DNA of 64,000 bases, from positions 3,200,001 through 3,264,000 of the forward strand of contig OX638340.1 of the NCBI GenBank assembly GCA_951812955.1, in the 5' to 3' direction. Below, one piece after another: positions 1-64,000 of the stretch; position 1 is the first letter of the stretch; every line of letters begins with the position of its first letter. This DNA is from an uncultured Gemmatimonadota bacterium. Lineage in GTDB: Bacteria > JAAXHH01. The translations under genes and the position numbers were made by a program. The notes beneath the pieces are model-generated. The model was not told the DNA's origin, did not search any database, and worked only from the letters and a program-made list of their open reading frames with translations.

Positions 1-1521
1 CGGGTTCAGTTCGTCCAGCGTGCGGCGGGTAACTGCCGCGTAGATGCCCTCGATCGGCGTAGCAGGCGCCACGGACCAGTCGCTCCCCAGTGCGAGCCGC
101 GCGTCGGTATCCAGCAGCGAGCGGAAGGCGTAGGTCGTCTTGATCCGCTCGGGGCCGATGACCTTTTCAGCCCATCTGCCGTCGTCTATGGCGTGGTAGG
201 GCTGCATGCTGGGGATGATGTCGCGGGCGGCGAACAGCGCGATGTCGTCCGGCGCGATGTGCTGGGCGTGCTCGATACGGAAGCGTCGGTCCCGGGATCC
301 GTTCTCCGCCGCTACGCGGTCAAAGATACCTAATTGCATCCGGATGGCCCGGTCGCCAATGGCGTGGACCATCACGTGCAGCCCCGCCTTGTCGGCCCCG
401 GAGGTCCACGCGTACAGATCTTCCTCGGTGCTGATGAGCAGGCCCGTATCGTCCGGCGCGTCCGTAAAGGGCTCGAGGAAGGCGGCCGTGTGGGAACCCA
501 GAGAGCCGTCCACGAAGCCCTTGAGTCCACCGAGGCGAACCCACTCGTCTCCCCGGCCGGTGGAGTCGATCCGCGCCTTGAGCCGTTGCCAGTCCCACAG
601 CGGGATGGCGGCGTAGACGCGGGTTTTCATCCGGTCCTCGTTGCGCGCCCTTTCGAAGACTTCCACGTTGCCCCACGATCCCATGTCGTGTACCGAAGTG
701 ACGCCCTGAGCCGCCACGTAATCCATTGCCGCGTCCAGGGCGCGGTCCTTCAACGCGTCGGGCGCATCGGGAATGACCCTGTCGACGAGGTACATCGCGT
801 TGTCTTTAAGGATGCCCGCCGGTTCACCGTCGTCGTACCTCTCGATAGTGCCGCCGTCGACCTCCTCCGTTTCCCGCGTCACGCCCGCGGCGGACAGCGC
901 GGCCGTATTGGCCAGGGCCATGTGCCCATCGAGCCGGTTGACCCATACCGGGTTGTCCGTCGTCACCGAATCGATCCAGTCTCGGCGGGGAAGCTCTCCG
1001 CCCCATTGCTCGTGGTCCCAGTCGCCGCCGAGGATCCAGACACCCGGTTCGAGGTCCCTTGCGAATTCGGCGATTCGATCGATGAACACCTGCGGGGTCG
1101 GCGCGTCTCTCAACTGGACTGAGGAAAGGTTGAACCCACCCGATATGAAGTGCACATGGGAGTCGATAAAGCCCGGGGTGACGAGGCGGCCGCCGCCTTC
1201 GATCACGGACGTCTCGCCAGAGATATGCGCTTCGATCTCCTCGTTGTCACCCACAGCCAGGATTCGGCCGCCTGACACGGCCACGGCCTCGGTCCAGGGC
1301 AGGTCCGCCCGACCGGTCCACACGCGGGCGTCCCGGACGACCAGGGAGGCCGGCTCGTTCAGGGAGGCCGTCTCGTTGGAATCCGCACAACCCGTGGCGA
1401 TAACAGCTGTCGTGGCGGTAACAATTGTCACGACCGTCACGGCTGTCGCGGCCAACTCGTCCGTCGCGCCGGTCCAGCGCCGCGAAAGCATCACTAAAGT
1501 TGCAAAGACACGTCTCATCAT
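1..1521 (-). CDS. Metal-dependent amidohydrolase, partial (the 3' end runs off the window start); N-terminal signal/lipoprotein-like leader
   Basis: Reverse-strand translation from ATG (complement 1521) reads MMRRVFATLVMLSRRWTGATDELAATAVTVVTIVTATTAVIATGCADS...ISGETSVIEGGGRLVTPGFIDSHVH. The GFIDSHVH motif is the amidohydrolase HxH metal-binding signature. The frame is open to position 1, which is why the ORF track does not list it. The plus-strand ORFs 334..1122 and 773..1621 are its antisense shadows. Confidence 0.6.
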   Translation of the reverse strand, partial: MMRRVFATLVMLSRRWTGATDELAATAVTVVTIVTATTAVIATGCADSNETASLNEPASLVVRDARVWTGRADLPWTEAVAVSGGRILAVGDNEEIEAHISGETSVIEGGGRLVTPGFIDSHVHFISGGFNLSSVQLRDAPTPQVFIDRIAEFARDLEPGVWILGGDWDHEQWGGELPRRDWIDSVTTDNPVWVNRLDGHMALANTAALSAAGVTRETEEVDGGTIERYDDGEPAGILKDNAMYLVDRVIPDAPDALKDRALDAAMDYVAAQGVTSVHDMGSWGNVEVFERARNEDRMKTRVYAAIPLWDWQRLKARIDSTGRGDEWVRLGGLKGFVDGSLGSHTAAFLEPFTDAPDDTGLLISTEEDLYAWTSGADKAGLHVMVHAIGDRAIRMQLGIFDRVAAENGSRDRRFRIEHAQHIAPDDIALFAARDIIPSMQPYHAIDDGRWAEKVIGPERIKTTYAFRSLLDTDARLALGSDWSVAPATPIEGIYAAVTRRTLDELNP

Positions 1522-1587
1522 GTGCGTTGCCTGTTCCTTTCGGGTTACCAGTCGCCGGCGCTTCGGACGATCCCCCCGGCCTCACGG

Positions 1588-2727
1588 TTACCAGTCGGCC
1601 ACGCTGCCGTCCGTTTCGTAAAAGTGCTCGCCGCCCAGTTCTTCCTGGTACGGCACCCGGTTGCTTACGGCCTTCTCGTCGATCTCGATCCCCAGCCCCG
1701 GCTTGTCTGGCAGTTCGATATGGCCGTCGACGACCTGCCAGTTTTGTTTCAGTATATCCGCACCGAGCGCCCAGTCGACCTGCTCCTGGGCCAGGAAATT
1801 CGGAATCACGGCGTCCACGTGCATGCAAGAGGTGAAGGCCACGGGACCGATGGCGCAATGGGGGAGGACATGGATGTAATACGTCTCCGCCATGTTGGCG
1901 ATCTTCTTGAGTTCCGTGATGCCGCCGGCGTGGGATCCGTCGGGCTGGATGTAGGCTGCGGCCTGTTTTTCGAAGACCTGGCGAAACTCCCATCGGCTTA
2001 ACAACCGTTCCCCCGTGGCGATGGGAAAGGTGACGTGGTCCGAGACGAGCTTAAGGGCGTCCACGTTTTCCTGCGGCACCGGTTCTTCCACGAACATGGG
2101 CCGCATGTCCTTGATCTCGTGGCAGATCTCGATGGCCAGGGCGGGCGTCATCTTGCCGTGGAAATCGAAGGCCAGTTCCACTTCCGGTCCCACCCATTCC
2201 CGCATGAGGAAGGCGCATTCAACAAAGTGGTCGATGACGGCCGGCGGTTCGTGACCGCGCCACTTGCCGCCGGGGCCGGACTTGAAGGCCGTATACCCGC
2301 TTTCAAGCAGCAGGTCCAGCCGCTCCCGCGCCGCGGCCAGGCTTTCCTCGGCCAGGCTGCCAATGCCCCAGTGTGCGTAGACGCGGATGCGGTCCCGGAC
2401 TGCGCCTCCCAGCAGCTTGTAGACGGGAACACCGTAGTGTTTGCCGGCGATATCCCAGAGCGCCTGGTCCAGGGCGGACAAGGCGGTCATGAGGATGGCG
2501 CCGCCCCGGAAGAAGGCCGAGCGGTACATGTGCTGCCAATGATGTTCTATGCGCAGCGGGTCCTTGCCAACAAGGTAGTCCGCGAGTTCCCGTACCGCAC
2601 CTTCCACGCTTTCGGGCTTCCCTTCAAGCGTGGATTCACCCCAGCCGGATAGGCCCGTGTCCGTGGTGATCTTGACGAGCCGGGCCCGGTGGCGGGGGAA
2701 GAACTGTTCGACTGATGCGATTTTCAT
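1588..2727 (-). CDS. dgoD: D-galactonate dehydratase-like enzyme (enolase superfamily, mandelate racemase/muconate lactonizing family)
   Basis: 379 aa. The N-terminus (MKIASVEQFFP...VKITTDTGLSGWGE) and C-terminus (...FYETDGSVADW) closely parallel E. coli DgoD (...GWGEP... / ...DGSVAEW). The core motifs FDFHG and HCPLGP-like (HCAIGP) are present. Confidence 0.8.
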   Translation of the reverse strand: MKIASVEQFFPRHRARLVKITTDTGLSGWGESTLEGKPESVEGAVRELADYLVGKDPLRIEHHWQHMYRSAFFRGGAILMTALSALDQALWDIAGKHYGVPVYKLLGGAVRDRIRVYAHWGIGSLAEESLAAARERLDLLLESGYTAFKSGPGGKWRGHEPPAVIDHFVECAFLMREWVGPEVELAFDFHGKMTPALAIEICHEIKDMRPMFVEEPVPQENVDALKLVSDHVTFPIATGERLLSRWEFRQVFEKQAAAYIQPDGSHAGGITELKKIANMAETYYIHVLPHCAIGPVAFTSCMHVDAVIPNFLAQEQVDWALGADILKQNWQVVDGHIELPDKPGLGIEIDEKAVSNRVPYQEELGGEHFYETDGSVADW

Positions 2728-2837
2728 GGCAACCTCGCAAGCCGGGAGCGTCCCCGTTTTAAGGGAATGGTCGACGGTTCGGATCGATCGGGGCCCCGGT
2801 CATCGACCGGGCCGGTGGACGCGGAAGAAGGCACGGA

Positions 2838-3539
2838 TCATCTGCCGAAGAGCTGCTGCGGATCGATGGGTTCGATGGCATAACCGGCCGGGACGACGAA
2901 TATCGACGGGTCGACGGTATGGGGATTCACCTCGGTAGCCGTCAGGGTCATGGTCATGGCCGTACCGGGGAACGACGTAGAGATCTTAAGCGGAAAGCCG
3001 GAGAGTCCCTCGGTCCAGAAGGGCATGCTGTCCTTCAAGGCGCCCCCGAGGGAAGCGGCCAGATCCAGTTGAATCGCGTCGGTGACCCATATGTACTGTG
3101 TCATCGCGCCGGAAGGATTGGTACGTGTGATCTTGTATTTTCTGCATTCGTAGCCGGCTATGGTGATGGTTTCGTTTTCTTCTGCAATGACCGGTTTTAC
3201 CCGTTCTTTCAAATTCGGGTCCGCAACGATCTCGTAGGCCTTGCTGTTCATATGGCTGATGACGTAGCCCCGGCCCGTCGACCCGTCGATCACGACTTCG
3301 CCCATCGTCAGGCCAATCATGCCGCCCCGCATGACGATCTTCGTCTGCCCTTCCTTGATGTAGAGCCTGTATGACTCGGGCACCAGCATGGTAACCTGGG
3401 CGCGGTCCTGTATGTCGCCGCCGCTGAAGGCCACGTTGAAATGAAGACTGCCCTCGAAGGCGTTTTCTGCCGGTTGGGCTGTTGCGTGAGATGCCAGGAG
3501 GGAGCCCAGCAGCACTAAGATTGCCGCGTATCTTGTCAC
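2838..3539 (-). CDS. Secreted hypothetical protein (signal peptide; DUF4412-like is a guess)
   Basis: 233 aa; N-terminus MTRYAAILVLLGSLLASHATAQP is a signal peptide. No recognisable catalytic motif. It lies directly downstream of the cytochrome gene on the same strand. Confidence 0.45.
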   Translation of the reverse strand: MTRYAAILVLLGSLLASHATAQPAENAFEGSLHFNVAFSGGDIQDRAQVTMLVPESYRLYIKEGQTKIVMRGGMIGLTMGEVVIDGSTGRGYVISHMNSKAYEIVADPNLKERVKPVIAEENETITIAGYECRKYKITRTNPSGAMTQYIWVTDAIQLDLAASLGGALKDSMPFWTEGLSGFPLKISTSFPGTAMTMTLTATEVNPHTVDPSIFVVPAGYAIEPIDPQQLFGR

Positions 3540-3585
3540 GTCTGTCTGGCCCCGTCAGGTTCGAGGTTTGTGAAAAGCGGGATGC

Positions 3586-3957
3586 CTACTCTTCGGATAT
3601 GATGGTGAGCTCACCGGCGTGGCAGGTGTAGCAGGTTACGGGCTGCAGGTCTTCCTTGTTCATCACGTTCTCATTGATCGCCGCTACCTGCTCGTTGAGT
3701 TGCTCTACGAGACGAATGAATTCACGGCCGATCAGTTTGGTTTCCTTTTCGTCGCTTGGATAGTCTTTCAAATTGTGACAGTAGTCGCATTTTTCCCCGA
3801 TGCCGCTGCTGACCGTTTTCATGTAGTCTCGGATTTCGCGGGTGGAGAGATCCGTCAGGACCTGGACGTTCTTGGGCGCACGCTGGGCGTCTACGGTTGC
3901 GTCGACCAGGACCGTCATAACGAAACACGCGGCAATCACCGGTATGATCCGTTTCAT
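3586..3957 (-). CDS. Small secreted dihaem c-type cytochrome (photosynthetic-reaction-centre cytochrome c subunit-like family)
   Basis: Two CxxCH haem-binding motifs (CDYCH and CYTCH). Signal peptide MKRIIPVIAACFVMTVLVDATVDA. The start was chosen at the internal Met (MKRII) of the 131-aa track ORF. Confidence 0.6.
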   Translation of the reverse strand: MKRIIPVIAACFVMTVLVDATVDAQRAPKNVQVLTDLSTREIRDYMKTVSSGIGEKCDYCHNLKDYPSDEKETKLIGREFIRLVEQLNEQVAAINENVMNKEDLQPVTCYTCHAGELTIISEE

Positions 3958-4248
3958 CGCGATTCCTTTCCTCGTGGGCATTTGGGTATTGATTCGTGTC
4001 GCCTGGACGGTTTTCGTACGACCGGCGGTTGAGGAAACTTAGATATGCGCCGCCGCGCTGTCAAGGCCTTTAAGGTCCGTAGTCCCATGGCACCGGCCCT
4101 ATTTGTATTGACAGTTCCAGTCGTTTACCGTTTCAATATTTGTTGTCCGGTCCGGTGCCGGAGATGTCTCCCGGGGTTCTTCCCCGGTGCGGTATGACGC
4201 GGCCGGACCGCCGCTTTCCGTCGTTTTAAACCCTTCCTGGTATCCGCC

Positions 4249-6534
4249 GTGATGGATTCTGTTTTAAGCGCGCTCGGTTTGATTGAGGCTTCCGAACACC
4301 TGGCGTTCAGAACCACGGTCCCGATCTGGATCATCGTCCTTTTCGCCATGGTAATGGCCGGGCTCGTGATCCTGTTTTACCGTCGCATGCCCGTGGCGAC
4401 CTCGCCGGCGTGGAAATCCCTGTTTACCGCCCTGAAGATCCTGCCCCTGCTGCTGGTCGTATTCTGTCTCATGGAACCCGTCATCGTAACGTCCGAGGTC
4501 TCGCCCCGCCGGGGTTTCGTGTTGTTGCTGTTCGACGACTCCGGGAGCATGGGGATTCAGGATGGCGCGCGGGGCGTTGCCCGCGTGGATGCAGTAAAGC
4601 GGCGTTTCGTGGATGATGGACTGCTCGAGGAACTGGCCGGCCGGTTCAGGCTGAGGCCCTACCGGTTCGCGGACCGAACCGAACGGGTCTCGGACCTGGG
4701 AGAACTGGACGGTTCCGGGATCGCGACGGACATCGCGGGAGCGCTCGGGCAGGCCGCGGGCGAGTTCAGGGACCTGCCCGTGGCCGCCGTCGTGCTCGTT
4801 ACGGACGGTGCGGACAATGCGAGCACGGGAACGGACAACCTGGCGAACGCGGCCGCGTACCTCGCATCGCGGAACACGCCGGTCCATACCGTGGGGGTCG
4901 GCCGGGAACGGATCGACCGGGATGTCGAAATACTCAAGGTAGCCGCGTCCAACCGGGTCACTGAGGGTACGATAACCGACCTTGTCGTCACCCTGCGGAG
5001 TTCGGGATACGCCGGCCGGTCGATCGACCTGAACATCAAGGAAGGCGGACGCGTGGTGCAGACGGCGCCAGTGCGTCTCGGCCGGGACGGCGAAATTCAA
5101 CGGGTTCAGGTTTTCCTGTCTCCTGAATCGCCGGGCATTCTCGAATACTCGGCCGAAGTCGCCCCCCAGAACGCGGAGACGATCTCGGAGAACAACACCC
5201 AGGCGTTCCTGCTGGACAACCGGTCGAAGACAGGACGGGTCCTGTACGTGGAAGGATATCCACGCAGGGAGTTCAAGTTTATTCGAAGGGCCCTTGAAGA
5301 AGACCCCAGGATCGATATGGTCTCGATCGTCAGGATCTCTCCGGACGGGAGGATCTACCGGCAGGGCATCCGGGACCCGAAACTGGAACTTACGGCGGGT
5401 TATCCACGGAGCCGCGCGGAGCTGTTTGCTTACGACGCCATCGTTTTCGGAGATATCGAGGCGGCCTGGTTCACATCCGAGCAGTTGCGGTTAACCGAAG
5501 CGTTCGTAAGTGATCGCGGTGGCGGCTTCCTCATGATCGGCGGACTGAACTCGTTTCGTGAAGGAGGATACGCGGGGACGCCGATCGAAGACGTGCTCCC
5601 GGTTCAACTCACCGGCGAAAACTGGGCCATGGGTATCGTCGACCACGCCTTTCTCCTCGAACCGGCCGGGGAAGGAATCGACCATCCCCTGCTCCGTTTC
5701 GGATCGACCCCGGAGGAAAACAGGGCGATCTGGAGCGGCTTGCCGGAGCTGATCGGATACAACCGGGTCGGAGGCGTAAAACCCGGCGCCTCCGTGCTGG
5801 CGATCGACCCCGGTACCGACGTGCTTGAAGGATCGAACGTGCTCCTGGCCGTTCAGCGATACGGAAGGGGGCGATCCATGGCTTTTACCGGTTTCAGCAC
5901 GTGGCGCTGGCAGATGCATCTGCCGTCAGAAGACCAGTCGCACGAGCGGTTCTGGCGACAGATGATCCGCTGGGTCGCCCTCTACGCCCCCGGGCGGGTT
6001 ACGGTCGCCACGAACAGGTCGAATTACGGAGGTCACGAGCCGGTAATCATCGAAAGCCGGCTGTTTGACCAGGGATTCGAACCGGTCGACGGCACCGAAG
6101 TATGGGCTCACGTCACGGGTCCGGCCGGCCGGTCGGAATCCGTGCCGCTCGAGTGGGCCCTGGGGAAGGGTGGCCTGTACCGGGGCGAGTATCGTCCTGA
6201 ACTGGGCGGCATGCACAAGGTCGAGGTTACCGTCCGTTCCGCAGATGGCGAGCTGCTGCGCGATCAGACCGGGTTTACCGTGGCCCCTTCGGCCACGGAG
6301 TTCACGAACGCGGGACTGCGCGCGGAGGAACTTGAAAGGCTTGCCGGGTCCACGGGCGGCACGTACCTGCCCCTGTCCGAGGCGGGACGGTTGACCGAGT
6401 TGATTCAGCCCGTCGATGATACGGCTACGTCGATCCGCGAAAGAGACCTGCGGGACACGCCTTTCCTTTTCGCGGCCATACTGCTTTTTCTGAGCGCAGA
6501 ATGGTTTTTGAGGCGCCAGAAAGGACTGTCGTGA
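4249..6534 (+). CDS. Membrane-anchored vWA domain protein (N-terminal double-TM anchor family, BatA/TIGR02226-like) with a class-I glutamine amidotransferase/DJ-1-like region and a C-terminal TM
   Basis: 761 aa. Two N-terminal TM helices (VPIWIIVLFAMVMAGLVILFY, LKILPLLLVVFCLMEPVIV). The vWA MIDAS-like start is LLLFDDSGSM, followed by VVLVTDGADN. A C-terminal hydrophobic segment (PFLFAAILLFLSAEWFL) is followed by RRQK. The stop overlaps the next start (TGATG). Confidence 0.55.
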   Translation: MMDSVLSALGLIEASEHLAFRTTVPIWIIVLFAMVMAGLVILFYRRMPVATSPAWKSLFTALKILPLLLVVFCLMEPVIVTSEVSPRRGFVLLLFDDSGSMGIQDGARGVARVDAVKRRFVDDGLLEELAGRFRLRPYRFADRTERVSDLGELDGSGIATDIAGALGQAAGEFRDLPVAAVVLVTDGADNASTGTDNLANAAAYLASRNTPVHTVGVGRERIDRDVEILKVAASNRVTEGTITDLVVTLRSSGYAGRSIDLNIKEGGRVVQTAPVRLGRDGEIQRVQVFLSPESPGILEYSAEVAPQNAETISENNTQAFLLDNRSKTGRVLYVEGYPRREFKFIRRALEEDPRIDMVSIVRISPDGRIYRQGIRDPKLELTAGYPRSRAELFAYDAIVFGDIEAAWFTSEQLRLTEAFVSDRGGGFLMIGGLNSFREGGYAGTPIEDVLPVQLTGENWAMGIVDHAFLLEPAGEGIDHPLLRFGSTPEENRAIWSGLPELIGYNRVGGVKPGASVLAIDPGTDVLEGSNVLLAVQRYGRGRSMAFTGFSTWRWQMHLPSEDQSHERFWRQMIRWVALYAPGRVTVATNRSNYGGHEPVIIESRLFDQGFEPVDGTEVWAHVTGPAGRSESVPLEWALGKGGLYRGEYRPELGGMHKVEVTVRSADGELLRDQTGFTVAPSATEFTNAGLRAEELERLAGSTGGTYLPLSEAGRLTELIQPVDDTATSIRERDLRDTPFLFAAILLFLSAEWFLRRQKGLS

Positions 6535-7709
6535 TGAGCCTGATCACGGGCATGTGCGCGGGGCTGCTGGCCGCCGGCCTGCTCAGCGGCGGGCTGTTTA
6601 CGATGCAGCCGACCGATCCTCTCCGACAGCCGACCGCACCTCCCCAGCGGCCGTCCGATCCGCCCCTGCAGCCGTCCGATCCGCCGCAGCGGTCGGTCGA
6701 CCCACCCCGGCTGCCGTCCGCACCTCCCCAGCGGTCGGTCGATCCACCGGGCATGATGGAAACGGGCACGGCTTCCGGGTTGCAGTACGGATTGGTCATC
6801 GCGGGAATCGGCGGCGAAAAGAAGTACGTGGACCGCAATCTGGACTGGGCGCGGGGTTTCCGCGACGTTTTGAGTTCCGACTACGGTTTCTCGGAAGACC
6901 GGCTGACCCTGCTGGTCGAGGATCCGGCCGGCGTCGGCGGTTTCCCGGCGGTGAAGTCCACGCTGGCAGAGATTCGACGAGTCCTGGCCGCCCTGGCGGA
7001 TCTCATTCGTCCCGGCGACGATCTGTTCATCCTGCTGATCGGCCATGGCAGCGCCACGGACGCAGGCGCCAGGTTGAATATCCCCGGTCCGGACCTGAGG
7101 GCGGACATGCTGCGCGATGCGCTCGAAGAGATCGGGGCGCGGTACACGGTCGTGGTGAATGGCGCGAGTTCCAGCGCACCTTTCATCGAGGCACTTAGCG
7201 GTCCCGGTCGCGTGATCGTTACGGCGACCAAAAGCGGTGCCGAACGGCTATCCACGGTCTTTCCGGAGCACCTGCTCGCAGCACTGAAAGCGAAGGCGGG
7301 GGACCTGGACAAGGACGGACGGATCTCGGTGCTGGAGTCTTTTGTCTACGCGAGGAACAAGACCTCGGAATGGTACGCCGGCGAGGGGCTTCTGGCTACC
7401 GAACATCCGCTGCTGGACGACAACGGCGACGGAAGGGGGACCCGGGAACCGGGGCCCGGCGGTACGGATGGGATGCTGGCCGGCAGGGTGTACTTCGGCC
7501 GCAGATCGACTGCCGCGGTGAAATCGGGTTCTCCCGAGGAACGGTCGCTGCAGGCCGGCATGGAGGCGTTGCGCTGGCAGATCGATGAGCTCAAAGCCCG
7601 CAAGGACCAGGTGGATCCTGGTGAATACACGGCGCGCATGGAGGAGTTGCTGATTGAACTGGCACGGGTGACCAGGCGGCTCAGAACGCTGGAAGGGAAT
7701 CCGCCGTGA
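6534..7709 (+). CDS. Pro-rich-repeat protein with a legumain/peptidase C13-like (caspase-fold) domain, possibly a pseudo-peptidase
   Basis: Starts MSLITGMCAGLLAAGLLSGGLF (signal/TM). Then four copies of a PPQRPSDPP-type repeat. Then LVIAGIGG...DDLFILLIGHGS...YTVVVNGASSSAPF, which aligns in my reading with legumain VLVAGS...HVFIYFTDHGS...YIEACESGSM. The His-Gly is retained, but the Cys position reads Ala/Ser. The start is coupled to the upstream gene (1-nt overlap). Confidence 0.4.
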   Translation: MSLITGMCAGLLAAGLLSGGLFTMQPTDPLRQPTAPPQRPSDPPLQPSDPPQRSVDPPRLPSAPPQRSVDPPGMMETGTASGLQYGLVIAGIGGEKKYVDRNLDWARGFRDVLSSDYGFSEDRLTLLVEDPAGVGGFPAVKSTLAEIRRVLAALADLIRPGDDLFILLIGHGSATDAGARLNIPGPDLRADMLRDALEEIGARYTVVVNGASSSAPFIEALSGPGRVIVTATKSGAERLSTVFPEHLLAALKAKAGDLDKDGRISVLESFVYARNKTSEWYAGEGLLATEHPLLDDNGDGRGTREPGPGGTDGMLAGRVYFGRRSTAAVKSGSPEERSLQAGMEALRWQIDELKARKDQVDPGEYTARMEELLIELARVTRRLRTLEGNPP

Positions 7710-7767
7710 CGCGTGCCGTCTTGTCCTTGACGCATGGGCCGGAGCCGTTAACATATTCAGCGGTTGA

Positions 7768-9129
<1,362 letters not shown>

Positions 9130-9143
9130 GCGGAGCGCTTCCC

Positions 9144-9557
9144 ATGGCCGATACAAGGCCTATTAAACCCGGTGCCTCCGGGGCGTCCGAGACCAGGCGG
9201 CGCATGCGAACCAGAAAAAGAATCCGTTTGAGGTGGATTATCCTCGGCGTGATAGCCATCGTGTTCGGATATATCTATATCGGTGGCAGTTACGGCTGGT
9301 ACAACATGTGGAAACTCAGGCAGCAGAGATCCCAGTTGCAAACCGATTTAAAGGAGCTGGATTCCCGGAATCGGGTTCTGACCGACGAACTGGAACTGCT
9401 CGAGGGCGATGCCGAGGCGGATGAGCGGACGCGCTTCGAACTGGAAAGACTGGCCCGGGAGGAACACGGAATGGTCCGGGAAGACGAGTTGATTTACAGG
9501 TTCCCCGTGGAAGCAAAGGATACCACCGAAGCCGGAGTGCCGGAACCCGGCCCCTGA
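9144..9557 (+). CDS. ftsB: Septum formation initiator FtsB/DivIC-family protein
   Basis: 137 aa. Single TM (WIILGVIAIVFGYIYIGG) followed by a coiled coil (LRQQRSQLQTDLKELDSRNRVLTDELELLEGD). The conserved eno-ftsB neighbourhood is present. Confidence 0.75.
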   Translation: MADTRPIKPGASGASETRRRMRTRKRIRLRWIILGVIAIVFGYIYIGGSYGWYNMWKLRQQRSQLQTDLKELDSRNRVLTDELELLEGDAEADERTRFELERLAREEHGMVREDELIYRFPVEAKDTTEAGVPEPGP

Positions 9558-9584
9558 AGCAGTTTTTCCCTCCGGGACCTCCTC

Positions 9585-10370
9585 ATGGCCATACAATCCT
9601 CGGAAGCCATCGTGCTGAACCGGATACCGCTGGGGGATACCAGTCTCCTGGTCACGGTTTACGCCCGGGCCTTCGGCAAGGTAAAACTCGTGGCCCGCGG
9701 AGCGCGCCGCTCGAAGCGGGGGACGGCGTCTTTACTGCAACCATACCAGGTGATCACGGTATACTTCAACCACCGCACAAACCGCGAATTGCAGCAACTT
9801 TCGAAAGTCGAGGCGGGACCGTACTTCAGGCAGATCGGAGAAGACCTCACGAAGGTGGCTTATGCCAGCGCAGTTTGTGAACTGGTGAACAGGCTGGTCC
9901 TGGGCGAAGAGCCCGGCGAAGCGCTCTTCGGGCTGATCTTTCGCACGCTGGAAGCGATCGACCGGCAGTCCGCGGAATCGTGCGAAATGCTGTTCTGGCG
10001 CTTTCAGATCGAATTCGCCGATGTCTACGGCACCGGACCCGAGTTCACATCCTGCCTGGGATGCGGTGAGCGCCCGGAGGAAACGTCGGTCTGCTTCAGT
10101 CCGGCCCTGGGCGGGATTCTGTGCCGCGACTGCCAGGCGCAGGACGGCGAGGCGATGCGGATCTCCCTGGGTACCGCGCGGCTGTTGTCCCGCGTGCGCG
10201 AGTTGCCGCTGGAGAATCTGACGAGACTGAAGCCCGTGAGGACGTCGCGGCGCGAGATTCAGCGCGCAATCCGAGCCTTCTACCTGTTTCAGATGGACGA
10301 CGGACGGGAGTTGAAATCACTGAAATTCCTGGAGTCGATCGAGGAAGACAGTCGGGAGCGCCGGCAATGA
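9585..10370 (+). CDS. recO: DNA repair protein RecO
   Basis: 261 aa. N-terminal OB fold (EAIVLNRIPLGDTSLLVTVYAR) and a C-terminal Cys4 zinc motif (CLGCG...CRDC), typical of RecO. Confidence 0.85.
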   Translation: MAIQSSEAIVLNRIPLGDTSLLVTVYARAFGKVKLVARGARRSKRGTASLLQPYQVITVYFNHRTNRELQQLSKVEAGPYFRQIGEDLTKVAYASAVCELVNRLVLGEEPGEALFGLIFRTLEAIDRQSAESCEMLFWRFQIEFADVYGTGPEFTSCLGCGERPEETSVCFSPALGGILCRDCQAQDGEAMRISLGTARLLSRVRELPLENLTRLKPVRTSRREIQRAIRAFYLFQMDDGRELKSLKFLESIEEDSRERRQ

Positions 10371-11365
10371 AGAAGCACGGAACCGGGTACGACGCGGTAA
10401 CCTGGGGCGAAGGTTTTCTGCGCCTTACACCTAGGGGGCGGGAACGATTCGAGCAGGCCTCGGGGTTCGACGTTACCGTGGCCGGCGGCGCCCTGGAGAC
10501 GGCGGTCGGACTCGCAAGGCTTGGCCTCCGTACGGCCTGGCTTTCGGTCGTGGGCGACACGCCCCTGGGCATGAAGCTGGTCAACAAGGTCCGGGAGCAT
10601 GGGGTGGACACGGATCGCGTGGCCCGGTTGCCTGGAGGACGCACCGGGCTGTGTTACGCCGAGACGGGTAGCGCGCCGAGGCCGACCCGGACCTGGTACG
10701 ACATGGACGATACCGCCTTCCGTTCAACCCGATCGGGCACGGAGGACTGGCCTTCCGATCGCGAAACGGCCGTCCTGCACCTGGACCTCACGGCGCCCAT
10801 GCTCGATGCCGTCAACGCCTCCAGACTGGAAGCCGCCCTCGAATGCACCCGGGCCGCGAACAACCCGGTCAGTCTCCTGTTGGACGTACCGGGCGGGGAG
10901 CGCCTCGACGATGAAGTAGAAAAGCGGGTAGTCGATCTCGTGGATGCCGCGGAAATCCTCATGTTGACGCTACGTTCCCTCGAGACGATCTGTGGGTTCG
11001 AAGGGCCGCTGGCCACGGCGGTCGATCTGGCACGGACCCGGTTCGGCGCGAAACACACGGTGGTCGTGGATCACCGTCTCCCCGCGGCCGGCGTGGCGAC
11101 CTGGAGTGGCATCGCGGTTTCCCCCACCGGCGAGGCGTTCGAAGACCGTATAGACGGGATCAGGGTGATCGACACCGACGGCGCGCTGGGAGCCTTCGCG
11201 GCAGGTTGTCTACTCGGTTTACAGGAGGACTGCACCCGTTCCGCCTTGCGGTACGGCAGTGCCGCTGCCGCCCTGGCCTGTTCCGTACCCGGACCTTTAA
11301 ACTGGTTCACCAGGGAGGACCTGGAATTGCAGATCGAAGGAACCGGATCGAGGCTTCAGCGTTAG
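10367..11365 (+). CDS. PfkB-family carbohydrate kinase (2-dehydro-3-deoxygluconokinase KdgK-like)
   Basis: Internal start MKKHGTGYDAVTWGEGFLRL; the start overlaps the recO stop (ATGA). The ribokinase-like fold is suggested by the N-terminal GE(G/C) pattern and the C-terminal DTDGALGAF(AAG) anion-hole-like segment. The long track ORF from 10121 is an upstream extension in the same frame. Confidence 0.7.
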   Translation: MKKHGTGYDAVTWGEGFLRLTPRGRERFEQASGFDVTVAGGALETAVGLARLGLRTAWLSVVGDTPLGMKLVNKVREHGVDTDRVARLPGGRTGLCYAETGSAPRPTRTWYDMDDTAFRSTRSGTEDWPSDRETAVLHLDLTAPMLDAVNASRLEAALECTRAANNPVSLLLDVPGGERLDDEVEKRVVDLVDAAEILMLTLRSLETICGFEGPLATAVDLARTRFGAKHTVVVDHRLPAAGVATWSGIAVSPTGEAFEDRIDGIRVIDTDGALGAFAAGCLLGLQEDCTRSALRYGSAAAALACSVPGPLNWFTREDLELQIEGTGSRLQR

Positions 11366-11381
11366 ATCGATACGGATAAGT

Positions 11382-11411
11382 CCCGGCCGGGTGCCGGGTT
11401 TTTGTTTTTTT
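11382..11411 (+). terminator. Rho-independent terminator after the kinase gene
   Basis: Hairpin cccggc-cgggt-gccggg followed by tttttgttttttt. Confidence 0.55.
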
Positions 11412-11792
11412 CGTGACTCAAATCGAAGGAAAAGTGCATCCGGATTGTAGGTATTAAGATAGCGTCAATGTACCCGAGGTCATTTCGATTGCAGAAACCA
11501 TGGACGACTCGATAATCACAACAGATCATTTCGACCGTCCGCCCCGGGCTCAAACCCATAAGAGGAGGCAGGAAGATGGCAGGAAGATTCCTTATCATGC
11601 GGTCCATCACGCGTCCCAAGCCCTTCGTCACTGACGCGGGCACGCCGATCTCGTCTCCGGAGTGTTGTTGGCGCAATCCCTGACATACAAATCTGGTCAG
11701 GGTAACTGACGCACGTCCTCCGGAGCCGCGAGACCCACGTCAAGCGGTGTTTTTTTTTCTTGAGCGAACTCAACCGGAGGTAGAATCACTTC

Positions 11793-12221
11793 ATGTATAA
11801 TCCTGAATTCTGGGAAATCCGATTGGAACAGATTGATCTGGAGCAGTTTCCCAATGAAGCGAATATCTGGTACGAGACGGGGGAGGATCGGGTGCACAGG
11901 TATCAGCGCGAAGACCGGGTGGACGAACTGGCCGACTCGGTCTACGATTTCCTTTCCCAGTATCTGACCCAGAAACAGTGCGAGGTCGTGGTGCTGTATT
12001 TCATTTATCAAAAGACCCAGCAGGAGGCAGCGGATATCCTGGGCATCTCCCGCAGGGTCGTGAGCCAGCACTTGTTCGGGATTTGTCGGGAAGGCAAGCA
12101 TATAGGGGGCGCGGTCAACAAGTTGCGCAAACTGTGTGCCCGGCATGGAATCGACTTTCAACCTGCCGAGCAGACGTTCGAGACGCAGGAATTCCGCGAC
12201 CGGCTCGCCATTTCCGCCTGA
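11793..12221 (+). CDS. Small protein with a sigma-70 region-4-type HTH only (standalone sigma4 domain / putative transcription regulator)
   Basis: 142 aa. LTQKQCEVVVLYFIYQKTQQEAADILGISRRVVSQHLFG matches the sigma-70 region 4 pattern (L..RQREV..L.....S..EIA..LGIS..TV), but there is no region 2. RBS GGAGGT lies upstream. Local GC is clearly below the window average. Confidence 0.5.
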   Translation: MYNPEFWEIRLEQIDLEQFPNEANIWYETGEDRVHRYQREDRVDELADSVYDFLSQYLTQKQCEVVVLYFIYQKTQQEAADILGISRRVVSQHLFGICREGKHIGGAVNKLRKLCARHGIDFQPAEQTFETQEFRDRLAISA

Positions 12222-12258
12222 AAGACCATCCCGTACCGCTTCATGCCACTACGGAAAA

Positions 12259-12289
12259 GCCGCCGGAAGCACCATCTGGCGGCTTTTTT
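12259..12289 (+). terminator. Rho-independent terminator after the sigma4-like gene
   Basis: gccgccgg-aagcaccat-ctggcggc hairpin followed by tttttt. Confidence 0.6.
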
Positions 12290-12306
12290 AGTGAAAGAGA
12301 ATAAGC

Positions 12307-12900
12307 TTGATGGATCGTGATAGATTCTCGGACGCGATAGAGCGTATAGACGCCGCCAACGGCGCCGATCCGGAAACGGAAGAAGCAGAGGGCCGAACCT
12401 GGCCGAAGGCGTTGCTGTACGGCGTGCGGATGTCCGCCTGCCTGGAGGAACTGGCGGCAGACGCGTCGGAAGCGCTGTGCCTCGCCGTGCGTTGCCAGCA
12501 TATTCAAAGGTGGAAGATACCCCGCGAGGATTATCCCGTGGGCCGGCTCGGTTACCGGCAGTGGAGAACGGAACTGGCCGGGTACCATGCCCAGACCGCG
12601 GGCTCGATCCTGCGGGATGCCGGTTATGACGACGCACTCGTAGACCGGGTGAAGTCCCTCGTCAGAAAGGAAAGACTCAAGGCCGACCCGGAGGCGCAGA
12701 CCCTCGAGGACGTTGCCTGCCTGGTGTTTTTCCGGTACTACCTGCCCGCATTCGCGAAAAAGCACAAAGAGGAGAAACTGGTCGAAATCCTGGCAAGGAC
12801 CTGGAAGAAGATGTCGCCCGCGGGCCGGGCCGCGGCTCGAGCCATCGCCTTGACACCCGTACTGAAATCGTTGCTGGACCGTGCGATCCGGCAAGGTTAA
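12307..12900 (+). CDS. DUF4202-family hypothetical protein
   Basis: 197 aa. N-terminus DRFSDAIERIDAANGADP resembles the conserved DUF4202 start (RF..AI..IDAANAEDP); otherwise no motifs. Confidence 0.5.
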   Translation: MMDRDRFSDAIERIDAANGADPETEEAEGRTWPKALLYGVRMSACLEELAADASEALCLAVRCQHIQRWKIPREDYPVGRLGYRQWRTELAGYHAQTAGSILRDAGYDDALVDRVKSLVRKERLKADPEAQTLEDVACLVFFRYYLPAFAKKHKEEKLVEILARTWKKMSPAGRAAARAIALTPVLKSLLDRAIRQG

Positions 12901-12914
12901 CGAGCGATCTTATC

Positions 12915-14267
12915 ATGACCGAACACCGTTCTCCCAATATCGTATTCGTTTTTGGTGATCAGCACCGTTGGTGCAGTACCGGATTCGGCGGAAGCCGCCA
13001 GGTGCGCACGCCTTACATGGACCGCATGGCCCGGGAAGGCGTCGCCTTCGATCTGGCAGTCGCCAACGTTCCGGTCTGCACGCCCTGGCGGGCGGCGTTT
13101 CTTACCGGACAGTATCCGTTGACGACCGGCATGTTCATGAACGACGTGCGGCTGCCAGTGGACCGGCCGACACTGGGGACGGTCCTGCGCGCCGCGGGCT
13201 ACCGGACCGCGTACATCGGCAAATGGCATCTCGACGGCCCGTCGCGGGGTGGATTCACGCCGCCGGGCCCGCGCAGACAGGGATTCGATTTCTGGGCCGT
13301 GGGAAACTGCACCCACGACTACATGCACTCCGTGTACTACCGGGATACGGACGCGCCGCTGTACTGGGACGGGTACGACGCGGAGGCACAGACTTCCCTG
13401 GCCATCGAATACATCCAATCCGGAAAGCGGGACAGTCCCTTCGCGCTGGTCCTGTCATGGGGGCCGCCGCACAATCCCTACGAGGCGGTGCCTGCCAGAT
13501 ACCGCGATCTGTATCCGGCGGACGAGATCGAGGTGCGTCCCAACTGTACCGACCCAAACCGTGACGACATTGCGGGATACTACGCCCACATAACGGCCCT
13601 TGACGATCAACTGGCGCGCCTGGGGAATGCCCTCGATGAACAGGGGCTGATGGAGAACACGGTGTTCGTCTATACGTCGGACCACGGTGACATGCTCGGA
13701 TCACAGGGCCGGCAGCGCAAGCAGCACCCCTGGGACGAGTCCATCCGCGTCCCCTTCGTCATGCGTTGCCCGGACCAGGCGTACGGGGGGCTTCGCATCG
13801 AAACGCCGTTCAACGTGGTGGACATCATGCCGACGCTGCTCGGCCTGACCGGAATTCCCGCCCCCGGCGCCTGCGAGGGCAGGGACCACGCTCCGGCGGT
13901 GCGAGGCGACAACTTTACGGGAAACGAAGCCGCCTATATCATGAGTATCGTGCCCTTTTCGGAATACCGGGGCCAGCCCTGGCGGGGCATCCGGACCGAC
14001 GGGCATACCTACGTACGCAATCTCGACGGCCCCTGGCTGCTGTATGACAACCGGGAAGATCCCTGCCAGATGAGCAACCTGGCCGGCAGGGAAGAACATG
14101 CGGCGTTGCAGCGCCGGTTGGACGAACAACTGGAGAAAGAGATGGTCCGCCGGGGCGACGCACTGCTCCCCGCCGAGCATTACTTGGAGCGATTCGGCTA
14201 TGAAGTGAACGAAGTCGGCGCGATCCCGCACGACAATGCGGTTCGCCCGCCGGATCGACGCGCTTAG
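12915..14267 (+). CDS. Sulfatase (formylglycine-dependent arylsulfatase family)
   Basis: 450 aa. CTPWRAAFLTGQYP matches the C-x-P-x-R formylglycine motif plus the downstream LTG.YP. Also GKWHLDG and YTSDHGDMLGSQG. Confidence 0.85.
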   Translation: MTEHRSPNIVFVFGDQHRWCSTGFGGSRQVRTPYMDRMAREGVAFDLAVANVPVCTPWRAAFLTGQYPLTTGMFMNDVRLPVDRPTLGTVLRAAGYRTAYIGKWHLDGPSRGGFTPPGPRRQGFDFWAVGNCTHDYMHSVYYRDTDAPLYWDGYDAEAQTSLAIEYIQSGKRDSPFALVLSWGPPHNPYEAVPARYRDLYPADEIEVRPNCTDPNRDDIAGYYAHITALDDQLARLGNALDEQGLMENTVFVYTSDHGDMLGSQGRQRKQHPWDESIRVPFVMRCPDQAYGGLRIETPFNVVDIMPTLLGLTGIPAPGACEGRDHAPAVRGDNFTGNEAAYIMSIVPFSEYRGQPWRGIRTDGHTYVRNLDGPWLLYDNREDPCQMSNLAGREEHAALQRRLDEQLEKEMVRRGDALLPAEHYLERFGYEVNEVGAIPHDNAVRPPDRRA

Positions 14268-14309
14268 CCGGACCATGGCAACGATCCATTGAGACAAAGA
14301 GGTGACAAG

Positions 14310-17300
14310 ATGGCGGAGCAGGCCAATCTGCGCCTGATCGACCCCGTGCGGGATGCCGCGGCAATCGCCGAGATGTGGAACGAGAGCGATCTCGAGTGGC
14401 CCGGTACGTGGAACGGCGGCGTGCCCGCGGCGGCGCGGGATTACCGGGACTGGCACGAACGGAATGAATGCACTGCGGTCTATGTGTGGGCGGAGGGGGA
14501 GAAGATCGGCGGATACTGTTCCCTGGTATACGACAAGGACGATGACGAAGCCCTGTACCTCGCTCTGCTGAACGTGTCACCGCGTTTCCAGGGCCGGAGC
14601 ATCGGCCGGCGGATGCTCGTCCGCTCGGTGGAGAGGACCATCGAGGACAAGAAGACCCACCTCGATCTCGATACCTGGTCGGGGAACGTGAAGGCGATGG
14701 CGCCATACAAGCGGACGGGTTTCTTCTGGGACGCCGAAGCCTGGCCGTTGATGCGCAATTATATGCCCGCGATCCTTTCCATGCCGTGCACTCGGTACTT
14801 CTTCGACCGGCACGACTGGTACGAATCCCTGCAGAGGTCGATCGAGCAGGTGCCCGACGAGGAAGAATGGGAGGGACTTCGCGTATTCACTTACCGTTTC
14901 GTCGCTCGAGGGAACCGCTCATCGTCGGACTGTGGTGGCGCCGCGGGCGGCGCCGGCCCCGGCGGCCTGACACCACCGTCCGATGGGGCCGCGTCTGCCG
15001 AAAACCGGGAGGAATTGACGGTCCGGGTGGACCGGGAGGCCCGGCACGTGACGGCGGTGGAGACGGCGGAGTTGGCTGCGTGTGCGACGGTTGACGACAT
15101 CGAGCCGGTGCGGGGCGGCCGGACCACCCTGCGGTGGAGATTGCAAAACCGTAAGGATAAACCGGTTACTTTCTGGTTGACGGCGAAGGAGTCTGGCGAC
15201 CTGTCCATCGACTTTCACCATCGGGAGACCTTAGGCCCAGGTGAGACGGCTATTCTGGAGGCGCCGGTCAGCGTATCGGAAAAGGCCGTGGCCGTGGACA
15301 GGGATAAAACCGCACCGAGGGTCCGCACGGAGATCCGTTGGGACGATCTTCCCATCGTGCTCGCCACGGGCATTCGTCCGCGGGTCGAGATGACTTTCTC
15401 CATTGATCCCGGGGAGATCACGCTGGCGCCCGGCACACCACAGCTTGTGCGCGTAATCCTACACAGCCAACTGCCCGATGACGTCGAAGCGCAGGTCCGT
15501 CTCACCGTCTCAGACGGGCTTTCTGTGGACCGAAGCGCACACTCCGTCGCGGTTCCCGCCCGGGGGTACGGCGGATTCGAAACGGTCATCGAGGCGGACA
15601 GCCAGGGCGTTTTCGAATTGATCCTTTCGGGACGGGTGGAATGGAAGGGCGGAACGGTCGACCTGGCGGATTCGAAACACGCCGTCTTCGCGTTGGAACC
15701 GGGCGGACTGCTGTGTCACCAGGACGGTGCGGTACGGTTCGAGAACGAGATTTTCAGGGCCACCCTGGAGGCCGGGGGCGGCCAGTTGAAGATCAGGGAC
15801 CGGGCTACCGGGGGGTATCTGGGTACGGAAGGCGCGCGCCCGATTCCGCCGAAGTGGCCCAGCGAATACAGCGAATCGGACTTCAGGCTGAAAGCCGAAA
15901 GGGACGGGCACGGTGTCGTTCTCACGGCGACCTATGCACCGAAGAAAACGCCCGGCCTAATCTTCAGCCGGATCATCCGGTTGAACGCCGGCCCGGTCAT
16001 ATCCGTGGAGCACAGGTTGGAGAATACCGGATTCGACCCCCGAACCTTTCGCCTCTACCAGTTCGTGACGAACGGGGGCGCTGAGCTTTCGACACTGACG
16101 TTGCCGTTCCCGGAAGGGATGCTGAGCGTGCCGTGCGCCGACCGTCCCGCGCCGGATGACTACGACTTCAAGCACGGTGATTCATTCGCTGAGCGGTGGG
16201 GCGCATTTGAAATGGCTCACGGGACCATCGGGGTCCTCTGGCCCGGCGACCTGGACGAGATCGAATGGAACGGGTACGAATACCAGTCGGTGAGCCGGGA
16301 GACGACCTGCGCGCCGCAGTCTCGGGTATCCATTGGCCAGCTTCGTCTCTTCGTCGGTGCCGATGGATGGCGGGGCGTGCGCCGAGTCTGGCAACGGACG
16401 AACGGGCACCAGGTCGACCAGACAGTTCCACTCCCGCCGATTCTGAACGAATTCGAGGTGTCAGTCGATCCACCGATGGCCGTGGTCACAGGGGAAGAGG
16501 CCGATATCCGGTTCCGCGTGAAGCAATGGAAGACCCGGAAGGCCAGCGGAACCGTCACGTTTTTCATGCCCGACGGCTGGCGCTGCGATCCCATGTGGTT
16601 TTCTTTCTCGGATATAGACTGGCAACGACCCTTCGAAGGTTCGGTGCGACTGTCCACTTCCCAACCCCCGGGTGTGTACAACGGCCGGATGTTACTCGAA
16701 GGCGGGGAGCGCAACGTCGAGGCCGAACTGCCCCTCGTCCGGCTGACCGACGGGTCGGCCGTGGAGGTCCACGATGTGGAAACCGCTGGCCACAGGGTGT
16801 ATACCCTTCGAAACCAGCGGCTCGAGATCGATGTAGCTCCTTCCTTCCTCGGTTCCGTGAGCGCTATCCGGGACGCGGGAGGCGAATGCAATCATCTGGC
16901 TACCGCCTTTCCGAAACCCAGTGCTTTCGGCTGGAGCTACCCCTGGTATGGCGGACTGCAGCCCGAGGTATCATTGGACCGCCTGTCATGGACTGCGTCA
17001 CTCGAAGGCGAGGGTTTCACCGTGGAAACCGTCTCGTGTGCAGACGCCCTCGGCACGGAATGGACGGGCCTGCGCCAGCGTGCGCCGTTGTCGAAAGAAG
17101 CATCCCGAGGCCTTACCCTGGAACTCGATACCCTGACCCTGGGGAACAGTCCGGTTGTCAAGCTGGTATGGAGGCTGGTCAACGAGGGCGATGCCCACCG
17201 GAATCTGAGCGGAGGATGGAATCTGTTTCTGCAGCCCGACGGCGAACTGGACGACACCGTCCTGTTCTCGGCGGACTACGAACGAAAACAGAATCCCTGG

Positions 17301-17546
17301 TATTGCGACCACCGTGCCGGATCATGGGCTGCCGCCGCCAACCCGCGCACCGGGAGGACTTTCATACTGGTGTCGCCAGGGAATGAAGTCCGAATGGAGA
17401 GTTGGGGCACAGATGGGGGACACCTGAAGCTCAAGAAGAAGCACGAGGTCCCCGCCAGGGGCCGCTCGGAGATGACCGCGTATCTCGTCCTTGCCGGCTC
17501 CAGGGAAGAAGCGCGCCGCTATGCGATATTGAAGGATCTGCCCTGA
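14310..17546 (+). CDS. Large cytoplasmic protein: N-terminal GNAT N-acetyltransferase domain fused to about 900 aa of uncharacterised beta-rich sequence
   Basis: RBS AAGAGG 8 nt before the ATG at 14310. GNAT acetyl-CoA motif RFQGRSIGRRML within residues about 90-105. No signal peptide or TM. The remainder has no motif I recognise. A Gly/Ala-rich linker (SSSDCGGAAGGAGPGG) separates the two parts. Confidence 0.55.
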   Translation: MAEQANLRLIDPVRDAAAIAEMWNESDLEWPGTWNGGVPAAARDYRDWHERNECTAVYVWAEGEKIGGYCSLVYDKDDDEALYLALLNVSPRFQGRSIGRRMLVRSVERTIEDKKTHLDLDTWSGNVKAMAPYKRTGFFWDAEAWPLMRNYMPAILSMPCTRYFFDRHDWYESLQRSIEQVPDEEEWEGLRVFTYRFVARGNRSSSDCGGAAGGAGPGGLTPPSDGAASAENREELTVRVDREARHVTAVETAELAACATVDDIEPVRGGRTTLRWRLQNRKDKPVTFWLTAKESGDLSIDFHHRETLGPGETAILEAPVSVSEKAVAVDRDKTAPRVRTEIRWDDLPIVLATGIRPRVEMTFSIDPGEITLAPGTPQLVRVILHSQLPDDVEAQVRLTVSDGLSVDRSAHSVAVPARGYGGFETVIEADSQGVFELILSGRVEWKGGTVDLADSKHAVFALEPGGLLCHQDGAVRFENEIFRATLEAGGGQLKIRDRATGGYLGTEGARPIPPKWPSEYSESDFRLKAERDGHGVVLTATYAPKKTPGLIFSRIIRLNAGPVISVEHRLENTGFDPRTFRLYQFVTNGGAELSTLTLPFPEGMLSVPCADRPAPDDYDFKHGDSFAERWGAFEMAHGTIGVLWPGDLDEIEWNGYEYQSVSRETTCAPQSRVSIGQLRLFVGADGWRGVRRVWQRTNGHQVDQTVPLPPILNEFEVSVDPPMAVVTGEEADIRFRVKQWKTRKASGTVTFFMPDGWRCDPMWFSFSDIDWQRPFEGSVRLSTSQPPGVYNGRMLLEGGERNVEAELPLVRLTDGSAVEVHDVETAGHRVYTLRNQRLEIDVAPSFLGSVSAIRDAGGECNHLATAFPKPSAFGWSYPWYGGLQPEVSLDRLSWTASLEGEGFTVETVSCADALGTEWTGLRQRAPLSKEASRGLTLELDTLTLGNSPVVKLVWRLVNEGDAHRNLSGGWNLFLQPDGELDDTVLFSADYERKQNPWYCDHRAGSWAAAANPRTGRTFILVSPGNEVRMESWGTDGGHLKLKKKHEVPARGRSEMTAYLVLAGSREEARRYAILKDLP

Positions 17547-17614
17547 TCCCGCGCCGGCCGTCGGGAATGTCCGGAAGCATGGTTCGGTCGGATCACATCA
17601 TCCGAATGGATGCT

Positions 17615-18415
17615 TCATCCCCCGAAACCGTTTGAGCCCCATAAATCCGGGTTTTCCGTCAGGATTTCGGGACCGTCAGACAGGATGGCTACCGTGTGTT
17701 CGAAGTGGGCGGATAACTTGCCGTCGGCGGTCGAAGTCGTCCATTCGTCGTCGAGAACCCGGATGCGGTGCGCACCCGCGCACACCATGGGTTCGATGGC
17801 GATGACCATGCCCGGCCTGAGTCGGATGCCGCGTTTCGGCCTGCCGTAATTTGGTACCTGCGGTTCCTCCCAGAGGCTGCGGCCGATCCCGTGTCCGCAT
17901 AATTCCCGCACCACGGAAAACCCGTGGGATTCCGCGTGTTTCTGCACCGCGTGGCCGATGTCGCCGATTCGATTCCCCGGCTTCGCTTCCTCAATCCCCT
18001 TGTACACCGAAGCTCTCGTGACGTCCAGCAACCGCTGCGCCTCGGGTGAAATACGGCCGACGGGGAAGGTAAAGGCCGTGTCGCCGTGGTATTCATCGAT
18101 GATCACGGCGAAGTCGAGACTGAGGATGTCCCCTTCCTCGACCGTCCGCCGCGGGCTGGGGATTCCATGCACGATCTCCTCATTGATGGACGCGCATATC
18201 GTGGCGGGAAAGGGCGGATGGAAGGTGGGCCTGTATCCCAGGAAGGAGGAAGTGGCTTCGTAGCCCCCAATCATCTTACGGGCGATTTGGTCCAGTTCGG
18301 ACGTGGCGACGCCCGGCTTGACGGCTTCACCCATGCGTTGCAGCGTTGCGGTCGCGGCCTGGCCGCTTCGCCTTATGGTCTCGATCTGTTTTTCAGTCTT
18401 GAGAATAACGCCCAT
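17615..18415 (-). CDS. map: Methionine aminopeptidase type I
   Basis: MGVILKTEKQIETIRRSGQ...; metal-ligand context D..D..H..E..E (DFAVIIDEYHGD, HGIGRSLWEEP, IEPM). The start was chosen at the internal Met of the track ORF. Confidence 0.9.
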   Translation of the reverse strand: MGVILKTEKQIETIRRSGQAATATLQRMGEAVKPGVATSELDQIARKMIGGYEATSSFLGYRPTFHPPFPATICASINEEIVHGIPSPRRTVEEGDILSLDFAVIIDEYHGDTAFTFPVGRISPEAQRLLDVTRASVYKGIEEAKPGNRIGDIGHAVQKHAESHGFSVVRELCGHGIGRSLWEEPQVPNYGRPKRGIRLRPGMVIAIEPMVCAGAHRIRVLDDEWTTSTADGKLSAHFEHTVAILSDGPEILTENPDLWGSNGFGG

Positions 18416-18461
18416 AGCCTGAATCCGGATGACATACAATGGGAAACAATGTGCTCGTTAC

Positions 18462-18509
18462 GATGCTCGTAGCGCCCGGGTATGCGATGCTCGTAGCGCC
18501 CGGGTATGC
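18462..18509. repeat. Perfect 24-bp tandem direct repeat (x2, with a degenerate third copy upstream) in the divergent map/aldolase intergenic region
   Basis: gatgctcgtagcgcccgggtatgc occurs twice back-to-back, preceded by tgctcgttac. Confidence 0.8.
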
Positions 18510-18809
18510 ACTCGAAAGGCATGATCCGGAACGCCCCAAGCAAAATACAGGAGAAAGGGATGAAGTCAAGCGCATTCAGCCGGGGCTTTGAATCGACGCG
18601 CGAGCGGTTCCACACGGCCTGAAGACGTCCGAGGATCACGCGTAGACCGCGCCGCTTCCTGATGCTGGCGCCGCGCTGCCGCTCCCTTAAATATCTTGTC
18701 CCGTTCACCGGCGGCGTGTATGTTCAGTCGCGGGGAATCACCCTGTTGATTGCGGCCGTCAAGACTTTGTAGCGTGTAAACCAGACACCAGGAGTAAGTG
18801 AATAGTATT

Positions 18810-19805
18810 ATGGACCAATCAGCTCTCAACGAAGCGCCCGCGAGAAAGTGGCTGACCTACCGCCCTGAGATCAAGCTCATAGACTGCACGATACGGGACG
18901 GCGGCCTGATGAACGACCACCGTTTCGACGCGGATACGGTCAGGGCGGTCTACCGGGCCTGTGTCGCCGGCGGGATCGACTACATGGAAATCGGTTATAT
19001 CAACTCACGGCAGATCTTTTCCCCCGATGAGCACGGACCCTGGAAGTTCTGTGCCGAAGAGGATATCCGGGGCATCGTGGGCGACAACGACACACCGCTC
19101 AAACTTGCGGCCATGGCCGACGCGGAGAAGTCGGACTACAAGACCGACATTCTGCCTGCCGAGGACAGCGTGCTGGACATGATTCGCATCGCTACCTACA
19201 TACATCAGATCCCCCTTGCGCTGGACATGATCCAGGACGCCCACGACAAGGGCTATGAGACCACACTGAACCTGATGGCGGCATCGACGGTGCCCGAAAG
19301 CGAGATCGACGAGGCGCTTGCCATGCTGGCCGAATCCCAGGTCGGCGCCGTCTACGTGGTGGACAGTTTCGGCGCGCTGTACAGCGAACAGGTCGAAGCG
19401 CTCGTGGACAAGTTCCTGAACGCCCTGCAATCCACCGACAAGCAGGTGGGCATCCACGCCCACAACAACCAGCAACTGGCCTTCGCCAATACCATCCAGG
19501 CGCTGATCCGCGGAGCGAACTACCTGGACGCCAGCCTTGCAGGCCTTGGCCGTGGTGCGGGCAACTGCCCCATGGAACTGATCGTCGGGTTTCTTCACAA
19601 TCCGAAGTTCCGCCTGCGTCCGTTGCTGGAATGCATACAGTACGATGTCGAACCGATGCGGGCCGATCTGATGTGGGGATTCGATATTCCTTATATGATT
19701 ACGGGCCTTATGAACCAGCATCCCCGGTCGGGCATGCGGTTCAACGCGGCGAAGGAGCGGGGCAGCATGGCCAGGTTCTACGACGAGATGGAGGACGCCG
19801 GCTGA
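18810..19805 (+). CDS. DRE-TIM metallolyase (HMGL-like / pyruvate carboxyltransferase-type aldolase)
   Basis: LIDCTIRDGGLMNDHRFD (the TxRDG metal-site motif), the ...IHAHNN... His-x-His and the GLGRGAGN motifs of the HMGL-like family. The start is ambiguous (GTG 18798 or ATG 18810). Confidence 0.65.
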   Translation: MDQSALNEAPARKWLTYRPEIKLIDCTIRDGGLMNDHRFDADTVRAVYRACVAGGIDYMEIGYINSRQIFSPDEHGPWKFCAEEDIRGIVGDNDTPLKLAAMADAEKSDYKTDILPAEDSVLDMIRIATYIHQIPLALDMIQDAHDKGYETTLNLMAASTVPESEIDEALAMLAESQVGAVYVVDSFGALYSEQVEALVDKFLNALQSTDKQVGIHAHNNQQLAFANTIQALIRGANYLDASLAGLGRGAGNCPMELIVGFLHNPKFRLRPLLECIQYDVEPMRADLMWGFDIPYMITGLMNQHPRSGMRFNAAKERGSMARFYDEMEDAG

Positions 19806-19879
19806 CTGTCATTGGATCCTGCTTACTGGCAAGTCCCGTTTTATAGCCCGGCACACCGGCACCGGAATTCAACCTTACC

Positions 19880-21163
19880 GTGAGCTCAATGGTCACCGCG
19901 CTCGAACTGCGTATCGTGGAAAAGGTAGACGCCCTCCGCGAAGACATGCTTGCGTTTTTGCGGGAACTGATACGTATACCCTCGGTGAATCCGCCGGGTG
20001 ACGAATACCTGCCCTGCGCCCGGCTGGTGGACGATGGGTTGACGGCGCTTGGTTTCGAAACCCGCTTCGTGACCGACGAGCAACATCCGGATCATTCACC
20101 GGAACGGCCCAGGGTAAATGTGGTGGGCAGGCTTCCCGGCCGGTCGGCGATGCCCACGCTGCATTTCAACGGGCATACCGACGTGGTGCCTCCCGGTGAG
20201 CACTGGACGGTCGATCCCTTTGAAGGCGTGGTGAAGAACGGCAGGATCTACGGCCGTGGCGCTTGTGATATGAAGGGCGGTATCGCCGCTGCGCTTTTCG
20301 CGGCGGCGGCGGTGCGTGAAGCCGGCGTAAACCTGCACGGAAGCCTCGAATTCAGCGCCACGGTGGACGAGGAGACCGGCGGGTACGCGGGTATGGACGT
20401 TCTCGCCCGCAAAGGCCTGATTGCACCGGAACGGACTTCGTACGTCATCATTCCCGAGCCCTTCGGACCGGGCCGGATCTGCCTGGGGCACCGGGGCGTC
20501 TACTGGTTCCGTATCGATACGACGGGCCGGACCGCCCATGGCAGCATGCCCTTCCTGGGCGTCAGCGCCATCAGCCAGATGGAGCGAGTTTTGGGACGGG
20601 TGGAATCCGGGCTGATACCGGACCTTCAGACGCGTGTCACGGATATGCCCGTCGATCCTCCCGAGGCTCGCCGCGCCACGATCAACGTAAACGGGATTAC
20701 CGGCGGTCAGCCGGTCGAGGGGGTTGGTTCGCCGTGCGTCGCCGACCGGTGCTCCGCCGTGTTCGATCGCAGGTTTTTGAAAGAGGAATCCTTTGACGAC
20801 GTTAAAGGGGAGATTCAAGTCCTGATCGGCGAACTGACCGAGGCGGACCGGGATTTCTACGCGGAGCTGACCGACCTGATGATCGTTCACCCGGTTGAGA
20901 CCGACCGGAACGCCGAACTGGTGCGGACGGCCGCTCAAACGATCGAGGACCTCCTGGGCACGCCCGCGGATCTCGTGGCCAGTCCAGGCACCTATGACCA
21001 CAAACACGTGCGCAATACGGGAGGTGTAAAGCAGTGTATAGCCTATGGCCCCGGACTGCTGCATCTCGCCCACCAGCCCGACGAATACTGCGAGATCGAT
21101 CATCTTTTGAAGAGTTGCAAGGTCATGGCGCTCACCGCGGTCCGTTTGCTTGGCGCAGACTGA
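19880..21163 (+). CDS. M20-family metallopeptidase/deacylase (ArgE/DapE-like)
   Basis: 427 aa. Metal-binding context FNGHTDVVP, GRGACDMKGG, SATVDEETGG. Confidence 0.8.
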   Translation: MSSMVTALELRIVEKVDALREDMLAFLRELIRIPSVNPPGDEYLPCARLVDDGLTALGFETRFVTDEQHPDHSPERPRVNVVGRLPGRSAMPTLHFNGHTDVVPPGEHWTVDPFEGVVKNGRIYGRGACDMKGGIAAALFAAAAVREAGVNLHGSLEFSATVDEETGGYAGMDVLARKGLIAPERTSYVIIPEPFGPGRICLGHRGVYWFRIDTTGRTAHGSMPFLGVSAISQMERVLGRVESGLIPDLQTRVTDMPVDPPEARRATINVNGITGGQPVEGVGSPCVADRCSAVFDRRFLKEESFDDVKGEIQVLIGELTEADRDFYAELTDLMIVHPVETDRNAELVRTAAQTIEDLLGTPADLVASPGTYDHKHVRNTGGVKQCIAYGPGLLHLAHQPDEYCEIDHLLKSCKVMALTAVRLLGAD

Positions 21164-21176
21164 AAAGGAAGAAACG

Positions 21177-22334
21177 ATGGAATTCGAACTGAGCGGCGAC
21201 CAGGTCATGATGCGGGACACCGCCCGCCGGATCGCCGAGGAGAAATTGAAGCCCCACGCGCGAGACATCGACGAGCGCGAGGCGGTGCACCTGGAAACGA
21301 TCCGCGAACTCGGCGAGATGGGCTTCATGGCCATGATGGTTCCCGAGGAATACGGCGGCGCGGGCCTGGATACGGTCAGCTACGCACTGGCCGTTGAGGA
21401 GTTTTCCCGGGTCTGCGCGTCGACCGGCGTTTGCGTCTCGGTCAACAACTCCCTTTTCGCCGACGGCGTCTTTGCCTTCGGGTCCGAAGCACAGCGGAAG
21501 GCCTACCTGCCGCCGCTGGGTTGCGGCCACGCGCAGGCCTGTCTCGCGCTGACCGAGCCCGGCGCCGGGACCGATGTCGGCTCGACCGCCACGTCGGCCT
21601 TGAAGGACGGCGCGGATTATGTCATCAACGGCAAGAAGCATTTCGTGACCAACGGCGGTTTCGCGGACTACCTGCTCGTCCTGGTGACCACCGACCCGGG
21701 AACGGGCCACCGCGGCCTGAGTATGCTCCTCGTTGAAAAGGGCACGCCGGGGTTCGCCGTCGGTCGCCAGGAACAGAAGCTCGGGATCCGGGGATCGGAT
21801 ACCAGCGAACTGTTATTCGAGGATTGCCGCGTGCCGCAGACTAATCTACTGGGAGAGGAAGGCCGGGGCCTCAACCTCGCGCTCTCGATCCTGAACGGCG
21901 GCCGTATCGGTATCGCGGCGCAGGCCCTGGGCATAGCGCAGGGGGCCTACGACGCCTCCGTGCGGTACGCGAAGGAAAGGACCCAGTTCGGCAAGCCCAT
22001 CGCCGGGTTTCAGGCGATCGCCTTCAAACTGGCCGAGATGGCCACCGAACTCGAAGCGGCCCGTCTCATGACCTACAAGGCCGCGTGGCTGAAAGATGCC
22101 GGAAGGGACTACATCACGGCATCGTCCATGGCCAAGCTCTACGCGTCGGAGGCCTCTATTCGAATCACGAACGAAGCCATCCAGATCCACGGTGGTTACG
22201 GCTATATTCGTGACTTCGACGTGGAGCGATTCTACCGGGACGCGCGGATCACCACCCTTTACGAAGGTACCTCGGAAGCCCAGAAAATCGTCATCTCCCG
22301 CAATATCCTGAAGGCGGACGGCGCCGGTTCCTAG
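21177..22334 (+). CDS. Acyl-CoA dehydrogenase (short/medium-chain type)
   Basis: MEFELSGDQVMMRDTARRIAEEKL...; C-terminal YEGTSEAQKIVISRNIL with the catalytic Glu context; RBS AAGGAAG upstream. The start was chosen at the internal Met of the track ORF (21150). Confidence 0.9.
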   Translation: MEFELSGDQVMMRDTARRIAEEKLKPHARDIDEREAVHLETIRELGEMGFMAMMVPEEYGGAGLDTVSYALAVEEFSRVCASTGVCVSVNNSLFADGVFAFGSEAQRKAYLPPLGCGHAQACLALTEPGAGTDVGSTATSALKDGADYVINGKKHFVTNGGFADYLLVLVTTDPGTGHRGLSMLLVEKGTPGFAVGRQEQKLGIRGSDTSELLFEDCRVPQTNLLGEEGRGLNLALSILNGGRIGIAAQALGIAQGAYDASVRYAKERTQFGKPIAGFQAIAFKLAEMATELEAARLMTYKAAWLKDAGRDYITASSMAKLYASEASIRITNEAIQIHGGYGYIRDFDVERFYRDARITTLYEGTSEAQKIVISRNILKADGAGS

Positions 22335-22435
22335 ACCGGGCGGTCCGTCCTTCGTTAGTAACGTGGGGATCCGTCCTGGCCCCATTGTGACCCATTGTTT
22401 TGCCTTGACAACCTACCAAACAAGTGTATGGTATA

Positions 22436-22464
22436 TTGACACTTACGTTTGCTGGCCATATATT
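22436..22464 (+). promoter_or_regulatory. Near-consensus sigma70-type promoter (TTGACA-17 nt-TATATT) about 95 nt upstream of the parE-like gene; a second TTGACA-16 nt-TATGGT lies 30 nt further upstream
   Basis: ttgacacttacgtttgctggccatatatt; preceded by ttgacaacctaccaaacaagtgtatggt. The intergenic GC is well below the window average. Confidence 0.4.
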
Positions 22465-22558
22465 GTGTCAATTAGATGGTTCAACACGACATGTTCTAAT
22501 ACCGGCGTGGTGTTGGATGTGTCTTGCGTCCTGATCTATTGCTACGGAGAAAGAAACC

Positions 22559-24553
22559 ATGGCGACCCGGAACGGTTCCGGCAACGGGAAGGATCTCCAT
22601 ACACAACTCGACTTGCTGACGCAATCTGACGACGCGGCGGGCGCCGGGTCCAGGAACGGAAACGGACCGCGCGACGGAGGTGCGCCTGAGAACGGAAACG
22701 TTGTCGAGGCAGACAGCGGTGCGCGGTCTGCCGGGGACGGTGGAACACCAGCCGCTGCAGACGCCGCCGTCTACGACGAAAGCAAGGTCAAGACCCTTTC
22801 GTCGCTGGAACACATCAGGCTGCGGACCGGCATGTACATCGGCCGGCTCGGCAGCGGCAGCGACCAGGAGGACGGCATCTACGTGCTCCTGAAGGAAGTG
22901 ATCGACAACGCCGTAGACGAGTTCATCATGGGGCACGGCCGGAAGATCGACGTGAACATCGAAGACAACCGCGTCCGCGTCCGCGACTTCGGCCGCGGGA
23001 TCCCCCTGGGCAAGGTCGTGGAATGCACCTCGATCATCAACACGGGGGCCAAGTACAACGACGAGGTATTCCAATTCAGCGTGGGGCTGAACGGCGTGGG
23101 CGCCAAGGCGGTCAACGCCCTTTCCGTCAATTTCAGGGTCGTGGCCTATCGTGACGGCCGCTTCGCGGAGGCGGTCTACGAGCGGGGGCGGCTGCTCGGC
23201 CAGAACGAGGGCGGTGCGGACGAACCGGACGGTACCTACGTGGAATTCCTGCCCGACGAGGAGATCTTCGGGGAATACGCTTACCAGACGGACTATGTCG
23301 AACGACGCATGTGGAACTACGCCTGCCTGAACAGCGGCCTCCGCATGATCTTCAACAAGAAGCGTTTCGTATCCCGGTACGGGCTGCTGGATTTCCTGAA
23401 GGCCGAGGTAGGGGACAACATCCTTTATGAACCCTCCTACCACAAGAGCCAGTACATCGAGTTCTCCTTCACCCACACCACCAACTACGGCGAGACGCTC
23501 TTCTCCTTCGTGAACGGCCAGTACACCGCGGACGGAGGGTCCCATCAGAGCGCATTCCGAGAAGGCATACTCAAGGGCGTCAACGAGTATTTCAAGAAGA
23601 GCTACGGCGGAGTGGATGTGCGGGAGTCCATCGCGGGGGCCATCGCCATCAAGCTCAAGGATCCGATTTTCGAGTCCCAGACCAAGAACAAGCTGGGCAA
23701 TACAGAGATCAGGGGCTGGCTGGTTTCGGAAATCCGCAGCGCCGTGGTGGACTTCCTCCATAAAAACCAGGAGCCCGCCCAGAAGATCCAGGACAAGATC
23801 ACCCAGAACGAGCGCCTCCGGAAAGAACTGAACGCGGTCAAGAAGGAAGCCCGGGAGGCGGCACGGCGCATCGCCATCAAGATCCCCAACTTCAAGGACT
23901 GCAAGTACCACTTCGGCCACGCCAAATACGGCGAGGATTCCTCCATCTTCATCACCGAGGGGCCGTCGGCCGCCGGTTCGATGGTTTCGGCGCGGGACCC
24001 GCTGACCCAGGCGATATTCGGGTTGAAGGGCGTGCCGCTGAACGTTTTCTCCCGCACCCGGGCGGCCATTTACAAGAATGAAGAGCTGTACAACCTCATG
24101 ATGGCCCTCGGCATCGAGGACGGGATGTCCAACCTGCGTTTCAACAAGGTAATCATCGCGACGGACGCCGACTACGACGGCTACCACATACGAAACCTCC
24201 TGATGACCTTCTTCCTGAGCTACTTCGAGGATCTGGTGCTCGCCGGCCACGTCCACATCCTGGAAACGCCGCTCTTCCGGGTCCGCAACACGAAGGAAAC
24301 CGTTTACTGCTACAGCGAGAAGGAACGCAACGCCGCCCTCGATCGTATCCGGAGCGCCGAGGTGACCCGGTTCAAGGGCCTGGGCGAGATCTCGCCGGGA
24401 GAGTTCGGCCAGTTCATCGGTTCCGACATGCGGCTCGTGAAGGTCAACGTCCGTTCCATCCACAGCATACCGGACACCCTCACCTTCTACATGGGCAAGA
24501 ACACGCCCGAGCGCAGGGATTACATCGTGGAAAACCTGCTGGACGAAGTATAG
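22559..24553 (+). CDS. Type IIA topoisomerase ATPase subunit (divergent ParE/GyrB-like; FCB-type topoisomerase IV B subunit) with about 85-aa low-complexity N-terminal extension
   Basis: LEHIRLRTGMYIGRLGSG...GIYVLLKEVIDNAVDEF (GHKL ATPase N-box), GRGIPLGKV, and a TOPRIM region (EGPSAAGS, DADYDGYHI). The minus-strand 1326-aa track ORF 22496..26476 is an antisense shadow of this gene and the next. Confidence 0.8.
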   Translation: MATRNGSGNGKDLHTQLDLLTQSDDAAGAGSRNGNGPRDGGAPENGNVVEADSGARSAGDGGTPAAADAAVYDESKVKTLSSLEHIRLRTGMYIGRLGSGSDQEDGIYVLLKEVIDNAVDEFIMGHGRKIDVNIEDNRVRVRDFGRGIPLGKVVECTSIINTGAKYNDEVFQFSVGLNGVGAKAVNALSVNFRVVAYRDGRFAEAVYERGRLLGQNEGGADEPDGTYVEFLPDEEIFGEYAYQTDYVERRMWNYACLNSGLRMIFNKKRFVSRYGLLDFLKAEVGDNILYEPSYHKSQYIEFSFTHTTNYGETLFSFVNGQYTADGGSHQSAFREGILKGVNEYFKKSYGGVDVRESIAGAIAIKLKDPIFESQTKNKLGNTEIRGWLVSEIRSAVVDFLHKNQEPAQKIQDKITQNERLRKELNAVKKEAREAARRIAIKIPNFKDCKYHFGHAKYGEDSSIFITEGPSAAGSMVSARDPLTQAIFGLKGVPLNVFSRTRAAIYKNEELYNLMMALGIEDGMSNLRFNKVIIATDADYDGYHIRNLLMTFFLSYFEDLVLAGHVHILETPLFRVRNTKETVYCYSEKERNAALDRIRSAEVTRFKGLGEISPGEFGQFIGSDMRLVKVNVRSIHSIPDTLTFYMGKNTPERRDYIVENLLDEV

Positions 24554-24559
24554 GACCCC

Positions 24560-26551
24560 ATGGCCTACGCCGATACCCTCTTCGACGACTACTATCTGAA
24601 GTACGCCTCCTATTTCATCAAGGACCGCGCAATACCGGAGATCGACGACGGCCTTAAGCCGGTACAGCGCCGCATACTCCATACCCTCTTCGAGATGGAC
24701 GACGGGAAGTACCACAAGGTCGCCAACGTGGTGGGCCAGACCATGCGGTACCATCCCCACGGGGACCAGTCGATCTTCGGGTCGCTGGTCAACCTGTCCA
24801 ACAAGGACATGTTCATCGATAAGCAGGGCAACTTCGGGTCGATCCTGACCGGCGACCCCGCCTCTGCCGCCCGGTACATCGAATGCCGCCTGACGCCGCT
24901 GGCCAAGGAGGTGCTGTACGACCCGGAAATCACCGAATTCGTGGATTCCTATGACGGGCGCAACCGGGAGCCGGTGGCTTTTCCGGCGAAGATTCCCGTG
25001 CTCCTCGCCCTGGGCGCCGAAGGCATCGCCTCGAGCATGGCGACCCGGATCCTGCCCCACAACCTCATCGAGCTCATGGAGGCCCAGATCGCCTGTCTCG
25101 GGGACGAACCTTTCGAGATCCTGCCCGATTTTCCCACGGGGGGCCTGGTAGACGCCTCGGAATACAACGACGGCAACGGGAAGGTGATGGTCCGTGCCAG
25201 CCTGGACGTGCGGGATCCCAAGCGTATCGTCATCCGCCAGTTGCCCTTCGGTTCGACCACCGAAAGTCTGATCGCTTCCATCGAGGCGGCCGCGAAGAAG
25301 AACAAGCTCAAGATCGCCGGCATCTCCGACTTCACGGCGGACGAGGTTGAAATCGAAATCCGGCTGGCGCGGGGCGTGCACTCCGAGGAAACGGTGGATG
25401 CCCTCTACGCCTTCACCGACTGCGAGTCGTCCATATCCACCAACGTGCTTCTCATCCGGGATGGCCACCCCTGCATACTGCCCGTTACCGACGTCCTGAA
25501 GCACAATACCCGCAGGCTCCTGGAGATCCTCGAGGCTGAGCTTAAAATCGAGCGCAAGCAGTTGCACGCGAAACTCCGCGCGAAGACGCTTGAGCAGCTT
25601 TTTATCAAGGAGCGGATCTACAAACGCATCGAGGAGGTACGGGAACAGGACAAGATCCATGATGCGATCCGGGAGGGATTCGAGCCCTTCGAGTCCAAGG
25701 TGAAGGACCTGACTCCCGAAGATATCGATACGTTGCTCAAGGTACCGATCCGCCGGATCTCCCTGTACGACATAAACCGCGCCAATGAGGAGATGAAGGG
25801 CATAAGGAACCGCCTGCGCGAGATCCGGGATCACCTGGGTCATCTCTCGGCCTATGCGGTCACGCTGCTCGAAGGGCTCATCGAGCGGTACAGGGAGGCC
25901 TTTCCGCGCCGAACGACCCTCGCTTCCTTCAAGCGGGTAGACGCGCGGGAAGCGGCGCAGCGGAACCTCGCACTGAAGTATGACCGGACGACCGGGTATC
26001 TCGGTTACGGTCTGAACACCGGCGACACCCTCTTCGACGTATCGCCGTACGACCGCGTGCTCGTGATCCGCAAGACAGGCGCCTACGCGCTCCACGACGA
26101 GATCGAACGGCTCTTCGTGGACAAGGGCATGCTGTACTGCGGGTTCGTCGATCCCGAGCGCGTGTTCACGATGATCTACCGGGACAGGAAAGGCCATCCC
26201 TATGTCAAACGGTGCAAGCTGGAAAAGTTCATTCTGAACCGGGGATACGAACTGGTTCCCGATGGCTGCCGGATCCTGCACCTGACCACCGACGAGGACG
26301 TCACGGCGACGGTTACCTTCAAGCCCACGCCCCGCATGCGGGTTTTCGAGGAGGTCTTCGACCTGGCCATCTTTCCGGTCAGGGGGAACCGGGCCAAGGG
26401 CATCCGCCTGGCCCCCAAGGCACTCAAGGGCGTGAAACTGTCCCGGAGACCGGAACGGGGAGATACTCCGGATCAATCGGAAGCTGCTTCAAACCCGGAG
26501 GATCCCGGCCGGTCCGCGCACCGGGCCGATCCCAAGGAAGGAAAGGACTGA
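24560..26551 (+). CDS. Type IIA topoisomerase A subunit (short ParC/GyrA-like, 663 aa)
   Basis: DGLKPVQRRILHTL, YHPHGD and AAARYIECRLT (catalytic Tyr in the AAxRYTE context). It is shorter than canonical GyrA and lacks most of the C-terminal beta-pinwheel. Confidence 0.8.
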   Translation: MAYADTLFDDYYLKYASYFIKDRAIPEIDDGLKPVQRRILHTLFEMDDGKYHKVANVVGQTMRYHPHGDQSIFGSLVNLSNKDMFIDKQGNFGSILTGDPASAARYIECRLTPLAKEVLYDPEITEFVDSYDGRNREPVAFPAKIPVLLALGAEGIASSMATRILPHNLIELMEAQIACLGDEPFEILPDFPTGGLVDASEYNDGNGKVMVRASLDVRDPKRIVIRQLPFGSTTESLIASIEAAAKKNKLKIAGISDFTADEVEIEIRLARGVHSEETVDALYAFTDCESSISTNVLLIRDGHPCILPVTDVLKHNTRRLLEILEAELKIERKQLHAKLRAKTLEQLFIKERIYKRIEEVREQDKIHDAIREGFEPFESKVKDLTPEDIDTLLKVPIRRISLYDINRANEEMKGIRNRLREIRDHLGHLSAYAVTLLEGLIERYREAFPRRTTLASFKRVDAREAAQRNLALKYDRTTGYLGYGLNTGDTLFDVSPYDRVLVIRKTGAYALHDEIERLFVDKGMLYCGFVDPERVFTMIYRDRKGHPYVKRCKLEKFILNRGYELVPDGCRILHLTTDEDVTATVTFKPTPRMRVFEEVFDLAIFPVRGNRAKGIRLAPKALKGVKLSRRPERGDTPDQSEAASNPEDPGRSAHRADPKEGKD

Positions 26552-26552
26552 C

Positions 26553-27533
26553 ATGACCCTGGAGATGCGCATCGGCCTCGGGCAGTTCAACGTGCTCACC
26601 GACGAGAAACTGGCCTACATCAAGCAACTGGGCGCCGACGATTTCCTCATGAATACGCCGAAGCTGCCCGGCGATGAGCGCTGGGAACTGACGGACCTGG
26701 TCGACCTGAAACGGCGGGCGGATGACGCCGAGTTGCGGCTCATGGCGCTGGAAAACGTGCCGGTTACATTCTACGACAGGGCCATGCTGGGCTTGCCGGG
26801 CCGCGACAGCCAGATCGAGAACATGAAGTACACCATCCGGAACATGGGCCGGGCGGGCATTCCCATCCTGGGGTATCACTGGATGCCCAGCGCCGTGTGG
26901 CGCACCCCGGATCCCGCCGTACTCCGCGGCGGGGCAACGGCCACACGCTTCGATTTCGAGGCGCATAGGGACGCGGAACTCACCCATGGCCGCGTTTTCA
27001 CGGCCGACGAGATGTGGGAGAACTACGTATACTACATGTCGAGGATCCTGCCGGTTGCCGAGGAAAGTAACGTCAAGCTCGCCGTGCATCCGGACGACCC
27101 GCCCGTACCCATGCTGGGCGGCGTGGCCCGGATCTTCAGCAGCTTCGAGGGGTTCAAGCGGGCCATGGACGCCTTTGACAGCCCGTACCATGGCCTCGAT
27201 TTCTGCATGGGCTGCTGGTCGGAGATGGGCGGCCATGACTACGTGTTAAAGGCCGTTCGGCACTTCGGCGGCCAGGGCAAAATCATCTACGTCCATTTCC
27301 GTGACGTGCAGGGAAACGTCCCCTGTTTCAACGAGTGCTTCATCAACGAGGGCAACGTCGACCCCTACGAGGTCATGAAAACCCTGAAAGACGTCGGTTT
27401 CACTGGGTTTATGATCACCGACCACGTCCCGGACTTCGTGGATGATACCGACTGGAATCACCGGGGGCGCGCCTACGCCATCGGGTACATGACGGCCATG
27501 TTGGAAATGGTCAACAAGTTGCGGCCGGCCTAG
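26553..27533 (+). CDS. uxuA: D-mannonate dehydratase (UxuA-like, xylose-isomerase-like TIM barrel)
   Basis: 326 aa, about 2 nt after the parC-like stop. MRIGLGQFNVLTDEKLAYIKQLGADDF... resembles the UxuA N-terminus in my reading; length and composition fit. Family assignment is from memory, not a search. Confidence 0.65.
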   Translation: MTLEMRIGLGQFNVLTDEKLAYIKQLGADDFLMNTPKLPGDERWELTDLVDLKRRADDAELRLMALENVPVTFYDRAMLGLPGRDSQIENMKYTIRNMGRAGIPILGYHWMPSAVWRTPDPAVLRGGATATRFDFEAHRDAELTHGRVFTADEMWENYVYYMSRILPVAEESNVKLAVHPDDPPVPMLGGVARIFSSFEGFKRAMDAFDSPYHGLDFCMGCWSEMGGHDYVLKAVRHFGGQGKIIYVHFRDVQGNVPCFNECFINEGNVDPYEVMKTLKDVGFTGFMITDHVPDFVDDTDWNHRGRAYAIGYMTAMLEMVNKLRPA

Positions 27534-30223
27534 AGTGAAAACCAGTAGTTGAATTTCAGCAGGAAGATGTTCGACGGATAGGTGTCGAACAGGTCGTTCA
27601 GATCCTGCCCGGCCGAAAACCCGCCTGTGCCGCCCGAGCGGCTGCGCTGCTGCTGCCACACGAGAAACAGGGTCGAGCCCGGCGTATATTCCCAACGCAA
27701 GACCAGGTTGGAACGGAACTGGCGGAAATTGAAGTCGGGATCGTCGAAGGAGTAGTCCGTCTGCCCGTCCTGGTTTTCGTCCACGCGATAAACCTCGTCC
27801 GAATCGTCGTATGCCAGCTGGTCGTTCGAAAACACGTCGAACCGGTCGCTGAATCGGGAGGACCGCGTGTCCGTGATACGCTTGAACCGGGTGTAGCGGC
27901 CGGCCGATACGAAAGGCTGGCCGTAGTACTGGATGGACATGTTGTTGGTGATGCTGTAGTTGAGCCGGATCCCGATCCCCAGCGTCTTCTGGTCGACGCG
28001 ACCCAGCAGGTAGCGACTGTCATCCCGGAACGATTCGTTGGACACGTACTGCAACTCGTTCCAGTTGGTATTGAAAAACGGATTGATGCGGATGTTCATG
28101 GCGTTGCTCGGCCGGTACCGCATGGATAGATACGTCCAACTCGAGCGTCCCGCGTCATCGCGGCGCCGGTTGTAGCCGCCGCCAATGCCGAAACTGACGG
28201 GCTTGCGTCCATCGGTGTCGACATCGAGGTTGAACTCCACGTATCCCGGTGTCTTCACCGACGGGCCGCCGCGCAGGGCGGTGGTGGACAAACCCTCGAA
28301 TTCCGAGTTCATGTTCATCCACACCCACCAGTAATTGCTGAACTGGCCGCCCCCGTTGATGTTGCCGCCCAGGAATTTACGTTCCCTGCCGAAGTTGAAC
28401 CCCTGCCACTGGTTCATGAATACGTTGAACTGGCGGAAGATCCGATTCGGTTTTTCCGACCGGTAACCAAACCAACTGGTCTGCATGAAGACGTCGGCCT
28501 GGCGCAGGAAGCCCACGTCGTTAAGCTCGAGACCTGGCGAGCGCCAGGTTCCGGAGATCCCCATGTTCCACGGGCTGTTTCCCGATCGGCCTATGCCGAA
28601 GCTCCCGCCATGGCCGCTCATGGCGGTCAGCGTGGAATCCAGCGCCACGTAGGAAGCGTCGGGACGCTGGTAGTACCGCGCCGAATTGCGCTGCACGCGG
28701 ATAAGCGCTTCCGGTTCGCCCCGGATGTGGCTGAACGACATGCTCGCGTTGAGCCAGTAGGTCCGGTCGCTCCACTGGTGGCGGAAATCGATCCCGCCCG
28801 TGTAGGCCGCCCGGTTGAGGAAATCGAAGTGGGCCTTGTTGTTGTTCCGGTTGGTCGCCGTGAGCATTGTGCCCAGCGCCGTCTCCCCGTCGTTGAAGTC
28901 CTGCTGAATGCGCGCGACCAGGTAGTTGGTCAGCGGTTCCACGGATTCCTCGCTCCGCGCGCCATCCGTGTCTATTCTGGCGGTGGCTTCCCCGGTAACC
29001 GCTTCCACGATGCCGAGGGACAGGCCGCCCGGTGTCTTCCCGGTGATCTTCGCGGCGGCGAGTATGGGCGTATTCCGGGGCATGTCCATGGACTGGCCGT
29101 CCGAGAGGTCCGGATTCCGCTGGGGGGACCGGCCGATTCGCCGTGAGTAGAACAACTGGTCGTTCCGGAAAGGGCCGCCGCCGCCAACGCCGAACTCGGT
29201 GATGTTCTTTCCTTCGACGAACAGGGGCCGGCGTTCTTCGAAAAACAACTCGAAGGCCGACAGGTTGACCCTCGAAGGGTCCGCCTCGACCTGGCCGAAG
29301 TCAGGGTTCACGGCCAGATCCATGGTCAGGTTGCCGGCCAGCCCGATCTTGCCGTCCAGTCCGATGCGCCCGTCGGCGCTCTGGCCGTCGCGGAAGGGAT
29401 TTCGCGCCTCGGCCTGGAACCGGTTGAGGTCACCCACCACATAGGGCAGGATCTCAATCCGGTGGGAAGACTCGATGCCTTCCAGTCCGCGCAGTTCACC
29501 GAAAAGGCTGACCCAGCCCGGCGAATTGCGGTGGATGTGCTGCCAGCCCGAACGCTCCTCGCGGCGGTAGAGCCTTCTCTGGACCTGGAGGCCCCATACC
29601 TGTCCCTCCTCGCCGGAGAACCTCAACTGGCTCAGGGGTATGCGCATCTCGGCGAGCCATCCCTCTTCGTCGATGGTGGACGCGCCGTACCATACGGGAT
29701 CCCAGCTCGCGTCCCAGTCGTCTCCGTCGTTCGATATGGCTTCGTCGCCCCGGCCTCCGGAGGCGGTCAGCGTAAAGGAAAAGGCCGTGCGCTTGTCGTG
29801 ATAGCTGTCGAAATGAATCTCGACCCAGTCGTTGTCCCAGTCGTCCCGCCGAGTTACGCGGCTGGTGATCCGGTCCGGTTCGGTATCGAAGGCACGGATC
29901 AGCACGTAGAGGTTGTGATCGTCGAAGAGGATTTTGAAAGCCGTCTGCTGCGTGGGTTCCGCGCCGTCATCGGGATCAAGCTGGGTAAATTCGCCGGACC
30001 ATTTGACGTCGTCCCAGGCTTGATCATCTCCCCTACCATCGATATCGGGAGGCAGGGACGCGATATGCCGCGTGTTGTACACCCGTCTTTCCGGTGCCGG
30101 TTGATTTGCTTCGGATTCCACCGGCCCCACGATGGCCAGGGTGATCAGGATCGTCATCCACCGTTGCAGGTTGTTCAGAAACAATGTATTGCCTCCAGCC
30201 AGTTTCAAGTCATTGCCGACCAT
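27530..30223 (-). CDS. DUF5916/CBM9-like outer-membrane protein (carbohydrate-binding family 9-like N-domain plus large beta-barrel)
   Basis: Signal peptide (...MTILITLAIVGPVESEA). The acidic, Trp-rich N-domain DIDGRGDDQAWDDVKW resembles the CBM9/DOMON-like start of DUF5916 proteins. C-terminus ...NIFLLKFNYWFSL has an aromatic terminal pattern typical of OM beta-barrels. Alternative start at 30157. Confidence 0.55.
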   Translation of the reverse strand: MVGNDLKLAGGNTLFLNNLQRWMTILITLAIVGPVESEANQPAPERRVYNTRHIASLPPDIDGRGDDQAWDDVKWSGEFTQLDPDDGAEPTQQTAFKILFDDHNLYVLIRAFDTEPDRITSRVTRRDDWDNDWVEIHFDSYHDKRTAFSFTLTASGGRGDEAISNDGDDWDASWDPVWYGASTIDEEGWLAEMRIPLSQLRFSGEEGQVWGLQVQRRLYRREERSGWQHIHRNSPGWVSLFGELRGLEGIESSHRIEILPYVVGDLNRFQAEARNPFRDGQSADGRIGLDGKIGLAGNLTMDLAVNPDFGQVEADPSRVNLSAFELFFEERRPLFVEGKNITEFGVGGGGPFRNDQLFYSRRIGRSPQRNPDLSDGQSMDMPRNTPILAAAKITGKTPGGLSLGIVEAVTGEATARIDTDGARSEESVEPLTNYLVARIQQDFNDGETALGTMLTATNRNNNKAHFDFLNRAAYTGGIDFRHQWSDRTYWLNASMSFSHIRGEPEALIRVQRNSARYYQRPDASYVALDSTLTAMSGHGGSFGIGRSGNSPWNMGISGTWRSPGLELNDVGFLRQADVFMQTSWFGYRSEKPNRIFRQFNVFMNQWQGFNFGRERKFLGGNINGGGQFSNYWWVWMNMNSEFEGLSTTALRGGPSVKTPGYVEFNLDVDTDGRKPVSFGIGGGYNRRRDDAGRSSWTYLSMRYRPSNAMNIRINPFFNTNWNELQYVSNESFRDDSRYLLGRVDQKTLGIGIRLNYSITNNMSIQYYGQPFVSAGRYTRFKRITDTRSSRFSDRFDVFSNDQLAYDDSDEVYRVDENQDGQTDYSFDDPDFNFRQFRSNLVLRWEYTPGSTLFLVWQQQRSRSGGTGGFSAGQDLNDLFDTYPSNIFLLKFNYWFSL

Positions 30224-30616
30224 CGATTCCCGCGCTGCAACTATGACAAGGGAACGGTCGAAAAGGTTGCGTTTTTTCGACCTGCGCGGTCTCACGATGC
30301 GACGTCGGCGCCGAGACGTACTGCATACACTCCGGCGGGCCTTCTTATTCACATAACCCTTCCGGTTTTCCCCGGAGCGGATGCACTTGTCCTTTCTACC
30401 CGGCCGGCGACGGGCATACGGTGCGGTACGGTGCGGAATATGCTTTTGCCTGACGGAATCACGACTGCATATTACAGGACAGGTGGTACAGGTCCCGCCT
30501 ATCGCGCAGTGACGATCGCGATACGGTATTCCGCACGACCCGTTCCGCCAGGCGCGGCGTCCGCGCGCCCGTAACCCGTGCAGTTCCCCACACTCCGCAG
30601 TACGTGGAGATCCCAC

Positions 30617-32122
30617 ATGTCAGGTGGTCGACTGAACGTACTCTTCATCATGACCGACCAGATGCGGGCGGACTGCATGTCCCGCGTCGGCCACGCCGTG
30701 GTCCGAACGCCCCACCTCGACGGGCTCGCGTCCGACGGCGTCCTCTTCCGCCGGGCCTATGTGCAATCGGCCGTATGCGGTCCCAGCCGCATGTGCTTCT
30801 ACACGGGCCGGTATCCCCACGCCAACCGGTCGCCGTGGAACGAAGTGCCCCTGCCCGCGGACGAGAAGACCATGGGCCACTACTTCGGCGACGCGGGCTA
30901 CCGCGCGGCCCTGTGCGGCAAGACGCACTACACGCCCGATCCGTTAGTCGATCCCTCGGCGCAACCTGAACAGGGGATCCGCCGGACGGCCCTTGCCGGC
31001 CTGGAACCCTGGGAGTTGAACGATGGCCGGGGCGAAGGTTGGCTGGCGCATCTCAGAAGCCGGGGATACGCCGAGGAGGTCGCCGGCGATCCGTTCCGGG
31101 TGGACATGCCCGCGGATGCCGACCGGGACCATTCCGCCTACCCCACGCGGTTCAGGCGGGAAGACAGCGATACCGCGTTCATGACGGACCGGGCCATGGC
31201 CTTCATGGACGGGGCCGGGGATTCGCCCTGGTTTCTGCACCTCTCCTACTTCAAGCCCCACCTGCCCATCGTGGCGCCCTATCCGTACAACGAGCTGTAC
31301 GATCCCGCCGATTCCCCCGCCCCGAACCGGTCGCCGGAGGAACTGGAGCGTCCCCATCCTTTCCACGTCCCCTTCCGTATCGAACGCGGCGGCGTGGCCT
31401 ACGACGACGAGGACGTGTGGCGCCAGCGAAGGGCGACCTACTACGGGCTGATTACGGAGATCGACGACCACCTGGGCAGGCTGTTCCACTTCATGAAGGA
31501 CCGTGGGCTCTGGGAGAACACACTGATCGTCTTTACCTCGGACCACGGCGAATACGTGGGCGACCACTGGATGTTCGAGAAGGAACTCTTCTACGACGAA
31601 GCGTACAACGTGCCCTTCATCGTCCGCGACCCCCGTTCCTGCGCCGACGGTACGCGCGGGAGGATGATGGACGAATTCGTCGAATCCCTCGACGTCCTGC
31701 CGACCTGCCTGGACGCGTGCGGTCTGGAGACGCCGCCCGTCCTGCAGGGCCGTTCGCTCGTTCCCCTCCTGCGAGGCGAACATGGGTCCGGCTGGCGCAA
31801 AGAAGTCTTCGCCGACTGGGACTTCCGGTTCTACTGGACGCCGAAGAAACTCGGCATCCCGTCGGAGAAATGCCGGGGATGGATGGTGCGGGACGACCGG
31901 TTCAAGTACTGGCATTTCAACGGCATGCCCGACGTGCTATTCGACCTGGCGACGGATCCCGGAGAACTTCGGAATGTCGCCGGCGATCCCCGTTATGCAG
32001 AGACGATCGAGGACCTTCGCGTGAGACTGATGGACTGGCGTATGTCCAACGAGGACGAGAGCCGGGTCAGTTGGACTTACGAACGCCGCCCCGGATTCGG
32101 GCGCAATCCCTTCGTGGCGTGA
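30617..32122 (+). CDS. Sulfatase (formylglycine-dependent)
   Basis: MSGGRLNVLFIMTDQ...SAVCGPSRMCFYTGRYPH (C-x-P-S-R plus TGRYP); FTSDHGEYVGDH. Confidence 0.85.
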   Translation: MSGGRLNVLFIMTDQMRADCMSRVGHAVVRTPHLDGLASDGVLFRRAYVQSAVCGPSRMCFYTGRYPHANRSPWNEVPLPADEKTMGHYFGDAGYRAALCGKTHYTPDPLVDPSAQPEQGIRRTALAGLEPWELNDGRGEGWLAHLRSRGYAEEVAGDPFRVDMPADADRDHSAYPTRFRREDSDTAFMTDRAMAFMDGAGDSPWFLHLSYFKPHLPIVAPYPYNELYDPADSPAPNRSPEELERPHPFHVPFRIERGGVAYDDEDVWRQRRATYYGLITEIDDHLGRLFHFMKDRGLWENTLIVFTSDHGEYVGDHWMFEKELFYDEAYNVPFIVRDPRSCADGTRGRMMDEFVESLDVLPTCLDACGLETPPVLQGRSLVPLLRGEHGSGWRKEVFADWDFRFYWTPKKLGIPSEKCRGWMVRDDRFKYWHFNGMPDVLFDLATDPGELRNVAGDPRYAETIEDLRVRLMDWRMSNEDESRVSWTYERRPGFGRNPFVA

Positions 32123-32153
32123 CCGATCTTCCCCACGAAGTACCGGAGCCGAG

Positions 32154-33002
32154 ATGAGCCGGCTGTTCTTCCTGGCAAGGAGATTCGTCGCGGGGGAATC
32201 CCTCGAGGCCGCTGTAGACGTCGTCCGGTCGTTGAACGACGCGGGACTCGACGTGACGTTGAACATGCTCGGCGAAGGCACCCTGGAAAGGGAAAAGGCG
32301 GAAGACGCAGTCAGGCAGTATCTCGTGATGCTGGATCTGATCCGGGAGGGTGCGCTCCAGGCCAATATCTCCGTCAAACTCACCCATCTGGGACTGGACA
32401 TCGACGAAGCGTACTGCACGGATAACCTGAGCCGCATCCTGGAGGCCGCGAAGGAGCGGGACATCTTCATCCGGCTGGATATGGAAGGTTCGCCCCATAC
32501 GCAGCGGACCCTCGACATCTTCTACACCCTGTACGACCGCTACAGGAATGCCGGCGTGGTGATCCAGGCCATGCTGCTGCGCAGTCCCCACGACATCTTC
32601 GTGCTCAACAAAATCGGCGCCCGCGTGAGGCTGTGCAAGGGATCCTACCGTGAATCCTCCGAACTGGCCCTGCAGCGCATGCCCAACATCCGCGGCGCCT
32701 TTCTGTCCATTGCGGAACAACTGCTCAAGGACGGCCGTTTCCCCGCCTTCGCGACCCATGACGACTATCTGATCGAAGGCGTGACCCGGAACGCCGAGCG
32801 GCTGGAGGTCCCTCGGGACCAGTTCGAGTTTCAGATGCTGTACGGCCTGCGTCCCGGATTCCAGAAGGAGATGCGCGCAAGGGGCTTTCGCATGCGGATC
32901 TACGTGCCCTTCGGAACGGAGTGGATGCCCTACTTCTATCGTAGGCTCAGGGAACGCAAGGAGAACGTGTGGTTCGTCCTCCGGAACCTGGTCAGACGCT
33001 GA
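32154..33002 (+). CDS. Proline dehydrogenase family protein (PRODH domain)
   Basis: 282 aa. The C-terminal pattern FEFQMLYGLRP...RIYVPFGTEWMPYFYRRLRERKENVWFVL matches the PRODH family signature region. Confidence 0.7.
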   Translation: MSRLFFLARRFVAGESLEAAVDVVRSLNDAGLDVTLNMLGEGTLEREKAEDAVRQYLVMLDLIREGALQANISVKLTHLGLDIDEAYCTDNLSRILEAAKERDIFIRLDMEGSPHTQRTLDIFYTLYDRYRNAGVVIQAMLLRSPHDIFVLNKIGARVRLCKGSYRESSELALQRMPNIRGAFLSIAEQLLKDGRFPAFATHDDYLIEGVTRNAERLEVPRDQFEFQMLYGLRPGFQKEMRARGFRMRIYVPFGTEWMPYFYRRLRERKENVWFVLRNLVRR

Positions 33003-33172
33003 GCTCGACGCCAGCCTGTATACGCCCGGACTCCTAATCTTTAATATGTAACATACATCTCCCTTGTGAAGTCGTAAGTAATAACCGTGATGACCGCATA
33101 CGCAATGTTCCACGGTAATCAACGCGCGGTAATCAACGAAAAAAATCGGTTTGCCTGCATGGGAGGTGTCGA

Positions 33173-34042
33173 ATGTTTACGCTCGCGTATAGGGTTTTTA
33201 CCATTGCCACGGTTCTCACGTTGCTGCCCGGCGGCTTGACGGGTTCTACCGGAGATGCGTTCGCAGAGGTCAGACATTATTCCAAATCGGTCGCATTCGA
33301 GCCGGGCGGCCACCTAGATGTCAAGACTCGACAGGGCAGTATTGACCTTACGACATGGGACCGTAACGAGGTGGAAATCGTTGCCCGAATCGAGTCACCT
33401 TTCGACATCGACGCCGACTACGCGAGAAAGATCGTATCGGCGCTGCAAATCGAAGTGGAGAGATCCGGGGGATCGTTGCGGATCCGGTCCGACTACGACG
33501 ATATTCCTGTTTACAAACGATGGTTTTTCAGTATGCGGCAACACCCCCTCGTCCATTACGAAATCCGAATGCCGAGGCGTACCCATCTTACATTGGAGGT
33601 CCGTCATACGGATACGACGATCCAGGGTGTGGAAGGCGCGATTCGTGTCAATGCGCATTACAGCACAGTAACGGGTGTGGGCTGGACGGGTCTCGTGCGC
33701 CTCGACATGGATCATGGTAAGCTCAGGCTGGAAAAACTTGAAGGCTCTGTCGAACTGGATGCGAAACATGCGGACGTGCGCATGGAAGCGATCCGGCTCA
33801 ACGGTGATACGCGAATACACGCGCATCGCGGTGAAACGGAATTGTACCTGCCGCGCCATCAGGGGCTCGATCTCTACTCCGATATCAGCCACGAAAGCGA
33901 ACTAGACTCCGATTTCAAGATTTCGTCAGGGGATTTCGAGCGCGGCGAAGGAATCATATCCGGCACGATAAACGGGGGCGGCTCTTTGCTCGAACTCCGC
34001 GGCGACCACACAAGATTCCGGTTGAGAACAAGCGGGTTGTAA
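33173..34042 (+). CDS. Secreted DUF4097-like beta-strand repeat protein (putative adhesin fold)
   Basis: Signal peptide MFTLAYRVFTIATVLTLLPGGLTGS. Repeated strand-turn units (GSIDLTTWD, GSLRIRSD, GAIRVNAH, GSVELDAKHADVRMEA, GDTRIHAHRGETEL). Confidence 0.45.
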   Translation: MFTLAYRVFTIATVLTLLPGGLTGSTGDAFAEVRHYSKSVAFEPGGHLDVKTRQGSIDLTTWDRNEVEIVARIESPFDIDADYARKIVSALQIEVERSGGSLRIRSDYDDIPVYKRWFFSMRQHPLVHYEIRMPRRTHLTLEVRHTDTTIQGVEGAIRVNAHYSTVTGVGWTGLVRLDMDHGKLRLEKLEGSVELDAKHADVRMEAIRLNGDTRIHAHRGETELYLPRHQGLDLYSDISHESELDSDFKISSGDFERGEGIISGTINGGGSLLELRGDHTRFRLRTSGL

Positions 34043-34358
34043 TCCCGTTACACGCTTATCCCGATACAACCTGGCTCGTGCGGTCTACCCGACTCGCCCT
34101 GAAGTTCATCCATACCCATACTCGCCGGATCAGTACCGCGAACCTTACCGAATCGGCCGCACGCCACTACGGTACCCCGACCAAGCGTATTGTACGTGCC
34201 CGCCGTCATGCGGCGTACCGCAATCTCTGCGCCTCTTTCCGCCGTATAATCATTGACAACGTCAAGCCTGTGACATCATAATCTGGAAACCATTCGCGGC
34301 AGCATCATATTTCGTGGGTTCAGGACTACTGAAATACCCCGGGAGGGGAGGTTCGTTC

Positions 34359-34553
34359 GTGACGGACTTGACTTTTCCGTTGTGCCAGAAATGTAATGTG
34401 GGCGTGTTGATTCCGCTCTCCGACTACGGCCGTGACGGCGCGACGATCGAGTACAAGGCCTGGGCATGCACTAATCCCGATTGCGGATTCAACATCCGCA
34501 TCGACAACGGCGATATCAGTTACGGAAGACCCATGGCGCAGTCTCACAAGTGA
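34359..34553 (+). CDS. Small four-Cys zinc-ribbon protein (64 aa)
   Basis: GTG start preceded by GGGAGGGGAGG. CQKC...(27 aa)...CTNPDC. Immediately upstream of tsaD. An alternative GTG lies at 34314. Confidence 0.35.
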   Translation: MTDLTFPLCQKCNVGVLIPLSDYGRDGATIEYKAWACTNPDCGFNIRIDNGDISYGRPMAQSHK

Positions 34554-34568
34554 GCCGAATGAGGCGCG

Positions 34569-35678
34569 ATGCTCATCCTCGGAATCGATACTTCCTGTGA
34601 CGAAACCGCGGCCGCCGTCGTGCGCGATGAAACGACCGTCCTTTCCAACGTAATCTCATCGCAGGGCATACATAATGAATACGGGGGCGTCGTTCCGGAA
34701 CTGGCCTCCCGGGCCCACCTGTCCCTTCTCCTGCCTGCAATCGAATCGGCCCTGCATCAGGCTTCCTGCGAACCGGACGGCCTGGATGCCGTCGCCGTGA
34801 CCTATGGGCCGGGCCTCGCGGGCTGCCTTTTGATCGGGCTTACCACGGTCAAGTCCATCGCGCTGGCCATGGACAAGCCCCTGGTCGGCGTGAATCATAT
34901 CGAAGGCCACGTGTTCGCGGGGCGCCTGGCGGACGGGGAACTCGACCCTCCGTTCATCGCGCTAGTCGTATCCGGCGGACACACGCAACTGGTGCACGTC
35001 GAGCGGTGGGGCACGTACCATATCCTGGGCAATACCCGCGATGACGCGGCCGGCGAGGCCTTCGACAAGGTAGCCAGGCTGATGCGGGTAGGGTACCCTG
35101 GCGGTCCCGTCATCGATCGGCTGTCCCGCGACGGCGATCCCGGTTTCCTGGACTTTCCCCGGACCTACCTGGATCCGGAGGGATTCGAGTTCAGTTTCAG
35201 CGGCCTCAAGAACGCCATGCGCATGTATCTTTCCAAACGGTCGGAAGCGGAGATCGACCGCGACCTGGCCCATATCGCCGCGGCATTCCAGGAAGCCGTC
35301 GTAGACGTGCTGGTCGACAAGTCCATGGCCGCCGCCGCGTCCGTCGGGGTGGACGCTGTACTGATCACGGGCGGCGTGGCGTGCAACGGCCGTCTGCGCG
35401 AGCGGATGACCGAAAGGGGCGCCGAACTGGGGTTCAAGGTGGTCTATCCCCCACCCATTCTCTGCACGGACAACGGGGCCATGATCGCGGCGGCCGGGGC
35501 CTACCGGTTCCGCCAGGGGCAACGGGACGGGCTTTCGCTTTCCGTCCAGCCTCGCGCGCGCCTGTCCGCTTACAACGGAGTCGGGCTGAACGGGCAGGCC
35601 GGGCAGGCCGGGCAGGCCGGGCAGTCCGCGAGAGTCCGGTCCGGCGGTCAGTCCTCAAACCGAAGCAGTGGACCATGA
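34569..35678 (+). CDS. tsaD: tRNA N6-adenosine threonylcarbamoyltransferase TsaD (Kae1/Gcp)
   Basis: MLILGIDTSCDETAAAVV...GGVVPELASRAH... The C-terminus carries a GQAGQAGQAGQ tail (9-bp DNA repeat x3); the stop overlaps the next start (ATGA). Confidence 0.9.
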   Translation: MLILGIDTSCDETAAAVVRDETTVLSNVISSQGIHNEYGGVVPELASRAHLSLLLPAIESALHQASCEPDGLDAVAVTYGPGLAGCLLIGLTTVKSIALAMDKPLVGVNHIEGHVFAGRLADGELDPPFIALVVSGGHTQLVHVERWGTYHILGNTRDDAAGEAFDKVARLMRVGYPGGPVIDRLSRDGDPGFLDFPRTYLDPEGFEFSFSGLKNAMRMYLSKRSEAEIDRDLAHIAAAFQEAVVDVLVDKSMAAAASVGVDAVLITGGVACNGRLRERMTERGAELGFKVVYPPPILCTDNGAMIAAAGAYRFRQGQRDGLSLSVQPRARLSAYNGVGLNGQAGQAGQAGQSARVRSGGQSSNRSSGP

Positions 35679-36988
35679 ACCTCATTGCGTCCTATTTCAG
35701 GTTCGAAGAGCGCAATACGAACTGGCGGGCCGAAGTCACCGGCGGCCTGACCACCTTCATGACGATGGCCTACATCGTCGCCGTAAACCCCGGCATCCTG
35801 TCTGAAGCGATGGGCCAGTCGTTGTTCGGGGAACTATTGTTCGCCACGTGCGTGTCCGCCGCGTTCGGCACGTTGCTGATGGCGCTGCTTGCGAACTATC
35901 CCTTTGCCCTGGCGCCCGGCATGGGACTCAACGCATTCTTCACCTACACCATCGTGTTGGGCATGGGCGTGGACTGGCGTATCGCCCTCGCCGTGGTACT
36001 CGCATCGGGTATTCTGTTTCTTCTGCTCACGTTTCTCCGGGTGCGGGAAGCGATAATCACAGCGGTTCCGGAACCGCTGAAGCGTGCGACCGCGGCCGGC
36101 ATCGGACTGTTCATCGCGTTCATCGGGCTCAAGAACGCCGGCGTCATCGTGGACGATCCGGCCACGCTGGTCAGCCTGGGCGACGTAAGGTCCTGGCCGG
36201 TTGGTCTGACCCTCGCGGGCATGTTGGCCATGGGCGTAATGCTGGCACGGGGAATGCGTGGTTCGATCCTGCTGGGTGTGGCCGGGGTCGCATTCCTGGC
36301 CATGGTATTCGGCGTGACGCCGTGGCCGGCGGGCGTAGCGAGCATGCCCACCTGGCCGTCGACCCTGTTCGGCGAGGCGGTCGTCAACCTGCCACTTGTC
36401 CTGGACTCGGCGATGCTGCACCTCGTGTTCGCCTTCCTGTTCGTGGACCTGTTCGATACCATGGGGACACTGGTCGGACTCTCGGAACGATCGGGTTTCC
36501 TGGACCGGCAGGGCCGGCTTCCCCGGGCTAACCGCGCGCTGCTCGCAGACTCCGTCGGTACGGTTTTCGGCAGTGTGATGGGCTCAGCGACCGTGACCAC
36601 ATACATAGAGAGCGCCACCGGCATTTCTTCCGGGGCGCGGACTGGATTCGCCAGCCTGGTGGTCGCCTTGCTGTTCCTCGGCACGTTGTTCCTGACCCCA
36701 CTGGTCGAATCGATACCAGTATTCGCCACCGCGCCCGCGCTGATTGTCACGGGTGTATTGATGATGGCTTCGGCGGCGCGGGTGAACTGGAGCGACGCGT
36801 CGGAAGCGGTACCCGTTTTTCTTACGTTGATTTCGATTCCGTTGACGTTTAGTATTGCCGACGGCCTGGCCGTCGGTTTCGTCGCCTATCCGGTCATCAA
36901 AAGACTGAGCGGCAGGGGCGGGGAAGTACATCCGCTCGTCGACGTCCTGGCGCTTGTCTTTATCGCACGATACGTTTTCATGACGTGA
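35675..36988 (+). CDS. NCS2-family nucleobase permease (AzgA-like purine/xanthine-uracil permease)
   Basis: MNLIASYFRFEERNTNWRAEVTGGLTTFMTMAYIVAVNP... is a typical AzgA-like N-terminus; multiple TM helices. The 35381 track start is an out-of-gene upstream extension. Confidence 0.8.
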   Translation: MNLIASYFRFEERNTNWRAEVTGGLTTFMTMAYIVAVNPGILSEAMGQSLFGELLFATCVSAAFGTLLMALLANYPFALAPGMGLNAFFTYTIVLGMGVDWRIALAVVLASGILFLLLTFLRVREAIITAVPEPLKRATAAGIGLFIAFIGLKNAGVIVDDPATLVSLGDVRSWPVGLTLAGMLAMGVMLARGMRGSILLGVAGVAFLAMVFGVTPWPAGVASMPTWPSTLFGEAVVNLPLVLDSAMLHLVFAFLFVDLFDTMGTLVGLSERSGFLDRQGRLPRANRALLADSVGTVFGSVMGSATVTTYIESATGISSGARTGFASLVVALLFLGTLFLTPLVESIPVFATAPALIVTGVLMMASAARVNWSDASEAVPVFLTLISIPLTFSIADGLAVGFVAYPVIKRLSGRGGEVHPLVDVLALVFIARYVFMT

Positions 36989-37055
36989 TGTCTCGTTAAA
37001 GGGCCTGTACCCGTGCCCTCCAATCATCACCTGATTTCGTAGGGAGGTTTTCATT

Positions 37056-39890
37056 ATGCGCACTACGAGCGTGATATTGCTCTTGCTGTTCAGTGTATGG
37101 CCGGCGGCTGCCCAGGAGACCGGCAGCCTGGCCGGCAGGATCGCAGCCGATGACGGAATGGCGTTGTTCGGCGCCAATATCGTGATCGGGGGTGACGCGA
37201 TCGATGAATTGCGCGGAACGACGAGCGACGGCGAGGGGGCCTTTCGCGTCGACGGCCTGCCGCCTGGCGTATATGACGTGACGGCCTCCTTTCTTGGCTA
37301 TGAATCGGTCACCATGGCCGCCGTGGCGGTCCTGGGTGGCGAAACCACGCGGCTTGACATCGGCCTTGTGGCTACGACGCTGATCGGGCAGCAGGTCGTG
37401 GTTTCCGCGTCGCGTAAACAGGAGAAGCTGCTCGACGCGCCGGCTTCCGTATCCGTAGTCGAGCTGGACGAGATCATGAACCGGCCGTCGTTGTCGGTAA
37501 CCGACTATATCAAGGACCTGGGTGGCGTGGACCAGGCCAAGGTCGGCGTTTCCCAGAGCTCCACTGTGATCCGGGGATTCAACCGCACGTTTACCGGGTC
37601 CCTCCTGCAGATGGTGGACAACCGGATCGCGCGGATCGCCTCGCTCCGGCTCAACATGGGCAGTTCCATCCCCATCACTAGCGAGGACATCCAGCGCATC
37701 GAGGTCGTCCGCGGACCGGGTTCCGCCCTTTACGGTCCCAACAGCGCCAACGGGGTCATGCACATCGTGACCCGATCGCCCATCGGTTCGGAAGGCAACT
37801 CGTTGGCCGTGTACGGCGGGGAGCGCAGTCTGCGCAAGGCGACCTTCCGGCACGCCAGCAGTGTCGACGAAAAGATAGGGTTCAAGGTTTCGGGCGAGTA
37901 TTCGAAGGCCCGGGAATGGGAATACAATGACCCCGCGGAGGTCAGTCCCCGGGACTACGACAACGAACGCCTGCTCGGGGAGATACGAATCGACCTTCGT
38001 CCCACGGACGACCTGTCCATCATCGGCTCGGCGGGGTATTCCCGGATCAAAGCCATCCAGATGACCGGGCAGGGCGCGGCGCAGGCCGTCGACTGGTCCA
38101 CCCGGTTCTTCCAGGCGCGAACGCAGTACAAGGGCTGGTTCGCCCAGATCTTTCTCAACATGAACGACGCGGGCGAGACCAAGCTTCTCCGGACCAACCA
38201 GCCGATCGTGGATACCTCGAGATTGACCGTGGTGCAGCTTCAGCATAACTTCGGGCTGGGCGACCGGCAGCAGTTCACCTATGGCGCGGACATGTTGCTG
38301 ACCCGGCCCAACACTGGAAACACGACCCACGGTCAATACGAAGACCGCGACAATCTGGACGAGTATGGCCTTTACATTCAAAGCGAAACGAACCTGAACG
38401 ACCAGGTCAGCCTGATGCTGGCCGGCCGGCTGGACGAGCACAGCAAGAACGAAAACCCGGTGTTCTCACCCCGCGCGGCCCTGGTCTACAAACCTTCGAC
38501 GGAGAGCACGCTTCGGCTTACCTACAACCGGGCGTTCGGCACACCCAGTTCGGTGCATTACTTTCTCGATCTGATAGCGAGTTCCGACCCATACGGCCTG
38601 GGCATGAATTTCGGCGCCCTGGGTCTGGGATCGGACCGCACCATCGATTTGCGCACGCAGGGCGTCAACTCGCAGTTCACGTTTCGTCGGGGCGACAACG
38701 GCCTGCCCATGTACCGTTCGCCCTTCGCTCCCGTGGCGGGGCTGCCCGTGGACACCTATCTCCCCATGAACGATCCGGCCAGCACCAATCTCCTCTGGGG
38801 CGTGGCGCGCGGCGCAGTGCTTGCGCAGCTAACGCCGCAGCTCCAGGCGCTGGCGGTCCCCCTCATCACGCAGTATTTGATTTCGCTTGGGATTCCGGCT
38901 CAGAACGCGGGGCAATTGGCATCCCAGCAGGCGACGCAACTGGCCGCCGCGTTCCCGGGCGTCATCCCGTCCGCGCTTCCTGGGCTCACGAATTCACTGG
39001 GCATACTGGACACAGGTACAGGTACCTTCAATCCGGTCGATCCCGCATCGGTAAGGAACATCGACCCGATAAGACCGTCCATTACCGAGACGTTTGAAGT
39101 GGGATACAAAGGCGTCATCGACAACAAGCTGGTACTGACCGCGGATTTCTACCGGAACAAGATACACGATTTCATCAGCTCGATTCATATCGTGACGCCC
39201 AATGTCTTCCTCGATCCCGGACCGCTGAGCACGGCCCTGGGAGCGGGAATCGCGCAGCATCTGGCCGCGCCCGAGAACGCGCAATTGGCTGGTGCGCTCA
39301 ACGCGCTCGATGACCCGGCCGCGGGCGTAGGCGGCAACGGCAATGGAACGCCGGTGGACGAACTGACCGGTATATTCGTGAGTACTGCGGCCTCGATACC
39401 GTTTGGCACGGCGACCCCGGAAGAGGCTTCGGACCCCAACGCCGTGATGCTGACTTACCGCAACTTCGGAGAAGTTACGTACTACGGCACGGACATCGGG
39501 TTCTCCTATTATCCCAGCGACGTGTGGAACCTGTCGGGCAGTTATTCCTATATCAACACGAACCTGTTCGAGAACGTGGACGGCATCGACGATATACCAT
39601 TGAACGCGCCGCGTCACAAGCTATCCATGGCGATTGGGTTCAAGCCGTCGGGCACGCCGCTCACCCTCGGCGCCCGCGTGCGGTACCGCGGGCAATTCGA
39701 GATGGCCGATGGCGTGTATGTGGGGGACGTCGAGTCTCATTCCGTCGTAGACTTGAACGCCTCCTATGCGTTTTCGAATCTCACCCTGAGCGTAGAGGCC
39801 GGGAATCTGTTCAATAGCGAGTACCAGGCGTTTGTCGGAGCGCCAATGATCGGGCGCATGGTCATGGCGGGTCTTGCGGTGCGTTTCTGA
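37056..39890 (+). CDS. TonB-dependent outer-membrane receptor with N-terminal carboxypeptidase-regulatory-like domain
   Basis: Signal peptide, then AQETGSLAGRI...GVYDVTASFLGYES (CarbopepD_reg-like). Plug region DAPASVSVVE..., VIRGFN, EVVRGPGSALYG. Terminal ...AGLAVRF. Confidence 0.8.
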   Translation: MRTTSVILLLLFSVWPAAAQETGSLAGRIAADDGMALFGANIVIGGDAIDELRGTTSDGEGAFRVDGLPPGVYDVTASFLGYESVTMAAVAVLGGETTRLDIGLVATTLIGQQVVVSASRKQEKLLDAPASVSVVELDEIMNRPSLSVTDYIKDLGGVDQAKVGVSQSSTVIRGFNRTFTGSLLQMVDNRIARIASLRLNMGSSIPITSEDIQRIEVVRGPGSALYGPNSANGVMHIVTRSPIGSEGNSLAVYGGERSLRKATFRHASSVDEKIGFKVSGEYSKAREWEYNDPAEVSPRDYDNERLLGEIRIDLRPTDDLSIIGSAGYSRIKAIQMTGQGAAQAVDWSTRFFQARTQYKGWFAQIFLNMNDAGETKLLRTNQPIVDTSRLTVVQLQHNFGLGDRQQFTYGADMLLTRPNTGNTTHGQYEDRDNLDEYGLYIQSETNLNDQVSLMLAGRLDEHSKNENPVFSPRAALVYKPSTESTLRLTYNRAFGTPSSVHYFLDLIASSDPYGLGMNFGALGLGSDRTIDLRTQGVNSQFTFRRGDNGLPMYRSPFAPVAGLPVDTYLPMNDPASTNLLWGVARGAVLAQLTPQLQALAVPLITQYLISLGIPAQNAGQLASQQATQLAAAFPGVIPSALPGLTNSLGILDTGTGTFNPVDPASVRNIDPIRPSITETFEVGYKGVIDNKLVLTADFYRNKIHDFISSIHIVTPNVFLDPGPLSTALGAGIAQHLAAPENAQLAGALNALDDPAAGVGGNGNGTPVDELTGIFVSTAASIPFGTATPEEASDPNAVMLTYRNFGEVTYYGTDIGFSYYPSDVWNLSGSYSYINTNLFENVDGIDDIPLNAPRHKLSMAIGFKPSGTPLTLGARVRYRGQFEMADGVYVGDVESHSVVDLNASYAFSNLTLSVEAGNLFNSEYQAFVGAPMIGRMVMAGLAVRF

Positions 39891-39970
39891 TACGAAACCG
39901 GCGATAATTCGCTTGACAAATCCGCATATGTTCATATTCTATAAGTAATTATGCAGTGTGAACATCTTAT

Positions 39971-40013
39971 CCGCGCCGACGCGAAATAACAACCGAAACC
40001 GCGTCGGCGCCGG
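39971..40013 (+). promoter_or_regulatory. Perfect 11-bp inverted repeat (gcgccgacgcg / cgcgtcggcgc, 16-nt loop) in the 5' leader of the second TonB-dependent receptor gene; TTGACA-16-TATTCT promoter-like element just upstream (about 39925-39952)
   Basis: Seen directly in the sequence. No T-run follows, so it is not a classical terminator. Confidence 0.4.
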
Positions 40014-40059
40014 ACCCTGGATTCCTAAAGACTCATACATGCAGGAAGGAACCGCTTAG

Positions 40060-42834
40060 ATGCGACTGGCAGGCATTTTGCTCGCCTTGATCATGACGGC
40101 GATCCCGGCGGCGGCACAGGAGACGGGCAGTCTGGGCGGCAGGATCGTATCGGACAGCGGAGAGTTTCTCTTCGGAGCCACCGTCGTGGTCAAAAGTCCC
40201 GCGATCGATGGGTTGCGGGGCTCGACGAGCGATGACAGGGGAATGTACCGCGTAGACGGACTTCCCGCCGGGGTGTACGAGGTCTCCGTTACTTTCCTGG
40301 GTTACGAGTCGTTTACCACGACCGGGGTCATGGTTCGCGGCGGTGCGCGCACGGCAAGGGATTTCGTGCTGGCCGCTTCGGTGCTCGTGGGCCAGGAGGT
40401 CGTGGTCTCGGCCTCCCGGAAGCGTGAAAAGGCCCTGGACGCTCCGGCGTCCGTCGAAGTGATCGAAATGCGGGACATCAAGGATTCCCAGGCGCTGGCC
40501 GTCAATGAACACATCAAGGACCTCAGCGGCGTCGATTACGCGAAGACGGGCGTCGTACAGGCCAGCACCGTGATCCGGGGATTCAACAAGGCGATATCGG
40601 GTCTCCTGCTTACCATGGTGGACAACCGGATCGCGCGGATCCCGTCGTTGCGTATCAACTCCTTTCAGGTCATTCCCATCACCAGCGAGGACATCGAACG
40701 CATCGAGATCGTCCGGGGCCCGGGTTCGGCGCTTTACGGTCCCAACAGCTCAAACGGCGTGATGCACATCATTTCGCGCTCCCCATTCGGGTCGGAGGGT
40801 AACTTCGTATCCCTTTCCGGGGGAGAACGCAGCCTGCGCAAGGCCTCCTTCCGCCATGCCAGCAGCGTCAATGACAAGATCGGACTCAAGATCTCCGGCA
40901 AGTACCTGAAGGCCCGGGACTGGGAATTCCACGATCCGGAGGAAATCGTGCCGCGGGATTTCGGTATCCAAGGCCAGTACGGAGAGATCAGGCTCGACTT
41001 GCGGCCTACGGAAGAACTGACGTTCATCACATCGGCCGGGTACTCCAAAAGCAGCAGCATCCAGATGACGGGACAGGGTTCGGCACAGGGCAAAGACTGG
41101 CTGTATACACATCTCCAGGGCCGCATGCAGTACAAGGGCTGGTTCGGCCAGTTCTTCTACAACAAGAGCGATGCGGGAGAAACCAGGCTGCTTCGCACCG
41201 ATGAAAGCATCGTGGACAAGTCGTCGCTGACGGTCATGCAGTTGCAGCACACCAGGGACATCGGCCAGCGCCAGCAGTTCGTCTACGGGGTGGACCTGCT
41301 GCTCACCCGTCCCCGGACCGAGGGGACCATTCACGGCGACAACGAGGACGATGACGAGACCAATGAATTCGGGGTTTACCTGCAGAGCGAGACCAGGTTT
41401 ACCGACCAGGTGAGCCTGATGCTGGCCGGCCGCCTGGACGAGCACAACAGGCTCGATAACGTTGTATTCTCGCCCAGGGCGGCGCTGGTACTCAAGCCCA
41501 ATCCGGAAAGCACCTTCAGATTCACCTATAACCGGGCGTTCAACACGCCGACGGTGACGTCGTTCTCGCTGGACTTGAAGGCGGTCAACGATGCCTTTGG
41601 TTTCGGCGCGCTTTTCGGCGACCAGGGCCTGGGTCCCGACAACACCATCGACATCCGGTCCTACGGCGCGGCCAACGCCTTCACATTCCGCCGGGACGAA
41701 GCCGGCCTCCCCATGTACCGGTCTCCTTTCGCCACGGTTTCCGGGCTATCGAGGGATACCTTCCTGCGTCTCGATGATCCGGTCGCGACCAACATGCTGT
41801 GGGGTGCGGCAAGGGAACTGTTCGTCACTGAGATGGTCAAGCAACTGGGTGAGGACAGCGGGGGCATCGTAACGCCGGAACTGGCCGCGGAGTTCACCAA
41901 CGTGATCCCTGTGCAGCTCTCGGGACTGAGGAACAGCCTTGGGCTGCTCAGTCCTGAAACGGAAGCCTTTATTCCTCTGGACGCATCATCCGTCCAGGAC
42001 TTAGACAAGATACGCCCGACCATCACGCAGACCTTTGAGGTCGGATACAAGGGCGTGATCAAGAACAAACTGGTTCTGGCAGCCGATTTCTACCGCACGC
42101 AGATGACCGACTATACCCTGCCTCTATGGATTTTCACGCCTTCCGTGTTTCTCGACGCCGAGTCTGTCCGAACCGCACTGAGACAGGGTATCGACGACTA
42201 TCTGGCCGCCCCCGAGAACGCGCTGCTTGCCAGTCTGATCGTTCTGCTCGACCAACCGGGTCTCGGCGGCAACGGGAACGGCGACCACGGGGATGAAATC
42301 AACGGATACATCGATCAGATCGCGGACGGCGCCGCGATGATCCCCTTCGGAACCATCACGCCGGAGCAGGTCTCCGATCCCACGGCGGTGGCGTTGACTT
42401 ACCGGAATTTCGGCGACGTCACGGTCTACGGCGCCGACATGGGGTTTTCCTATTTCCCCAACAGGTCCTGGAACATCACGGGCAGCTACTCCTTCATCAA
42501 CCAGAACCTGTTCGAGAACGTGGAAAGCCTCGGCGACGTTCCCCTCAACGCGCCGAAGCACAAGTTCAGCGGAGGCGTTACGTTCCGGCCGGCCAAATGG
42601 CCCCTGACTCTGGGTGGCAAGCTCAGTTACCGGGGCCCCTTCCCCATGCTGGACGGCGTGTACGGAGGGCCGATCGACTCCTATACGCTATTCGATGTAA
42701 ACGCCGCGTACGAGTTCGCGCCCCTTACCATCAGCGTGGAAGCCAGCAACCTTTTAAACAACCAATACCGTTCCTTCATCGGCGCGCCTGAAATCGGCCG
42801 GTTGCTTTCCGCCGGCGTGGCCGTACGTTTCTGA
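40060..42834 (+). CDS. TonB-dependent outer-membrane receptor, tandem paralogue of 37056..39890
   Basis: Same architecture and collinear sequence (AQETGSLGGRI...GVYEVSVTFLGYES...DAPASVEVIE...VIRGFN...AGVAVRF). Confidence 0.8.
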   Translation: MRLAGILLALIMTAIPAAAQETGSLGGRIVSDSGEFLFGATVVVKSPAIDGLRGSTSDDRGMYRVDGLPAGVYEVSVTFLGYESFTTTGVMVRGGARTARDFVLAASVLVGQEVVVSASRKREKALDAPASVEVIEMRDIKDSQALAVNEHIKDLSGVDYAKTGVVQASTVIRGFNKAISGLLLTMVDNRIARIPSLRINSFQVIPITSEDIERIEIVRGPGSALYGPNSSNGVMHIISRSPFGSEGNFVSLSGGERSLRKASFRHASSVNDKIGLKISGKYLKARDWEFHDPEEIVPRDFGIQGQYGEIRLDLRPTEELTFITSAGYSKSSSIQMTGQGSAQGKDWLYTHLQGRMQYKGWFGQFFYNKSDAGETRLLRTDESIVDKSSLTVMQLQHTRDIGQRQQFVYGVDLLLTRPRTEGTIHGDNEDDDETNEFGVYLQSETRFTDQVSLMLAGRLDEHNRLDNVVFSPRAALVLKPNPESTFRFTYNRAFNTPTVTSFSLDLKAVNDAFGFGALFGDQGLGPDNTIDIRSYGAANAFTFRRDEAGLPMYRSPFATVSGLSRDTFLRLDDPVATNMLWGAARELFVTEMVKQLGEDSGGIVTPELAAEFTNVIPVQLSGLRNSLGLLSPETEAFIPLDASSVQDLDKIRPTITQTFEVGYKGVIKNKLVLAADFYRTQMTDYTLPLWIFTPSVFLDAESVRTALRQGIDDYLAAPENALLASLIVLLDQPGLGGNGNGDHGDEINGYIDQIADGAAMIPFGTITPEQVSDPTAVALTYRNFGDVTVYGADMGFSYFPNRSWNITGSYSFINQNLFENVESLGDVPLNAPKHKFSGGVTFRPAKWPLTLGGKLSYRGPFPMLDGVYGGPIDSYTLFDVNAAYEFAPLTISVEASNLLNNQYRSFIGAPEIGRLLSAGVAVRF

Positions 42835-42977
42835 AAGATCCCCACCGAGCGGGTTGTTAACCTTTTGAACACGGACAGCCGTTTATGACGGCGGACGCTT
42901 CCGGCGCCCGCTCTTTGCCTTTCCGCGCGGCGCGGGTACCTGCCTCGTCCATAAAATCGAAACTTTGTCCGGGGGTT

Positions 42978-43019
42978 TTTCGTGCAATCGAGTATGGACT
43001 TTCGTGCAATCGAGTATGG
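42978..43019. repeat. Tandem 22-bp direct repeat (tttcgtgcaatcgagtatgg x2), putative operator, upstream of the promoter of the large outer-membrane gene
   Basis: Two identical 20-nt cores separated by 2 nt. Confidence 0.7.
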
Positions 43020-43080
43020 GCTTGTTCCGGGCGGGCATGTTCCGGTGCGCCGAACGGTTCCCTGAAGGTCCAATATTGGC

Positions 43081-43109
43081 TTGACACCAAGTGCGGCTTC
43101 CCGTAAGAT
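43081..43109 (+). promoter_or_regulatory. Near-consensus sigma70-type promoter (TTGACA-17 nt-TAAGAT), followed by RBS AAGGAG and the ATG at 43135
   Basis: ttgacaccaagtgcggcttcccgtaagat. Confidence 0.45.
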
Positions 43110-43134
43110 GTGTCCATCTTCAAGGAGACTGAAA

Positions 43135-46100
43135 ATGCCACATAGGTTGCGGTTTATTCTGGCGTTCCTGTGCCTGCTGGCCATGCCTGCGGCAGCGTTC
43201 GCCCAGGGGGATTACTTCGGGCGGAACAAGGTCCAATACCGCGACTTCAAGTGGGAAATCATCTCCACGCCCCACTTCGAAATCTACTTCTACCAGGGAG
43301 AGGAAGAGGCGGCCTACGATGCCGCCCGGATGGCGGAACGGTCCTATAACCGTCTGAGCCGCATACTGCAGCACAGGTTTAGCGACAAGATCCCAATCAT
43401 CCTGTACGCCTCCCATACCGATTTCCAGCAGACCAACGTCCTGCCGGGCTTCATCAGCGAGGGCACCGGCGGCGTGACGGAATTCAACAAGAACCGCATA
43501 CTGCTGCCCTTCACGGGATCGTACGCGGAACTGGAGCACGTACTCACCCACGAACTCGTTCACGCCTTCCAGGGTGACGCGATCTACGGCGCCGGTCCCG
43601 GCGTCTCCATCCTGAATCCCATGGCCTTCATCGCCCCGCTGTGGTTCATGGAGGGCATGGCGGAGTACCTGTCCCTTGGCCGAATCGACGCCTATACCCA
43701 CATGTGGCTGCGCGACGCGGCGCTGCAGGGATACCTCCCAGCGTCCATCCCCGCCATGGACTACAGTTTCGGCGTCTACCGGTTCGGCCAGGCGCTCTTC
43801 GCCTACATCGGCGAACGGTACGGAGATCGCAAGATCGGCGAGATTCTCCGCAAGACCGGCCGCCTGCGAAACGTGAACGAAGCCTTCCGTTCGTCCATCG
43901 GTAAGGATATCGAGAAGCTTTCCGACGAATGGAACGAGCACGTGCGCCAGACCTACCTGCCACAGATCAAGGATTACGAAAAGCCGCAGGCCTTTGCCCG
44001 GCAACTGACCGACGTCAGGGAATCCCGGGCGGGTATACATCTCGCCCCGGCGATTTCGCCGCGTGGAGACAAGCTGGTTTTCATCTCAAATAAAAGCCTG
44101 TACAACGATATCTACCTGGCCTCCGCCATCAACGGCGAGGTGATCTCCAAGCTGGTCGAGGGCGAACGCTCGGCCGATTTCGAGTCCCTCCGGTTTTTCT
44201 CCACGTCCATTTCCTGGTCGCCCGATGAGCAGTACATCGCCTTTCCGGCCAAGGTGGGGGCGCGGGACGCCTTGTATGTCATGGACGTGAGGAAGAGGAA
44301 GGTCGTCCGGCGCATCAAGGTCGATCTCGACGGCGCCACGTCGCCGAGTTGGTCGCCCGACGGCAGCCAGCTGGTCTTCGTCGGCCTGCAGGGCGGACAG
44401 TCGGACCTGTACGTGATAGACGCCACGGGAGGGAACCTGCGCGCCCTGACCCAGGACCGGTACACCGATCGTGATCCCGTGTGGTCGCCCGACGGCAGCC
44501 AGATCGCTTTTTCCACGGACCGGGGCGACGTGACCAATTTCCGGACGCTCACTTTCGGTTATCAGCAATTGGCGGTATACGACCTGGCCACGGGGGAAGT
44601 CGATAAGATCCCCGACCAGATCGGAAAAAGCATCTCGCCTCAATGGTCCGCCGATGGCGAGAAGATCGCCTTCATATCGGACCGCACCGGTATTTCCAAT
44701 ATTTTTATTCGGGACATGAAATCAGGCGAGACCTACCAGATTACCAACATCCTCACCGGGGTGACCAACGTTACGGCCGCGGGTCCCGCCATAAGCTGGG
44801 CGCAGAAGGCTGACCGGCTGGTTTTTTCTTCCCTGTCCTGGGGCGGATTCGACCTGTTCTCCATCAGCGATCCGGTGTCGCTGATGAAAGAGCCCTACGA
44901 TCACGCAAAATCGGCGACGCCAGGCGCCTCTCCCGATGCAGCGCAACTGGCCCCTCCGCTCAGGACCGAACCTTCGGAAGAAACCGCCGACGGCGAGGAC
45001 GGCGATGGTACATCGCTGGACCCGGAAGTGGCAATCGACGGTATCGAGTCCGCGTCACCGGACTCAGACGCCGACTCCGACACGAGTCAGTCGATTTCAG
45101 CGCAGGACGACGAGAAGGTCACCGAGGAGAAGGTTACCGAGGAGAAGGATACCGAGGAGAAGGTCACCGAGGGGAAGGTTACCACGATCCAGACCGTACT
45201 TACGGAATCTCCCGATACGACGTCCACCACGAATGAAACCACACCGCGGGAGGAGCCGGAGGAGACAGGAAGTTCCGATCTTCTGCAGCAGCCGGAGTTT
45301 CCTTTCGGTCCCGTCACCAGAGGAATCGGGCCGGGTGGCGAATTGCCGGATACTACCGCATGGATCGACGGCACCTTCACGAAGAAGAAATACTCCCCCG
45401 ACTTCGGCCTCGACTATATCGGCGGGAATGCGGGTTACGCCACGAACGTCGGTCTGGTGGGAAGTTCCCTTCTTTCCTTCAGCGATATCCTGAATAACCA
45501 CAAGATTCTGGTGGGAGCCAACGTATTCGGTTCCCTGACGGACGCGAACCTGCTGCTTCAGTACACCAACCTGACTCGGCGCGTCAACTGGAGCGTGGCG
45601 GCTTTTCAGTACAGCTATGATCTGTTCTACAACTACCAGAGCCCCATCCTTACCCAGGTTACGACCCAGATCAATCGCGGCGTGCATCTCTTCGTAAGCC
45701 GGCCTTTCAGCAAGTTCAGCCGCTTGGAACTGGGTATTCAGGGGGTGCACAGGTCCCGTGAGCTGGTGGATGTGAGTTTCAATTACTTCGGCATCCGCCG
45801 GAACCGGCGCGGGAGCCTGGGCAGCGTGAATTTCGTGCAGCCCACCGCCGCCCTGGTCACCGATCACACGCTCTATGGCGTTACCGGACCGATCGCCGGC
45901 GCCCGGGGCCGCATCGAAATAACCCCGACTTTCGGCGAACTCCAGTACACGCGCGCCTTCATCGATTACCGAACGTACATCAACGTAATGCAGCGGTACG
46001 CCTTTGCCTTTCGCCTGTTCGGACTGGCCAGCGAGGGGCGCGACCAGGAACTCTTTCCCTTTGGCGGGCCCTATGATTTTCGTGGCGCCAACTACTGGTC

Positions 46101-46602
46101 CGTCTGGGGGAGCAAGGTCGCGATGGTCAACGCGGAGTTCCGTTTTCCTTTAGTCGATGTGCTGGCCATGGGGTGGCCGCTGCCGCTGGTCTTCCAACAG
46201 ATCCGGGGCTCGTTGTTCATCGACGCAGGCAGTGCTTGGGACCAGAACACAAGCGCCGTGCAGGCCAATCAGTATGCGGGCTATCCCAATGTGGGAGACT
46301 TCGTCGACGGGTCGCTGATGCGGGACAACGGGCTGGGGCCCGGCATGATGGAAGAACTGTCGGGCAGTCCGGTCGCCGTGGCCTACGGCATCGGTGCGCG
46401 GGCGCGTGTGGGTTTCCTGATACTGAAGTTTGATATAGCCCGTCAGTTCGACCTCGGTAAACGGCCCTCCTGGTACAACAACGAGAACCTTCCCACTGTG
46501 CCCAGGGGACTGGAGTCCGAGTTTCCAGGCACGCGTTCGTACCGTCTGAGGAATGCGCTGAACGATACCCAGTTCTTCTTCACGATCGGCGCCGATTTCT
46601 AG
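43135..46602 (+). CDS. Large outer-membrane fusion protein: N-terminal HExxH (zincin/peptidase-MA-like) region, PD40/TolB-like beta-propeller repeats, acidic (EEKVT)n linker, C-terminal Omp85/BamA-like beta-barrel
   Basis: Signal peptide MPHRLRFILAFLCLLAMPAAAFAQ. HELVHAF zincin motif. Repeated SPDGSQLVF / SPDGSQIAF / SADGEKIAF PD40 blades. Tandem repeat EEKVTEEKDTEEKVTEGKV. C-terminal GSLFIDAGSAWD...FFFTIGADF resembles BamA-family barrel ends. Confidence 0.55.
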   Translation: MPHRLRFILAFLCLLAMPAAAFAQGDYFGRNKVQYRDFKWEIISTPHFEIYFYQGEEEAAYDAARMAERSYNRLSRILQHRFSDKIPIILYASHTDFQQTNVLPGFISEGTGGVTEFNKNRILLPFTGSYAELEHVLTHELVHAFQGDAIYGAGPGVSILNPMAFIAPLWFMEGMAEYLSLGRIDAYTHMWLRDAALQGYLPASIPAMDYSFGVYRFGQALFAYIGERYGDRKIGEILRKTGRLRNVNEAFRSSIGKDIEKLSDEWNEHVRQTYLPQIKDYEKPQAFARQLTDVRESRAGIHLAPAISPRGDKLVFISNKSLYNDIYLASAINGEVISKLVEGERSADFESLRFFSTSISWSPDEQYIAFPAKVGARDALYVMDVRKRKVVRRIKVDLDGATSPSWSPDGSQLVFVGLQGGQSDLYVIDATGGNLRALTQDRYTDRDPVWSPDGSQIAFSTDRGDVTNFRTLTFGYQQLAVYDLATGEVDKIPDQIGKSISPQWSADGEKIAFISDRTGISNIFIRDMKSGETYQITNILTGVTNVTAAGPAISWAQKADRLVFSSLSWGGFDLFSISDPVSLMKEPYDHAKSATPGASPDAAQLAPPLRTEPSEETADGEDGDGTSLDPEVAIDGIESASPDSDADSDTSQSISAQDDEKVTEEKVTEEKDTEEKVTEGKVTTIQTVLTESPDTTSTTNETTPREEPEETGSSDLLQQPEFPFGPVTRGIGPGGELPDTTAWIDGTFTKKKYSPDFGLDYIGGNAGYATNVGLVGSSLLSFSDILNNHKILVGANVFGSLTDANLLLQYTNLTRRVNWSVAAFQYSYDLFYNYQSPILTQVTTQINRGVHLFVSRPFSKFSRLELGIQGVHRSRELVDVSFNYFGIRRNRRGSLGSVNFVQPTAALVTDHTLYGVTGPIAGARGRIEITPTFGELQYTRAFIDYRTYINVMQRYAFAFRLFGLASEGRDQELFPFGGPYDFRGANYWSVWGSKVAMVNAEFRFPLVDVLAMGWPLPLVFQQIRGSLFIDAGSAWDQNTSAVQANQYAGYPNVGDFVDGSLMRDNGLGPGMMEELSGSPVAVAYGIGARARVGFLILKFDIARQFDLGKRPSWYNNENLPTVPRGLESEFPGTRSYRLRNALNDTQFFFTIGADF

Positions 46603-46684
46603 GAAACTCCTCCAGCATCGGCCGCGGTCGGTCCATCCTTCGTTGAATCACCATTGCCCGAACGCGGAGATACGGCAGGTATAC

Positions 46685-47617
46685 ATGCATACGTCAGAAG
46701 AGATCAGAGCCTTAAGGGAGCAGCACTATAACGCCACACTTACCGAAATCCATGAACTGAATCCCGAACTCTGGATCATCCGGGTGAAACCGGACGAAGA
46801 TCTCCCGCCGTACCAACCCGGGCAGTACACCACCCTCGGTCTGGGTGACTGGGAACCCACCAACGATCCGGCCCATAACGAGGACGTAAACGAGAAACTC
46901 AAGAACAAACTCGTCCGCCGTGCCTACTCCATGTCCTTTCCCATGTATGAGGACGATCCCGGTCAATTGCTGGATCCGGCGGACATGGATTACTACGAGT
47001 TCTACATTACGCTCGTGGCCCGCGACGGCGAAGAAGGCCAGGATCCTTCTCTCACGCCCAGGCTGTGGATGCTGAAGGAGGGCGACCGGCTCTGGATGGG
47101 GCCGAAGGTGACCGGCCATTACACCCTGGAATACATAGCTCCGGACGACCAGGTCATTTTTGCGGCGACGGGCACCGGCGAGGCGCCCCACAACTGCATG
47201 ATCGCCGATCTGATGCGTAACGGCCACAAACCCGACATCATATCTTTGGTCTGCGTGCGATACGCCCGGGACCTGGGATACCAGGCCACCAACGAGCGGC
47301 TTGAGCGCCTGCATCCGAATTATTATTACATCACGCTCACTACCCGGGAAGCGCAGAACCTCAACCGCAAGGTGTATATACAAGACCTGGTAAGGACCGG
47401 GGAACTGGAGGAGCAGACCGGTATCGTCCTGGATCCGGAAAGGACCCACGTGTACATCTGTGGAAACCCGGACATGATCGGCGTGCCCAAATACACCAGG
47501 GAAGGCGACAAGTCCTATCCCTCGCCAACCGGCCTGGTCGAGCTGCTCGAATCGCGTGGATTCAAGGCGGATCATCGCAGGGACAAGGGCAACATACACT
47601 TCGAGGAATACTGGTAA
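46685..47617 (+). CDS. Ferredoxin-NADP+ reductase-type flavoprotein (plant-type FNR family)
   Basis: RRAYSMS (the RxYS FAD-binding motif), GTGEAPH (NADP-binding), and an aromatic C-terminus ...HFEEYW. Confidence 0.75.
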   Translation: MHTSEEIRALREQHYNATLTEIHELNPELWIIRVKPDEDLPPYQPGQYTTLGLGDWEPTNDPAHNEDVNEKLKNKLVRRAYSMSFPMYEDDPGQLLDPADMDYYEFYITLVARDGEEGQDPSLTPRLWMLKEGDRLWMGPKVTGHYTLEYIAPDDQVIFAATGTGEAPHNCMIADLMRNGHKPDIISLVCVRYARDLGYQATNERLERLHPNYYYITLTTREAQNLNRKVYIQDLVRTGELEEQTGIVLDPERTHVYICGNPDMIGVPKYTREGDKSYPSPTGLVELLESRGFKADHRRDKGNIHFEEYW

Positions 47618-47730
47618 TCCATGGCCCGACCGGTCGGCGGAGGGATGCGCAGATGACCCGCCTGCCGGTCCTGCCGATCGCTCCGTTCGCCCGAGCCGGT
47701 CCGCGCATTCCGTACAACGAAGAGGCCGCC

Positions 47731-48684
47731 ATGCGGAAACAGACGCCGGACTCGGATGGAAGCCCCGGGGTATCCGGCAGCACCGTCCCTGCCTGCAACG
47801 ACCTGGAAGTGCTGGTGAAGGCACGGGCATGCGTTCTGCCGCACCGGGGTGCCGCCGGGATCAACATCGATCCGGCGCCGGATGCCAACGGCCGTCCCGC
47901 GACTTTCTGCAGGAGTTTTACGGGAATCATCGAGTCCTTCGGCGGGCGCGTGGAGTCGCTCAAGCAGGGCGACCGTGTCGTTGCCTGCCATACCGAAGGC
48001 GGCCTGTCGGAATACCATAGCGTACCCGCGTACCACATCGTAAAATTGCCGAACGGCATCAGTTTTGAAGAAGGCGCCATCTCTACCCTCATGCCGACGG
48101 TACTGAACGGCGTGGAACGCGCGCAGGTGAAAGGCAGATCGGTTTTCGTCAGCGGTGCGGGAACCACCGGGTTGCTGAGCACCCAGGTCGCGCGCCTATC
48201 GGGCGCCACGACCGTAATCGTGTCGGATCTGCACGCGACGCGCCTGCAGCGGGCGCGGAGTGCCGGGGCGGACACCGTGATCAATGCCTCGACGGAAGAT
48301 GTCCACCGGCGTGTCATGGAGAGGACCGGGGGCCAGGGCGTGGACGTATGCCTTGAATGCGCTGGCAACGAGGCTTCTTTCAGCCAGTGCGCGGCGATGC
48401 TGCGGCCGATCGGAAAACTCGTCGTCCTCAAAACCGTTACACACCCGATGTCCATCGATTTGGGGGATTGGTCGGAACGATCGCTCCAACTGATCATGGG
48501 CCGCGAGCAACCGCATGAAACGCCTTACCTGGTGGAGAAGGGATTGAGGCTGGCCGGCATCGAAGCCGTCAGGCTGCGTCCCCTTCTGACCCATGTGTTC
48601 CCCGTGCATCGCATTGCCGAAGCTGTCGAACTGATCGACGGCCATCCTAACCTGGCCGTTGAAGTCGCGCTGATATGGACGTAG
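47731..48684 (+). CDS. MDR-superfamily oxidoreductase (zinc-independent alcohol dehydrogenase/quinone reductase-like)
   Basis: NDLEVLVKARACVL (GroES-like start), a GAGTTGLLSTQVARLSGA Rossmann motif, and ...CLECAG. Start uncertain (47653 or 47731). Confidence 0.6.
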   Translation: MRKQTPDSDGSPGVSGSTVPACNDLEVLVKARACVLPHRGAAGINIDPAPDANGRPATFCRSFTGIIESFGGRVESLKQGDRVVACHTEGGLSEYHSVPAYHIVKLPNGISFEEGAISTLMPTVLNGVERAQVKGRSVFVSGAGTTGLLSTQVARLSGATTVIVSDLHATRLQRARSAGADTVINASTEDVHRRVMERTGGQGVDVCLECAGNEASFSQCAAMLRPIGKLVVLKTVTHPMSIDLGDWSERSLQLIMGREQPHETPYLVEKGLRLAGIEAVRLRPLLTHVFPVHRIAEAVELIDGHPNLAVEVALIWT

Positions 48685-48795
48685 GGATCGGCCGGATACA
48701 GTGTCCTATAATGCTTGACACCCACGCCGGCGTGTTCATACTTTCAAGCCGCCGGGGAAGGGACACGAGTTCTTTCGAAAGGATATGAACGCGCT

Positions 48796-49494
48796 TTGTC
48801 ATCCGAAGTCAGTATCCTGAATCTGATTCTGGATTCGGGCACCGTCGCAAAGGTCGTCATTGTCGTCCTTCTGATCTTCTCCATCGTTTCATGGGCGATC
48901 ATGGCGGAGCGCTGGCGGTACTTTCGACGGGCCCAGGCGCAGTCTCGGCAGTTCCTCGCTTTCTTCAAGTCGCAGCGCAATTACAATCAGGTCTATACCG
49001 CCGCTTCAAAGTGGCCCTGCAGTCCCGCCGCCGTAGTGTTCCGGGCGGTGTACGAGAAGCATGCGTCGGCCTTTTCTCCCCAGGATGGAGAAGCTGACCG
49101 GTCCAGGGAGATCGACCAGGACCTGCTGGAATCCGTCTATCGCGACCTGCGTCTGGCCGCCCACCGGGAACTGGCCCGGTTCGAGAATAGACTGCCCGTA
49201 CTGGCCACTGCGGGAAGCGTGTGCCCGTTTCTCGGCCTGTTCGGAACGGTGTGGGGCGTCATGACCGCTTTTCTGGACATCAGTACCAAGGGCTCCACCA
49301 ACATCGTCGTCGTGGCGCCCGGTATCGCGGAGGCCTTGATCACGACGATCGCCGGCCTTGCCGTGGCCATTCCGGCCATGGTGGCGTACAACTACTTCGT
49401 GCAGCGATCGAGAGATCTGGGCCTGGAGCTAGAGGACCTGGCCACCGCGGTCTTGAACATCCTCCAGTTGCGGGGACGCCATGAACTCGTTTGA
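48796..49494 (+). CDS. tolQ: TolQ/ExbB-family proton channel
   Basis: SILNLILDSGTVAKVVIVVLLIFSIVSWAIM is a typical TolQ N-terminal helix; three TMs. Putative TTG start at 48796, 81 nt downstream of the 48715 ORF-track start (no in-frame ATG intervenes). Confidence 0.75.
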   Translation: MSSEVSILNLILDSGTVAKVVIVVLLIFSIVSWAIMAERWRYFRRAQAQSRQFLAFFKSQRNYNQVYTAASKWPCSPAAVVFRAVYEKHASAFSPQDGEADRSREIDQDLLESVYRDLRLAAHRELARFENRLPVLATAGSVCPFLGLFGTVWGVMTAFLDISTKGSTNIVVVAPGIAEALITTIAGLAVAIPAMVAYNYFVQRSRDLGLELEDLATAVLNILQLRGRHELV

Positions 49495-49903
49495 TTTCAA
49501 TAGCGCGGGTTCGCCCCGCGCCCTGTCTGAAATCAACGTGACGGCGCTGGTCGACGTGATGACCGTGCTACTGATCATCTTCATGATCACAACGCCGATG
49601 ATCCAGAGCGGCGTCCAGGTGGACCTGCCCAAGGCGACCGCGGCCGCGCCGGATCTGGCCGAAGGACTGGTTATCACGGTGACGAGCGAGGGTTCGCTGT
49701 ACCTGGAAGACCGGGAGCTTTCGATCAGTCAGTTCGACGGGGTGTTCCAGGCGATATTCGAGGAGCAGCAGGATAAACCGGTGTTTATCCGCGGAGACGA
49801 ACGGGTGCCCTACGGCACCGTTATTGCCGTGCTGGATAAACTCAAGGAGCACGGTGTCACCCAGATAGGACTGGCGACCAGTCTGAGACCGTCACGACAA
49901 TGA
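49481..49903 (+). CDS. tolR: TolR/ExbD-family protein
   Basis: INVTALVDVMTVLLIIFMITTPM (the ExbD TM) plus a periplasmic domain; the start overlaps the tolQ stop. Confidence 0.8.
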   Translation: MNSFDFNSAGSPRALSEINVTALVDVMTVLLIIFMITTPMIQSGVQVDLPKATAAAPDLAEGLVITVTSEGSLYLEDRELSISQFDGVFQAIFEEQQDKPVFIRGDERVPYGTVIAVLDKLKEHGVTQIGLATSLRPSRQ

Positions 49904-50523
49904 CACGCATGATCTGGGCTTCAGGCATCCTGCATATCGCGGCCATCGCCGGGCTCATCGGATGGAACACCTGGTGGCCCTCAACGGCGTCTTCCCGGGA
50001 TCAGCAGGTCTTCCGGGTCGACCTGGTAACGCTGGGCGAAACGCCATCGATTCGGCGTCCACCTCTGGTCGACGAGGACTACGAAGTCGTCTCGCGGAAG
50101 GAGGCCGCCGCACCGCAGGAGGAGGCGGCGCTGGCGCTCGAACGGACACCGCGCCTGGTGCCCGAACAACCGGATCCCGGTCCGGAAACGCCCCGGTCTT
50201 TCGAGACGGATTCCCCGGAAATCCGCCTGGACGAGCGGGACTTCGAGTTTCCATACTACCTCGGCATGATGCAGAGAAAGATACGGCAGCATTTCACGGT
50301 GCCCAGGATGCTGGGCGTTACGCACCTCGAGACGGTCATTTATTTCCGCGTGGTACGGTCGGGCCGGATTACCGGCGCCGTCGTTACGCACTCGTCTTCC
50401 AACCCGGTCTTCGACCTTGCGGCGCAGCGGGCGTTGAATGCGGCCGACCCGCTGCCGCCGCTGCCTGAAGGTTACCAGAAATCCTATCTGGGCGTGCATT
50501 TCGCCTTTCAATACGCGTTATGA
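49900..50523 (+). CDS. TolA/TonB-family energy transducer (short)
   Basis: N-terminal TM (ILHIAAIAGLIGW), a Pro/Glu-rich linker and a C-terminal TonB_C-like fold (...VIYFRVVRSGRITGAVVTHSSSNPVFDLAAQRAL). The position between tolR and tolB supports TolA. Confidence 0.65.
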   Translation: MTRMIWASGILHIAAIAGLIGWNTWWPSTASSRDQQVFRVDLVTLGETPSIRRPPLVDEDYEVVSRKEAAAPQEEAALALERTPRLVPEQPDPGPETPRSFETDSPEIRLDERDFEFPYYLGMMQRKIRQHFTVPRMLGVTHLETVIYFRVVRSGRITGAVVTHSSSNPVFDLAAQRALNAADPLPPLPEGYQKSYLGVHFAFQYAL

Positions 50524-50557
50524 AGCAGGCGCGACCGTCTGAAATCTCCCAGCAGCC

Positions 50558-52045
50558 ATGATCGAATTCCTGTACAGTAAATCCGCGAAGAAAAGACCAT
50601 ACCGCCGGCCGGGTTGGGTCTGGCCGTTGCGGTTACTCCTTGCGGCGATCGTCCTGCCCTCCCTCGGCGAAAAGACCGTGTCGGGCCAGGACGAGGTCAA
50701 TCTCAGCGTACAGGCCCGCGTCTCCCCCCGCATACCGATCGCTTTCAAGCCCTTCTCGCCCGCGGATGGAACGGAGTTACACGCCGCCCTGCGGGACACC
50801 ATCAACCAGGTGCTCATGCGGGACCTCGCGTATTCCGGCGTGTTCGCCGTGCGGGACCTTTCCATCCCGGCCCGGGTCGGAGACGGCGGCGGCTCGCAGG
50901 TGCTGACGGACGTTTCCGGCGACACGACCTATGTGTTCCTGGATGCCGCCGGCGAGGTGGATCTCGAGTTGCTTCGCAAGCTGTCGGTGCAGGTCATGGT
51001 GTCGGGATCGTACGAAGTCTCGGGGTCCCAGGTGGAAATCGCGTTGCGGCTGGTCGACGTGGGTACCCGGCGAACGATCGTGGAGAAGGGGTACGCCGCC
51101 TTCGATCTGACCCTGAGGCGGATCGTACATCTCATGGCGGACGACATCGTATTCCAGTTGACCGGGGACCGGGGCATCGCGCAGACCCGCATCGTATTCG
51201 TCTCCCAGCGCAGCGGCGCGCCGGAACTGTACATATCGGACTACGACGGTTTCAATGTCCGCCAGTTGACCCGTGACCGATCCCGGAAATACTCGCCGAA
51301 CTGGTCGCCGGATGGCACCCGGATCGCCTACACGTCCTACAGGGACGGCCCCCACGAACTGTATTACCTCGACCTGCGGAGCGGTGAAACCAGCAAGGTT
51401 TCTTTCGATGGCAAAACGGTGTTGTCGCCACGCTGGTCGCCGGACGGACGGCACCTGATCCTGGGCTTGATCTCGGAGGGGCTTTCAAAGCTCTACATCA
51501 GCACGCTGAACGGAAACAGGCTGATCCCGCTGGCGACCGGTTACGGGATCAACGTTTCGCCGTCCTGGTCACCGCGGGGGGACCAGGTGGCATATATGTC
51601 GGACCGATTGACACAGAAGCACCTTTTCGTTATCAATATAGACGGTTCGAACGACCATCGGATCACCTTTGAAGGGGGTTACAACGGATCGCCCGCATGG
51701 TCGCCCCGGGGCGACCGCATCGCCTTCGTGGGCGGCGACCTGGTGCCAAGACGGCAGGGAGGCTCCGAACGGGTCTTCAACATCTACACCTGCGACGTCA
51801 ACGGCAGCAACATCGTGAAACTCACGGGTGTCCGCGGGCAGGAAGGCGACAACGTGAACCCGACCTGGTCCCCGGATGGCCTGCAGATCCTTTTCAGTTC
51901 CGACCGGACCCGCAGGAACGAGTACCACGTCTACCGCATGTATTGGAACGGGGGGGACGTCCACCCTGTCGTCACCGAGGGCAACAACCGTCAACCCAGT
52001 TGGGGACCGAGACCCGACGGCATCGTAACGGTCCTGGACGAATGA
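50558..52045 (+). CDS. tolB: Tol-Pal system beta-propeller protein TolB
   Basis: N-terminal TolB domain followed by at least five PD40 blades (YSPNWSPDGTRIAY, LSPRWSPDGRHLIL, VSPSWSPRGDQVAY, GSPAWSPRGDRIAF, VNPTWSPDGLQILF). Confidence 0.85.
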   Translation: MIEFLYSKSAKKRPYRRPGWVWPLRLLLAAIVLPSLGEKTVSGQDEVNLSVQARVSPRIPIAFKPFSPADGTELHAALRDTINQVLMRDLAYSGVFAVRDLSIPARVGDGGGSQVLTDVSGDTTYVFLDAAGEVDLELLRKLSVQVMVSGSYEVSGSQVEIALRLVDVGTRRTIVEKGYAAFDLTLRRIVHLMADDIVFQLTGDRGIAQTRIVFVSQRSGAPELYISDYDGFNVRQLTRDRSRKYSPNWSPDGTRIAYTSYRDGPHELYYLDLRSGETSKVSFDGKTVLSPRWSPDGRHLILGLISEGLSKLYISTLNGNRLIPLATGYGINVSPSWSPRGDQVAYMSDRLTQKHLFVINIDGSNDHRITFEGGYNGSPAWSPRGDRIAFVGGDLVPRRQGGSERVFNIYTCDVNGSNIVKLTGVRGQEGDNVNPTWSPDGLQILFSSDRTRRNEYHVYRMYWNGGDVHPVVTEGNNRQPSWGPRPDGIVTVLDE

Positions 52046-52055
52046 AAGAGACAAG

Positions 52056-52862
52056 ATGAGCGTAAGGTCTTCAATGAACCGGGCCCGATGCATCCTGTCA
52101 GCCCTTTGCACCCTGGTTATTGCAGGCGCGTGCGGCGTGCAGTCCGACCTGACCAACCTGAAGAACGACACCACGCATTTGCGGGCCCAGATGCAGGTCA
52201 TGCGCGAGGAGGTCGCCCTCCAGGAGGACATCGACTCGCTGAAGGTCCACATCGGACGCCTTGAAACCCTGATGCGGGAACAGATGAACGAGATGTGGGA
52301 AATGCGGGCGGACCTGGGACAGCGGGTCAGCGGCCTGGAAAGCCAGTTGCAGATCCTCGCTACGCGTATATCGGAAAGCGACCGTCAGTTCTCGGCCCTG
52401 GTTCGCAGTCTGGAGAGGCTTCAGGCCCAGTGGAGCGCCACCGAACGGCCGGATACTACTTCCACGGAGCAGCCCCGATCCGTCGACCCCGGCGAACTGT
52501 ACGACCTCGCCTTGAGAGACTACCAGCAGGGCAGTTATGACGTGGCGGTCCGGCAGTTTTCCCAGTACATGGAGTATTTTCCGAACTCGGACCTGGCGGA
52601 CGACGCGCAGTACTATATCGGCGATTGCTATTATACGCAGAGTCTGTATACCCAGGCGCTAGACGCCTACGAGCAGTTGTTGAGCGCCTATCCGGACGGA
52701 AACAAGGTCCCTGCCACGCTGCTGAAGATTGCCTTCATCAAAGTCGCCAGGAAAGAACTGCCCGCGGCGAGGTCCTACCTGGAACGCGTCGTCGGTGAAT
52801 TTCCCGGTACCGAGGAGGCCCAGCTCGCAAGAATGAGACTGGATCTGATGTCGGACGAATAA
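52056..52862 (+). CDS. cpoB: Tol-Pal-associated TPR lipoprotein CpoB/YbgF
   Basis: Lipobox (LVIAGAC), a coiled-coil region and C-terminal TPRs (YDLALRDYQQGSYDVAVRQFSQYMEYFPNSDLADDAQYYIGDCYY). Confidence 0.7.
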   Translation: MSVRSSMNRARCILSALCTLVIAGACGVQSDLTNLKNDTTHLRAQMQVMREEVALQEDIDSLKVHIGRLETLMREQMNEMWEMRADLGQRVSGLESQLQILATRISESDRQFSALVRSLERLQAQWSATERPDTTSTEQPRSVDPGELYDLALRDYQQGSYDVAVRQFSQYMEYFPNSDLADDAQYYIGDCYYTQSLYTQALDAYEQLLSAYPDGNKVPATLLKIAFIKVARKELPAARSYLERVVGEFPGTEEAQLARMRLDLMSDE

Positions 52863-53074
52863 TTTGCTTTACTTTGGCAACCGAATCCGAGATTATGTTG
52901 TGGAAGTGAGGCAGGTTCAATCATACGTGATTTTGGTGAAATGGTAGCATCATGCCTGGTCTTTTACTGCGCTGCTGGATTGCCGCAATGGTTGAAACGG
53001 ATGTTAAGCGATGAACGGCAAGATTAACCCGAATTGCGCTGTATGGGTAACCTAACCATGGGAAGGAGTTCTAC

Positions 53075-53728
53075 ATGAAACGATGGAGCAACACGGCTTC
53101 GATGCTGGCGCTCTGTGTTCTGGTCGCCGCACCCGTGTGGATGGGTGCGTGCTGCGCCGTATCCCGGGGACCTTCCGCGGAGGAACTGGCCGCCATGGAA
53201 GCCGAGCGGCAGCGGGCCGTAGAGGATTCCCTCAGGGCGGTGCGCGCTGAAGAAGAAGCCCGGCTCGCGGCTGAAGAAGAGGCCCGGCGGATGGCAGAAG
53301 AGGAAGCTCGGCTCGCCGCGGAGGAAGAAGCCCGGCTCGCTGCCGAAGAGGAAGCCCGGCTCGCTGCCGAGGCGGCAGCCCTGCACGCAGAGAGGATGTC
53401 TCTGTCGACCATCTACTTCAATTACGACCGTTCCAATGTCCGGGAAGACCAGCGACCGGCTCTGGATGAGAACGCCCAAAAGTTGCGGGAGTACCAGCCC
53501 GAAGACATGGTGGTTGTCGAGGGCCACGCTGATGAGCGGGGTACGATCGAATACAACCTGGCGCTGGGCGAACGGCGCGCCCAGGCGGTCAAGACCTATC
53601 TCGTGGATGCGGGCGTGGCGGACAGCCGCATCGAAACCGTCAGTTTCGGTGAAGAGAAACCGGCGGTCATGGGCAGCGACGAAAGCGCCTGGTCGCAGAA
53701 CCGCCGAGTGGAGCTTATGCGGAAGTAA
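53075..53728 (+). CDS. pal: Peptidoglycan-associated lipoprotein Pal (OmpA-family) with a repetitive EEARLAAEE linker
   Basis: Lipobox (WMGAC). OmpA-like domain motifs IYFNYDRSNVRED, VEGHADERGT.EYNLALGERRA, NRRVEL. Five or more copies of EEARLAAEE-type units in the linker. Confidence 0.85.
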   Translation: MKRWSNTASMLALCVLVAAPVWMGACCAVSRGPSAEELAAMEAERQRAVEDSLRAVRAEEEARLAAEEEARRMAEEEARLAAEEEARLAAEEEARLAAEAAALHAERMSLSTIYFNYDRSNVREDQRPALDENAQKLREYQPEDMVVVEGHADERGTIEYNLALGERRAQAVKTYLVDAGVADSRIETVSFGEEKPAVMGSDESAWSQNRRVELMRK

Positions 53729-53758
53729 GCCGAAAGCACCACGGGTAACGTGTCGTAC

Positions 53759-53791
53759 AGGGGCGGCCATGCACTGGCCGCCCTTTTTTTA
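53759..53791. terminator. Bidirectional terminator hairpin between the convergent pal and amidohydrolase_2 genes
   Basis: gggcggcc-atgcac-tggccgccc followed by ttttttt on the plus strand. Confidence 0.6.
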
Positions 53792-54682
53792 TGCTTCCGG
53801 CAGGAACGCCTTCCAGTTTTCATAGATCATGTTGTGTATGGCCTCTTCCGGAAAAACGGGCAGGGATGTATTTTGCGTCAGGTCGTTCACCTTCCACTGT
53901 CCCGCTATGACCTGTGCCGGCGTTGCCGAGGGAAAATCGGAACCGAAGATCAACTTGTGCTCCACCCCATACTCCAGGGCGGACATGAATGCCATGTAAT
54001 GGCGCAGCGGACGGTAGTGCAGCGCCGATATGTCCGCGTAGAGGTTCGGATGCTTTCGGATCAGGACCACGCATTCGTCCTCCCACGGATGTCCCATGTG
54101 GGCAATCATCATCCGCAGGTCCGGGCACGCCACCGCGATGTCCTCGAGCTGAATAGGATTGGCCCACTTGAGGGGACCCGGCCGCACGAAGGACGTGCCC
54201 TGGTGCCAGATGACGGGGATATCCAGCGCTTCCGCTTTCCTGAACAGGGGCAGGTAAGCCGGGTCCTGGGGGTCGAAGTGCTGGTAGATCGGCGCGACCT
54301 TCAATCCACGCAGTCCGAGTTCGTTTACGTTGTATTCGAGCTGTTCGACGGCGTCCTCGTCATTGGGATCGACGGAACACCAGCCGATGAAACGGTCCGC
54401 GTTCTCCGCCACGAATCCCGCGACGAGTTCCTGGGGCACGTTCACCCCGCAATAAGGCGCCTTCAACCCGAACACCACAACCCTGTCGCAGTCCTCCGTC
54501 GCCTTAAGCAGCGTTTCGGGCGTGGAGTCGAAGGCGTTCTTGTACCGGTCTTCGTGACCCGCGTAGTAAACGTCGTCGGACAGGCGCATCTTGGCCTTCT
54601 TCGCCGCATAGGCGAATTCCACGAATTCATCGGACATGTGATCCGGGTACCACATCAGGTTGGTGTGGATGTCGACTAGCAT
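53789..54682 (-). CDS. Amidohydrolase_2 (PF04909-like TIM-barrel metal-dependent hydrolase/decarboxylase family)
   Basis: MLVDIHTNLMWYP (the start HxH-like), ...VIWHQG..., IAHMGHPWEDE, FGSDFP. Start at the internal Met; the upstream part of the track ORF overlaps the ATPase gene. Confidence 0.7.
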   Translation of the reverse strand: MLVDIHTNLMWYPDHMSDEFVEFAYAAKKAKMRLSDDVYYAGHEDRYKNAFDSTPETLLKATEDCDRVVVFGLKAPYCGVNVPQELVAGFVAENADRFIGWCSVDPNDEDAVEQLEYNVNELGLRGLKVAPIYQHFDPQDPAYLPLFRKAEALDIPVIWHQGTSFVRPGPLKWANPIQLEDIAVACPDLRMMIAHMGHPWEDECVVLIRKHPNLYADISALHYRPLRHYMAFMSALEYGVEHKLIFGSDFPSATPAQVIAGQWKVNDLTQNTSLPVFPEEAIHNMIYENWKAFLPEA

Positions 54683-56544
54683 GTCTCTTCTCCCCCGGGG
54701 TTCGTGTGGTCGTTTCCACGGCCTAAGCTCGCGCGGATCATGTCCGCGGCTTCTTCCAGATTGAAACAGCCGGGATCGACGGGAATCCCTGCCGCGTGGA
54801 CGGCGGTCATCAGATTGCATAGACCCGGCAGCCCGGGCCGCTCCGGCCTCTCGGGCCTCCCGGACCGCTCCGCCCGCCCCTGCGCGGACGCATCGACCGC
54901 GGCCTCCCGGGCGAACAGACGCTCCGGCGTGGTGTCCGCCGCAATGCCGCCGTTCTCCATGACCAGGACCCGGTCCGCCAGGCGGGAGACCAGGTCCATG
55001 TCATGGGTGATCAGGAAAAGAGTCGCCCCCCCATCCTTGCAGGCTTTGAAAATCGCCTCGACCTGTCGTACGCTTTGCGGATCGAGACCGGACGTGGGCT
55101 CGTCGAGGGCGAGGACGGATGGTTCCATGACCAGTATTCCGGCGATCGCGGCCCTGCGTTTTTCTCCGCCGCTTAGCGACAGGGGATGCCGATGCGAGAA
55201 CTGTGCGGGATCGAGGCGGACCCGTTCCAGCGCCCGGTTCACCAGGCTCTCGATTTTCGAATCTTCCGTGCCTGTTTGCCTGGGACCGAAGGCCACGTCG
55301 TCGAAAACGGTTTCCTCGAACAACTGGGCTTCCGGGAACTGGAAGACCAGCCCCACCTTCTGACGCAGCTTCCGCAGGTCGGTTTCCTTGGAGGTTACGT
55401 CCCCACCATCGACCCGAACCGTGCCCGAATCCGCTTTTAGCAGGCGGTTCATGTGCTGGATCATCGTGGACTTACCGGAACCGTTCGGTCCGGTCAGTGC
55501 GACGCAATCCCCGGGGTACACCCGCGTGGTCACACCGCGCAACGCCGAGATCGCCAGGGAAGTTCCGGGGGAATAGGTATGGCACACCCGGTCGAATTCG
55601 ATGATGGGCGGCGTGGCCGGAATCGCCCCCGCCGGCGGATCGACCGGTTTCTCAATAACCTCCGAACTTGCATCGGACGATGGCATGGTCCCCGGCATTA
55701 GGGACGGAGGCCTGGGCATCCTGCCAGAAAGCCACTGCACAAGGGAATCGGGATGGACGGTACCGGCCGGTACCGGAAGCCCGCGTGCGCGCAAGGCGTC
55801 CGACAGCCGCTCGGACAGCGGTGCCTCGAGTCCGTGTGCCGCGAGCCGTTCCGTATCCCGGAATACTTCCTCCGGCGTTCCCTCCGCTGCGACGGCCCCA
55901 TCCACCACCATCGCGATGCGGTCCATCCGGACGGCTTCCTCGGGAGACTGCGTGATGAAGACCACGCTGAGCCGGTATTCATCCACGATAGACAGGAGCA
56001 GGCCGAGGATGTCCTGCCGGTCGCCGGGGTCCAGTGACGAGGTGGGCTCGTCGCAAATGAGGTACCGGGGACGCATAGAGACCACGGAAGCGATAGCCAC
56101 GCGTTGTTTTTCGCCGCCGGACAGCCTGTGGGGCGGATAATGGCGGTACTTTTCCAGGTGGAACCGGTCGAGCGCCCACGCGACCCGCCGGTGGATCTCC
56201 CTCGATGGCAGGCCGAGGTTTTCGAGCCCGAAAGCCACCTCACGCTCGACCGTGGTCGAGACCAGCTGGTTGTCCGGGTTCTGGAAGATCATCCCGGTTC
56301 GCTGGTGGACCTGCCACGTGTTCGACGGTTCGGCCGTATCCAGGCCATCCACCAGGACCCGGCCGGACTGGGGTACGATCAACCCGTTTAAACAGCGGGC
56401 GAGGGTGCTCTTTCCCGAGCCGTTGGGGCCGATCACGGCCACGCTTTCGGATTCGCCGATTTCCAAAGACAGGCCTCGCAGCGTGGGGACCGCGTTTCCC
56501 GGCTGGACCCGGTAACTGAACGTTACGTCTTTGGCGATGATCAA
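54676..56544 (-). CDS. Fused tandem ECF-type ABC ATPase (EcfA1-EcfA2-like)
   Basis: Two complete NBDs. Walker A GPNGSGKST twice; LSGGEKQRV and LSGGEKRRA signatures. MIFQNPDNQL and LVFQFPEAQLFEETVFDDVAFG are typical EcfA Q-loop regions. Confidence 0.8.
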   Translation of the reverse strand: MIIAKDVTFSYRVQPGNAVPTLRGLSLEIGESESVAVIGPNGSGKSTLARCLNGLIVPQSGRVLVDGLDTAEPSNTWQVHQRTGMIFQNPDNQLVSTTVEREVAFGLENLGLPSREIHRRVAWALDRFHLEKYRHYPPHRLSGGEKQRVAIASVVSMRPRYLICDEPTSSLDPGDRQDILGLLLSIVDEYRLSVVFITQSPEEAVRMDRIAMVVDGAVAAEGTPEEVFRDTERLAAHGLEAPLSERLSDALRARGLPVPAGTVHPDSLVQWLSGRMPRPPSLMPGTMPSSDASSEVIEKPVDPPAGAIPATPPIIEFDRVCHTYSPGTSLAISALRGVTTRVYPGDCVALTGPNGSGKSTMIQHMNRLLKADSGTVRVDGGDVTSKETDLRKLRQKVGLVFQFPEAQLFEETVFDDVAFGPRQTGTEDSKIESLVNRALERVRLDPAQFSHRHPLSLSGGEKRRAAIAGILVMEPSVLALDEPTSGLDPQSVRQVEAIFKACKDGGATLFLITHDMDLVSRLADRVLVMENGGIAADTTPERLFAREAAVDASAQGRAERSGRPERPERPGLPGLCNLMTAVHAAGIPVDPGCFNLEEAADMIRASLGRGNDHTNPGGEETC

Positions 56545-57704
56545 GGCAGTTGATCCAGCGCCACGCGGCCGGCGGCTTCCCGGACGGCCGCATACACGTC
56601 GGCGAGCGGAACGCCGCTGCTGAGCGCAGCCTGGCGGCAGTCTTCGTATTCGGGGGTATATCGCCGGGAATCCCCGTGTTCCACGACCTTGATCCGGATC
56701 GCGCCGTAGGGGGTTTCAACGGTGGTTTCGCTACGGGGCAGCACGCTGCGTGAGACGGGGTAAGTTCTGAGGCCTATGGTCGTCGTTTCTCGGAAGATCA
56801 GCCCGGACAACCGCCCGGTCAATGCGGCCGGCGCAAGCACAGTGAGCAGTACGCCCGGCCGGTTTTTCTTCATGATCACCGGTGTAAGGAAGGCGTCCAG
56901 CGCGCCGGCTTCGAGCAGCAGGTCCACGACGTGGCCGTAGAACTGCGGATTCATGTCGTCGATCTGCGTTTCCAGGATCTGCACGGAACCTCCGCCGGCC
57001 ACTTCTCCAGCCACTTCGCCGGCCTCGCCCGTACACAGCCTGGCGACGTGCCCATCTCCCCGGTCATTGTCGTCCCCCCCGTAGCCCATGTTCCGCAGCG
57101 TGAAACCGGTTCTGATCATCGGTCCCGCCGACAAGGCGGTTAAAAAGGCGCATCCCGGCAGGTCGATGGGGGCGTGGTCGACGGGTTGTATTGCGGCGCC
57201 TCTCATCAGGGCGGCCTGGAGTGGCGGCGTGGATTCGATACCCGCGGCGAAGGGCAGTGCTACGTGGTGGAGGGATTCGATCCCGAGCAGGTGGAGGGCG
57301 TTGCAGAGGAGCAGAATGCGCAGGGCCGTGTGACGTCCGCCCAGCGCTTCCACGGTCGGCGCCTGGTCCTCCGTCCCCCGCAGTCCGTTTACGTTCTTTT
57401 CCAGGTGGTCGATCACCCTCGTGATGAGTACGGCGGCCGGTGAGTCCGCTCCGCCTCCCGGTATGGCACGGCAGGTCTCTGGCACGGACGCCTCGGCACA
57501 CGACAGCGAGGTGTACGTCACCCGGTACCCGGCGACAAGCCCCTCAGTAACGTTGATCCCGCAATCCACGCCATGATGGCTCTTCATGGCTGATTCAAGC
57601 GCGATCGGGTCCACTCCCGCGTCGATCATCGCGGCGAGCAGCATGTCCGCGGTAAGGCCGGACAACTGGTCGAAGTATCCTGCCAAAGCCATTGGACCCG
57701 CCAT
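56541..57704 (-). CDS. larC: LarC-family protein (DUF111; nickel insertion protein of nickel-pincer nucleotide cofactor biosynthesis)
   Basis: N-terminus MALAGYFDQLSGLTADMLLAAMIDAGV parallels the LarC start (..DCFSGISGDM.LGAL.D.GV). Length about 387 aa. Confidence 0.65.
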   Translation of the reverse strand: MAGPMALAGYFDQLSGLTADMLLAAMIDAGVDPIALESAMKSHHGVDCGINVTEGLVAGYRVTYTSLSCAEASVPETCRAIPGGGADSPAAVLITRVIDHLEKNVNGLRGTEDQAPTVEALGGRHTALRILLLCNALHLLGIESLHHVALPFAAGIESTPPLQAALMRGAAIQPVDHAPIDLPGCAFLTALSAGPMIRTGFTLRNMGYGGDDNDRGDGHVARLCTGEAGEVAGEVAGGGSVQILETQIDDMNPQFYGHVVDLLLEAGALDAFLTPVIMKKNRPGVLLTVLAPAALTGRLSGLIFRETTTIGLRTYPVSRSVLPRSETTVETPYGAIRIKVVEHGDSRRYTPEYEDCRQAALSSGVPLADVYAAVREAAGRVALDQLP

Positions 57705-57706
57705 CC

Positions 57707-58459
57707 CTATTCGTGTTTCCGGTTGATGAGGCCGGCCGCGTAACCGGCGTTGAACCCGCCGTCGATATTCACCACCGTAACGCCCGAAGCGCAGCTGTTC
57801 AGCATGGCCAGGAGCGCTGCCAGCCCATTGAAACTGGCGCCATACCCGACGCTGGTCGGTACGGCTATCACCGGTCTGGAGACCATTCCGCCGACCACGC
57901 TGGGCAGGGCGCCCTCCATACCCGCCGCGACGACGAGCACCGATGCGTTCATGATGGCCTCATGGTGGGAAAGGAGCCGGTGGATGCCGGCCACGCCGAC
58001 GTCGTAGAGACACTCGACCCGATTGCCCAGTACCCGGGCCGTAACCGCGGCTTCTTCGGCCACCGGGATATCGCTCGTGCCCGCCGAGACGACCAGCACC
58101 TCCCCGATGCCCAGGTCCCGCCAGGAGTCCTGGACCACGATCGTCCGGGCCGCCTCGTGGTACTCCGCGCCGGGACACCGCGCCGCCACGGCGTCGTACA
58201 TGGCCGGAGTCGCCCGGGTGGCGAGCAGGTCGCTCCCAGACGCGACAATGCGTTCCGCGATACCGGCCACCTGGCCGTCGGTCTTCCCCGTGCAGAAGAT
58301 CACCTCGGGAAACCCGCACCGCATCGCCCTGTGGTGGTCCACCCGCGCGTAACCGAGATCCTCGAAGGGCAAGGACCGCAGCCTGCTCGACGCCTCGTCA
58401 ACCGACAGATCGCCGGCGCGGACCTGTTGGAGCAACTGCCTGATCTGCGATTCGTTCAT
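57707..58459 (-). CDS. larB: LarB (PurE-like pyridinium-3,5-biscarboxylic acid mononucleotide synthase)
   Basis: About 250 aa. IRQLLQQVRAGDLSVDEA, DHHRAMRCGFPEVIF, VVSAGTSDIPVAEEAAVTA, MEGALPSVVGG, VPTSVGYGASFNGLAALLAMLNSCASGVTVVNIDGGFNAG. This is collinear with the LarB family as I recall it. Confidence 0.8.
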   Translation of the reverse strand: MNESQIRQLLQQVRAGDLSVDEASSRLRSLPFEDLGYARVDHHRAMRCGFPEVIFCTGKTDGQVAGIAERIVASGSDLLATRATPAMYDAVAARCPGAEYHEAARTIVVQDSWRDLGIGEVLVVSAGTSDIPVAEEAAVTARVLGNRVECLYDVGVAGIHRLLSHHEAIMNASVLVVAAGMEGALPSVVGGMVSRPVIAVPTSVGYGASFNGLAALLAMLNSCASGVTVVNIDGGFNAGYAAGLINRKHE

Positions 58460-58526
58460 GAGTGGCTACAAGGTCTTCGGGGGCTGATTCGCTTACGGAG
58501 TTCCGCTGTGACACTCCATCTGGTCA

Positions 58527-58627
58527 TACGGTGACGCCCCTGACGGATTATATGGTGAAGGCCCTACCTGGTTGTGGTTGTACGGTGGCGCCCTTGCCTG
58601 GGTTGTGCGGTGACGCCATTGCCCCGG
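58527..58627. promoter_or_regulatory. Three imperfect about 21-bp direct repeats (tacggtgacgcccctgacgg / tacggtggcgcccttgcctgg / tgcggtgacgccattgccccgg) in the upstream region of larB
   Basis: Seen directly in the sequence. Spacing is 54 and 25 nt. Located 70-170 nt upstream of the larB start codon on the opposite strand. Confidence 0.45.
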
Positions 58628-58644
58628 GCCGGCGCCTGCCGCGT

Positions 58645-59928
58645 CTATTCCTCAATCGTAGTTTCTCCGTCCAGCACTTCGATGCGCGCGCCAGAGGCAT
58701 GGCGCGCCTGCTGCAGTCTTGCCGCCACTGCCTCCGCTTCACGCATCACGCGCAGCACGTTGCGCCCGAGGATCTTCAGGACATCCTCGTCCGAATAACC
58801 CCGCCGGATCAGTTCGGCCGTCAGCATGGGATAGGTGGACACATCCTCCAGTCCCACCGGGACCGTGGAAATGCCGTCGTAATCGCCGCCGATGCCGATG
58901 TAATCGATGCCGGCTACCTGCCGGATGTGATCGATATGGTCGGCCACCTGTGCCAGGGTGGCAGGCGGCGTGGGATTGGCCTCGTTCCAGGTGGCCATGC
59001 CTTCCGCCACCGATTCATCCGTACTGCCCGGCATCGCCGCGAGCCGCTCCCGCTCTTCGTTGCGCTTCACGCCGTGAAGGCGGGTTTCTTCCGAGATATA
59101 AGCAGGTACGAAGGTGACCATGACCACGCCGTTGTTATCGACCAGGCGCTCCAGGACGTCGTCGGGGACGTTGCGCACGTGGTTGCACATGGCCAGGGAC
59201 GAGGAATGGCTGAAGATGACGGGGGCCTCCGAAACGTCCAGGGCGTCCCGCATGGTCGCCGGGGAGACGTGGGACAGGTCCACCAACATGCCCAGGCGGT
59301 TCATCTCCCGGACCACCTCTTTTCCGAATTCCGTCAGGCCGTCGACCGCGACGGTGTCTGTAGCCGAATCGGCCCAGGGCACGTTGCGGCTGTGGGTCAG
59401 CGTCATGTATCCGACGCCCAGCCGGTGGAACATGCGGAGCGCGCCGAGGGAGGAGTCAATGGAATGTCCTCCTTCAATGCCCAACATGGACGCGATCCTG
59501 CCTGCCGCGAAGGCCGCTTCCACTTCGTCCGCCGTAGCGGCCAGTTGGAATGTGTCCGGATACCGGGCGGCCATCTGGTACACGATATCGATTTCCTCCA
59601 TGGTCGCGCGCACGGCTTCTTTTCCCTGCATGGAAGCGGGTACGTAAACCGACCAGAACTGGGCGCCGAGCATGCCCTCGCGCAGGCGGGGAATGTCGGT
59701 ATGCAGGTCCGGCTGCGATTCGGCGATGTCAATCGACCAGACGTCCCGGTTCGCCTTCCTGCGAATCTGCCAGGGAAGGTCGTTGTGCCCGTCGATCAGC
59801 GGGACTTTCGCGTGCAGTGCCCTGGCGCGTTCGACGGGATCTTCGGGCATGGGCTCTTCGGCCGGCGCACAGGCGGATGTCAGCGCGACGAGACATAGGC
59901 CAGTCAGCAACAGGATGAGTGAATGCAT
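58645..59928 (-). CDS. Membrane dipeptidase (peptidase M19 / renal dipeptidase family), lipoprotein
   Basis: MHSLILLLTGLCLVALTSACAP (lipobox). PLIDGHNDLPW, ...VDLSH..., GIGGDYDGI are characteristic of M19. Confidence 0.85.
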   Translation of the reverse strand: MHSLILLLTGLCLVALTSACAPAEEPMPEDPVERARALHAKVPLIDGHNDLPWQIRRKANRDVWSIDIAESQPDLHTDIPRLREGMLGAQFWSVYVPASMQGKEAVRATMEEIDIVYQMAARYPDTFQLAATADEVEAAFAAGRIASMLGIEGGHSIDSSLGALRMFHRLGVGYMTLTHSRNVPWADSATDTVAVDGLTEFGKEVVREMNRLGMLVDLSHVSPATMRDALDVSEAPVIFSHSSSLAMCNHVRNVPDDVLERLVDNNGVVMVTFVPAYISEETRLHGVKRNEERERLAAMPGSTDESVAEGMATWNEANPTPPATLAQVADHIDHIRQVAGIDYIGIGGDYDGISTVPVGLEDVSTYPMLTAELIRRGYSDEDVLKILGRNVLRVMREAEAVAARLQQARHASGARIEVLDGETTIEE

Positions 59929-60262
59929 GATTCCTCCGGGGTGAATCCAGTATATTGTAGGTCCAACTGTGTCAGGCCGAGGATTGGATATACGCACGGA
60001 AGGCTAAGAAAGCTGTATGCGCGTACCCATTCCTCGTGTAGTCAGTCTCCACTAAAATTAACGATATTCAGGTCAGGGCAAGGGATATTTGGGTGATTGC
60101 GCCGCTAGAACTCACCCATCCGGACGGTTCGTTGCACCCCATGGTACCTGGCATGATAGCGCTTTGAACCGCTGTCGAAATCTCATGTTGCCATTCCCAT
60201 GATACCGGGTTACTTTTCACTGGTCCAAGTGACCCGATACCCCCCCATTCCAAGGAGTCCGC

Positions 60263-61273
60263 ATGGCTCGATTTACCATTCTCGCGCCCGGCAATCCCGA
60301 TAATCCCGGTCCCAATCAGTATATCAGGGACGAACTGGAAACGATTGGCGCCGAGCTCAGGATACGTCCCTTCAGCACACTAGAGGAAATGCTGGAAGAG
60401 GCCCGGGACGTGGACGGCTTTACCCAGGGCGGCCTGACCTATAATCGGGAAACCGTGGAGCAACTGCCCGACCGCATACGCGTTGTGGGCGCGGGCGGGA
60501 TCGGCGTGGACTTCATCGACGTGGAAGCGGCCACGGAACGGGGGATCATCGTATACAACATCCAGGGCGTTTTCGAACGGGAGGTCGCCCAGCACGCCAT
60601 GATGCTGCTGCTTGCGTGCGCCCGCCGGCTGATGCCCATCAACCGGTCCATGATCGAAGGCACCCCCGTCAGCCGCGGCACCATTCAACCTGTATACGAG
60701 CAGACCCTCGGCCTCGTGTCCTTCGGGAATATCGGCCGGGCCATGGCGAAGATCGCCACCGGTTTCGATCTGCGTATCATTGCCTGCGATCCCTTCGTCA
60801 GCCAGGCCGCCGCCGATCCCTGGGGCGTGACGATGGTGGACCAGGAAACGCTGTTCAAGGAATCCGACTTCGTTTCGTGCCATGTACCCCTGACGCCCAG
60901 TACCCACCACATCATCGGGGAGCGGGATTTCCGGAACATGAAACCCTCCGCCTACTTCATCAACACGGGACGCGGCAAGGTCGTGGACGAAAAGGCGCTC
61001 ATCGAGGCGTTGCAGGAAGGGCGGCTCGCCGGCGCAGGGCTGGACGTGCAGGAGCAGGAGCCCCCGGCTCCGGACAACCCGCTGCGCAAGATGGATAACG
61101 TGGTCCTCACACCCCATTACGCTTCCGCGTCGGTTCGGGGTGGGATCGAGCGCGCAAGAAAAGCAGGCCAGCAACTGGTCACCATTCTCAGTGGCCGCTG
61201 GCCCGACGACGGCCTCGTAAATCCCGCCGTAAAGAAACTCGCCGCCGAAAAATGGGGCATGCCCGCAGAGTGA
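60263..61273 (+). CDS. D-isomer-specific 2-hydroxyacid dehydrogenase (NAD-binding)
   Basis: GLVSFGNIGRAMAK (GxGxxG), FINTGRGKVVDEKAL, LDVQEQEP, VLTPHYAS. Confidence 0.85.
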   Translation: MARFTILAPGNPDNPGPNQYIRDELETIGAELRIRPFSTLEEMLEEARDVDGFTQGGLTYNRETVEQLPDRIRVVGAGGIGVDFIDVEAATERGIIVYNIQGVFEREVAQHAMMLLLACARRLMPINRSMIEGTPVSRGTIQPVYEQTLGLVSFGNIGRAMAKIATGFDLRIIACDPFVSQAAADPWGVTMVDQETLFKESDFVSCHVPLTPSTHHIIGERDFRNMKPSAYFINTGRGKVVDEKALIEALQEGRLAGAGLDVQEQEPPAPDNPLRKMDNVVLTPHYASASVRGGIERARKAGQQLVTILSGRWPDDGLVNPAVKKLAAEKWGMPAE

Positions 61274-61303
61274 CCGGGTGACCGGCGAAGGCACGGATCC
61301 TCC

Positions 61304-62008
61304 ATGTTCTACGATACCGTGATTTTTGATGCGGCGGGTACCCTCGTCGGCCGGGATTCTCCGGATTTCTTCGAGGAGTTCTTCGTTGTCGCGGCCGGGG
61401 AGCTCGGGACCGAGGTGACACTGAACCAGGTGAAGGCCGCGCTTTCGAAATCCATGGAGGAACCGCGGTTCCGGCTTCGCGAAGGACGCATGAGCACGCC
61501 GGAGCAGACGCGCCGGTACTTTCTGGATCTCTACGCCCACGTGTTGAACGGAGCGGGCGTTGAGGGTGACCTGGCGCAGGGGTTACAGGCGTACTACGAC
61601 CGGTTCCAGGACGGCAGGTACCTGGACGTGTACAGCGACGTCCGGCCCACGCTGGAAGCGCTGAAGACCGGTGGCATGCGCCTCGGGGTGCTGTCGAACT
61701 GGTCGGAACACCTCGCGCTGGTCCTGGAGCGGCTCGACCTGGACCGGTACTTCTCCTTCCTCGTCGTTTCCGCCGAAGTCGGATGTGAAAAGCCCGACGA
61801 GGAGATCTTCCGCCTGGCCCTGGATCGTGCGGAAACCCCGATCGACCGCATCCTGTACATCGGAGACTACCCGGAGGAGGACATCCTGCCCGCCGAGCGT
61901 ATCGGGCTGGATGCCCTCCTCATCGATCGGTACGACAAGTACGGGCGATATCGCCTGCCCACCATCAACACATTGACGGATGTCCCCGGACTGATTGGCC
62001 TCTCATGA
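61304..62008 (+). CDS. HAD-superfamily hydrolase (subfamily IA-like)
   Basis: VIFDAAGTL (the DxxGT motif I), LGVLSN (motif II), YIGD (motif IV context). Confidence 0.75.
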   Translation: MFYDTVIFDAAGTLVGRDSPDFFEEFFVVAAGELGTEVTLNQVKAALSKSMEEPRFRLREGRMSTPEQTRRYFLDLYAHVLNGAGVEGDLAQGLQAYYDRFQDGRYLDVYSDVRPTLEALKTGGMRLGVLSNWSEHLALVLERLDLDRYFSFLVVSAEVGCEKPDEEIFRLALDRAETPIDRILYIGDYPEEDILPAERIGLDALLIDRYDKYGRYRLPTINTLTDVPGLIGLS

Positions 62009-62019
62009 GGGAAGCGTCC

Positions 62020-62138
62020 TGAACGAGTGCGTCAAGAACGAAGGTGTGTCATGAACGAAGGCGAACCATGAACGAAGACGTGGCATGAACGAGTGCAAAC
62101 CATGAACGTAGGCGAACCATGAACATAGGCGAACCATG
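62020..62138. repeat. Tandem array of 17-bp repeats (consensus catgaacgaaggcgaac; five clean copies plus one or two degenerate 5' copies). The final copy supplies the ATG start codon of the downstream oxidoreductase.
   Basis: Copies at 62050, 62067, 62084, 62101 and 62118, then catgac... at 62135 where ATG 62136 is the gene start. 17 is not a multiple of 3. Confidence 0.85.
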
Positions 62139-63377
62139 ACAGAGAAACCGATCCGCGTAGGCGTAGTGGGCGTGGGCCGCGGGAAGAGTTTCGCGCAGAC
62201 CGCGTCCGGCGCCGTGGGCATGCAGCTCGTCGCGCTGTGCGACACCTGGGAGGAGCGGTTGCAGCAGTTGGCCGGGGAACTCTCCGTCGCCGCGTACACC
62301 GATTACGACGCATTCCTCACCCACGACATGGACGCCGTCGTCCTGGCCAACTACTTCCACCAACACGCGCCGTTCGCCATCAAGGCTCTGCGGGCGGGGC
62401 GGCACGTCATGAGCGAGACGGCCTCCAACGCCACCCTGGCCGAGGGGGTGGCCCTGTGCCGGACCGTTGAGGAGACCGGCCGGATCTACATGTTGGCCGA
62501 GAACTATCCGTACACGGTCTTCAATCAGGAGATGCACCGGTTGTACGGCGAGGGGGAGATCGGCGAGGTAACCTATGCCGAGGGGGAGTACAACCACCCC
62601 ATGGCCCGGGACGACAGCCTCCGCCTGTCACCGGGATTCGACCACTGGCGGGCGTGGATTCCCTCCACCTATTACTGCACCCACGCCCTGGCTCCGCTGG
62701 TATACATCACCAATACGCGGCCGGTTGGCGTGAACGCCCTTGCCATCGCGCGGCCCGAGCGCACCCTCACGCTCAGGAGAGGAGACCCGGGGTCTGTCAT
62801 CCTCTGCCGCATGGACAATGGCGCGGTGTTTCGGATCTTCGGACTCAGTATGCCGGGCCACAGCAACTGGTACCGCGTGCACGGCGAACGGGGCGCCATG
62901 GAGATCACGCGGGGACCGGGATACTTCGGACCGGGAGAGGTGCGGGTGTGGCATGAGCCGTGGCACCTGGAACCCGGCCAGGAAGCGGAACGGGTATACC
63001 GGCCGGACTGGCCCGAACACGGCGATCTCGCCCGCGAGGCTGGGCACGGGGGTGGCGACTTCTGGACCAGTTTCCATTTTGCCCGGGCCATCCGTTCGGG
63101 CGAACAGCCCTTCCTGGACGTCTACCGCGGCGTAGCCATGTCGTCGGTGGGCATCCTGGCCTGGAAAAGCGCGCTGGAAGACGGGCGCCCCTTCGAAGTG
63201 CCCGATTTCAGGGACGAGGACGACCGTAAATCCTGGGAGAACGACCACTGGTCGCCCTGGCCCGGACATGCCGGACCGGGACAGCCGCCTCCCAGCATAC
63301 TCGGCCGTCGCGACCCGGCTCCGGAACATATCCCATACGCCCGTCGCATATGGAAGGACATGGGTTACGAGGGGTAA
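62136..63377 (+). CDS. Gfo/Idh/MocA-family NAD(P)-dependent oxidoreductase
   Basis: IRVGVVGVGRGKSF (N-terminal Rossmann GxGxxG), then ...FIEKP-like ANYFHQHA..., and a long C-terminal alpha/beta domain. Confidence 0.8.
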   Translation: MTEKPIRVGVVGVGRGKSFAQTASGAVGMQLVALCDTWEERLQQLAGELSVAAYTDYDAFLTHDMDAVVLANYFHQHAPFAIKALRAGRHVMSETASNATLAEGVALCRTVEETGRIYMLAENYPYTVFNQEMHRLYGEGEIGEVTYAEGEYNHPMARDDSLRLSPGFDHWRAWIPSTYYCTHALAPLVYITNTRPVGVNALAIARPERTLTLRRGDPGSVILCRMDNGAVFRIFGLSMPGHSNWYRVHGERGAMEITRGPGYFGPGEVRVWHEPWHLEPGQEAERVYRPDWPEHGDLAREAGHGGGDFWTSFHFARAIRSGEQPFLDVYRGVAMSSVGILAWKSALEDGRPFEVPDFRDEDDRKSWENDHWSPWPGHAGPGQPPPSILGRRDPAPEHIPYARRIWKDMGYEG

Positions 63378-63435
63378 AAAAGGCTTGCCTTTGGAAGTCC
63401 CGTTCCGTATTTTAGGACGGCTTTTGAGGGTCCGC

Positions 63436-63510
63436 GACCCCATCGTCTAGCCTGGCCAAGGACACCGCCCTTTCACGGCGGCAACACGGGTTCAAATCCC
63501 GTTGGGGTCA
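63436..63510 (+). tRNA. tRNA-Glu (anticodon UUC); CCA not encoded
   Basis: GACCCCATCGTCTAGCCTGGCCAAGGACACCGCCCTTTCACGGCGGCAACACGGGTTCAAATCCCGTTGGGGTCA. Near-identical architecture to E. coli tRNA-Glu (CGUCUAG D-arm, CCCUUUCACGG anticodon loop, GGTTCAAATCC T-loop). Perfect 7-bp acceptor stem. Confidence 0.9.
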
Positions 63511-63534
63511 TATGGAATAACCGGAAATGGCAAA

Positions 63535-63565
63535 GGGGATTGCGTGTGTGCGCAATCCCCTTTTT
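63535..63565 (+). terminator. Rho-independent terminator downstream of tRNA-Glu
   Basis: ggggattgcg-tgtgtg-cgcaatcccc hairpin followed by ttttt. Confidence 0.6.
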
Positions 63566-63608
63566 GCTTTCATGCCGTCCGGTTTGCTTTCTGTGCCGTC
63601 CGGGGGCG

Positions 63609-64000
63609 TCAGTGGACGAAAGGAACGACCCGGATGACTTCGATCGTACCTGCGGGAGTGAATTGCCAGACCGCCACGAATCCCGTGGCGAGGTCGCCGT
63701 TCTCGTCCCAGTCCAAAGGCATGGCCGCGCCTTCGTAGTTGATCAGGCCGCCGTCGGCCAAGATGCGTAACCCGTTCGCGATGCTGCTCGCCTCGGCAAT
63801 CACGAGTTCACCGGGCGGTCTGCCGATCGTTCGCAGCCGGTCCCGGATGGCCGCTCCCTCCAGGCTGCCCGCTGCCTGGGCCGCGAGGGCCAGGGCCACG
63901 GTGGCATCATAAGTCTGTTTCACATAGGGAAACGGGGGAGGGTTGCCATAGGCGCTTTTGTACCCGTTCTCCCAGGCCAGCGCCGATGGCGTGTCCTGCG
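63609..64000 (-). CDS. Periplasmic branched-chain amino-acid-type ABC substrate-binding protein (LivK-like), C-terminal part; the 5' end runs off the window
   Basis: The reverse frame is open to the window end. ...YGNPPPFPYVKQTYDATVALALAAQAAGSLEGAAIRDRL...GLINYEGAAMPLDWDENGDLATGFVAVWQF fits the type-I periplasmic binding-protein C-lobe. Confidence 0.55.
   Translation of the reverse strand, partial: QDTPSALAWENGYKSAYGNPPPFPYVKQTYDATVALALAAQAAGSLEGAAIRDRLRTIGRPPGELVIAEASSIANGLRILADGGLINYEGAAMPLDWDENGDLATGFVAVWQFTPAGTIEVIRVVPFVH

Follow-up and report, generated by a model that had tools for sequence, protein, structure and literature searches.

A lar operon with a LarC-family protein that lacks the LarC1 nickel-site residues, from one uncultured bacterial lineage

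We analyzed a 64-kb stretch of DNA (the window) and confirmed that it carries, on the minus strand, a tightly coupled cluster made up of larB, a LarC-family gene (larC'), a gene for a fused EcfA-EcfA' energy-coupling-factor ATPase and an Amidohydro_2 gene (Table 1). An earlier note had read these genes as a single operon, and their junctions bear this out: larB and larC' are separated by a 2-nt gap, larC' overlaps the ATPase gene (which starts with TTG) by 4 nt, and the ATPase and amidohydrolase genes overlap by 7 nt. This last value is given by the corrected amidohydrolase start, ATG 54682 (MLVDIHTNL...); the ATG of the longest ORF, at 54820, was rejected. A 248-aa minus-strand ORF at 53024-53770 was likewise discarded as spurious, being the antisense of Pal. 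Matches to Pfam and NCBIfam models upheld the LarB, ECF ATPase and Amidohydro_2 assignments. Between the amidohydrolase and pal genes, which converge, lies a hairpin whose stem is followed on the plus strand by a T-run; it likely terminates transcription in both directions and marks where the operon ends. At the other side, a promoter-like site (60227-60199) lies upstream of the M19 dipeptidase gene.

Table 1. Coordinates of the features of the locus within the window.
Feature	Position	Strand	Match or remark
pal	53075..53728	+	Pal-encoding
GC-rich hairpin, amidohydrolase/pal convergent gap	53759..53785		11-bp stem, 8 GC pairs
Amidohydro_2 gene, 297 aa	53789..54682	-	PF04909, 121 bits
Fused EcfA-EcfA' energy-coupling-factor ATPase gene	54676..56544	-	TIGR04520, TIGR04521
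LarC-family gene (larC')	56541..57704	-	Pfam PF01969, 208 bits
larC' C-terminal half, LarC2 (CTP-binding, CMP-transfer) domain	56541..56990	-	NF052512
larC' N-terminal half, LarC1-like fold	56991..57704	-	nickel-binding His patch and acidic pocket gone
larB	57707..58459	-	NCBIfam NF033503
M19-larB spacer, 185 nt	58460..58644	-	23-25-nt direct repeats
Direct repeats, good copies, 23 nt	58601-58623, 58576-58598, 58522-58544		63-164 nt upstream of larB ATG
Direct repeats, weak or degenerate copies	58545-58568, 58497-58520		
M19 (renal-type) dipeptidase gene	58645..59997	-	PF01244, 409 bits

Three direct repeats upstream of larB had been put forward as candidate regulator sites. The repeats themselves are real, with two weaker copies accompanying the three good ones. 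Their core, GGCGYCACCGYA, occurs three times in the spacer and nowhere else in the window (0.11 occurrences expected by chance), and one degenerate copy holds a TATAAT (58548-58553). A regulatory role for them found no support as a conserved operator, as the repeats are limited to the closest strains, where copy number varies (one extra unit in L001 and L005), and at least seven sister species have a spacer of 3 nt. In these species the operon opens with the M19 dipeptidase gene, whose stop codon lies 3 nt ahead of the larB GTG (L011, L013, L015, L017, L018, L020 and L083). The spacer gave no signal of RNA structure (z = +0.37) and no match to Rfam. We infer that the repeats form a tandem array that varies between strains, in a spacer that has recently expanded.

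LarB scored 291 bits against NF033503 (cutoff 175) and 243 bits against L. plantarum LarB (PDB 7mj0) over residues 7-247, and it retains the NSCASG motif with the catalytic Cys. Lineage members share 70-100% identity in LarB, and identity to the L. plantarum protein is about 60%. Judged by its sequence, the larB product is a canonical pyridinium-3,5-biscarboxylic acid mononucleotide (P2CMN) synthase.

The naming of the second gene as larC held for one half of its product. The LarC2 half scored 152 bits against NF052512 (cutoff 50; canonical range 141-168), matched PDB 6bwo at 99.7 bits and 41% identity with a target-normalised TM-score of 0.78, and keeps 39 of the 46 canonical-conserved LarC2 columns across 84 clade proteins; it is an intact, CTP-binding domain. 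The LarC1 half fails its curated model and has lost essential residues. TIGR00299.2 (nickel_LarC1) gave no match to the LarC' protein, whereas two canonical controls (P0208 and P0225) scored 195-209 bits (cutoff 90) and matched the LarC2 model as well. Published structure-function work on LarC places the nickel-insertion site in a histidine patch and an acidic pocket that includes E104, and established the essential residues experimentally (PMC13510736). When LarC' was aligned to M. thermoacetica LarC (PDB 12bi), 13 of the 14 essential LarC1 residues checked were missing, spanning the His patch, the acidic pocket and E104, and the same was found across about 85 relatives. Residues substituted or deleted are H70, R71, H72, E104, H108, H116, H118, E119, D124, D128, H160, Y180, E187 and H226; D15 is the sole checked essential residue retained, and this pattern holds in all ~25 lineage loci. 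The same 84 clade proteins retain 22 of the 72 canonical-conserved LarC1 columns. The N-terminal half by itself scored 33 bits against PF01969 and, used alone as a query, retrieved only 33 proteins out of 1.84 billion representatives. In one species (L064) the LarC1 domain is deleted, and a 182-aa protein of LarC2 size remains.

The N-terminal half of LarC' is nonetheless folded and under purifying selection: structure prediction gives it a fold with block pLDDT mostly 75-98, and its dN/dS of 0.27-0.40 indicates that the degenerate domain still does something. The corresponding dN/dS of the LarC2 half is 0.10-0.34. LarC' could conceivably have a nickel site made up of different residues, or share one with a partner.

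The fused ATPase exceeded the cutoffs of both TIGR04520 (514 bits) and TIGR04521 (507 bits), with Walker A, signature motif and Walker B intact in its two halves. The H-loop His of the N-terminal half is replaced by Gln, as in every orthologue aligned. The two halves carry motifs (NPDNQLV and FPEAQLF) similar to the Q-helix of ECF ATPases. No EcfT or S gene lies beside the ATPase gene in any locus examined. A link to nickel is possible, and in a Planctomycetota genome the ATPase orthologue adjoins two LarA homologues. In outgroups the ATPase orthologues occur by themselves near pyrC, pointing to a housekeeping role.

Comparison of loci identified larB-larC'-ecfAA' as the conserved core unit, with the 4-nt overlap of larC' and the ATPase gene retained in 23 of 24 loci. 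The window's species has the M19 dipeptidase gene ahead of this core and the Amidohydro_2 gene behind it. The operon belongs to one uncultured lineage, whose MAG records are labelled Gemmatimonadota or Latescibacterota; many isolate names point to sponge, coral or marine samples as the source. Because the loci share ancestry, and also a general synteny that takes in Pal and 2-hydroxyacid dehydrogenase, conserved gene order is weaker evidence here than their number implies.

Pfam and NCBIfam scans of the window, covering ~50 ORFs and essentially its entire length (save a few short ORFs), detected no LarE, LarA, EcfT/CbiQ or S component, and the local absence of these partners that the earlier note had reported is thereby borne out. 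LarE probes, validated against TIGR00268 at 283-315 bits, matched nothing in the window and nothing in loci L001-L087. Of 23 canonical LarC loci flanked on each side by 5 kb or more, 14 carry LarB and 9 carry LarE. LarE lies within 10 kb in 9 of the 14 LarB-bearing canonical loci, compared with none of the loci in about 26 related genomes of the lineage (±10 kb).

These counts bear on the possibility that an ordinary nickel-pincer pathway is split across the genome, with larE and a client (a LarA homologue or an AKR-type enzyme) elsewhere, LarC' inserting nickel via a rebuilt site or a partner, and the ECF ATPase powering nickel uptake. That just 9 of the 23 canonical loci have LarE within 10 kb implies that split systems are common, and ~15% of genomes carry larBCE without larA (PMC11796402). 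The canonical LarB, the intact LarC2 domain, the purifying selection on the N-terminal half of LarC' and the ATPase orthologue next to two LarA genes would all fit such a split. We consider it rather unlikely, however, since the LarC1 residues lost include every His of the cluster as well as E104, the putative nucleophile, no match to the curated LarC1 model was obtained, one species does entirely without the LarC1 domain, and the lineage differs from LarB-bearing canonical loci in its lack of nearby LarE.

It is very improbable that the nickel-pincer pathway has been lost altogether, leaving larB and larC' to decay while synteny holds them beside a housekeeping ECF ATPase. The missing LarC1 site, its deletion in one species, the local absence of LarE and the solitary outgroup ATPases near pyrC are in keeping with such a relic, but the conservation of LarB, the constraint on LarC2 and its retained columns, the persistence of the 4-nt coupling and the absence of frameshifts or stops in 24 loci all argue against it.

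The remaining gene encodes a member of an uncharacterised, very conserved Amidohydro_2 subfamily that is appended to the operon. Its AlphaFold2 model (mean pLDDT 84) best matched the uncharacterised BB4693 (3irs) among PDB entries, with LigW, gamma-resorcylate decarboxylase, IDCase and LigI-like proteins coming next (12-20% identity). The strand-8 Asp (GSDFP) and the strand-5/6 His residues are retained, the N-terminal HxH motif reads HxN (H6, N8), and the subfamily has invariant loops of its own. This enzyme had been proposed as a client or tailoring step; in such a role, functionally tied to the lar genes, it could for example carboxylate, decarboxylate or hydrolyse what LarB makes. Several features are compatible with that idea: LigW, gamma-resorcylate decarboxylase and IDCase, among its structural neighbours, decarboxylate aromatic and heteroaromatic acids non-oxidatively; an anionic substrate would fit the enzyme's numerous invariant His, Arg and Lys residues; the shallow clade retains the 7-nt overlap with the ATPase gene; and orthologues occur in lar-rich phyla (in Planctomycetota, 80-100% of species have LarA homologues; PMC11770544). 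The proposal is improbable, because the amidohydrolase and the lar genes are separable, each being found without the other. The deep-branch locus L085 reads LarB-LarC'-EcfAA-(AAA_33 protein)-Pal, with no amidohydrolase, and L024 reads aroA-amidohydrolase-Pal, with no lar genes; in deep branches, moreover, an 18-24-nt gap replaces the overlap. Orthologues are 73-98% identical across phyla and mostly have no lar neighbours: more than 50 of them (73-81% identical; Planctomycetota and others) lie behind an MFS transporter gene without lar genes, and ~55 of 80 species loci are free of lar genes out to 10 kb, their typical neighbours being MFS transporter, DMFA2_C-like, MR_MLE, Kelch, DHDPS-like and FmdA_AmdA genes. 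None of the 23 canonical LarC loci has an amidohydrolase nearby. Finally, identity in the amidohydrolase holds at 81-98% where that in LarC' drops to 37%; hence they do not co-evolve. Outside one lineage, the linkage shows no conservation.

We therefore favor, at a probability of roughly 55%, a reading of the cluster as a lineage-specific, nickel-insertion-deficient variant of the lar module, and not as a full pathway serving a new client enzyme; a departure from the textbook pathway, as suggested earlier, is supported. LarB would carboxylate and hydrolyse NaAD to pyridinium-3,5-biscarboxylate mononucleotide, and LarC' would still bind CTP and probably CMP-activate a pyridinium-carboxylate mononucleotide. 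By itself LarC' would be unable to form the Ni-C bond, so that the locus alone would yield a nickel-free, probably non-thiolated nucleotide, putatively P2CMN or its CMP adduct, or would pass an intermediate to proteins encoded elsewhere. The ATPase, translationally coupled to LarC', would have to pair with T and S components from elsewhere in the genome, and the co-transcribed amidohydrolase would have a separate substrate of its own and would not be dedicated to the cofactor as a client. Elsewhere in the genome there may be genes for LarE, a second canonical LarC, LarA or AKR-type clients and EcfT/S; if such partners exist, the locus would be part of an ordinary split pathway.

The locus shares with the LarB-LarE-LarC systems for NPN/NPMN biosynthesis in Lactiplantibacillus plantarum and Moorella thermoacetica a LarB orthologue, the LarC2 CTP-binding domain, adjacent and co-transcribed genes, and a linked ECF-type ATPase, which in the larR(MN)QO operon of L. 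plantarum is larO. It departs from them in having no local LarE or LarA, no LarC1 site or match to the curated LarC1 model, no membrane components of the transporter, and a LarC' translationally coupled to the ATPase. The same logic, that of a TIM-barrel enzyme beside lar genes in a region without larA, underlies a pipeline in which a LarC must have both LarB and LarE no more than 20 ORFs away; it would filter out the present locus, where the amidohydrolase-lar linkage is unconserved outside one lineage. As in ECF transporters with fused ATPase subunits, both halves of the ATPase pass EcfA equivalog models and keep Q-helix-like motifs, but it differs from them in having no EcfT or S gene beside it in any locus examined and in carrying Gln at the H-loop His position of the N-terminal half. 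The amidohydrolase has the TIM-barrel fold and family-level sequence and structure matches in common with the PF04909 enzymes BB4693, LigW, gamma-resorcylate decarboxylase, IDCase, ACMSD and LigI-type lactonases, and is set apart from the solved members by its low identity, HxN motif and loops. Stand-alone LarC2-like MK0293 of Methanopyrus kandleri (PDB 3c19) resembles LarC' in having a LarC2 fold without a functional LarC1, and the L064 protein is likewise of LarC2 size only. Identity to MK0293 is only 24%, however, and, unlike it, most members of the lineage retain an N-terminal domain of LarC1 descent that is folded and constrained.

Profile scans and ORF listing resolved the cluster into four co-oriented minus-strand genes, encoding LarB, a LarC-family protein (LarC', a name we also use for its lineage orthologues), a fused tandem ECF ATPase (EcfAA') and an amidohydrolase.

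Features of the lar cluster and of its surroundings in the window
Feature	Position	Strand	Evidence or remark
M19 dipeptidase gene	59997..58645	minus	upstream of larB, same strand
TATAAT	58548-58553		inside one degenerate repeat unit
larB	58459..57707	minus	NF033503 291 bits, cutoff 175
LarC-family gene, "Ni_insertion"	57704..56541	minus	PF01969 208 bits
fused ECF ATPase	56544..54676	minus	TIGR04520 514 bits, cutoff 315; TIGR04521 507 bits, cutoff 330
amidohydrolase, 297 aa	53789-54682	minus	PF04909 121 bits
GC-rich hairpin	53759-53785		between convergent amidohydrolase and pal genes
ORF, 248 aa	53024-53770	minus	antisense of pal
2-hydroxyacid dehydrogenase, HAD hydrolase, GFO/IDH/MocA oxidoreductase	60263-63377	plus	divergent trio
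tRNA-Glu(TTC)	63436-63510
two tandem TonB-dependent receptors	37056-42834
TsaD	34569-35678
GyrB/ParE-GyrA/ParC-like pair	22559-26551
ORF	6501-7709		no Pfam or NCBIfam match
ORF	773-1621		no Pfam or NCBIfam match

The junctions in the window measure +2 nt between larB and larC', -4 nt between larC' and the ATPase gene, and -7 nt between the ATPase and amidohydrolase genes. Although the longest amidohydrolase ORF begins at 54820, within the ATPase gene, its true start is the ATG at 54682 (MLVDIHTNL...); from there the product has the length annotated in related public assemblies, and the gene overlaps the end of the ATPase gene by 7 nt. A promoter-like site precedes the M19 dipeptidase gene. Downstream of the amidohydrolase gene lies pal, the last gene of a plus-strand tol-pal cluster; the 248-aa ORF considered as a hidden membrane T or S component was ruled out, since it is the antisense of pal. 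In most of the lineage (an uncultured group with records labelled Gemmatimonadota or Latescibacterota), the plus-strand trio stands divergently beside the lar operon, and in deep branches the 2-hydroxyacid dehydrogenase gene is directly divergent from larB. That this dehydrogenase might be a disguised pincer enzyme was unsupported: its dinucleotide-binding motif (SFGNIG...D) and its catalytic Arg/Glu/His triad look ordinary.

The larB assignment was borne out by the equivalog model. The protein aligned over its full length (residues 7-247) with the L. plantarum enzyme (PDB 7mj0, 243 bits), and the catalytic cysteine motif NSCASG is conserved. Judged by these features, LarB is a canonical synthase of pyridinium-3,5-biscarboxylic acid mononucleotide (P2CMN).

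The earlier note's assignment of the second gene to larC stood for one half of the protein and failed for the other. The C-terminal half (LarC2, the CTP domain) passes the curated model NF052512 with 152 bits (cutoff 50), within the 141-168 bits of canonical controls, and matches PDB 6bwo with a target-normalised TM-score of 0.78 and 41% identity. The N-terminal half (LarC1) gave no match to TIGR00299.2 at E <= 0.001, a model against which two canonical LarCs from our homology search scored 195 and 209 bits (cutoff 90) and the clade member P0204 scored 47.5 bits. In the full-length structure of M. thermoacetica LarC, CMP activation of the substrate was assigned to LarC2 and nickel insertion was mapped to LarC1, with a histidine patch (H53, H70, H72, H108, H116, H118, H160 and H226; M. 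thermoacetica numbering) and an acidic pocket (D15, E104, R71, E119, D124, D128 and E187) in which E104 is the proposed nucleophile (PMC13510736). When we aligned the window LarC' to PDB 12bi with HMMER, only D15 of these residues was retained, the rest being substituted or deleted; the motifs HFHEVG, LPVPAPAT, ELVTPTGAA and PNLLR are missing as well.

These site residues are likewise lost in all of the ~25 lar-carrying lineage loci and in 84 clade proteins from a large database. Across the 84 proteins, 22 of 72 canonical LarC1 columns (conserved at >=90%) are kept, against 39 of 46 in LarC2; Gly, Ala, Leu and Asp make up most of the retained LarC1 columns, which cluster at the N-terminus. The boundary between variant and canonical proteins is sharp: homologues P0121-P0207 (36-100% identical) are all variant, and from P0208 on all are canonical. 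The variant clade comprises a handful of 50%-identity clusters, and the matches of a LarC' profile in a metagenome scan were nearly all canonical LarCs, which served as a control set. On its own, the N-terminal half of LarC' scored 33 bits against PF01969 and, as a query against 1.84 billion representatives, found no more than 33 proteins. AlphaFold2 nevertheless predicts it to be a real folded domain (block pLDDT mostly 75-98). Its dN/dS of 0.27-0.40, compared with 0.10-0.34 for the C-terminal half, shows purifying selection that is relaxed relative to that half. One species (L064) has dropped LarC1 altogether: its protein, at 182 aa, is just the size of LarC2. That the cluster is a decaying relic strikes us as highly improbable.

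Instead, we read the locus as a nickel-insertion-deficient variant lar module, at a probability of roughly 0.55. LarB would make P2CMN from NaAD; LarC' would still bind CTP and may CMP-activate the pyridinium-carboxylate mononucleotide, but its sequence suggests that it could not itself form the Ni-C bond. Without that step, the locus would give a nickel-free nucleotide or feed proteins encoded elsewhere, and the ECF ATPase would need T and S partners also encoded elsewhere. A bolder proposal, which we regard as unlikely, is that LarB and a LarC reduced to its CTP/CMP half make a nickel- and sulfur-free pyridinium-3,5-dicarboxylate nucleotide (P2CMN or a cytidine dinucleotide) that is itself the metabolite or cofactor; the nickel-pincer pathway would then have a branch so far unrecognised, which might work stoichiometrically with an ECF-type ATPase.

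The local lack of LarE, LarA and ECF T/S genes, first noted for the immediate flanks of the cluster, holds across the 64-kb window. Pfam and NCBIfam scans of ~50 ORFs, all but a few short ones in the window, found no LarE, LarA, CbiQ/EcfT or S component, and no PP-loop family appeared in the Pfam scans. LarE probes taken from canonical LarC metagenome loci and validated with TIGR00268 (283-315 bits, cutoff 150) gave no tblastn match in the window or in the 87 loci L001-L087; ~26 of these are lar-linked species loci, flanked by as much as 10 kb in either direction. The LarA-family client domain PF09861 matched no window ORF and is absent from the Pfam lists of five compared loci (L001-L003, L085 and L086). 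For comparison, 23 canonical LarC loci with 5 kb or more to either side contained LarB in 14 cases, LarE in nine, some ABC ATPase in three and the amidohydrolase in none. With LarE at none of the lineage loci versus 9/23 canonical ones, its local absence is a property of the clade. Split systems, with LarE away from LarC, also occur outside the clade, and ~15% of genomes carry larBCE without larA (PMC11796402). An ordinary split nickel-pincer pathway would fit such precedents and would have LarC' still functional with its LarC1 site residues gone; we consider this reading doubtful, if a serious contender.

The EcfA-type assignment of the fused ATPase was confirmed by both curated models. Walker A, signature and Walker B motifs are intact in both halves, together with motifs resembling the ECF Q-helix. 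The H-loop histidine is replaced by glutamine (ITQ) in the N-terminal half, whereas the C-terminal half keeps (T/S)H(D/N), a pattern found in 11/11 aligned orthologues, with outgroups from records labelled Latescibacterota, Zixibacteria and Planctomycetota. This difference points to a putative built-in asymmetric pair of ATP sites. As in the window, no T (CbiQ/EcfT) or S gene lies beside the lineage or outgroup ATPase orthologues; the outgroup ATPases (46-48% identical; loci L087, L168 and L169) have a pyrC-like dihydroorotase within ~4 kb and no adjoining T/S gene. At L087 the fused ATPase is also near rplM-rpsI. The fused ATPase has the look of an ECF energising module that is present lineage-wide and may serve general purposes. 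In a Planctomycetota MAG (L168:518-7692, on an 8,082,295-bp contig), its orthologue (48%) lies just downstream of two LarA homologues, a second, independent lar association by which a role in nickel supply stays plausible. The gene order before that ATPase is HAD, LarA homologue, HpcH aldolase, Fe-ADH, second LarA homologue and two small ORFs; the latter were ruled out as S/T components, being soluble and resembling a toxin-antitoxin pair. The same genome holds an amidohydrolase orthologue elsewhere (P0101).

The Amidohydro_2 assignment of the last gene was likewise upheld. Its AlphaFold2 model (pLDDT 84) is a TIM barrel with Foldseek family matches at probability 1.00, and its sequence is remote from every solved structure (best 3irs, E = 1e-7). 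The closest structural neighbour is the uncharacterised BB4693, followed by LigW, gamma-resorcylate decarboxylase, IDCase, ACMSD and LigI-like proteins (12-20% identity). The canonical metal ligands of the family are HxH (or ExH) on strand 1, a His on strand 6 and an Asp on strand 8; in this enzyme H6-x-N8 takes the place of HxH, and H160, H195, H198, D249 and the SALHYRPLRHY loop are invariant. Across ~80 loci (L005-L084) under Planctomycetota, Latescibacterota, Gemmatimonadota, Poribacteria, Verrucomicrobiales and Acidobacteria labels, it is 73-98% identical, far more conserved than any neighbouring gene, and usually stands behind an MFS transporter. Such conservation across phyla suggests either extreme constraint or a recent horizontal spread.

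Scanning GTDB species genomes with the amidohydrolase yielded 80 loci, which we sorted by tblastn with the window proteins. Lar genes are present in ~25 of them, all with amidohydrolase identity >=81%, in a common order: GFO/HAD/2-hydroxyacid dehydrogenase, then divergent M19-LarB-LarC'-EcfAA-amidohydrolase, then convergent Pal. The other ~55 loci (73-81% identity), from records labelled Planctomycetota, other Latescibacterota or Gemmatimonadota, Poribacteria and others, have no lar gene. Neighbour clustering of these lar-free loci placed an MFS transporter immediately upstream of the amidohydrolase in 21; further recurrent neighbours are N,N-dimethylformamidase-beta-like, MR_MLE enolase-superfamily, Kelch, DHDPS-like and formamidase/acetamidase genes. 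The two modules also come apart within the lineage. The deep-branching locus L085 has LarB-LarC'-EcfAA, a 535-aa AAA_33 P-loop protein and Pal, with no amidohydrolase, and L024 has ilvE-like and aroA-like genes, the amidohydrolase and Pal, with neither lar nor ATPase genes; L086 keeps the four-gene arrangement though its ATPase is only 47% identical. At L085 the protein in the amidohydrolase position (5959-7566) bears its kinase-like AAA_33 domain at the C-terminus, and Nramp metal transporter and Trm112-like genes (249-1928) lie divergently upstream of larB.

The junctions follow the same division. The 4-nt overlap between larC' and the ATPase gene is found at 23/24 loci, including all deep branches save L035, whereas the ATPase/amidohydrolase junction is -7 nt in the shallow clade and +18 to +24 nt in deep branches; the larB/larC' junction ranges from -4 to +50 nt. 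Identity across the lineage is 81-98% for the amidohydrolase and falls to 37% for LarC' and 47% for the ATPase. Together, the separable modules, the junction pattern and the unequal divergence indicate that larB-larC'-ecfAA' is the conserved functional core and the amidohydrolase an add-on. The proposal that this enzyme is a client of the cofactor or a tailoring step therefore went unsupported, as it is separable in both L085 and L024 and ~55/80 of its orthologue loci are lar-free. No finding connects it in particular with what LarB makes. Because lar genes abound in the phyla where it occurs (PMC11770544), some link to lar is still conceivable; as a dedicated tailoring enzyme or client, however, we find it improbable.

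Between the M19 gene and larB lies a spacer of 185 nt with three good and two degenerate copies of a 23-nt repeat. The 12-nt core of the repeat has three occurrences in the window, all within this spacer (0.11 expected), so the array is real. We compared orthologous spacers and found the array only in the closest strains (L001-L003, L005 and L009), where copy number varies, with one unit more than in the window, and in no other lineage species. It is thus not a conserved operator, contrary to the idea of binding sites for a (nickel-responsive) regulator. In at least seven species (L011, L013, L015, L017, L018, L020 and L083) just 3 nt separate the M19 stop from the larB GTG, from which we infer that the ancestral state was a five-gene operon led by the dipeptidase. 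The spacer with the repeats has expanded recently, to a variable copy number, and, given the TATAAT in a degenerate unit, may hold a local promoter. A riboswitch or leader RNA was ruled out, with no Rfam match in the spacer even at E <= 1; its folding is no better than that of shuffled sequence (z = +0.37). A dispersed REP-like element was unsupported, there being no further copies in the window. The corresponding spacer of L025 has a different repeat ~90 nt upstream of larB (near 6211-6300), inverted heptamers (TTGGTGA)x3 ... (CCAATCA)x4 that would form a long hairpin.

For specialists, the locus is of moderate interest, in that it cautions against over-reading annotations and dissects the two LarC half-reactions in nature. 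The LarB-LarE-LarC pathway is described in the literature, but a full-text search of a literature library returned no description of LarC homologues without the LarC1 site. By separating the half-reactions, the clade might allow the proposed CMP-activation step to be tested or bring to light a nickel-free compound derived from the LarB product. Mining of larB/larC/larE neighbours is an active route to new uses of the nickel-pincer cofactor, and new non-LarA clients have been found where LarB and LarE were required near LarC (PMC13524815). The amidohydrolase, a tempting yet unsupported candidate, comes off the list of such possible clients. LarC is usually held to be the surest marker of cofactor synthesis (PMC13524815); in this clade, the annotation "LarC family nickel insertion protein" sits on proteins without a nickel-insertion site, while LarB and the CTP domain are strongly constrained, and a LarC or PF01969 annotation alone is no proof that a genome makes the nickel-pincer cofactor.

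What the first reader, a model, noticed from the sequence alone, without database searches (positions are those of the whole stretch)
62020..63377. 17-bp tandem repeat array (6-7 copies) fused to the start codon of a Gfo/Idh/MocA oxidoreductase
The HAD gene stop (62008) is followed immediately by five near-perfect 17-bp units (catgaacgWaggcgaac) plus one or two degenerate copies. The last unit provides the ATG of the oxidoreductase, so every unit contains an out-of-frame ATG followed by AAC. A unit length of 17 (not a multiple of 3) immediately abutting the start codon is the geometry of simple-sequence-repeat phase-variable promoters or leaders, where copy number changes alter promoter spacing or translation initiation. 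Alternatively it could be a set of iterated binding sites for a regulator. There is no room for a conventional RBS other than within the repeat itself.
Basis: seen in the sequence. Interest (0 to 1): 0.6.

Follow-up and report, generated by a model that had tools for sequence, protein, structure and literature searches.

The report
Tandemly duplicated start site between operon genes
The 17-base repeats are real: the oxidoreductase gene's own ribosome-binding site and start codon have been copied five to seven times, each copy forms a six-codon mini-gene whose stop overlaps the next start, and copy number differs between close relatives, so this is probably a tolerated variable repeat rather than an on/off switch.

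Summary
The array is real. Window 62005-62139 holds one 14-nt unit on the HAD stop codon, two degenerate units, five good 17-nt units (62050-62134) and a partial unit that is the true start (ATG 62136). Each good unit carries a weak Shine-Dalgarno-like AGG and an ATG. Because 17 = 3n-1 and each unit contains NTGA, each ATG opens a 6-codon ORF (MNEGEP*) whose TGA overlaps the next ATG.

Relatives show the origin. Outgroups have a 9-10 nt HAD-oxidoreductase spacer. A crown clade of sponge/coral-associated MAGs has 27-141 nt built from NTGA units. The window's three nearest relatives carry different 17-nt arrays, with indels of exactly 17 or 34 nt. Two assemblies 99.7% identical differ by one unit.

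The motif occurs nowhere else in the sequence sampled. No promoter, terminator, Rfam family or stable RNA fold was found there.

I conclude it is an intercistronic variable-number repeat made by slippage of the gene's translation-initiation region. It is tolerated because every copy terminates itself and no copy number can frameshift the gene. Copy number may tune translation, but an on/off switch is excluded by geometry. The closest analogue is the mycobacterial MIRU repeat. Interest is moderate.

The parts
61304..62008 (+). HAD-family hydrolase gene (234 aa). Its TGA stop (62006-62008) is overlapped by the ATG at 62005.
   Evidence: ORF. Pfam HAD_2/Hydrolase. Syntenic in relatives.
62005..62022 (+). 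First mini-ORF, ATG AGG GAA GCG TCC TGA (MREAS*). It starts on the HAD stop (ATGA) and covers the 14-nt proximal unit at 62005-62018.
   Evidence: Sequence. Chain analysis. The same unit is present in L086, L007 and L006.
62019..62054 (+). Two degenerate units (15 nt and 17 nt) that read as one 11-codon ORF if CTG is used as a start (LNECVKNEGVS*). Its TGA overlaps the ATG at 62051.
   Evidence: CTG is a poor start codon, so this link of the relay is doubtful.
62050..62134 (+). Five well-preserved 17-nt units (starting at 62050, 62067, 62084, 62101 and 62118). Each holds an AGG-type Shine-Dalgarno remnant, a spacer and ATGAAC.
   Evidence: TRF, pattern search, sequence.
62051..62071 (+). Mini-ORF MNEGEP*. 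Its TGA at 62069-62071 overlaps the ATG at 62068.
62068..62088 (+). Mini-ORF MNEDVA*. Its stop overlaps the ATG at 62085.
62085..62105 (+). Mini-ORF MNECKP*. It is in frame with the oxidoreductase but closed by TGA at 62103. Its stop overlaps the ATG at 62102.
62102..62122 (+). Mini-ORF MNVGEP*. Its stop overlaps the ATG at 62119.
62119..62139 (+). Mini-ORF MNIGEP*. Its TGA at 62137-62139 overlaps the authentic ATG at 62136.
62136..63377 (+). Gfo/Idh/MocA oxidoreductase gene (413 aa), intact. Its start has the weakest anti-Shine-Dalgarno pairing among 22 orthologous loci.
   Evidence: Pfam. Homologues of the same length at 90-97% identity. Shine-Dalgarno energies.
63436..63563 (+). tRNA-Glu(TTC) at 63436-63510, followed by a terminator-like hairpin at 63532-63563. 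Together they mark the likely end of the co-directional block.

Best explanation
The array is a locus-specific, intercistronic variable-number tandem repeat.

Origin. It arose by slipped-strand duplication of the oxidoreductase's own translation-initiation region, roughly the last 9 leader bases plus ATGAACGA. The ancestral spacer already had TGAACGA twice, 17 nt apart (GTGAACGAggacgaaccATGAACGA). That gives slippage a register.

Geometry. The unit is 17 nt (3n-1) and contains NTGA. Each copy is therefore a self-contained 6-codon cistron whose UGA overlaps the next AUG, the '-4' stop/start arrangement. TGAs spaced 17 nt apart rotate through all three frames. A ribosome arriving from HAD, or loading at any copy, is stopped and can restart at the overlapping start codon, copy by copy, until the real AUG at 62136.

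Consequence. No copy number can frameshift, extend or occlude the oxidoreductase. I infer that this is why this type of duplication is tolerated and persists. Copy number keeps changing by whole units. Its effect on expression is at most quantitative, through more ribosome entry sites set against losses at each restart. It is not an on/off switch.

Shown: the array, its unit structure, its derivation from a single unit, copy-number change between relatives, its locus specificity in the sequence sampled, and the absence of predicted promoter, terminator or RNA structure.
Inferred: slippage as the mechanism, ribosome hand-over, the tolerance filter, and near-neutrality.
For: Anatomy
- 17-nt units with ATGA, and an unbroken chain of NTGA overlaps from the HAD stop to ATG 62136.

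Derivation
- Synteny (AIRC, M19, 2-hydroxyacid dehydrogenase, HAD, Gfo) is conserved.
- Outgroups L002, L008 and L020 have 9-10 nt spacers with a plain Shine-Dalgarno sequence. L001, L012 and L022 have a single gtgaacgaggacgaacc unit before the ATG. The window's subclade has 5-7 units.

Dynamics
- Array indels among the window, L086, L007 and L006 are 17 or 34 nt.
- L007 and L086 differ by 4 substitutions and one 17-nt unit in 7.2 kb.
- Units within a genome resemble each other more than units at matching positions in sister genomes.

Not something else
- The motif is absent from the rest of the window and from about 150 kb of clade flanks.
- No Rfam hit.
- The RNA folds no better than shuffles (z = +1.27).
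- No promoter-like or terminator-like site nearby.

General mutational habit in this clade (other tandem arrays spanning gene ends)
- 23 nt x 3.4 across the 2-hydroxyacid dehydrogenase stop in L022.
- 15 nt x 7 across the stop of the convergent binding-protein gene in L010.
- A 25-nt array in the M19-to-LarB spacer with 1.9 copies in the window and 2.9 in L086.

Literature
- NTGA (-4) overlaps are the commonest coupled architecture, and short upstream ORFs can deliver ribosomes (PMC12548453).
- In 13 of 14 tested overlapping pairs, translation of both genes was strictly coupled (PMC6728339).
Against: - There are no expression or ribosome data, and the organism is uncultured.
- Two links of the chain in the window's clade use CTG, a poor start. 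A complete HAD-to-oxidoreductase relay is therefore doubtful. With ATG/GTG/TTG only, the chain breaks in the window.
- Within units, TGAAC (positions 2-6) is at least 92% conserved, but the A of ATG only 58%. Pure neutrality does not predict this. It could reflect a bound factor or selection on the stop.
- NTGA-unit spacers persist across all 19 crown-clade genomes, which may mean more than tolerance.
- The true start in the window has the weakest Shine-Dalgarno pairing of all 22 loci (-2.8 against -4.3 to -8.7 kcal/mol). This hints that it may depend on the upstream units.
- The single-unit difference between L007 and L086 could be assembly collapse of a 51-nt perfect repeat.
Confidence: 0.6

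Rival explanations
1. The array is a selected translational relay or rheostat. Tandem mini-cistrons are maintained because they recruit ribosomes (several AGG+AUG entry sites in unstructured, purine-rich RNA) and pass them by termination-reinitiation to a start codon that has lost its own Shine-Dalgarno sequence. Hypermutable copy number then tunes the oxidoreductase-to-HAD ratio within the symbiont population.
For: - The true start has the weakest Shine-Dalgarno pairing of 22 loci, while the upstream units at 62051 and 62068 pair better.
- The RNA is less structured than shuffles.
- The chain reaches the start in 15 of 17 loci with a TGA stop on HAD, against 3.3 expected from shuffles.
- NTGA-unit spacers persist throughout the crown clade.
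- Copy number changes between near-identical assemblies.
- Short coupled ORFs are known to deliver ribosomes (PMC12548453).
Against: - The chain property survives 68-90% of random 1-2 nt deletions in the long arrays. It is an automatic result of a 17-nt NTGA lattice, not evidence of selection.
- The A of ATG is poorly conserved (58%), and CTG occupies several units.
- Outgroups and several crown-clade members manage with 9-41 nt spacers.
- Other gene-end arrays in the clade span stop codons and can have no relay role.
Confidence: 0.2
2. The array is a set of iterated binding sites. The conserved TGAAC (GAAC) core repeated every 17 nt would be an operator or an RNA-binding platform for a regulator of the oxidoreductase.
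For: TGAAC and a few other positions (G10, C12, G13, C17) are far better conserved among 24 distinct units than position 1 or positions 14 and 16. Direct GAAC repeats are used by some DNA-binding regulators (from my own knowledge, not tested here).
Against: - The sites are absent in outgroups. Their number and non-core sequence turn over between sister genomes about 95% identical.
- The motif does not occur at other loci in the window or the clade flanks.
- No regulator gene lies in the conserved neighbourhood.
- A 17-nt spacing puts successive sites on different faces of the DNA helix.
- The conservation of TGA is equally explained by its role as a stop codon.
Confidence: 0.08
3. The array is a classical contingency locus, that is, on/off phase variation. 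Gain or loss of units would switch the oxidoreductase off and on through promoter spacing or a reading-frame change.
For: The unit length is not a multiple of 3. The tract abuts the start codon. Copy number varies between close relatives.
Against: - The tract lies upstream of the ATG, and every unit ends in a stop that overlaps the next start. The oxidoreductase frame is therefore independent of copy number.
- No promoter-like hexamers flank or lie within the array.
- The array sits inside a conserved co-directional gene block whose outgroups have only 9-10 nt at this junction.
- Units are only about 80% alike, which lowers slippage rates compared with true contingency tracts.
Confidence: 0.07
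4. The array is an assembly artefact, that is, spurious expansion of a short repeat.
For: Short-read assemblers can misjudge tandem copy number. The L007/L086 difference lies in a perfect 17-nt x 2-3 tract.
Against: - The window's units differ from one another, whereas artefacts give identical copies.
- Homologous arrays occur in four independent assemblies, including a closed chromosome (L006, OY762445.1).
Confidence: 0.02

Closest known systems
Mycobacterial interspersed repetitive units (MIRU-VNTR; Supply et al. 1997, as summarised in PMC12548453)
   Same: Both are tandem units in spacers between co-directional genes. Each unit carries a small ORF that is coupled to the downstream gene's start with -4 (NTGA) spacing, so insertion or expansion disturbs expression little. 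Copy number varies between strains.
   Different: MIRUs are said to be 46-101 bp (from my own knowledge), belong to a family dispersed over many loci, and appear mobile. Here the unit is 17 nt, is derived from the downstream gene's own initiation region, and was found at one locus only. The bacterial phylum is also different.
Translational coupling by termination-reinitiation at NTGA overlaps, and synthetic 'bicistronic design' leaders (PMC12548453, PMC6728339)
   Same: Each unit has the canonical ATGA stop/start overlap, with a Shine-Dalgarno-like element for the next start embedded in the preceding short ORF.
   Different: Known cases couple two real genes, or one leader ORF and a gene. Here five to seven 6-codon cistrons are chained in series, some links use CTG, and none of it has been tested.
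Simple-sequence contingency loci and promoter tandem-repeat copy-number variation (for example M. tuberculosis promoter repeats, PMC12817950)
   Same: A tandem tract next to a gene start whose copy number changes between very close strains.
   Different: Those tracts lie in an ORF, between promoter elements, or duplicate whole promoters (54-58 bp units in M. tuberculosis). This tract is operon-internal, contains no predicted promoter and cannot frameshift the gene.
TAACTGA heptamer direct repeats just upstream of start codons in Beggiatoaceae, Cyanobacteria and Bacteroidetes (PMC4679880)
   Same: Short direct repeats that contain stop codons and sit within a few nucleotides of a start codon, in regions poor in canonical ribosome-binding sites. 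A role in translation has been proposed for them.
   Different: There, one fixed heptamer recurs at 169 repeat sets in a single genome and lacks a start codon. Here a 17-nt unit with its own ATG occurs at a single locus.

Membership tests
Phase-variable contingency locus (simple-sequence repeat or VNTR switch) | Tandem tract of near-identical units | tested here: met
   Five units with 80% matches. Three of them (62050, 62101, 62118) differ by only 1-2 bases.
Phase-variable contingency locus (simple-sequence repeat or VNTR switch) | Copy number differs between closely related strains or within a population | tested here: inconclusive
   L007 and L086 (99.71% identical) differ by one unit. Genomes about 95% identical differ by 17- or 34-nt indels. 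No read-level data or same-strain replicates were available, and assembly collapse cannot be excluded for the single-unit case.
Phase-variable contingency locus (simple-sequence repeat or VNTR switch) | Tract placed so that a unit change switches expression (inside the ORF, or between the -35 and -10 promoter elements) | tested here: not met
   The tract is upstream of the ATG, with stops in all frames. The frame of the oxidoreductase is independent of copy number. No promoter-like site was found. The position is operon-internal.
Phase-variable contingency locus (simple-sequence repeat or VNTR switch) | Reversible switching of a phenotype | not testable with these tools
   This needs cultures or reporter constructs.
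MIRU-type intercistronic VNTR | Tandem units in the spacer between co-directional operon genes | tested here: met
   The array lies between HAD and the oxidoreductase in a syntenic block.
MIRU-type intercistronic VNTR | The unit carries a small ORF whose stop overlaps the downstream start (-4 spacing) | tested here: met
   Five ATG-initiated 6-codon ORFs each end in an ATGA overlap.
MIRU-type intercistronic VNTR | The same unit family is interspersed at many loci of the genome | tested here: not met
   No other occurrence in the 64-kb window or in about 150 kb of clade flanks. Whole genomes could not be scanned, so this is not met only within the sampled sequence.
Termination-reinitiation coupling (NTGA, -4) | Overlapping stop and start codons on one transcript | tested here: met
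   The ATGA overlaps are read directly. A single transcript is inferred only from the absence of predicted terminator or promoter and from synteny.
Termination-reinitiation coupling (NTGA, -4) | Downstream translation depends on upstream translation | not testable with these tools
   This needs reporter fusions with premature stops or start-codon mutations.
Regulator-binding iterated sites | Conserved core recurring at fixed spacing, retained at the orthologous position in relatives | tested here: inconclusive
   The TGAAC core is at least 92% conserved among units. However, site number varies from 0 to 7 across relatives and the non-core sequence turns over.
Structured regulatory RNA (riboswitch, leader or attenuator) | Stable or conserved secondary structure, or a match to a known family | tested here: not met
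   No Rfam match even at E up to 1. Minimum free energy is -31.4 kcal/mol against a shuffle mean of -35.8, z = +1.27.

The most novel reading that the evidence does not exclude
The array is a naturally evolved, hypermutable 'ribosome relay'. It would be a concatemer of 6-codon mini-cistrons, each embedding the ribosome-binding site of the next and overlapping it by ATGA. Selection would keep it to load ribosomes and funnel them, from any frame, onto a start codon that has lost its own Shine-Dalgarno sequence. Gain and loss of whole units would act as a heritable, reversible dial on the oxidoreductase-to-HAD ratio in a sponge-symbiont population. More broadly, start-spanning tandem duplications with unit length 3n-1 may be a general and unrecognised way in which intercistronic spacers grow.
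Probability: 0.18. Interest if true: 0.65.

Novelty: new variant of a known kind. Interest (0 to 1): 0.4.

Why it matters
If the structural account is right, this is a clean natural example of how a translation start can be duplicated many times without harming the gene. Only units of length 3n-1 that carry ATGA stop every upstream reading frame at or before the real start. That rule predicts which tandem duplications at gene starts should survive in genomes, and it can be tested by scanning closed genomes.

The array is also a ready-made substrate for studying serial termination-reinitiation, with five to seven consecutive -4 overlaps of 6-codon ORFs. The literature I saw describes only single junctions (PMC12548453, PMC6728339).

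For annotation the practical points are these. The start codon is 62136, the upstream ATGs are not alternative starts, and the tract is a candidate strain-typing marker for this uncultured symbiont clade. If the array is merely tolerated junk, its value is mainly as an illustration.

Tried and rejected
- Exact-sequence look-ups of the oxidoreductase and HAD proteins found no contig, so no identical strain was available.
- The first metagenome pattern scan, with two perfect units, found nothing. The second, on the HAD 3' end, found only L086. Population-level copy-number data could not be obtained.
- Rfam at gathering and at E-value thresholds gave nothing in the array. RNA folding of either strand was no better than shuffles. 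I rejected a structured RNA.
- The promoter and terminator scan found nothing within or next to the array. I rejected a promoter-spacing switch. The scan covers only sigma-70-type consensus.
- I first read the unbroken NTGA chain (15 of 17 loci against 3.3 expected) as evidence of selection. The deletion test showed that the chain is largely self-healing in any 17-nt NTGA lattice, so I downgraded it to an emergent property. My first test also accepted any NTG as a start. With ATG/GTG/TTG only, 8 of 17 reach against 2.9 expected, and the window's own chain breaks at CTG.
- I considered CsrA-type GGA sites, Hfq A-R-N repeats and GAAC-N7-GAAC LexA boxes by eye. The window's units lack GGA, do not keep an A-R-N register, and have GAAC spacings of 6 and 3 nt. 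I did not pursue them.
- A functional peptide is unlikely. The mini-ORF sequences vary freely (MNEGEP, MNEDVA, MNECKP, MNDGAP, MNKDEP).
- The 14-nt repeat at 23295-23322, which contains an ATG, lies inside a long coding ORF and is unrelated.
Full report
OBSERVATION

The repeat is real. Tandem Repeats Finder reports a period of 17 at 62050-62139 (5.3 copies, 80% matches) and a period-34 reading at 62036-62139. About 0.34 matches are expected by chance in the whole window.

Read in register, the tract is as follows:
- The HAD stop, TGA at 62006-62008.
- A 14-nt related unit, ATGAgggaagcgtc, at 62005-62018.
- Two degenerate units at 62019-62050.
- Five good units starting at 62050, 62067, 62084, 62101 and 62118.
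- A partial unit, catgaCAGAG, which is the oxidoreductase start at ATG 62136.

The degenerate copies are next to HAD, not next to the start. One upstream ATG (62085) is in frame with the gene but is closed at 62103. ATG 62136 is the true start. All 22 related loci align from residue 1 on an ATG at this position. The NAD-binding domain begins at residue 6.

ANATOMY

Each good unit has the form c-ATG-AAC-GAA-GGC-GAA-C. Because the period is 17 (3n-1) and every unit contains ATGA, each ATG opens a 6-codon ORF: MNEGEP, MNEDVA, MNECKP, MNVGEP and MNIGEP. The TGA of each ORF overlaps the next ATG.

The chain continues back to the HAD stop through MREAS* (ATG 62005) and an 11-codon ORF that would need a CTG start.

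Each unit also holds an AGG-type Shine-Dalgarno remnant 6 nt before the next ATG. Predicted pairing to the anti-Shine-Dalgarno sequence is -4.4 and -4.8 kcal/mol for the ATGs at 62051 and 62068. It is only -2.8 for the true start, the weakest among 22 orthologous loci, which range from -4.3 to -8.7.

The RNA is purine-rich and folds slightly worse than shuffles (z = +1.27). The other strand is also unremarkable. There is no Rfam match. No promoter-like or terminator-like site lies in or beside the array.

COMPARATIVE EVIDENCE

The block AIRC/LarB-like, M19 dipeptidase, 2-hydroxyacid dehydrogenase, HAD, Gfo/Idh/MocA is syntenic in relatives.

A scan of species-representative genomes returned 18 loci at 90-97% protein identity. 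They come from MAGs labelled Latescibacterota or Gemmatimonadetes. Several isolate names suggest sponge or coral hosts, which is my inference from the names. Several are closed chromosomes of 3.5-3.9 Mb.

The HAD-oxidoreductase spacer has these lengths:
- 9-10 nt in the three outgroups (L002, L008, L020).
- 27-141 nt in the 19 crown-clade loci.
- 127 nt in the window, which belongs to that crown clade.

L001, L012 and L022 have a single unit, gtgaacgaggacgaacc, before the ATG. L015 and L021 have 2-3 units. The window's nearest relatives have 5-7 units of different composition:
- L006: gaaggcgcatc and gaaggcgaacc types.
- L007 and L086: gacggcgcacc x 2-3 and aaagatgaacc x 2.

Aligned, their array differences are gaps of 17 or 34 nt.

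L086, the one metagenome contig found, is 99.71% identical to L007 over 7.2 kb. The two differ by 4 substitutions and one gap, a single extra 17-nt unit. The window is about 94-95% identical in DNA to L086, L007 and L006.

The unit begins with the same eight bases (ATGAACGA) as the oxidoreductase ORF of L006, L007, L010, L011, L015 and L021. The duplicated segment therefore spans about -9 to +8 of the start. The single-unit relatives already carry TGAACGA-like repeats 17 nt apart, which provides a slippage register. That last point is inference.

The motif is absent from the rest of the window and from about 150 kb of clade flanks.

IS THE CHAIN SELECTED?

In 15 of 17 loci whose HAD stop is TGA, the NTGA chain reaches the true start. 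Dinucleotide shuffles predict 3.3.

That test accepted any NTG as a start. With ATG/GTG/TTG only, 8 of 17 reach against 2.9 expected, and the window's chain breaks at CTG.

More importantly, 68-90% of random 1-2 nt deletions in the long arrays leave the chain intact. TGAs spaced 17 nt apart rotate through all three frames and recapture any reading frame. The chain is therefore an emergent property of the lattice and is not independent evidence of selection.

What does need explaining is the conservation pattern among 24 distinct units. TGAAC (positions 2-6) is at least 92% conserved. The A of ATG is only 58% conserved.

A WIDER HABIT OF THE CLADE

Other tandem arrays span gene ends in these genomes:
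- GTGACCGG x 2 on the 2-hydroxyacid dehydrogenase stop in the window (61270-61285). The same stop is spanned by a 23-nt x 3.4 array in L022 and by a further expansion in L014.
- A 15-nt x 7 array, 95% identical, copies the last four codons plus the stop of the convergent binding-protein gene in L010.
- A 25-nt array in the M19-to-LarB spacer has 1.9 copies in the window and 2.9 in L086.
- In a distant Latescibacterota genome (L044), a 14-nt GAGGATTGAGGATC array spans the oxidoreductase stop.

A duplication that spans a gene boundary leaves one intact ORF copy. It is therefore the kind of duplication expected to survive.

MECHANISM

My best explanation (confidence 0.6) is slipped-strand duplication of the oxidoreductase's own initiation region, which produced an intercistronic variable-number repeat. 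Only a unit of length 3n-1 carrying ATGA makes every upstream ATG terminate at or before the real start:
- A unit of 3n would add in-frame N-terminal extensions.
- A unit of 3n+1 would send the last upstream ORF across the real start in the wrong frame.

This array is therefore translationally harmless, and no copy number can frameshift the gene. Ribosomes that load at any copy, or arrive from HAD, would terminate and could restart at the overlapping AUG. NTGA overlaps are the commonest coupled architecture, and short ORFs can deliver ribosomes to a downstream gene (PMC12548453). In 13 of 14 tested overlapping pairs, translation of both genes was strictly coupled (PMC6728339).

I expect any effect of copy number to be quantitative.

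RIVALS

- Selected relay or rheostat (0.2). Favoured by the weak final Shine-Dalgarno sequence, the open RNA and persistence across the clade. Weakened, the CTG links, and relatives that do without an array.
- Regulator-binding sites (0.08). Favoured only by the TGAAC core. Weakened by absence in outgroups, turnover between sister genomes, and absence elsewhere.
- On/off phase variation (0.07). Excluded geometrically for frameshifting and unsupported for promoter spacing.
- Assembly artefact (0.02). The units are diverged, and four independent assemblies carry arrays.

COMPARISON WITH KNOWN SYSTEMS

The closest analogue is the mycobacterial MIRU-VNTR. These are tandem units between operon genes whose internal ORF is coupled at -4 to the downstream start, which is thought to minimise the impact of insertion (PMC12548453, citing Supply 1997). 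The present array shares position, coupling and variability. It fails the 'interspersed family' criterion in the sequence available, and it is much shorter and derived from the gene itself.

It also resembles three other things:
- Synthetic bicistronic leaders, except that here they are chained.
- Promoter tandem-repeat copy-number variation in M. tuberculosis (PMC12817950), but this array contains no promoter.
- The TAACTGA heptamer repeats upstream of start codons (PMC4679880), which are dispersed and lack an ATG.

I therefore class the array as a new variant of a known kind.

VERDICT

Interest is 0.4. It is a tidy and possibly instructive structure, most likely tolerated rather than functional. 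I give a probability of about 0.18 that it is a selected, tunable ribosome relay.

Noticed in passing
window 58460-58644 (minus strand), repeat at 58576-58623; L086 2696-2768: The spacer between the M19 dipeptidase stop and the LarB/AIRC-like start is 185 nt in the window, 3 nt in L001 and 81 nt in L002. It contains a roughly 25-nt tandem unit (GGCGYCACCGYAYAACC core) with 1.9 copies in the window and 2.9 copies at 95% identity in L086. This is a second variable repeat in the same gene cluster. Its function is unknown.
   Followed up: partly
window 61270-61285; L022 2151-2228; L014 junction between the 2-hydroxyacid dehydrogenase and HAD genes: GTGACCGG is duplicated across the stop codon of the 2-hydroxyacid dehydrogenase gene. 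In L022 a 23-nt unit containing the same stop (gcggagTGAgcgggt...) is repeated 3.4 times. L014 has a 112-nt expanded spacer. These are tandem duplications that span a stop codon.
   Followed up: partly
L010 4451-4555: A 15-nt unit, GCGTCAGTGGACGAA, is repeated 7.1 times at 95% identity. It copies the last four codons plus the stop codon of the convergent periplasmic-binding-protein gene, which ends at 4543 on the minus strand. The window has a single copy at about 63606-63620.
   Followed up: partly
L044 4192-4235; L041 4265-4295: In a distant Latescibacterota MAG (L044), a 14-nt unit, GAGGATTGAGGATC (x 3.1), spans the oxidoreductase stop codon and ends just before a short ATG-initiated ORF. 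It is Shine-Dalgarno-like, and its unit length is again 3n-1. In a Planctomycetota MAG (L041), CAGGATT-like heptamers (x 4.4) precede an ATG. This hints that stutters at gene boundaries are not confined to one clade.
   Followed up: no
window 58451-58460 (minus strand): The LarB/AIRC-like gene starts with CATGAACGAA (MNE...). This is the same 10-mer that opens the 17-nt units. About 0.1 such matches are expected by chance in the window, so it is probably a coincidence.
   Followed up: no
window 62051-62139: Three of the five ATG-initiated mini-ORFs in the window, and most in the relatives, end in Glu-Pro or Ala-Pro followed by UGA. From my own knowledge (not checked here), a C-terminal proline before a stop codon slows termination in E. 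coli, and very short ORFs favour peptidyl-tRNA drop-off. Either effect could influence restarting at the overlapping AUG.
   Followed up: no
window 62136-63377 and loci L024-L085: The 413-aa oxidoreductase (Pfam GFO_IDH_MocA plus a precomputed Glyco_hydro_109_C hit) is 66-80% identical across MAGs labelled Latescibacterota, Gemmatimonadota, Planctomycetota, Verrucomicrobiota, Chloroflexota, Armatimonadota, Spirochaetia and others. This is unusually high conservation across phyla and suggests horizontal spread or very strong constraint.
   Followed up: no
window 63436-63603: tRNA-Glu(TTC) lies at 63436-63510, followed by a 14-bp-stem terminator-like hairpin (63532-63563). After that comes a 21-nt x 2 direct repeat (63563-63603), just before the stop of the convergent binding-protein gene. 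L011 has a 22-nt x 3.1 array at the corresponding place (4428-4496).
   Followed up: no
window 42835-43080, repeat at 42978-43023: A 22-nt unit, TTTCGTGCAATCGAGTATGGAC, is repeated 2.1 times at 95% identity in a 246-nt gap between two long plus-strand ORFs (40060-42834 and 43081-46602). It may be an operator or promoter element.
   Followed up: no
window 62003-62597 (minus strand): All three minus-strand frames are open across the array, giving antisense ORFs of 93-182 aa, because the reverse complement of the unit has no stop codon. They overlap the 5' end of the oxidoreductase gene and are probably spurious, as is common in GC-rich DNA.
   Followed up: no
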